Positions 1 to 34,230 of a DNA stretch of 34,230 nucleotides are shown in pieces (positions within the stretch are counted from its first letter, which is position 1; each line of letters opens with the position of its first letter). Position numbers and translations under genes: made by a program. Source of the stretch: Nemertoderma westbladi (taxonomy: Eukaryota > Animalia > Xenacoelomorpha); the NCBI GenBank assembly GCA_032718475.1, contig JAUCBJ010001976.1, positions 1 through 34,230 on the forward strand, given 5' to 3'. The notes below the pieces were generated by a model that was not told the origin of the DNA, made no database searches, and worked only from the letters and a program-made list of their open reading frames with translations.

Positions 1-1
1 G

Positions 2-2641
2 GACGATATTGACTTCTCAATCCCAGATGTGGACGTTAGGAAGGTATCCATCATAGTAGGAATGGACTGCCCGACGGCCCGCGAAAGAATGCAAACGGTC
101 TTCGGCGAAGACAAGCAGTCTGACCCGGTGGCAATACTGACACCATTCGGGTGGACGCTAAGTGGCCCAATCAAGAGCAAGATACCATTTAGGATGTCGG
201 AGACATCAGGATGCATGTTCGCGGGAACTATGCAGGAAATGAGTGATGAGAGAGCAGAGGAGCAACTTAAAAGACTGCTCAGACAGGATTTTGAAGGATT
301 AAAGGAGACCGGGGTCGGGACCTCGGTGGAAGACAAACAGGCTCAGCAGAGCGTAGAGGAGTCTATGAAGTGCGACGAGGGGCGGTACACCATAGGAATG
401 GTATGGAAACTACCGAAGTTACCACTGCCCGATAATAGAGGGATGGTACTCACGAGACTCCGCAAGCTGAAACAAACTCTAAAACGGAGCCCCGAGAAGA
501 ATGAGTACATCCACAGAACGATTAAGAAGTACGTCGAGAAAGGATGGGCCGTGGAGTTACCGGTCGACGAACCGAACACGGACAGGACATATTACCTGCC
601 ACTCCGCGTGGCTTTAGACCCAAAGAAAGGTAAACTGCGGATGGTAGTTGACGCATCGGCAAAGACCAACAGAAAATGCTTAAACGACTATCTGTTAGAA
701 GGTCCAAACATATACAACTCGGGGATAGAGGTCCTACTTAGATTTAGAAATGGGAAACACGCCCTCACATGTGACATAGAAGGCATGTTCAACCAAGTCC
801 GTGTAACGGAGGAAGATAGCGACAGTCAACGCTTCTTGTGGTATAACCTCGAGGAAGAACCGTCAATAATACCGGCATATAAGATGGTAGTACAAAACAT
901 GGGAGCCAAGTCGTCTTCATTTACGACGACTATGGCAGTGAGAGATACAGTGAAGGGAAAGGAAGATAGATACAGCACTAGGGCCGTCGATATGATTCGA
1001 CGCGGCTTCTACGTAGACGACGGAATGGAGTCTGGAAATACGGTTAAGGAGATACTGGACACAGGGTGCGAGGTTCGCGACATCCTAAAAGGATCCAGCT
1101 TTAACCTGACCAAATTCCAATCCAGTTCGGAGGAATTTATCAAGGCGATAGAGGACAAGAGACCAGAATCGACCATGGATAATCCCACAACAGCCAAAGG
1201 GCAGGACATGGCGAACAAGAGAACAGAATCTCAACAGAAGGCATTGGGAATCGTGTGGAACAGAGAGACAGACGAACTGAAGTATCAGCTGAGCCAGGAG
1301 GGCGCAGACATCCACACGAAGAGGGGCTATGTGTCGTATATAGCAAGGATATACGATCCCCTAGGTCTAGCATACCCATTATTAGTCACGGGGAAACAGA
1401 TACTCAAGAGAGTATACAAATTGAAGGATGAGTGGGACGTAGAGGTACCAGAGGAAATCAAGAAACAGTGGAGTAAGTGGACAGGAGACTTGGAGAAGAT
1501 GGGAACATACAACATGCCACGAGTGTATTTCCCGGATGGGAACATGACGAATATGGACCTACACATGTTCTCCGATGCGTCGTTGGAGGCGTACGGAGCG
1601 GCACTCTATTTAGTACAACGAGAGGGGGCTCACAAGCCCAGACTGGCCTTTAGCAAAGCAAAGTCAACGCCGCCAGATTCAGCATCAGTTCCCAAATTAG
1701 AATTGACAGCTGCGAGACTAGGAGTTAGAGCCACAGCCTACCTAGTGGATACTATTCCCAACATAGTGGAGACACACTACTGGACGGACTCCATGGTAGT
1801 GCTTGGTTGGATACATAACGAAAGGACGAGATACCCTATATTCATCGCGAACAGGGTGGACGAGATAAGGGCGACCACAGAATTGGAAAGGTGGCACTAC
1901 TGCCCAACGGATGAGAACCCAGCGGTCTTGTTATCACGGGGCGTGGCACGCCACACTTTCTTAAAAAAGGAAGGATTGTGGCAACACGGGCCGCAGTTTC
2001 TGAGCGACAAGGAGGCCTGGCCGCCGATGAGAAAGGTGGACCCGGACTCAGGAGAGGTAGTGTCAGAAGGAGAAGAGGGAGATTCAGAGGAAGAAGAGAT
2101 ATACTCCCAGATGGTGAGGGAGATAAGGGACGTGCAACCTAAACCAGAAGAACTGTGCGATAACCCAACAGATAAACTCCTCAGCTACAGCTCTAGTTGG
2201 TATAAGACCAAGAAATTAGTGGCGTACTGGAGAGCCTTCGGGAATTTCCTCGCGGGAGTTGGCAAAGACAAGAAGATCAGGACAACCATAGATCTGGAAG
2301 GAGCGGCCAAGGCAGTCATCCGCTATGAACAACGGAAGAACTATGGCGACGAGGTGGAACGCGTCGGTAACCAACAGCACCTCCGACGGGACAGCGAGCT
2401 GATCACGCTGTTGCCACAACTTAATGACGACGGGATTCTAGTAATGAATTCTAGGGTGGGATACAACAACAGCATAGTCGTACCACCGAAACCCATCATC
2501 ATTCCCACAGGATCACCAATAGTCCACCAGATTATCTGGGACTCCCATAAGTCGATATTGCACGGGGGCACCAACCGAACTCTCACGGAGATAAGGAGGA
2601 CTTTTTGGGTCAAGCAGCTGAGGAAGAAGGTAAAGCGGTAG
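2..2641 (+). CDS. pol: BEL/Pao Pol: protease C-terminus, reverse transcriptase, RNase H, start of integrase Zn finger
   Basis: Frame is open from the window edge. Motifs: IIVG and TPFGWTLSG (protease end); YYLP, KLRMVVDAS, LNDYLLEGP, DIEGMFNQV, FYVDD (RT); IYDPLG, HMFSDAS, PKLEL, WTDS, FIANRV (RNase H region); H-KSIL-H (integrase). Expected NPAD reads NPAV at 1925-1927. Confidence 0.95.
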   Translation, partial: DDIDFSIPDVDVRKVSIIVGMDCPTARERMQTVFGEDKQSDPVAILTPFGWTLSGPIKSKIPFRMSETSGCMFAGTMQEMSDERAEEQLKRLLRQDFEGLKETGVGTSVEDKQAQQSVEESMKCDEGRYTIGMVWKLPKLPLPDNRGMVLTRLRKLKQTLKRSPEKNEYIHRTIKKYVEKGWAVELPVDEPNTDRTYYLPLRVALDPKKGKLRMVVDASAKTNRKCLNDYLLEGPNIYNSGIEVLLRFRNGKHALTCDIEGMFNQVRVTEEDSDSQRFLWYNLEEEPSIIPAYKMVVQNMGAKSSSFTTTMAVRDTVKGKEDRYSTRAVDMIRRGFYVDDGMESGNTVKEILDTGCEVRDILKGSSFNLTKFQSSSEEFIKAIEDKRPESTMDNPTTAKGQDMANKRTESQQKALGIVWNRETDELKYQLSQEGADIHTKRGYVSYIARIYDPLGLAYPLLVTGKQILKRVYKLKDEWDVEVPEEIKKQWSKWTGDLEKMGTYNMPRVYFPDGNMTNMDLHMFSDASLEAYGAALYLVQREGAHKPRLAFSKAKSTPPDSASVPKLELTAARLGVRATAYLVDTIPNIVETHYWTDSMVVLGWIHNERTRYPIFIANRVDEIRATTELERWHYCPTDENPAVLLSRGVARHTFLKKEGLWQHGPQFLSDKEAWPPMRKVDPDSGEVVSEGEEGDSEEEEIYSQMVREIRDVQPKPEELCDNPTDKLLSYSSSWYKTKKLVAYWRAFGNFLAGVGKDKKIRTTIDLEGAAKAVIRYEQRKNYGDEVERVGNQQHLRRDSELITLLPQLNDDGILVMNSRVGYNNSIVVPPKPIIIPTGSPIVHQIIWDSHKSILHGGTNRTLTEIRRTFWVKQLRKKVKR

Positions 2642-3654
2642 TGGGGCAGTGCCAGACCTGCCGACGAGCGAAGAAGGAGCGAGCCATACAAGAGATGGCA
2701 CCACTACCAGCGAGTAGAGTAAGACAGCACGACCCGCCATTTACACATTGCGGTGTGGACATGTTCGGGCCGATAAAGATCAAGGTGATGCGGCACACGG
2801 AGAAACGCTACGGTATTATCTTCGTATGTAACAACACGCGGGCGGTAGGGATAGAACTCGCCCAAGATGCAACCGCATCAGCATTTATTAATGCATTAGA
2901 AAGATTCAGAGACTGCAAAGATGGGATGATCGCAGTAATGTACTCCGACAGTGGAACCAACTTTGTGGGAGCAGAGAACGAGATGGCAGAGGCCTTGGAC
3001 ATCTTGGAAGGGGAGGAAGTCAGGGCGGCCATGAGACGACGACAAGTAAAGTGGGAAAGAAGGACGCCGTATGCACCACATACACTAGGATGCGTCGAGA
3101 GACTGGTGGGCAGTTCAAAGCGTCTTATGACGAAGCTAATGAACACCCACATGGTCACTGAGGACGTCTTGAGGACAGTGCTTGCGAAGTGCGAGGGGAT
3201 CATTAATAGCAGACCGCTATATCCGGAGAATGATGACCCTGAGTCATTAGATGTGCTGACACCCAGCCATTTTCTAATGGAAAGGCCAGCGACCATCGAT
3301 ATGCGGGGTGTAGACCCAGATGATATACATTCCCGCCAGAGTTGGAAGGTCGCTAAAGCAATAAGCGCAGAGTATTGGAGGAGGTGGGTTGAGGAATACC
3401 TGCCCACGCTTCACAAAAGAAGCAAGTGGAGGAAGTCAAATAGGGAGTTAAGAGAGGGAGATCTCGTAATCGTTACGGATGATACTATCATCAACAACCA
3501 GTGGCGGTTGGCGAGAGTCGTAGGCACTTACTCCGATGAGGACGGAAGAGTCCGATCGGTAGAAGTGCGGATAGGTGGAAAGATCGGTGCGAAAGACAGA
3601 AAAACCTACAGGAGAGCTGTAGGGAAATGCTGTCTATTAGAAGGGGCACCTTAG
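2636..3654 (+). CDS. pol: BEL/Pao integrase (continuation of pol after a 1-nt frameshift near 2633)
   Basis: CQTC, QEMAPLP, GVDMFGP (D), SDSGTNF (D), GCVERLV (E), INSRPL, LTPSHFL, YWRRWVEEYLPTL, WRLARV, DGRVRSV. The junction GTA AAG CG GTA GTG lacks one base relative to KVK-A-VVGQC. Confidence 0.95.
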
Positions 3655-3735
3655 GGTGGAGTTAGAATGTAGTTTAGTCGTCCAAGTTTGGACTGAGGGG
3701 GGTGGGATTGAGGGCGAGATGCCCTTCCCACACAC

Positions 3736-3774
3736 AAAAAAAAAAAAATAAAAAAAAAATAAAATAAATAAAAA
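3736..3774 (+). repeat. Internal A-rich tract
   Basis: About 39 nt of A interrupted only by single T residues, ~80 nt after the integrase stop. Confidence 0.9.
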
Positions 3775-3776
3775 TT

Positions 3777-4245
3777 AGAGTTAGTTAGTTAGGAGTCAGT
3801 TAGAAGGTACATAGTACCTAGAGTTAGTTAGTTAGGAGTCAGTTAGAAGGTACGTAGTACCTAGAGTTAGTTAGTTAGTTAGTCAGATAGAAGGTACGTA
3901 GTACCTAGGGTGAGTTAGTTAGTTAGTTAGTCAGTTAGAAGGTACGTAGTACCTGGAGTTAGTTAGTGGAGTTAGAGAGTAGTAAGAGGGTACGTAGTAC
4001 CGTTAGTAGAGTTGGAAGTTAGTAAGAGGGTACGTAGTACCGTTAGTTAGAGAGTAGTAAGAGGGTACGTAGTACCGTTAGTAGAGTTAGAGTAAGAGTA
4101 GTAAGAGGGTACGTAGTACCGTTAGTTAGAGAGTAGTAAGAGGGTACGTAGTACCGTTAGTAGAGTTAGAGTAAGAGTAGTAAGAGGGTACGTAGTACTG
4201 TTAGTTAGAGGGTAGTAAGAGGGTACGTAGTACCGATTAGTAAGA
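3777..4245 (+). repeat. Tandem array: 11 copies of a GGTAC-GTA-GTACC palindromic core in TTAG/GTAG-rich spacers (~34-48 bp period)
   Basis: 11 cores counted. The first four are AGGTAC-RTA-GTACCT and the last seven are GGGTACGTAGTACYG, giving two unit subtypes. Confidence 0.95.
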
Positions 4246-4716
4246 GATAGAGGTGGAGGGGTATACATAGTATAGATATTAGTCAGTAGTTAGTAGCGAG
4301 AGGGGGGCATATGAGTACAGTTGGATAGATCGTGTAGGCCACGCGACATATACTGCTGTACTGCACAGGCCCACAGCGTAGGTCAGAATGTGGATTATGA
4401 AATAGAATAATCCATAAGCAATAAATAGTAGGAATAGATTAGAAATAAAAATAGAATAAATAGGGCTAAGAAAATTACAAATTATGGTAACAGGAGGGAA
4501 ATTATTCTGGAACATAATTAAAGCAACGGACAGAAATTGCAAATAAGGTACATTTGATAGCTACGAAATTAAGTAATAGAAATTAGGCTAAAAGGGCATA
4601 GTTAGATAGGAAATAGGCCATTATCGGACCGTACAGACCATCCTAACTGCATCACTCACTTATATTGCGCCTTGGTAAGGCACCACCTTATAGGTGAGCG
4701 ATCGGAGGAGTTCGAA

Positions 4717-6498
4717 ATGGCGGGAAAACTGATCAGAAAGAGAAAGGTGGAGTCAGGAGGAAAGGAGATACTGGTGGATTTCACCGAGAGGCATCCGGAA
4801 GAGAAGACGAGAGGATACTATGAGAGGTTGGAAAAGGGTCACGCGGCACGAGCGCTGCAGGACCACTTCCGGGAGATGCACGAACAGCGGCTGGTCGGGA
4901 CCTACGGGACGCCGTCGCTGGACAACGCGATCTTCCAACACTTCCACTATGTGGTGAAAGGAGACGAGGCGAAGTTCGGGATTCCGAAGTACGCGAGGGA
5001 GTCGCCGAGGAAGGATTGGAAGAGATTCATAGAGTCCGTCAACAGGGGAGGATATATGATCCTAGACGATGAGGGAACCGTGGAAGACGAGGAGGGTTCG
5101 AGACGAGGATCAGCGGGGTCGGCCAGGACCATACTCCTACATTTGGCCGCGCCAAATGGGGACATTTTCTTATTCGATCTAGGAACGTATGGGAAGAAGG
5201 ACGGGCCGAAACTAAACCGGTTGCCGAAAGCGGTGCAAGTCTTGGTAAGAGAGAAGTCGACGACGAAGGTGGGATCGGCGATTCGCGAGGACGCGGAGAG
5301 AATCATCGGTCCGGATGCCACCAACCTCCTGGATATGCAGAAGGTCTTCATGGCTATGACGGCACCGGATGGGTTGGGGGTAGTCGGGAACACAGGCCAA
5401 TGCGGGGCAGTGGCAATGGGCCAACTATTGGGGCTCGTATGCCACAAACCGATGGACTGGGGGAAGTTCAGGGAGGAATACGGAGCAGAACTAGCGAACT
5501 CGCTAAAGTGGGGAGCGAGACCGGGAAAGCAAGAGGTATATCAATTCCGCAGAGGAGCGATAAAGGTATATCAGAAGCGATATATCCTGCAGGAAGATTG
5601 GATGATGATAAGTTTGCTTAACTTATTCATGACCGTGGTTATCGAGAGGGAACCAGCGGCATTTCTGTTATCGGGATCACCCCTAAGATACAGGAGAGCC
5701 TTTAAAACGGCCCTCGACGGTCTGGTAGACCACCCGGGGCTGAAGGGGGAGTCGGTGTACTACAACAGCCGACATCTGATAGACGGGGAGACAGATACGC
5801 CGTATCAGAGATGGGAGCAGCTAGAGACGGATAGACGAGAGGCAAAGCGACTGGAAGAAGTCGCTAGACGGGAGAGGATAGAAGCAGAGGAGAGGGAGGA
5901 GGAGGCCAGGACGCAGAGTTACAGCTTCGAGGAACAGGCAGGCTTAGACGAACTTCGTTGGACTTCATCAGGGAGTTCGGGGGAGTCTCTAGGGCGAGAA
6001 TTGGGATGGACGGTGGGATCGCCGAAACAGTCGACGTCGGGGTTGAAAGCGATGCCCATACCAGCGGGCGCCGAAGGCGACCAACCGCCAAGGAAGTTAA
6101 GGGAGCTAGAGGGATGGAGAGCTACGGGCGAGAGCCAAGGCGGGAAGGGACATAGTGGATCCATCGGGATACCGGGGTTGGAGCCACTGCCAGAGGAGGA
6201 GGAAGACGACGACGAGTTAGGAGGGGTGCCGCCCATCGAGAGGATTGGCCACTCGGACACGGACTGGGTTGGCGGGAGGGTGGTGACGGCCAGTGGGGCG
6301 AGGGCCTTCTGGGATAGACCCGACAAGCGGGCCTGGGTGCACGAGGAGCCGGCGATGGATTTCGCAGGGAGCACTATCAGGTTGGGCGAGCAACCGGGGA
6401 CGGCACCACGGGTAGTATTCGGGGAGACGATGCCCGAGAGGGGCGGAGAGATCGACGTAGACAGGGACACCAACGTGCAGAAGTTCGCCTACCAGTGA
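4717..6498 (+). CDS. Extra ORF, N-terminal part: DEDDy 3'-5' exonuclease-like domain (RNase D/WRN/MUT-7/EXD family), charged helix and disordered linker
   Basis: ATG in GAAATGG context. ExoI YMILDDEG (D 5065, E 5071); LLHLAAPNGDIFLFDL; LPKAVQVLV; ExoII TKVGSAIREDAERI (D 5290); NLLDMQ; G-x3-M-GQLLG-x-K; ExoIII YQKRYILQED (Y 5581). Basic KLIRKRK at the N-terminus. Confidence 0.75.
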   Translation: MAGKLIRKRKVESGGKEILVDFTERHPEEKTRGYYERLEKGHAARALQDHFREMHEQRLVGTYGTPSLDNAIFQHFHYVVKGDEAKFGIPKYARESPRKDWKRFIESVNRGGYMILDDEGTVEDEEGSRRGSAGSARTILLHLAAPNGDIFLFDLGTYGKKDGPKLNRLPKAVQVLVREKSTTKVGSAIREDAERIIGPDATNLLDMQKVFMAMTAPDGLGVVGNTGQCGAVAMGQLLGLVCHKPMDWGKFREEYGAELANSLKWGARPGKQEVYQFRRGAIKVYQKRYILQEDWMMISLLNLFMTVVIEREPAAFLLSGSPLRYRRAFKTALDGLVDHPGLKGESVYYNSRHLIDGETDTPYQRWEQLETDRREAKRLEEVARRERIEAEEREEEARTQSYSFEEQAGLDELRWTSSGSSGESLGRELGWTVGSPKQSTSGLKAMPIPAGAEGDQPPRKLRELEGWRATGESQGGKGHSGSIGIPGLEPLPEEEEDDDELGGVPPIERIGHSDTDWVGGRVVTASGARAFWDRPDKRAWVHEEPAMDFAGSTIRLGEQPGTAPRVVFGETMPERGGEIDVDRDTNVQKFAYQ

Positions 6499-7281
6499 CT
6501 CCACAGACCGCGGAGATCGCTTGGGACGAAAGACGACGTGGGGCGGGAGACATTGGTACTCGGTTGCGACTACTGTGGGAGACAGACCCACCAGGAAAGG
6601 AGCTGTTTGTACCGGTTCCAAAAGGTAACCTTTTGTCTCTACTGCCGCGAGTCGAGCCATAGGATGGGGGCGTGTCCACGGTTGCATAACCGATGTCCGA
6701 AGTGCAACTTTCGGGGACACTACGGACGCCAGTGCGACTGGATGGACGACGAAGAGAAGTTCAGAAGATTCGAGGAGTGGGCCGACGTCGGGGCCATGAC
6801 GCGCCAGCGCATGAAGGCCCAGGAGTTCAAGTGGGGTTTCTTCCTTATCAATCAGGAGGCTCACATGGAGATCATAAAGCGGAGGCTACCGTTTACCTAT
6901 CAAGAGGTAGCAACGGCGGCGTCGTATGCCGGGGTGATGAACACACAAAGGTATTTGGACAGGTGGACGCCACAGAACCGAGGGGAGTTTAGGGATTTCC
7001 TGGCGGAGCACGTGCCGCGGGCAATGAAGATGATCATATGGGATGCCACCAGGGGGAGACAACAGGGCCACTTGGAGGGGCCACCCGCGAAGCGATATCG
7101 GGAGCTGATAACACCAGCACCCAGGGAGCCAACGACCGGGATCAGTAAGGAGGTGGCGGCGAGGGTCCGAAGACAGAAAGCGGATCCCAGAGGAGCGGTA
7201 GTGACCAGGAAACGACCCAGGGAGGAGGACGGCAAAGGGAAAGACTTGAGGTGGTTCCCAAAGTCAGGGGGGATGAACTGA
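6499..7281 (+). CDS. Extra ORF, C-terminal part: three CX2CX4HX4C zinc knuckles and a basic tail; same frame as 4717-6498
   Basis: CDYCGRQTHQERSC, CLYCRESSHRMGAC, CPKCNFRGHYGRQC (6565-6735). The frame is open immediately after the TGA at 6496-6498 (LHRPRRSLGTKDDVGRE...). C-terminal RVRRQK...RKRPR is NLS-like. Confidence 0.85.
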   Translation, partial: LHRPRRSLGTKDDVGRETLVLGCDYCGRQTHQERSCLYRFQKVTFCLYCRESSHRMGACPRLHNRCPKCNFRGHYGRQCDWMDDEEKFRRFEEWADVGAMTRQRMKAQEFKWGFFLINQEAHMEIIKRRLPFTYQEVATAASYAGVMNTQRYLDRWTPQNRGEFRDFLAEHVPRAMKMIIWDATRGRQQGHLEGPPAKRYRELITPAPREPTTGISKEVAARVRRQKADPRGAVVTRKRPREEDGKGKDLRWFPKSGGMN

Positions 7282-7960
7282 GACTTCAATGTGGTACGCC
7301 TGGAAGGCGCCACGTGGGACGTACGAACTATTAAGTACAAATTCAAAGTGATGCAAATAATTAAATAAGTGCAATTATATGTACGTACGTAGTAATCAGT
7401 AGTTTAGAATTGAAATATACGTTCGAAGTAAGTACTATAGTCATTCAACCTTTCTCAATTAGCTACTGGGACTGGGGGGCTAACTGACTATGGTACTATG
7501 GACGAGACACCAGACGACTTCACATTTCTTGAGTGCGACGGCACAAAGGGGGAGTGAGATTCGTCAGAAGGGATGGGGTAGTCAAAGGGAGGTCGAGTAG
7601 AGGTGATAGTGCAGAGTGCAAAGAGAGTGCGGATGCAATTCAAGTGTGTGGGAGGAATAAGAGGCTGAGTGAGGGACAGGGAAGTCCGAGAGTTAGAGTG
7701 GTAGTGAGGAGAAGTAGAGGAGAGCCAGGGTGAGAACAGAGTACAGTTAGAGTGGCGAAGTGTTGGGGAAACAAAAGTCGTGTGAGGAGCGCACGATCGG
7801 CCCGACATGGGACGCCAGGCAAAACGGGTAGCAATATCATACCCATCGGGAGCGGCCTGGAAAGCCGGCTCCGAAAGAAAATAGTTCCACCCCACACCCG
7901 ATAATAGATCGGGATCCAGCGGAATTGTAGCGCACTTGAGGTGGATGCTATCTTCTCACC

Positions 7961-7982
7961 GGGAAGATAGCATGGGGGGGAG
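7961..7982 (+). promoter_or_regulatory. Polypurine tract (plus-strand primer) of element 1
   Basis: GGGAAGATAGCATGGGGGGGAG directly followed by TGTT, the usual BEL/Pao PPT-LTR junction. Confidence 0.7.
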
Positions 7983-8369
7983 TGTTAGCTTATTCAATTC
8001 CGCTAACCCAAACCCATAAAGTTAACCGTTAAGCAATATTGGGAGCACGAGGTTGATTACCCAACCTCGTGTCACCCCAACAAAATGGGAAGGAGAAACA
8101 CAATAAGGGTCAGGGGCCAAACCCCTAACCGAGAGAGAATAGGTGGAGTGAACGGGAACACTCCAAAGGGCGCCAACAGGGATATTAGCCAATCAGGGGG
8201 GGAAGCATCGGCTAGGTACAGTAGCAAGGCCAAACCGTGCAATATATCATTAGGTACCAGTAATCATCTCACTTCAGTTATCACAGTGTTATTGGTGTTA
8301 CAGTAGCAATAGTTTAGCTAGGGAAGTACCGGGATTTTAATTACCGTTTCCCGCCTTCCGCTTACAACA
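7983..8369 (+). repeat. Putative 3' LTR of element 1
   Basis: Starts TGTT after the PPT. TATA-like AATATAT at 8241 and Inr TCAGTT at 8274. First AACA end is at 8369 (alternatives 8434, 8460). The 5' LTR is not in the window, so this cannot be confirmed by pairing. Confidence 0.6.
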
Positions 8370-9161
8370 ATATTTATCTTATCCATTATCTATATCTATA
8401 CTATACATATCCCGAATATTATATACAACGAACAACGTAAACTCTTTTATCTTTCACACACGGCGGGGATGCGTGAATTGACAACCGGATAAACGGGGAT
8501 CCTTCTTGGATCCCGTCACATGAATAAAGCACAGGTTAGCGGACTCAGTAAGTATTTGGATGAATTCATAAATAGTCGTATCGTTTTGGGACTTGTTATG
8601 CGGCAAAGTGCTGATATGGACTTACGTTGGAAATTTGCTGATATTTATTTGAAATCCTTAATATTGGCGAATAAAAGTGCGATTGATTCTCTCAAAACAG
8701 CTTTTAACGGTAAAATTTAATGCAGAAATTTTCCCAAACATATCATATTTAAGTTCTGTAGTAAAACTGATATACTGTAAAACAGTGAAGAAGTGGGATA
8801 CTACTTTGTTTCAGAATCAATTTCAATGTAGGCAGTAATGGCTTTGAAATGTAAGTCGAGATGACATAACTTTTGGATAGTCAATATTTTGGAGGAATTC
8901 TATTAAAGAAAATTATATTGAGCTAACAAAATCTCAGCTAGTACTGTGGTTATTTGGTTCTGAAAGGCCCGCTATTGGTCCTAATATTTCAGTTATTTTC
9001 AAGGAATGCACTCCTACGTTTTAAATAATGACGAAATACCTAAATATTGATTTCCTTTAACTGAAATATATAGCAATTACACTTTTTCACAAGCACATAA
9101 GCACATTTCCTTAGCTTTATACATGCACAGGTACAGTAGGTAAATGGCCAAGCACACTCAC

Positions 9162-9197
9162 TATACTATAATGCCATCTATCTTGCTCATCAATCTT
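9162..9197 (-). CDS. Possible 36-bp host exon (KIDEQDRWHYSI)
   Basis: Minus strand TTCTAG|AAG...ATA|GTGAGT; phase 0 and compatible with the upstream candidate exon. Confidence 0.35.
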
Positions 9198-9627
9198 CTA
9201 GAACGATTTTTCAGGAATGAAATAAGAATGATAGTGTCCATTACGACACATGTCCATTAATGTGTACAGTAGCGCAATACATTAACTTACTGAATAACAC
9301 TATTCAAATGCTCTCAAAAGAGGAATTGTGGAATTTTATTCTTAGAGTTTAGGATACTTAAAGGCTACATTAAAAATTCATAATCTTCATGGAAATTTGA
9401 AATTTTAATAAATAATTTGAAAGCGGCACAACATACTATGAATGCAATAAGGTTGTTGAACGAGTGTCCAACAACACCTTAACATTACTAAACTTTAAAA
9501 CACTTTATTATAATTTTCACTGCACAATATTGTCTTCCTTGAAATGAATGAAACTATATTACCTACCTATATATATGTAAGGGCTCCGTCATAAGTTATT
9601 AAATAGGTGGAATATATGATAAACTAC

Positions 9628-9801
9628 CTGGTTTTTTAACTGCCTATCAAACGCATCATGTTTTTGCTGCAGCAACCTCTCCTCTCGCTTATTCGTTTTA
9701 ACAGTATCTTCTTTGAACTCACTTCTCTCTGTTTTAACACCAGCATCAGATGACTTCCTCAGTCCAGAAGCTCTCGGAGGTCCCAGGGTATAAGCAGCCA
9801 T
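9628..9801 (-). CDS. Possible host coding exon (MAAYTLGPPRAS...DRQLKNQ), unknown product
   Basis: GC-richer island in AT-rich DNA encoding a natural-looking charged peptide; ends at a CAG|GTAGTT donor in phase 0. Confidence 0.4.
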
Positions 9802-10690
9802 TCAAATTAATTACTATTAGTTTATACCATTGTTTGAAAGTAATTAAGTTTAATTAATTGTTTTATTCCATTACTTAATGATTTCACGCTGTATAAATTT
9901 ACCCAATTTGGAAGTTTGGTTTCCCTTATTGACTATTACTTACAAAAAATATTAATACTAACAAGGAAAGGCCATACAATTTCCTTTGTTATTGGTATTA
10001 AATGTTGTTTAAATTTTTTTTGGGCATTTATGAGATACGTAGTTGTACATTTAGATCAGTAAAATGTTTACCATACTAATAGTGAGTGTATTATTATTAT
10101 ATTGTATGTTAAGTTGGGTAGTATGGTTTTGAGTGGTGATGTTATATGCCAACTTTTATGACTACTATGATGTATTTATAATTAATCTTCACCTTGAGGT
10201 TCTCACAATTATATATGGCACATTCATGGCCGAAGGATTTATTTGAATAGCTCTGGCTACACTGACCCACAATTATAATACATTTTTAGACTTATATGTT
10301 TGTAATTAGTCAAAGTATTAGGAAATATATACCAAATATATATGGCCAATGAGTGTGTTATACACTTGGTTGCACTTGCATTATTCCGATGTTTTATAAT
10401 TACATTCGCGAATAAAGGCTAAAGGTAATTAAATAAGAGTATTAAACTCGATTCGGATTATCCTATGGATAATATTGATATCCACCATGCTACCTATGTA
10501 TTGTATTCATACATAAATTTCCTATATGTAAGACCTCTTATAACCAACGATGGTGTCAATATAATGTATAAGTCACAATAACCTCAGTTTAAATTCCTAC
10601 CTGACACTGTATATCTAACCTAATAACATTGATATCCATCATAATATAATATAATGTATTGTATTCATACATACATTTTGATTGTAGGGC

Positions 10691-10828
10691 CTTATCGCCC
10701 CTTGCACCTTTATCGCCCCTCCTGGTCCTTATCGCCCCCTGGGAACTTATCGCCCCTCAAATCGTCCTTCATCGCCCCGGGGTCTTTATCGCCCCTGGGG
10801 CTTTATCGCGCCTGGTAACTTATCCCCA
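10691..10828. repeat. Minisatellite, 7-8 copies of TTATCGCCCC with ~17-21 bp period
   Basis: Core visible at about 10691, 10709, 10728, 10746, 10767, 10785, 10802, and partially at 10819. Confidence 0.85.
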
Positions 10829-10860
10829 CTGTGACAAATATGAATTTTGAATGTGAGTAG

Positions 10861-11150
10861 CGTTGGTATTGGTATTGGTGTTGTTTATTAGTGTCATAAG
10901 AGTATGTATCCATATACTGTAGTTAAATTACAAGACACATGACATACATTGAATTGCCTAAGTAGGCCTATAAATGTTATAAATAAAAACAATATGTTAT
11001 AAAATATGTTATAAATAGAGTATTTTAAAATCATTAATAATTAAACTACATGTATACTGGCATAGGTAAAATTGGAATAATATGTTCAAAGGTCCAGTGC
11101 AAAAAATACATTAAAATAAATCGAGTTGATTAAAATAGTAACATTTAGGC
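10861..11150 (-). mobile_element. LINE 3' end (AATAAA plus (CCAATA)n-type microsatellite tail)
   Basis: Minus strand ends AATAAACAACACCAATACCAATACCAACG, a typical non-LTR tail. Which element owns it is unclear. Confidence 0.45.
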
Positions 11151-11183
11151 TCAGTAAGCTAGGGTATGCCTGTACGACGTCAA

Positions 11184-11304
11184 GGGTGATCTTCCACAGT
11201 AAACCCTTCCACTCTGTTTCTTAAAAGAATGCTTGTTCACCATCAAGGGTGATCTTCCACAGTACACCCTTCCACTCTGTTTCCTAAAGGAATGCCTGTT
11301 CACC
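11184..11304. repeat. 121-bp direct repeat, left copy (itself ~2 x 63 bp)
   Basis: Matches 13456-13576 with 2 mismatches; CAAGGGTGATCTTCCACAG occurs at 11181 and 11244. Confidence 0.95.
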
Positions 11305-13455
11305 TACTAGGATCGGCATGCTGCATTGCAGCTGCATTTTTAAGAATGCTGTGCCGGCCGGCTTGTCAACAAAATTGCACCGCCACAACTCCCTATGACC
11401 CATGAAATTTGCTAGATCATCCGCATCTTTAAGGCCAGTGTCCTTTAAGATGCGTCTCAAGAAAGTCATGGGCTGTCCACCATGCTTATTCACTCCATGA
11501 GGCTGCCAAAGTACAAGATTATGCACTGGCTGGTCCTCACGGCGAAAGCAATGTCCTGCAAAGCGGAGGCGATTTTGTTGTAGTGTCAAGCTTGGGGGAA
11601 CCAATGAGACACCTCCAATGTTATATAGTGTATGGTTGGAGATGTGTGCATTGTACTTGACACAATGAACCCGGCGTAGCATTCTTGTGAATGTGCCATC
11701 CAGAGATTTGGTGTCCTCAGCAGTTAGAGCCCAGCATGGACTCCCGTAGAGGAGTACTGGAACTACTGCTGCTCTAAATAATCGGACCTTAAGTTTCCGA
11801 TTAATTCTAGGTGACTTCCAAATCCTGGAAAGCCTATTCAAGGCTGCCCATGCCTTTCCCTTACGTATTCGAAGGTCCTCACCTGACTTCCGGATCCATG
11901 ATCCCAGGTAACAGAAGTCGTCCACATGCTCAAGCATACCATCCTTTGAGCTTATGCTCATCCGATCAGAGACTTGCTGAGGACTTTCAAAGTTAACTGT
12001 CAGAATTTTGGTCTTGCTGGAGTTAATAAAAAGACCAACACTAGAAGCAGCATGTTCTAATGAGCTGAGGAGCCGTTGGACTCCCTCTAATGATTCTGAG
12101 AGTACTCCTAAGTCATCAGCAAAGTCTAGATCAGTTAGGTACTTGGCAGGATTTCCTCGACTTCTGGAGCCAGTAGGTGGAGTTATCATCACCCCATCAT
12201 CATTATGATGATCTAAGGACATGCGTAGAACATAGTCAACCACAATAATGAACAAGAATGGTGCAAGTGTGTCTCCTTGGAGGACGCCCCATAACACTTC
12301 AAATGGTTCTGTGTCACCGTCAATAGTAGACACAAATGTTGTCGAACCATCGCATACAGATCTGATTGCTGCAATAATTTCATCAGGAATCCCATATAAT
12401 GAAAGTATGCTGAACATCGTGACCGAGAGACTGAATCAAAGGCCATGAAGAATTCAACAAAGATAACAGCCAGATGCCTATCTTTCTTTTTTTATAATTC
12501 TTCAATTATCCTTCTAAGTGCCAAAATGGGCTCCATGGTCCCACGACCTTTACGGAACCCATTCTGATTTCCACGGAGCAGTCTCTCAATGGGATCCCTG
12601 ATGCGATTTAATAGAATCCTATTGTATAGCTTTGCAGCAATCGAGATCAATGAGATTCCCCGAAAAGAACCATAGAGTGTTAGGTTGCCCTTCTTGGGAA
12701 CTGGCACCAACTTATTTGTTTTCATTTCTTGTGGGATTCTTGTTGTTCGGTACATGTCTACTATGATGGGATAGATGAGCTTTAAACACTCAGGTATTTT
12801 AAAGACCTCAGGGGGAACACCATCTACTCCACTGGCACGATTGGTCATAATGCTCTTTGCAGCAGCCTTCACTTCTGCAAAGGAGATATCGCCAATGGGA
12901 ATATCTGGGAGTACAGACTCAGACACTTTTACTTCTATAAAGTTATCAGGCAATACCCTGTCATTATTGAGGAGCTTTTCAAAGTGGGCTTTCCAACCAT
13001 TGAGGCGATCGGCTGGTGATTAAGCCTTAACCTTGGTGGTTGGTTGGCTTTTCCACCCAGTAAGCAGATTGATCGATTTCCATGCCTGGGATGATTGCCT
13101 GCTGTCGTCAGCATCATTGATGGCATCAACCTGTTGGTTTATTAGCTCCTGTAGATTAACAGAGTACTGCCTGTTCAGGGACCTAGAGGCAACCTTAACT
13201 GCATTCTTGGCCGCTGTAGTCTGTTTGAGTCGGGACTCTTTCTGCGCCTTATGAAGGTCATTTCGGCACTTCTGAATTTTGTTGTCAGTCCAGGGGGCCC
13301 TTTTCCTGTTTCGAGGGTATACAGGAACTGTTTCTGCAGCTGCTAACTTAATTGCTTCTGTAAAGGCAGTATAGCCCTCACAGTGATCTGCCGCCTCAGA
13401 GGCAAGAGCCTCATACCTGTTGCTCAGCTGTAGTGTGAAGCTGGTTCGCCACCAT
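11284..13455 (-). mobile_element. RTE-clade non-LTR retrotransposon, 5'-truncated, frameshifted RT pseudogene
   Basis: Three ORF pieces (13020-13455, 12492-12953, 11284-12417) with LQLSNRYEAL, RASGVDGVP, PVPKKG, FRGISL, QNGFRKGR, AFDSV, GVLQGDTLAPFLF, LDFADD, FCYLGS, RLRFAGHCFR. No endonuclease motifs are retained. Confidence 0.9.
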
Positions 13456-13576
13456 GGGTGATCTTCTACAGTAAACCCTTCCACTATGTTTCTTAAAAGA
13501 ATGCTTGTTCACCATCAAGGGTGATCTTCCACAGTACACCCTTCCACTCTGTTTCCTAAAGGAATGCCTGTTCACC
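13456..13576. repeat. 121-bp direct repeat, right copy
   Basis: Same sequence and orientation as 11184-11304. Confidence 0.95.
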
Positions 13577-14022
13577 ACAAAAGTGGAGATCCCTTTGATG
13601 TGAACAATTACAGACCAATAGCGATACTACCCATGTTTAGAAAAATATATGAATGCTTAATTAATACTCAATTACTATCGTACCTGGACCACTACTCACT
13701 ACTAACTGAATGTCAACACGGTTTTCGAAAAAAACGGACAACTACTGATGCAGTTTTGATTACGACCGAAAAATCAGACAATGATGCCTTGATTTCAACA
13801 ATTCAGCTTGCCCCATACCACTTGACCTAAAAAAGCATTCGACACCCTAAACCATAAAATCTTATTAAAAAAGTTTGAATCTTATGGAATAGGAGGAACT
13901 CCACTGAAACTACTCTCAGACTACTTAAAAGCAATCGCTCCCAAGTTGTCACTATAAATAATGTACTCTCAGACCAACTAATCCTTCTCTGCGGTATACC
14001 TCAAGGTTCAAATATCTCGCCA
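13577..14022 (+). pseudogene. CR1/L2-group LINE reverse transcriptase fragment
   Basis: HKSGD, NYRPIAILP, QHGFRKKRTT, then after frameshifts LDLK-AFDTLNHKILL, YGIGG, CGIPQGS. Confidence 0.85.
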
Positions 14023-15239
14023 ATCTCGCCAGTTTATTTGTATGCATTTACTCTATTATAACATTTGTTTTAATAGATTTTTATAAATATTAACTATGTA
14101 ATATTTAAGACGGGCACCGATTTATTCCAGAACTTGTCTGGGGACGTCAACCACTGATTCTAGAGTTTTGTCTTTCAAGTATATCGGTGGGTGCCGCGAT
14201 ATCTTAATCGACTAGAATTACAGATGGTCAAAGGGTTTAACAGATTTATTTTGCGTTGTACGCTACTGTTAAAGGGACATCACGCTACTATCTGTATTAT
14301 TTAATATACGGTATGAGAGCAATATTGTAAGAAGCAATGTCAGTGAGAAGAGGCAAGTCGTTTCCAAGGTCTACCCAGAGCTTGGTTTAGCCGAGACACG
14401 AGGATCTGAACTTTGCATTCCTAATACTCTACTTACCAATAATACTTGAGTATAGTAGGAGCTTTATTGTACTTTAATAAGTACGGATATTTCATCTTAC
14501 TGTAGTCACGCATTTATAATATGATACGGACAGTAAGGAAAGAGAAAAATAATTATTTCTCGCCGTTGCACTAAATATAATATTAAGTAATTAAGTAAAA
14601 AAACGAGTATATATTGCACTAATCTACTAAATAATCGCTAAAATAACATTCTGCTAAATAAAATTAAAGAAAACGATTATAATAAAATTACATAATAATA
14701 CATACATAAATATAAAAATAATAAAAACAAATATAAAATAATATAGTCACACACCCACTCCAGACGCTGTTACGTTGGGGAGTCCCTAGACGGTCAGGGC
14801 CCTAAACCGATTAGGTTCTCTGTTCGCAGAACACCGAACACTATTCCGGCCACGGAACTAGTCCAGCAGAATGCCTTTATAGAATCCTGGGATTTGGGGG
14901 ACGAGAGGATCTCAGCAACTAAGCGAAAACGAACAATAGGATGTTCCTAGACCCCCCCCAAAATTTATCTAGAAGACGTTTTCCCATATACATTACGTTT
15001 CAAAAGTCTACGGTTCTCCGGCTAGGGCCAATTTGAGTCAAAAAGTCAGCTTCCCTAGCAACCTCGTTGCTATGGAGATAAGTCCAGAACCGCTAATGCT
15101 ACGGTCTTGGGACCGGCGCCAAACTGTAGGCAGCATATGGGTTTACCTTCACAACCTTTTTTTTGGAGCGATCAGATCATGATCTTGACCATGATCAGCA
15201 AAGATCAGTTTTGATCAGCAATCGGACACTCAAGGCTTG

Positions 15240-16500
15240 CTCCAATCGAAAAACTTAACATTACAAAAAGATTCAGCGACCCCACATTAGTCATGATTCC
15301 CGTTAAAAGATTTTCAAAAAAGTGAATTCTTCCTGGTCAAAACGCAAGATCATGATCGCGCAAAGATCGGATGTCGTAAAATCGTAACTAAGCATTTTGG
15401 ATATAAACAATTACTGTAGGAAACGTTCAGAACACCGCCCTGAGTCGATTAAAAAAAAAATTGGCTCGATCGGACAGCCGGTTCTCGAGATCTGATACCT
15501 GATCATTAAAGATCATATTTTTTGGTTATTTCCAATTTTCTCGAAAACTTTGTTTGAGACCCCCGATTTTTTTTTTACGAATCGACTTCTATGGTGAAGG
15601 GGCAACTTTTGAGCATTTCGAAATTTTCAAAAAGCGATTTGATCAGGCCGCGATCAGAAAAGATCGTGTTTTTGGTTTTATTTCAAAGACCAAGTCCTGG
15701 GAGTTCACCGTATGGAAAAACTTAACATCACAAAAAGATTCCTCACCCTCGAATTAGGGGGGGTAGCCAAAATTTTGGCATAAAAAAGTTCAAGTCTAGT
15801 GGGTCAAAACTCAAGATCATGATCGCGAAAAGATCAGCGTATTTAAAATCGAATCTAAGCATTTTTTAAATAAACATTCATTGTAAGAAATGTTCAATGG
15901 TCTATTCTGAGTTGATTTAAAAAAAATTGGCTCGATCGGTCAACCGGTTCTCGAGATCTGATACCTGATCATTAAAGATCATATTTTTCGGTTTTTTCCA
16001 ATTTTCTCGAAAACTTTGTTTGAGACCCCCGATTTTTTTTTTACTAATCGACTTCTATTAAGAAGGGGAAACTTTTAAGCATTTCGAAATTTTCAAAAAG
16101 CGATTTGATCAGGCCATGATCAGGAAAGATCATGTTTTCGGTTTTATTTCGAAGACCAAGTCCTGTGAGTTCACCGTATGAAAAAACTTAACATTACAAA
16201 AAGATTCCTCACCCTCGAATTAGGGGGGGTAGCCAAAATTTGACCATAAAAAAGTTCAATTCTAGGGGGTCAAAAGATCATGATCGCGAAATGATCAGTT
16301 TTTTCGAAATTACTTCTGAGCATTTTGGGGCAAAACTTTCAAACTAAAAAACATTCACTGGAGTGTTCTAAGTAGATTAAAAAAAATTTCGACTCAATAG
16401 GCCTACCGGTACCGGAGATATGGTCGTCCAAAGTCTGCTTCCGGTAATTCGAAATTATTTCGAAAACCCTAGATCGAATTTTTTTCTTGAAAAAATGTGA
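15240..16500. repeat. GATC-rich tandem repeat, ~2.7 copies of a 461-467 bp unit; probably the interior of a non-autonomous DNA element spanning ~14.8-16.8 kb
   Basis: GATCATGATCGCG at 15348, 15815, 16276; TTGGCTCGATCGG at 15461, 15927; AACTTAACATYACAAAAAGATTC near 15252, 15719, 16185. Confidence 0.85.
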
Positions 16501-17576
16501 ATGTACAGTTAGTAAACCCGCATCTAACGATATATCACAATCCATATTTCGGATGACAGGTACCGGTGAAATCAGACTTTACCGAAAAAAATTTAAATTT
16601 TAGGTACTCATGTCTGACTATCTCGAAAACTATAACAGGTATGGAAATACCTTCACTGCAAGAAATGTTCGCCTATCCAATGCGCTTCAAACTCTGTGCT
16701 CGGATTTTGCATAGTGTCAAAACCTACAACTTAACCCCCCCAGCGGAGGGAACGGAGTGACCGGAGCGCCAGTACTATCTTTCATTATTATATAGTAATA
16801 AGGGTGGTGGGTGGGGTAGGTGGTGAATACTATTTATAGGGTGGAGGGAGGGTCTAGTATATTACTTTAGGATATTTGATTTCTTTGCAATATAGTTTAG
16901 CTGCCTCAGTCTTATTTGTAATATGTTATACATTATACCAAATTATATCAAGTTTAACATATTACATTGTCTACCTGTAGGAGAAATATACAATGTAGGG
17001 CTCATAATATATTTATAAATAGATTTAGTATATTTACATTGTATAACAGAGTGAATTGATACTATTACGGTATTATAGTAAAGATTCCGCTTTGATATAT
17101 CTGATCAAAAGGCAATTTCTGGTAAATTATTTATTTCACTATCTTGGGTATATCATTCAATTTCTAAAACTATAATAATAAACATTTACTTCACTTCTTG
17201 TTTACTCGCATGGATATATTGATATAAAACACATCAGTATAATATCTTATAGGGCCAAACGCAGATTAATCGGAATAATATGTTTAATTAATTATTATTA
17301 CAATTGGCACATTGAAGTAAGTAGTACATGAGTTTGATAAAATAATTATGAATCCGTATCTTATTCTACTTTGTCTATATGGTTATGTTATATAATAATG
17401 TTACTTTATCACTTTGGTTTAAACTCATCTCCTTTATAACTACTTACTACCACTACTAACTACTATTACTACTACTACTGACTACTGCAGAGTTAGGTGT
17501 ATATTATAAGAGGATGGGGTTCGCGATTATTACTTATTATACTAGTGCCCCTCGGCTATAGAGAGTCCACCCTCGG

Positions 17577-19871
17577 TTACTTACTGGATGTTTGTTGGAT
17601 TAGGGAGGTGGTCGTGGGAAGAGTATCTTGCCTTCCATAGTTTCCGGATAGTTCTCTGTCTCTTTCCAGTAAACATAAACGACCAACTGGGCGATTGAGT
17701 TGCTGCGTTTCGAATACAATTCCAGGTTTCTTAAAGTTACGTCGCATGACGACGAGTTCTACCGATCGCACTAAACCATCATCGGAGATATGAGTCTCGA
17801 TGATACGACCTGTCTGCCACCGCTTACGTGGAAGATCTGATTCCACAATAAGGACCATGTCTCCGGCGCTGACATTTTCTTGCTGCGCAAACCACTTGGT
17901 TCGAAGTTGTAGCGTAGGCAGATAATGTTTTTCGAAATGGTCAGCGAAACGACGGGATAATAACTGCATAAGTTGCCAAGTTTGTCGGCAGTATTCGTCT
18001 CCGTCCGTGATTTCCGATCGTGGGAGCATGGCTACAGGTTTCTTCAGTGGGAAGTGCGCGGGTGTTAGCGCTTCCAGGGAGTCGGGACTCGATGAGACTG
18101 GCATAAGCGGTCTCTCGTTAAGATAGGCGGCGATTTCTTCCATTAACGTCCGCAAAAGTTCGTCGGTGAGATACGCGCGGCACGGCACTATAAAGTGAAA
18201 TGCGGTCTTCACGCTCCTTATTAATCTCTCCCAACTTCCTCCCCACCAAGGGGCGTCGGCGGCGTTGAAGGTCCAGCTAGAAGCTGTTACCCTTAGCTGT
18301 TCGTCCACCTGTCTTTGGTTCCAATCTTTGACGTAAGCCTTAATTTCATTGTTGGCACCAATGAAGTTCGTCCCCTTATCAGATCTCATCGTGTTGCTAG
18401 TTCCAAAGCGAGCGATCTGTCGGCGTAAGATCAGTATGAAGCTGTTGGTAGATAGATCATTCACCATATCGAGATGGATAGCTCTATAAGTCATACAGAC
18501 AAAGATGACACACTATCTCTTGACTATAGTCCTAGCACAATATACTTCAATAGGGCCAAATAAATCCACACCGGTATTTGTGAAGGGTGGTTCATAGAAG
18601 CTTACTCGTTCCCTAGGTAATTCTGCCTCTCGCTGTGTTAAAGGCCTACTGAATGCTTTCCTACAGGGTATACAGTTCCTAAGAACTTGGTTCAGAGCTC
18701 TACGGGGTTTATGAAAATAATAGCGAGTTCGAATTTCGCTAAGAACTCGTTCTCTACCAGCATGGTAAAGCTTGCTGTGAACATCTACAATCATCTTGAT
18801 TTGTATTTCAAGATTTCTAATGAGTATGGGGAACTTAGTGTCAAAGGATAATGGAGCATTAGTTAGTCTCCCTCCAACACGTATCAACCCATCTATCATT
18901 GTGCTAGAGAAACGATCCCTTAAGCGCATCTGTGGATTTCTCAACAACAGGAAATACTTATCGGAATATTCATAGCATTGCAGGAGTCTCAGTATCTGCT
19001 TATTGGTTTCTTCATGCTCCTGGTAACTGATCTTCTCCGTCAGAAACTTATCTGATACTTTGTATTTGGGAAGATCTTTAATAGCATGGACCTGCTCGGA
19101 TGTCAGTGGAGCAGTATCACTAGCGATCTTCGTCCGGGAGTAGTGATGATGAAAGCATCGCTTTAAATACACGACGGCCTTACAAAGCTGATTCCAGGAG
19201 CTATAGTGATTTATCGCTCTCTGCAGGAGAGGTGAGAGTCCCTGCGAGACATCTGGTGTTCCAGATTTCCAGTCTCTCTCTCTGATTTCCACAACAGACT
19301 TATTTGTGGCAAGGGAGTTTAGATCCACAGCGTCGTCCCCGGAAATGTGTAGTACAGACAGATCTATCATGGGTTTAAATAACTTTGATTTACTCGTCCG
19401 GGTTTTGGGTTTGACTTTCTCCGCTCCCTTGGCTTGTCTAATCTCAGCCGTGGTGAGATGAGGAGGCCATTCATCCTCTTCTTTACTTAGGAAGTCGGGT
19501 CCACCTAACCAGTCTGGAGTATCTATCAGTTCTTGAGGAGTTGCTCCTCTGGAGGCGATGTCGGCTGGATTAATCGTCCCAGGGCAATGTCTCCATTGAT
19601 CTACATTAGTGCGACTAAGTATAATGGCTACTCTGTTGGTAACGAAGACGCTGAACTGACAGACTTCATTGGTTATATACTCCAAAACGAGTAAAGCATC
19701 AGTCCAATAGACAGTTTTCTCCAGTGGATAGTCGATCTGTTCTGTTACATTCCGGCTGATGGCTGTAGCGTATAGAGCCGCCTTTAACTCCGCTCGAGGA
19801 ACTCGTAGCTTGTTGTTTATCAAGGCCTTAGAGGTAACCAAGGCAACTTTGATTCCATTCGAGAGTTTCAA
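17577..19871 (-). pseudogene. pol: RNase H C-terminal half and integrase of element 2
   Basis: VPRAEL, YWTDA, FVTNRV, NPADIASRG, RVGGRL, H-SKLY-H...CIPC, GVDLFGP, in-frame TAG at 18513-18515, RSDKGTNF, GSWERLI, LNERPL, DGLVRSV. Confidence 0.93.
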
Positions 19872-22416
19872 CTCTCAGGTAGGCTACTATACCTATTCCC
19901 ATATCGCTAGCGTCTCCAAACTCATGGAGTTGATAGGAATACGTGGGGAGAACGTGACCAAAATATGAACGGGAAATCGTAAAGTTCTCGATGGATGGTA
20001 GAGAATCTTCCCATTTCATCCACTTCTTTAGTAGTTCTCCCTTAAGTGGATTGTCCCACGAGTGGTTTTCCAGCCACATTTGTTGCACTAAGCTCCGAGC
20101 AACCAATATAACTGGGCTAATAAATCCCAATGGATCGAAATAAGTGCTCAGGATACTTAGACAAATCCGTTTAGTTCGAACTGGATTATCTCGCTGTTTT
20201 AGCTGGAAAAACAGGATATCTCTCTCCGTGTCCCATTTCAAACCAAGCGTCTTGGTTTCCGGAAGATCGTCCTTGATAAGGTCCAGATCTTTAACCCCTC
20301 GGTCTTCTACCGGGATCGATTCCAGAAACTCACGGGAGTTACTTATGAATTTGGTTAGTCGAAATGCACCGCGTTTCAAACACTCTACCGTTCCCTTGGC
20401 GACATCAATGGCTTCTTCCACCGATGGGAGGGACTTTAAATTGTCGTCCATGTATATATCCCATTTGATGTTGTCGATAACTGCTTTAGAGAAGGCGTCT
20501 CGGTTGTCATCAGCAGTGGTACGCACTACTGAACAAGCGTTCGAGGGGCTCGAGATGATCCCAAAATCCTGGATGGTCATCCAGTACTCCACCGGTTTTT
20601 GGATGAGGTCTCCTTCAGGCCACCACAGAAATCGTAGGCTGTCTCGATCCCTATCCAGCGCCTTAACTTGTAAGAACATGCCTTCTATATCCGAGGCGAA
20701 AGCGATAGAATATTGCCGTAATCTTAAGAGTATTCCCAACAAGGATTGTAGTAAGTTGGGTCCCGGCAACAACTCAGAGTTAAGGGATTGGCCCATGTAA
20801 AGGGCGGAGCCGTCGAATACTACCCGGACTTCGTTGGGTTTACCGGGTTTGGGAACGTAATGATGTGTTAGATAATACGTTCTCTCAGTTATGGGTGTTT
20901 CTCCCGGTACTCGCTCCGCGTATCCCTTATTGATGAATTTCTTCAGCTGGGTCTTATACATCTCTTTAGCTGAAGCATTGGCCGTAAGACGCTGATATAG
21001 TTGCGCGATTCTCTTCTCCGCGAAGGGTCGGTTATTTATAAAGTTGGGTTCTTGCCGTCGGAATGGAAGACCAATCTCATACCTACCTTGATCTTTAAGA
21101 AAACGTGTAGTCGTTTCCTGGATCTGCTTGGCTCTTTCCTCCTCGACAGATAGAGCCTTGTTGTAGGAATTAGGCTCTACAGCTTCTTGAGTAAAGATTC
21201 GTACGGCGTGTTCATCGCGAATCTTATCGTTGTATCGATCTATCACCTCATTTAGCTCGTCGTTGTAGTCGAATTGTCCGCCATGATTGATGAGATGGCA
21301 CAGGTGCACTTGGTTTCTCCAAGCTTCACTTTCGGTGAGGAGGTCGATTGTATTTTCCTCGTCAAATAATTGGGTAATATCGTCGTTATCTGAGGAGTAT
21401 GGTGTTCCCTCAGGTGTGGTCTCTCCCTCACTGATTTCTTCTTCCCATTCACTCACCTGATGTATGTGGTCGGAAGGTAATCTTTCCATGAGTGTTCTAC
21501 GGGAAGGTCCAGTGAAGTACCAACCTACTCTTGTTCTTCCCACATATGTTTGTAATGGTTGCGGTCGAGCAGGCCGTTTTTCTAATATCTCAAGCGCCTC
21601 ATGCACATTTTGGCCTATCAATATCTGCACCCCTGGGTAGTCAGTGTTGAATCTAGGGATATCATGCTGCTGGGTAAAATCGTCTTCATCCCAGGTGTAA
21701 GGTTCTATTTGGCTGGTAGCAAAGTTCTTTATCGCCACCATTTTTACTGACCTTATGCTGTGTTCTCCTAGTTCGTCCTGGGGAGTGGACAACGCGCCTA
21801 CATAGTAGTCTGTAGCTACTGTGGATTTCCAAACCTGCATAATTCCTGAAAGGTTCAACTTAGTTCAGAACTTGGGTTGTCCAGCAAAGATATCTTCGGC
21901 TAGTTCTTTGTCGATGAATGTTCCTGTGCTGCCGGAGTCTAGGAGGGCGTTTACTATAAAACTCTTTCCTGGCCCATGGACTCTCAGCTGAACTACGGGG
22001 AATTCCCGAATTCCGACGTTGGAAGTTGGCGCTTTCCAAGATGGTTGTCGGTCCGGAATATTCGATTGGACTTCATTATCAGTCTCAGTCTCATACGTAA
22101 GCGCTCGATACACCGCGGTGTTTATCATATAACAGGATTCGTTTTCATCGGAGAATTCGTCCGTGTAAAATCCTTCCATCTCAGAGCTGTGGTCAGTGTC
22201 GTTCACATCACTGAATTGGACATGTAGTTCGGACTCACTTACCTGACTCGGGCTGGTTCTTTCAAATTCGGTGTGCAGCAAGATATGATGTTTCACGCCG
22301 CACTTAGCACACCTCGCATCGGAGTAACAGGTTCGCCGTTGGTGTCCTTGTCTGAGACAATTATAACACAACCGCTTATCCCACATGACATCACATCTAT
22401 CTTTTAGGACATACAC
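19828..22416 (-). pseudogene. pol: Zn knuckles, aspartic protease, RT and RNase H start of element 2
   Basis: CYNCLRQGHQRRTC, CAKCGVKHHILLH, ALLDSGST, in-frame TGA at 21865-21867, ILIG, YYLTHH, RVVFDGS, DIEGMFLQV, YMDD, FDPLG, HEFGDAS; frameshift near 19860. Confidence 0.93.
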
Positions 22417-25400
22417 TTAAACGATGGGGCCCGTCGCACAATGCACATTTGGGTTTGATGTTACTTACTTTACCTTGGGTAGTGTTGTGCACACTTGTTC
22501 TTTCCTCGGGCTTTCTTCCATGAATTCTCTTAGGAGACGTAGGAGGAGTTTTTGTTACCTGTTCTCTCCTGTCACTGGTTCGAGACTTAAAGTTACTTAC
22601 ATCTTTAGGTGCTTTGCTGACATAGTAAGATCTTTTGGTGTCTTTCCCGCTGTTCTCCTCTTGAGAGGTTTGGCTTTCGCCGTCATCTGTATAACACACT
22701 GGTGTTACCTTTCTCCTAGAAATGGGTTTTTCAATTACCTTATTTTCCGGTGTCTTCTCTCGGCACTGCTTTAGGAGCTGTAATCTTACCTCTCCATTTA
22801 AGAATGACATGAGATCAGCCATGGTAGGGTCTCTTTGTTGCTGGTCCATCATATAGAGAACTCTCTTATCCCAACGCGTACCTACTCCACCCTTCGGTAA
22901 AGTAGATGCTACGGCTCCAACAACCATAGAACTCTGATATTCATGAGACTTACCTAGCCAATCTAATTGTCTCCAGATCTCCTGAATCTCATTGGAAAAC
23001 TCTATAATCCCGCTGCTAAGGAACTTTCGGGGTGCTACTAATTTCGCATACAAATACCTAGCTATGTTTGTCCTATTACCATACCTGATGTTTAGTGTAT
23101 CCCAAACTTGTCGCAATCCATCTGGATGTCCAATAAACTTTAACGCCATTAACTTGGGGGGTCCTTCCAAGCACTCGATGAGGAATCTAAGTTTCTCTCC
23201 GTTAGATAGTACAGAGTTCTGTATGTTATCTTTGTAATATTCATTAAAAGGTAACCATTTCATCTCATCTCCATTGAACTTGACGATCTCTCCCACCTTT
23301 ACCGCTTGTCGCGCTTCGGTTCTAGCCATTTGACGAGTAAAACTTTCTTGGGCCATCGTATTATTTAATATCGAGTTATCGGTATATAAATTTCTCGGAT
23401 TATGATCAGGTCTATATGGAATATCATTATCAACAGGTTTATAATTATCCTTAATAGGGTTTACTATAGGAGTTTCTACTTCACTAGCAGTATAGATGCG
23501 TGTAGGCTCCACACCTTGCGCATGAAATACTTCAGACCTAACAGGTTGACACATTGTTACAGGGGGTGGTGGTATACCCTTTTGTATATTTACTAACTTA
23601 TTGCGTTCTAACGCAATACTCTGCTGCACTTCTTGCAATTCTAACCTACCTTCTCTTACTGTTCCCTTTAACTGCTGAACAGTCCCCTCCAACTCTCGGA
23701 CCTGTTGGGAGGAACGTACCCGATGTTCCTCCATCTGCCCGAGCAGGAGATCCATCCCCCGCCGTCGCTCATCCACCCACTCTACCGCCGAAGCGGGAGC
23801 CGCCAACATAGTAGCGGGTAGACGAGGGACGATGGGCGATAAATCGTTAATGTCTCGCTCGGCATCCAGGACCGGAATTGACTCAGGAACTGTCCTACTG
23901 GGCACAGGTAGTTTAGTACTATGCAAAGGGAATTTAGAGTTAGGTTCTGGAAGTACAGGGGTCTCCATCACAGAGGGGGTGGCTTCGAGAACAGGCCTAA
24001 TTATTTCAGGCTCATCTACTATATTAGGGAGTCTTTCTACTCTAATAATTTGGTCTGTGTGTTCTGTACTACTTAAGTCTACACTAGCTAGTTGCCTTCT
24101 CACAGCTGGGGGCAAATTAGGCAATTTCTGACGGTGGGGCGTTCTTCTACGTCTGCTGGAACGAGATCTATTTCCTCCGCCTTCAGGATCTGTTGTATCG
24201 CCTTCATCAGATGATGTAAATCCCTGTCTCCTGGGAGTAGATCGACTTATCATCTGCATCTGACTAGCTGTTCTCTGTTTATTTAAGTAGTCTTGCTTCT
24301 CTTGAAGATTTTCCAACTCTAGTTGGGTTGTCTCTTCAGATGCCTTCCGTTCTGCTTCTACCACTGCCTCTGCCGCTTTTCTTTCTGCTTCTGCCGCTGT
24401 CGCTTTTCTTTCTGCCTCTGCCGCTTTTCTTTCCGCTTCTGCCGCTGCCGCTTTTCTTTCTGCCTCTGCCACTGCCGCTTTTCTTTCTGCCTCTGCCGCT
24501 TTTCTTTCCGCTTCTGCCACTGCCGCTTTTCTTTCTGCCTCTGCCACTGCAGCTTTTCCTTCAGCTTCTGCCTCTTTTCTTTCCGCTTCTACCATTGCCG
24601 CTGCCGCTGCCGCTTTCCTTGCAACTTCTGCCACTGCCGCTGTTGCTGCCTTTCGGTCTTTGATCTGTTTTTTCTTTAATTGTTCTTCCTGTTTCCTAGC
24701 GATGAGGATTTTTTCATAAAGTTTAGCTTGCTCTGCGGGTAACATTTCCGCATCTAATGAGTCTAATACAAATTTGGCTCCCTCACTATTAGGGTGAAGT
24801 CCAGCTAGCCGTCTCCTTAACTCTTTGTCACCTATAAATCATTGATAGTCCGACAGATAGATGTCAATAGCGTCCTTCTTCTGAGGTTTCTCTGATGTAA
24901 GTCGCTTTCCACCTGAGAAAAGGTAGCGTCTGTTGATTCTCTGTGGATCGCGCGCTCAGTTAGCTGAATTTTCCATTGTGTCGTTCCTTGGACTTTAAGA
25001 CTCACCCGTTGGAACCAAGTCTTTACGGCAACTTGCAACGACGTGTCTTGGGTTCTCTTTGATGCTTCCTCAAAGGCTGATAGGAGGAGTCTGATTCTTA
25101 GGATTCTTACTCGAACTTGATAAAGCAGCTCTCCCTGCTCTTGAGGTCCTTGGTGTTGTTGGAATAGGGGTTCTTCTAATCGCTCTAAAGAGCTGAAGAA
25201 TCCCTGTACATATCCTGCTGCCGACCTCTTCCACACAGCTGGATCTCTAGTGTCCCTTATTACTCCCATCCTGTATAAGTCCTCCCAGGCAGCTTCCGAT
25301 AAGTTAAACGGGAGTCTGGGTCCGGGGAAGTTCCATGGCGTCTCGACAATAGACTTCAGTTCCTCCATTGTATATCCCGCATAACTGTCCTTGGTCGATT

Positions 25401-25827
25401 GCTTACTTCTCGCCCAATCGATTTGATGTTCCTCCACCGCAATCAATACCCTAGTGAGTACGGCTTCAGGAAGAATGAGAAGTGGATCCGAATAAACCGC
25501 TTCTGCCATCTTTGCTCCGCGCTCGGGTGTCAACTCTACAGTATCTGAACTATTGGAGCTATCGGGCCGCTGAGAAATAAGTTCTCGGTTCGGGTGTTGC
25601 TGCTGTTTAACAGCTGCCTCTTGGTCCCGCTTGACTTGAGCCCGAGTGCCTATAATAGACCTACGGTGCTTGACTAGCCTAGGGTCTGATACTACTACTG
25701 AAGGGATGACCTTTCTTACAGTAGGAGGGGACTTGGACTTCGGTCTCAGATGTTCGGCACTCCTGTCGGAGTCGCAGACTGTTCTTTCTAGGAGACTATC
25801 TGACAGAGTTTGCTTTGTGTCAGCCAT
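22397..25827 (-). pseudogene. gag: Gag of element 2 (two ORFs joined by a 1-nt frameshift near 24835)
   Basis: BEL Gag core KFNGDEMKWLPF...EKLRFLIECLEG...RYGN and first knuckle CALCDGPHRLSVC. The frame of the 782-aa ORF stays open upstream to ~24838, overlapping the end of the 331-aa ORF. Confidence 0.85.
24340..24650 (-). repeat. Coding minisatellite (21-27 bp units) encoding AEAERKA(A/V) repeats
   Basis: About nine EAERK units visible in both DNA and translation. Confidence 0.9.
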
Positions 25828-25870
25828 GTTTGATTGTACAGTTGAATGCCTACTACTATAAACGAGTATT

Positions 25871-26093
25871 ATTATAGACTAGGATTTGTCACAGAATACC
25901 GGTATATAATTTCAGCATCAATTTATATAAATATATATAATAAGCCTACCGTAAATACCGGTATACAGCATACACTTATAGTTATAGTATATATAAGTAT
26001 GATTATAGACTAGGATTAATTACAGAATACTGGTATATAATCTCAGCCAAATTTATAGAAATAAATATAATAAGCCTACTATAAATACCGGTA
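25871..26093. repeat. Diverged direct duplication (~92 bp, 131-bp period) in the leader of element 2
   Basis: ATTATAGACTAGGATT...TAAATACCGGTA at 25871-25963 and 26002-26093. Confidence 0.8.
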
Positions 26094-27975
26094 ATGTCAA
26101 TTATTTTAGAATAACTGAATTTCTGAATTTTAGGGTTACTTTCCTTTACTTTATTACTGTTATTAAGCAGTAGTCCAACTGATATTAAGACCTAATTGAT
26201 GTATAACAGGCCTACTATTTTATAAATCGGTTTGAGTTGATTTATAATATATTATGTACCCCTACAAGGGTTTTTGTCATTGTTTGAAATAAATGTTATT
26301 ATTTCTGGTAAGGAGTCACTACACAGAAGCTGAACACTCTCAGTGAAGTGCTACTTGTTAGACACTAAAACAAATAATTCTACTTTACTAAGTTACTTAT
26401 TACTATAAATTACATACAATTACTGTGTGAGATTACAATCTCTAAATAAACACCAAAAATTACACATACAAATTTCAGGGTAATTTTACAGGAAATCTAC
26501 AAACCAGCCTAACAAGGAGTTAGAATTTCTGGTTCTTACAAACGGACAGGAAACTACGGTATTTGAAAATAATTAAGCAGTAGTAAATAAATTGCATTGT
26601 CCAGATAAGCAAATACCACCATCTGACGACTTATAGTCTTTAGCTCTACAGCTCTATAAGTACTACGTTATGTACCCGGAGTGTCCTTACCTAGAAGTTA
26701 ATTACCGCAGCCAACCAGAGCTAACGTGCCTATTAACCACTTTACAACACAAATATACCGCCTACACACCAATTACCTTCGGAAAGTACTGTACACTAAA
26801 CCCTAAATTAGGTACAAGTACTTATACAACAAATAACCAGCAGTTGAATATACTTGTACAGCTAAAAGAACCACGGTATCTGCTGGAGTGACTAGAGCAT
26901 AAAATCACCAGTCTTTACCTACGCCAAGCAGCCCTGATGTAGTACCGGGGTTAATTTAACTATAACGGTATGTATAACAAGCATAATTACTGTAGGAATA
27001 AACTTGGGGAGTTATGTAGGTTGCGAATACTCGCATATACTCTGAATAATAAATATTACGCTACCCGTGCAGACTACACAAACAAAATACAGACCAAACG
27101 CTGGCAGACTACTATCAAGCCTAAATAAACTACAGTATATGCAGACTCCGAAATGGTTAGTTAGTATGCGTTCTAACCGAGTAGTACGACTTATTCTTTC
27201 GGGGGGGATTTACCTTACAGCACTGGATGCCCCCACCTTCCTAACTAGTACTTTATCGGACATACACTCTACATACACTGCAATCTCTTCAGACTTAACA
27301 ACAGTCAGACAACAATCCAGCCTACAGATTATCTGTACAATTTGAGCGGGCTTACACGCCTTCTGCTCAATATTACACTTACAGATAAATAAAACTGACA
27401 GAAATAAGTAAAATCCCAATAAAAAACCAGGGCGGCCATCCCTGATTAAATATCAATATAATTATCAAAATCGAATAATACTGTTGTACCTGTAAGTACC
27501 GGTTCGGGTAGTTGGGCAGTTAGGCCTACAGCTTACCATTCGACCGGTACCTTCGACTTTATTACCTACGGTGCAATAAAGAAACTAAAAATCTATTATT
27601 GTTCGCGCTTTCAGACCTTTAGCAGTTTAACCTGCCAATTTTAGGTGTCCTCTTGTTTATAAATCGACTTTAGCCTATAACAATTATTTAGTGCACATGA
27701 AGTAACATTAGCCGAAGCCAGTCTATGCGCGATCATTCACCCACAGTTAAGGGAGACTGGATTCGGGTGCTTTGAAATTTATTGCGTTGCAGACCTACTG
27801 TATTATTCGATTGATCGTTACTATATAATCTCTGACAATATTATTCACTTTCGGGGAAATATTAACAGTTCCTTTAGGACGTGTCGCTTTAAGTATATAA
27901 ACAGAGTTATGACTTATACTAAACACAACTAGATGGCTACTGATTTTCGTAAATAGCGCATTCTTTAGGAGATGC

Positions 27976-28058
27976 TTTATTATCTGTCACACTACTGCAC
28001 ACGACTTCACACTGTTTCACACTGATCTGCCGACCGTCACTGAATTTGATCATATATA
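27976..28058 (-). promoter_or_regulatory. Candidate LTR core of element 2: TATA, Inr and polyA signal
   Basis: Minus strand TATATAT (~28058), TCAGT (28025-28021), AATAAA (27981-27976), in LTR order and pointing toward gag. Confidence 0.45.
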
Positions 28059-28608
28059 AGGAGGATAGCAACTGACACATGTAGGGATTATGAAATAGCA
28101 TTTAATTCACACAAAAACCACTATAATGTAAGTCGCAATTGCTACAGGTAACCGGTCCCTCTTACCTTCAGTAATCAAGAAGATTGGGGGTTTTATGATT
28201 ATTTATCGGTATTCTCCAAATATAACAACATATCCATCAACATATAACAATTATTAACAGACAGTAAACAGAAGTAAAATAGTGCGGTGAATAGGATTGA
28301 GTGAGTGCAGTTTGACCAGTTTGTTCAGATAATAGATTTACGTTCTTATAATCAAAGCCGTCTAATGTTGGCCAAAGTCTGAAACTTCTACAGAAGCACA
28401 GAAGAATTTCTAAGCCGATGTTCCGAGGCTTAGAAAAGGTAAACAAAAACCGTAATGCATTGCGCGGTTTTCCGTAGGCCTCTGTGCAAGATAAAATGAA
28501 AATCGCTCTGATTGGCTGAGCGAGCTGAACAAAGAGATGTTCCACGTTTACAGTAAATGAGCTGACAGATTTCGTCATCTGAGTTCCAGTCTTTTAGAGT
28601 ATTAGGCG

Positions 28609-28794
28609 CATTGCGGCAGAAAATGGCTTATTATGTCCGCCAAAGCACCTACATGGTACATTGCGGAGAAAATGGCTTGTTATGTCCGCTAAAACACTTA
28701 CACGGTACATTGCGGAGAAAATGGCTTGTTATGTCCACTAAAACACCTACACGGTATATTGCGGAGAAAAATGACTTGTTATATCCGCAAAAGC
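28609..28794. repeat. Minisatellite, ~3.7 x 49 bp
   Basis: CATTGCGGAGAAAATGGCTTGTTATGTCCGC-type unit at 28609, 28659, 28708, 28757, with an internal GCGGA...TCCGC inverted repeat. Confidence 0.9.
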
Positions 28795-28799
28795 TTTTA

Positions 28800-29210
28800 C
28801 ACAAGAATCTTCCCCCATTAGTTCAAATAGGCGCCAAAACGATTAAACTCAAACATACAATAAAATTTCTAGGTATACATATAGACACTAAACTATCATG
28901 GAAGACACTCACTGCTTCTTTCTTTCATCAAAATTCAAAAATCTCGTTTTCAATTTATAAAAGCACGAAAGTTCCATCTTTTCTCAAAACTGGTATGATT
29001 TATTACTCAAATTATAATTCTTATTTTCATTTTTCTATTTCTTTCACGAAAATATTATCATGAAGCTCCCCCACCCCCCCCCCCCCCATATTGAGCCATA
29101 CTAGCACTTTTAGAGCTAAGGCTCAAACATTATAATGTATATCGTGTCATGTCTATACATGTCTATAATTATGAATTTAATAAACAGGAATTTGAATTGA
29201 ATTGAACGTT
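28800..29210 (+). pseudogene. CR1/L2-group LINE 3' fragment
   Basis: IKFLGIHIDTKLSWK (late RT motif); ends with AATAAA plus a (TTGAA)n tail at ~29179-29206. Confidence 0.65.
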
Positions 29211-29289
29211 GAAAATTTATGTCTCATATTGGCGGTGAAAATGTCAGATTTATTGCATTCATTGAGATTTTCATAAAATGCTCTAATGG

Positions 29290-31665
29290 TCTGACAGTAG
29301 TAATATAATTAAGGATATCAGTAATCTCATCAACATTAAAACCAGGTATATCAATATTGCTACAACGACAATTAATTAATTCCCTACACAATTCTAATTT
29401 CCATCTATCAGCTACATCAAAAGGAACGTAGTCCAACTTATTAACGTGCGTAACATTGATCGAGTTAATGAGAGGTATTTTACACAGAGTTGCGATAGAA
29501 CGTAAATTTAAACCCCTTCTTAATAAGTTCCAGAAATAGCTTGCACCATTCAACCATATCGAAGGCTTTCGATAGATCGAGAAGACATCCAAATACAGGA
29601 GTTGCGTTTCTAGAATAGAAACCGAGAACCTCTGTAGCCGCCCAGGTACATTGGGACGTACAGGAACCACTTTGGAACCCGAATTGCAACTCATCCAAAT
29701 GTAAGCACTCAGCCTGCGAGATCAGCATGACCCACTCAAACAACTTAATCAGGAGGGAGGATAAGGCAATAGCCCGGTAATTACTGGAAAGGGAATCGTC
29801 ACCTAATTTATCTTTTATCAAAGGAATAATGACACACGTCAGTAAGAACTGTGGAACAAAGCCGTGAATGAGAAAACTGTTGAACAAATCACTTAAATGT
29901 GAACATAATTCTGGAGAACCATTGATCAGGCAATCAGAATCAAAATCAAAAGTTACGTCTGTTTTAGAGCTTTTTAGCCTATGTAGACCTTCACTGACCA
30001 AATCCGGAGTGATATGCGGGAAATCAGCTGAATCATATCCTTCGAGTTTATCGGTATTCTGCGATCTAACGAACTCTAAATCGGAATCATACGGTTGATT
30101 ATATAGATCCGAATATATACTGGCGAATCGGTCAGCTATCGATTGTGGGTCTGTACAACCATCAATGGTCGAAGTCACAGTGTTCGGTGTGGATTTAAGT
30201 TTCTTTATTTCTTTCAATATATCATTATTATTCCTTAAACATGCCTGTAGGAGTTTATCTCGATGCACATTATCTACTGAACGTTTGAGCCGTCGGACGG
30301 CATTCTTATACTGCGCGAGAGACAGCCGTCGCATGTGAAAAAGCTGACTATTTTGTGAAGCATTTGGACACCCCGCCGAGACCCACAAGGAATGCCATAG
30401 GATAGCTTCATCTCTAAATGGTTTAACTCGCTCCGACCAATCGGGAAGTTTAGGGCGATTATTAGTTGCACGGGGCTCATCATTATAATTATTATTTAAA
30501 CTACTACAGCTGATATCAATGCATTCAAGAATATCTAAAACATATTTTTCAATAAACAGTCTATGAGTAAGGTTCGCACAAAAAATATTACCACATGTTA
30601 TACAACCTGACTCAACCTCAATGTCATCCAATTTATTATGTAGATTGTTTACAAAGTCATGTTGCTGTTCAATAGTAGCTCGCTTAAATTTAATTTTACC
30701 ATTACCTGTAGCATCACCTGAGCTATAATTAACACGTGGTAAATCTACACCACTAACTTTCCACTTCAAAAATATTGGGTCATGAAAAGATAAATTAGCA
30801 CCAGAATGTACTACACCAGAATCAGCTAACATTTTCTACCAATTTACTCGAACTGAAAAAGTGATCTAAAATGGAATGAAAAGATGCCTGTTCTCTGTAG
30901 CACGTGTAAGTATAATCAATAGGATTAAAATCCCATAGACGTTCTAATTTAAATTCCTGTAAAAATTGACTAATTACACGAACATGCATAGATACACGCG
31001 AAAAATCAGCATTGAAATCCCCTGCAAGTATAACATTACAAAGCTGCTCCGATAAAATAGTATGTTTGATATCATTGGTAAGAGTAAGTAAATCGTCTGA
31101 TACATTAATATTGCCCGAGTATCTACTGGACAATAACAATTAATTATCACAAAAGGGTTAACATTGGGCAATTCAACTCGTACAGCTTGCAATCGGGGAT
31201 TCGTAACGTTAATTCTAGATATATATTTAGACAAAGATGGCCTATAAATAAAGCAGAGTCCGCCGCTAGGCCTACCTGCAGATACTTCATTTACTGTGCT
31301 AGACTGCGCAGGTTGTATTAAACATTTAAATGCAGGGAAAGCTGCTGTAAGCTTATAAGAATTATCACGCAATAAAAAGTGCTCTTGAATACAGACAATA
31401 TCGCTTCCAGCTAATAATACATTGATAAAGTCAAGTTTATTGGGTGACAAACCAGTACTGTTATATGACGTCATACAAAATGCACCATTGTGTAGTAAAT
31501 GTGAAGTATCCATTGTATAAAATATTTAAAAGAAAAAATATATACCAAACTTTACTAGTTACTGGAATTCGTGCTAGGAACCTGTGTATTATCTCGACCC
31601 CTGGGACCAACAATAGGAACCCGAGTATTATCTGAACCTCCAGAACCTGCATTCTCTGCATATGG
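29290..31665 (-). mobile_element. APE-type non-LTR retrotransposon (RTEX-like), internally deleted
   Basis: APE motifs SYNSTG, CIQEHFL, GRPSGGL, GDFNADF, ILDHFF, SFHDPI; LWHSLWVSAGCP; RT motifs PLIKDKLGD, NYRAIAL, LQFGFQ, LDLSKAFD; then a direct jump to the C-terminal WKLELCRELI...FNVDEITDILNYI. The clade call is from memory of motifs. Confidence 0.8.
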
Positions 31666-31899
31666 ATATCTCTATATATAATTTCTATATTATAATAAAT
31701 ACTTTTACAAAACTTAAACTTTATTATCAGAATATTGATTCCCCAGCTGCTTCTTATATGTCGGATCTGGTCTGGTCATATCGCTCCAATTCTAGCTCGA
31801 TGATCCTTGTCTTGCATCAATAATTTTACAGGTTCACAGGTTCATTAAATATGCTACATTACCAGTATACTGATAATAGATATATAAACAAACAATAAA

Positions 31900-33110
31900 C
31901 ATTTTCAATGTAAATACATCTGGGATTGGTGAGAAATCAATGCCGTTTTTAATGTAGATAGCTGTGCCACCACGTTTTAGATTGCCATATTTTCTGTTGT
32001 CTACTATGGGTTTCTGGTATCCGTCAATGAAAGTGCCCCAAGGTCTATATCGTCGGCGAGAAAAGTTTCGGAGAAAGTTAGAACATCAAATTGCCTGTTC
32101 AGTAGACTCAGGTAGTGTTGGATGGCAGTGGAGTTGGAAGGGAAGCTCCTACAGTTTAAGTTGCAGTTGGAAGGGAAGCTCCTACAGTTTAAGTTGCAGT
32201 TGGAAGGGAAGCTCCTACAGTTTAAGTTGCAGTTGGAAGGGAAGCTCCTACAGTTTAAGTTGCAGTTGGAAGGGAAGCTCCTACAGTTTAAGTTGCAGTT
32301 GGAAGGGAAGCTCCTACAGTTTAAGTTGCAGTTGGAAGGGAAGCTCCTACAGTTTAAGTTGCAGTTGGAAGGGAAGCTCCTACAGTTTAAGTTGCAGTTG
32401 GAAGGGAAGCTCCTACAGTTAAGTTGCAGTTGGAAGGGAAGGTCCTACAGTTTAAGTTGCAGTTGGAAGGGAAGCTCCTACAGTTTAAGTTGCAGTTGGA
32501 AGGGAAGCTCCTACAGTTTAAGTTGCAGTTGGAAGGGAAGCTCCTACAGTTTAAGTTGCAGTTGGAAGGGAAGCTCCTACAGTTTAAGTTGCAGTTGCAA
32601 GGGAAGCTCCTACAGTTTAAGTTGCAGTTGGAAGGGAAGCTCCTACAGTTTAAGTTGCAGTTGGAAGGGAAGCTCCTACAGTTTAAGTTGCAGTTGGAAG
32701 GGAAGCTCCTACAGTTTAAGTTGCAGTTGGAAGGGAAGCTCCTACAGTTTAAGTTGCAGTTGGAAGGGAAGCTCCTACAGTTTAAGTTGCAGTTGGAAGG
32801 GAAGCTCCTACAGTTTAAGTTGCAGTTGGAAGGGAAGCTCCTACAGTTTAAGTTGCAGTTGGAAGGGAAGCTCCTACAGTTTAAGTTGCAGTTGGAAGGG
32901 AAGCTCCTACAGTTTAAGTTGCAGTTGGAAGGGAAGCTCCTACAGTTTAAGTGAAATACCGAAAGTGAGTGCGGTGTGTCAGAGAGTAAGTCGTTAAAAT
33001 CTTGTTTCGGAAAAGTATTCAGAGTCAAGGTTGAACTAGTCGATGTTGTTATCTGGGTCGAGGTCTCCAAGGGGGTTGTTAACGTCCAAATAATTTACTG
33101 GTAAGTCAGG
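31900..33110 (-). pseudogene. CR1/L2-group LINE ORF2 N-terminus (AP endonuclease), interrupted by a tandem array
   Basis: DLDPDNN...SEYF...FN...SVFHLNCRSFPSN[array]STAIQHYLSLLNRQFDVLTFSETFL...IDGY...KRGGTAIYIKNGI. Confidence 0.85.
32132..32952. repeat. Near-perfect tandem array, ~25 x 33 bp (GTTGGAAGGGAAGCTCCTACAGTTTAAGTTGCA)
   Basis: 821 bp; only three variants seen (1-nt deletion ~32420, substitutions ~32442 and ~32598). Confidence 0.97.
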
Positions 33111-33388
33111 TTCATTTGTGTAAGTCAGTTCGAATATGTGTGTATCTGTTGTTGGGATAAGTGTGAAGGGGAAGGTGTCGAAGTAACAATAGGCACATAA
33201 AACTCCATAACAGCGTGGTGAGCTCGATAACGCCAGTGCCTGGATAGATTTAATACAGTTCCACAGGGTAGATGGTAAATATTATTGCATAAATTGCAAG
33301 TAAAATGTTTATCTCGTGGTAAAAAGCTGCAGGATTTAGGGATGAGCTAGAGTGAGGAATTATGGGTTGAAGGGGTGGATGATGAGGC

Positions 33389-33410
33389 GGGGGGGGGGGG
33401 GGGGGGGGGG
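33389..33410 (+). repeat. G22 homopolymer (poly-C on the LINE sense strand)
   Basis: Direct reading; lies upstream of the CR1-group ORF2. Confidence 0.9.
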
Positions 33411-34230
33411 ATGGGTTATGTAAATATAATACACTAGCTAGTTTTGTTGGCGGTTCACGGTTTTGAGATTTGGTGTGTGGAGATAAGGTACGGCGTCTGG
33501 TACCTCTGCTGCACCCGGTTATTGCTAATAGACATAGTGAATTAATGCACCTACAAATAGTAAAATTCACGTGCTTGGCGGGTTATAGTTATAGTTAGTG
33601 GCCGGCAAAAACATAATAGGTTATTTATGTAATTAAAGTTATGTTCAGATTGTTCCGACTCCTAGTCTACAGCATATATTTGGAAGCTATGCTAAATTAT
33701 TTAATCAAAATTCTTTAATGAAATTCTAAAATCATTTACATCATTATCCACCATAAAAAAAATATAATATGGCAAAACAGACAGGTAGGCTATAGGGCCA
33801 GTCACAGTCACCCATAATGTTGTACTGAAACAAATAAAAAATATATAATATAACTGTTTTGGACTTCCTAATTGCTTTTTTGTGGATCAGATTATTTCTT
33901 AAAATAATATAATACTGCGTCGCGCATTTATATTGAAAATAAAAAAATCAGGAAAAATATCATCATCATCATTTTGTGCTTGGTAGTTTATAGTTATAAT
34001 ACGGGTAGGCTATAGTCAGTTCCCCGTACTATATTACGGTGAAGAAACAATAAAAAAATAATATATACACTTTCAAATTTCCTATATATGTATATACAAT
34101 ACTTCCTAATCACAATATTATACTTTCAGATAATTAGTTTACATGGAAATATCGCGGACAATTAATATATGCACCTCATACAAGATACAATACTTCCTAT
34201 AATTCCAGTCTTCCTCTGCTTCCATGATCC

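Follow-up and report, generated by a model that had tools for sequence, protein, structure and literature searches.

The Juno and Vesta LTR retrotransposons of bdelloid rotifers, which we take to be Ty3/gypsy elements, offer the closest parallel to the gene described here. DEDDy ORF3s were published for Juno1/2 and Vesta2/5 in 2017 (Rodriguez, Kenefick and Arkhipova, PMC5408684), and the candidate roles given in the accessible part of that paper are those that the original prediction put forward for the present locus. The activity and usefulness of such ORFs are left open there. In the available portions of PMC6431247 and PMC5408684, a pool of DEDDy ORFs exchanged between retroelements is proposed. 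Because the bdelloid ORF3s have been in print since 2017, an exonuclease cargo is not a new concept, and the novelty originally suggested for it was overstated. Reported extra genes of BEL/Pao elements are fusogens. Could an element of this superfamily also carry a DEDDy gene?

A BEL/Pao family of high copy number has ORF3 as its third gene

The window, by which we mean the whole stretch of 34,230 nucleotides that was analysed, contains an element whose pol domains, domain order, polypurine tract and TG...CA LTR identify it as a BEL/Pao LTR retrotransposon (Table 1). The upstream pol frame comprises a reverse transcriptase with YVDD at 1010, the Pao RNase H region and the start of the integrase zinc finger, and in this copy it is shifted near 2630-2640. 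Pfam recognizes Peptidase_A17 (PF05380, E 7e-40) and Integrase_H2C2 (E 4e-6). The order reverse transcriptase, RNase H, integrase is preserved, with the RNase H motif at 1559 and integrase motifs at 2752-3457. All 120 of the database matches listed for the end of pol carry DUF5641, nearly all of them Peptidase_A17 as well, and the best among these 120 are 40-42% identical; domains and nearest proteins alike bear out the BEL/Pao class first assigned. Viral contigs yielded no relative of the integrase (0 of 25). The integrase stop at 3654, the polypurine tract and an LTR beginning with TG at 7983 lie where they had been placed, and the LTR end is supported by six contigs of run X5 that enter unlike sequence past 8520. 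An LTR at 3.7 kb instead of about 8 kb is rejected, as that region consists of tandem repeats only. The window also holds a second BEL element, in which ORF3 has no match.

Table 1. Features of the BEL/Pao element and of ORF3 (positions in the window)
Feature	Position	Strand	Basis
BEL/Pao pol, still open where the window begins	2..2641	+	ORF list, Pfam, motif positions
Terminal part of pol with integrase core and DUF5641; stop codon 3652-3654	2551..3654	+	Pfam DUF5641 E 7e-25
Spacer, 1062 nt; A-rich at 3736-3774, then tandem 35-79-nt repeats at 3776-4252	3655..4716	+	Tandem Repeats Finder
Candidate ORF3 expression signal	4642..4694	+	Pyrimidine content; contig starts
ORF3, 854 codons; one stop interrupts the frame in this copy	4717..7281	+	ORF list, translation
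Predicted DEDDy/RNase D-like 3'-5' exonuclease domain	5005..5670	+	Profiles, alignments, Atlas lead, guided model
ExoI D117, E119	5065, 5071	+	Within 5005..5670
ExoII D192	5290	+	Within 5005..5670
W265	5509	+	Within 5005..5670
ExoIII Y289; E293 at the Asp position, D294 adjoining	5581; 5593	+	Within 5005..5670
Charged segment, probably a helix, behind the exonuclease domain	5806..5919	+	Sequence, segment composition
Premature stop, codon 594, private to this copy	6496..6498	+	Sequence; contig depth of sequencing runs
Three CX2CX4HX4C zinc knuckles	6565-6606, 6634-6675, 6694-6735	+	Pattern search
Polypurine tract	7961..7982	+	Sequence
3' LTR, 538 nt, TGT...ACA; 5' LTR outside the window	7983..8520	+	Ends read in sequence

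ORF3 starts at an ATG at 4717, and all seven motifs quoted in the original prediction fall in this one forward frame. The anticipated same-strand frame of about 855 codons thus stands as to position and strand, but not as to continuity: a stop that had gone unmentioned interrupts it. This stop is missing from more than 99.6% of the depth in all four runs (three samples); being private to this copy, it gives no room to programmed read-through, which we reject. This single copy of ORF3 is decayed; its exonuclease domain (residues of about 97-330) is unbroken. The expected pol-like purine content was recovered (0.63 versus 0.61 for pol), but G makes up a larger share in ORF3. Just upstream lies the 50-nt stretch with the highest pyrimidine content anywhere in the element (0.62 against a mean of 0.38, sd 0.08). 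TAG/G follows it, 23 nt ahead of the ATG, and two divergent contigs begin matching at 4613. A signal at this place would be compatible with a splice acceptor or with an internal promoter. The N-terminus of ORF3 is basic, and the highest 19-residue Kyte-Doolittle mean is 1.35, so no transmembrane segment is evident, in keeping with the predicted lack of a signal peptide and membrane anchor. An env-like role is rejected for want of a hydrophobic segment. By sequence and segment composition, a Gly/Pro/acidic linker extends from the charged segment to about 6495.

Does ORF3 belong to the element, or did this copy receive it by insertion of another repeat or of a piece of a host gene? We compared copies through the contigs of the sequencing runs. 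In runs X1-X3 depth amounts to 26,000-92,000 over pol and to 12,000-68,000 over the part of ORF3 that ends at 7014. It is in the thousands or higher all the way from pol across ORF3 to 8520, where the LTR ends, and about 20-100 in the flank beyond 8685. Separate insertion would accord with the lower depth at 4343-4676 of the spacer and past 7015, with the fact that no contig spans pol to ORF3, and with the contigs of different upstream sequence that join at 7826 in two runs. Yet nowhere between pol and LTR does depth in X1-X3 come down to that of the flank, and the spacer is multi-copy throughout (lowest depth bin 5,159-16,676). An empty-site joint is likewise absent among the best supported, none of the best 15 of 65 joints skipping the whole of ORF3, whereas multi-copy joints (6731 to 7266, depth 375-421) tie the interior of the gene to the untranslated region at its 3' side. 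Strand bias and third-position variation in ORF3 also resemble those of pol. We consider a separate insertion extremely improbable: ORF3 belongs to the element, as had been proposed, and is the third gene throughout this highly repeated family.

The exonuclease region of ORF3 is under purifying selection. Among copies, 34 of the 40 variable sites listed for it are synonymous, against an expected fraction of 0.33 (binomial p 2e-11), which makes the frame more than a product of chance. The listed sites include no indel. D117, E119, K184, D192, W265, Q286 and Y289 are unchanged in all 40 listed rows, and in these rows the codons for E293 and D294 vary only synonymously.

A predicted DEDDy domain and three zinc knuckles

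The quoted motifs occur in the predicted order: ILDDEG (5059-5076), LLHLA (5134), GDIFLFDL (5158), LPKAVQVLV (5221), KVGSAIRED (5266-5292), LLDMQ (5326) and QKRYILQED (5572-5598). Both hhalign and MAFFT set the ExoI D-x-E and the ExoII Asp in register, with D117, E119 and D192 on invariant columns. For the ExoIII motif Y-x3-D, MAFFT aligns Y289 and finds E293 in the Asp column, with D294 next to it and an insertion of about 12 residues before the Glu, while hhalign did not place this motif in register. The claim of a DEDDy exonuclease is supported as to ExoI, ExoII and a likely, remote fold; in register with bacterial DEDDy domains, Glu293 takes the place of the catalytic Asp of ExoIII.

How far can this resemblance be trusted? 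Three methods that were blind to the quoted motifs point to the same family. An ESM Atlas lead at 0.89 (recognition 2756) names a PF01612 cluster that is WRN-like; the score is below 0.9, only 38% of the cluster carries the family, and the top three hits are unnamed. A BLASTP comparison to E. coli RNase D finds the W-x-x-R-P motif at E 6e-4. Finally, a profile that we built from 47 bacterial PF01612 domains scores 8.1 bits, a value reached by none of 1000 shuffles. With hhalign, 155 columns were aligned with ExoI and ExoII in register at E 9e-4, with a probability of only 24%; a profile of RNase D alone scored 0.6 bits and was beaten by 11 of 1000 shuffles. Two of the three profiles tried hence separate the domain from 1000 shuffles, and the resemblance is weak in absolute terms. 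Identity to the aligned bacterial PF01612 members is 11-20%. Global hhalign to the two sub-profiles was unsuccessful. MAFFT with bacterial DEDDy domains puts seven ORF3 residues on invariant columns, a count to which we give little weight because 8 of 300 shuffles attain it (51 of 300 reach 12 conserved columns). A guided model (pLDDT 73, pTM 0.72) matches DEDDy structures at Z up to 12.1, with an rmsd of 3.6 over 167 residues, but this is circular, since DEDDy sequences were in the alignment with which it was folded.

The Pfam search suggested as a check gave no PF01612 match up to E 10, and in the absence of a match above the curated cut-off we treat the domain as a remote relative rather than a member of that family. 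The exonuclease region was without a match in NCBIfam, PHROGs and plasmids; against PDB sequences the best hit (E 0.09) was an unrelated protein; and none of 41 pattern matches in metagenome contigs was confirmed. Full HMMER with residues 62-378 found no homologue among 1.84 billion representatives, nor did word searches with residues 1-400 and 500-800. These blank family and homology searches, a single-sequence model with pLDDT 32 and no fold match, and the modest alignment control would all suit a genuine element gene for an accessory zinc-knuckle protein that resembles exonucleases by accident. Against this stand the agreement of the three methods and the six or seven correctly ordered motifs over about 190 residues, and we judge an accident improbable. 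On the Atlas lead, the profile from bacterial domains and the collinear motifs, a remote DEDDy fold is likely.

The knuckles are located as predicted. The window contains only five CX2CX4HX4C patterns in all six frames, three of them in ORF3. Pfam reports zf-CCHC_4 (E 0.01) and zf-CCHC_5 (E 0.029) here, neither passing its cut-off, and the Atlas neighbours of the region are CCHC proteins (0.77-0.88). CCHC knuckles bind single-stranded nucleic acid.

What might the ORF3 product do?

Given the fold, metal-dependent catalysis is somewhat favoured, because D117, E119, D192 and Y289 have been retained and ExoIII still offers an acidic side chain. As best explanation, we tentatively suggest that the product may be an exoribonuclease that binds RNA and weakens the small-RNA silencing directed by the host at the element. 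It would be a protein in its own right, translated from a subgenomic RNA by way of the signal just upstream of the ATG. Its knuckles would grip single-stranded RNA, and the nuclease would trim back 3' ends that are exposed. The substrates, the least certain step, might be silencing small RNAs or the slicer fragments on which their amplification draws; such targets would account for the abundance of a family burdened with 2.5 kb of extra gene. MUT-7 and Nibbler set a precedent within the DEDDy family for work in small-RNA pathways, to judge from the accessible text of PMC11347159 and PMC5622571. Counting against this explanation, copy number in bdelloids is not clearly tied to the presence of a DEDDy ORF in the available part of PMC5408684. 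The data favour neither RNA nor DNA as the substrate of the predicted domain, nor do they tie the gene to silencing. The full scenario, in which a BEL/Pao element independently captured a DEDDy exonuclease, fused it to three knuckles and uses it in place of env to destroy or mis-trim host piRNAs or siRNAs, seems doubtful.

The Glu at ExoIII invites another reading, in which the fold is weak or dead and serves for RNA binding, as in Egalitarian or EXD1, in an adaptor that localizes, packages or shields element RNA. The long low-complexity linker, the charged helix and the three knuckles would suit such a protein. The putative catalytic residues of Egalitarian are dispensable and its domain binds RNA stem-loops, according to the accessible part of PMC13186709; PDB 9rw6 is a structure of Egalitarian with the I-factor retrotransposon signal, and EXD1 and Maelstrom are described as inactive derivatives in the available text of PMC5408684. 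However, three canonical acidic residues and the ExoIII Tyr have persisted through a divergence too great for homologue detection, and the acidic pair E293-D294 is conserved across copies; an adaptor is on balance unlikely.

Alternatively, an active nuclease could serve replication, by proofreading or trimming cDNA 3' ends for reverse transcriptase or integrase, or by maturing the 3' end of element RNA. DEDDy members work on single-stranded DNA as well as RNA, 3'-end processing is put forward as the role of the bdelloid ORFs in the accessible part of PMC5408684, a WRN-class DEDDy gene of ampeloviruses has been suggested to serve fidelity (PMC8297929), and knuckles resembling nucleocapsid fingers could bring the protein into particles. 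A similar ORF was nevertheless found at none of 80 metagenome BEL loci, only 14 of which had at least 1.5 kb downstream, and ORF3 has no match in the second BEL element of the window. Moreover, the gene is not fused to pol but lies 1 kb away, and the copies are highly variable, with no hint of raised fidelity. We rate a replication nuclease as rather improbable. Long same-strand ORFs after the integrase at five metagenome loci (L145, L197, L173, L161 and L156) were rejected as third ORFs; judged by eye, they look like gag starts of the next or of a circularized copy.

Comparison with known systems

The predicted domain shares its motif order (ExoI D-x-E, ExoII K-x7-D, W-x-x-R-P, ExoIII Q-x-x-Y) with the cellular PF01612 proteins RNase D, NrnC, WRN exonuclease, MUT-7/Nibbler, EXD1/EXD2, Egalitarian, Rrp6 and RICE1. 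It departs from them in lacking a Pfam match, in the Glu and insertion at ExoIII and in its fusion to three knuckles; we know of no cellular DEDDy member with such a fusion. No nearest subfamily can be named, because the model, guided by DEDDy sequences, matches all named members at tied Z scores of 10-12.

Among mobile RNA genomes, the ampeloviruses CaAV-1 and PAVA also captured an accessory DEDDy exonuclease, but these are plant RNA viruses whose small stand-alone proteins, unlike ORF3, show clear domain matches (PMC8297929). The Terminons, giant Athena/Penelope-like retroelements, likewise carry a DEDDy exonuclease as accessory cargo; in the accessible text of PMC6431247 and PMC5408684 they differ from the present element in being telomeric, not LTR-bearing, and equipped with many ORFs. 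Drosophila Roo, with an F-type env, and mosquito BEL elements, with a chuvirus-like glycoprotein, also have an extra gene besides gag and pol (PMC13524379). Their cargo is a membrane fusogen, whereas ORF3 has no hydrophobic segment and is a predicted nucleic-acid enzyme.

As far as the available part of PMC5408684 goes, Juno and Vesta come closest: an RNase D-like DEDDy third ORF follows pol in the env position, lacks membrane segments and has one acidic position altered (DEED there, Asp to Glu at ExoIII here). They possess dUTPase and GPY/F features, BEL/Pao is not named for them there, and no significant departure from neutrality was found for their ORFs, in contrast to the strong selection among copies in this family. 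Compared by description, the present case differs in its BEL/Pao host, its ORF of 854 codons, its three CCHC knuckles and its high repetition. The literature searched showed no DEDDy ORF in a BEL/Pao element and none fused to knuckles; new here are the BEL/Pao host, the knuckle fusion, the lack of a detectable homologue and the evidence of selection. A DEDDy ORF3 in this setting would mean that the cargo is no bdelloid oddity: a second LTR superfamily would have acquired it anew, and such recurrence speaks for an advantage that arises repeatedly. Should the product act on small RNAs, a retrotransposon would be countering piRNA or siRNA defence directly, with an enzyme. The BEL family supplies what the bdelloid ORFs did not: it has many copies, its exonuclease domain is clearly under purifying selection, and that domain is compact enough for assays.

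A third gene behind the BEL/Pao pol

The window opens inside the pol of a BEL/Pao retrotransposon (Pfam Peptidase_A17, E 7e-40; DUF5641, E 7e-25). By position, its motifs run from YVDD through RNase H to integrase; the frame changes near 2630-2640 and a stop stands at 3654. Behind it lies the third gene, ORF3, in which all motifs quoted in the original prediction were found at their coordinates. The LTR end is fixed at 8520, behind which 6 contigs of one sequencing run (X5) continue into unlike sequence.

In the spacer, an A-rich run and then tandem repeats of 35, 43-44 and 79 nt occupy 3736-4252; repeat number differs among copies, and a short core of these repeats reappears 3' of ORF3, at 7385-7403. 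Elsewhere, no LTR pair of the second BEL/Pao element was found in the window; a 348-codon frame without matches (24832-25878) precedes its gag. The two RVT_1 fragments, read by eye, may represent two non-LTR retrotransposons. Repeats at 15245-16389 and 31997-33112 comprise a ~467-nt unit present three times and a 33-nt tandem array of >26 units.

Features of the BEL/Pao element and of other repeats in the window
Feature	Position	Length	Strand	Characteristics
Spacer pol-ORF3		1062 nt	+	A-rich run and tandem repeats
ORF3	ATG 4717 to 7281		+	one frame, single stop at 6496-6498
Polypurine tract	7961-7982		+	directly before LTR
LTR	7983-8520	538 nt	+	ends TGT...ACA
RVT_1 fragment	11284-13508		minus	Pfam match
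Second BEL/Pao element	17577-25878		minus	DUF1759, Peptidase_A17, Integrase_H2C2, DUF5641; several stops
RVT_1 fragment	29480-31525		minus	Pfam match

Copies of ORF3 and selection on its protein

Does ORF3 belong to the element, or is it a separate insertion? Contigs from four of six listed runs (X1, X2, X3 and X5; three samples, three studies) were aligned on window positions 1-10000; the best of these runs may be the window's own source. Summed contig depth, used only to tell repeated from unique sequence and not as a copy number, was ~26,000-92,000 over pol, 12,000-68,000 over ORF3 up to 7014 and 13,000-26,000 over 7015-7682 in X1-X3. It never fell below 5,000 before 8684 and was ~20-100 beyond; X5 was much shallower and uneven (1.9-474). 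No joint skipping the whole of ORF3, as expected of an empty site, occurs among the 15 of 65 joints listed, and separate insertion appears extremely improbable. None of the contigs of the compared runs spans pol to ORF3, so that their physical linkage in other copies is inferred rather than observed.

The premature stop is private to this copy, since nearly all depth lacks it (68,966 of 69,007 units in X1, 53,359 of 53,423 in X2, 37,739 of 37,858 in X3 and 228 of 228 in X5). Five near-fixed ORF3 differences, picked from the 40 rows listed of 1,299, all fall at first or second codon positions, as expected of a dead, drifting copy.

Variation in the exonuclease region (5020-5660) was analyzed at 40 of 75 variable sites, the best supported rather than a random draw; no indels were among them. 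Third codon positions account for 33 of the 40, and 34 are synonymous, versus a fraction of 0.33 expected for transitions (p 2e-11, indicative only, as sites are not independent and the rows are the best supported). The count-based dN/dS from these sites is ~0.09. The other two forward frames yield 7/40 and 3/40 synonymous changes, and the antisense frame with common third positions 30/40. The ORF3 protein is under selection in this region, and ORF3 is a real, family-wide third gene of the BEL/Pao element.

Its 3' part shows multi-copy joints (6731 to 7266, 6731 to 7297, 6536 to 7291; depth 161-421) that delete the knuckles or the C-terminal region. Depth over 7015-7682 is below that of the knuckle region and, in X2 and X3, goes up over 7683-8016, ahead of the LTR start; at 7826, 11 (X2) and 10 (X3) contigs join from different upstream sequence. 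This may reflect a related family, or a deletion derivative, that has the final 160 nt and the LTR in common with the element but lacks this 3' region.

A probable remote DEDDy exonuclease domain

No match to the exonuclease region came from Pfam, NCBIfam, PHROGs and PDB sequences, and no homologue from 1.84 billion representatives; two word searches returned no ORF3 homologue, and a single-sequence structure model was useless. In the ESM Atlas, a Werner-like PF01612 cluster ranks fourth (0.89, recognition 2756), a lead only. The three clusters ahead of it (query 4900-5820; 0.89-0.90) are unnamed and consist of proteins of ~213 residues; among those with a known phylum, basidiomycetes are the most frequent source. 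These could be other unannotated DEDDy-like proteins.

Could the resemblance be accidental? By BLASTP, E. coli RNase D aligns with ORF3 at the W-x-x-R-P motif (E 6e-4). A profile of 47 bacterial PF01612 domains scores 8.1 bits on residues 96-330, reached by 0/1000 shuffles (best 7.7); sub-profiles of 24 and 21 sequences were equalled by 0/1000 and 11/1000. Among 143 window segments ORF3 ranks first, at a weak E of 0.06. Local hhalign (155 columns; E 9e-4, probability 24%) has ExoI and ExoII in register, along with the Trp motif, but ExoIII out of register. In a MAFFT alignment with 45 of the 47 domains, D117, E119, K184, D192, W265, Q286 and Y289 occupy invariant columns, and the ExoIII Asp column holds E293, after a ~12-residue insertion; shuffles reach 7/11 invariant columns in 8/300 trials. 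AlphaFold guided by the bacterial-domain alignment (pLDDT 73, pTM 0.72) matches RNase D, RICE1, Nibbler, Egalitarian, Rrp6, EXD2 and NrnC (best Z 12.1, rmsd 3.6, 167 residues), which indicates compatibility only, as the alignment itself supplied the fold. An accidental likeness is very unlikely, and we are highly confident of a DEDDy-type fold. The profile and the ExoI and ExoII positions speak for the predicted assignment, the missing Pfam match and the Glu in the ExoIII Asp column against it.

In ~90% of X1 depth, codons 293 and 294 carry synonymous changes, which makes the Glu-Asp pair the state of the family. The putative active site reads D-E-D-E, or D-E-D-D if shifted by one residue. The Egalitarian domain binds RNA without its catalytic residues (PMC13186709, partial text); a non-catalytic RNA adaptor of this kind is a less likely reading of ORF3, for which the Glu at ExoIII speaks and against which the other catalytic positions, kept on invariant columns, speak.

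Past this domain the protein continues with a charged segment and a Gly/Pro/acidic linker. Then come the three CX2CX4HX4C knuckles, ~110 residues without match and a basic tail; no hydrophobic segment was found. The knuckles make up three of five such patterns across the window's six frames, lie below the Pfam cut-off (E 0.01-0.03) and have CCHC proteins as Atlas neighbours (0.77-0.88, low recognition). The ORF3 product probably joins a remote DEDDy exonuclease to three knuckles.

Possible role and relation to known elements

The element's most pyrimidine-rich 50 nt end at TAG/G shortly upstream of the ORF3 ATG, and in two divergent contigs the match to the window starts at 4613; both would suit a subgenomic RNA for ORF3. 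The favoured reading, a tentative one, is that ORF3 would be made as a separate protein, an RNA-binding 3'-5' exoribonuclease that would blunt small-RNA silencing; from fold to catalysis, RNA and silencing, each step is weaker than the last. A trimmer or proofreader in the replication cycle seems unlikely.

How widespread is this cargo? The closest pol relatives of the first element are 40-42% identical. The second element's integrase is 31% identical to the first, and no ORF3 match was found there. A scan of 19 of 64 parts gave 559 confirmed metagenome loci, of which the best 80 were examined (downstream sequence of at least 1.5 kb in 14, at least 2.5 kb in 8). Among these 80 there was no profile match at E 1 and no ORF3 match better than E 0.36; since the profile is weak even on ORF3 (E 0.06), distant relatives may have escaped it. 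This cargo looks lineage-specific. Five metagenome BEL loci (L145, L197, L173, L161, L156) carry a gag-like frame 0.2-0.9 kb after the integrase, which suggests copies arranged head to tail, or circularised assemblies, with a single LTR in common.

Searches of open-licence papers turned up no BEL/Pao element with a DEDDy gene, although relatives from outside rotifers might be listed in the supplement of PMC5408684; the extra BEL/Pao genes named in the partial text of PMC13524379 are fusogens only. Ampeloviruses carry DEDDy genes (PMC8297929, partial text). According to the accessible part of PMC5408684, the bdelloid elements Juno and Vesta carry predicted DEDDy ORF3s, gained at least 2 times, with DEED residues, and shared with Terminons, as restated in parts of PMC5718144, PMC6431247 and PMC6338049. 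The predicted exonuclease-knuckle gene of a BEL element stands as a real, selected third gene, of a kind already known from rotifers. What appear to be new here are the BEL/Pao host superfamily, the combination of exonuclease and knuckles, and the evidence of selection.
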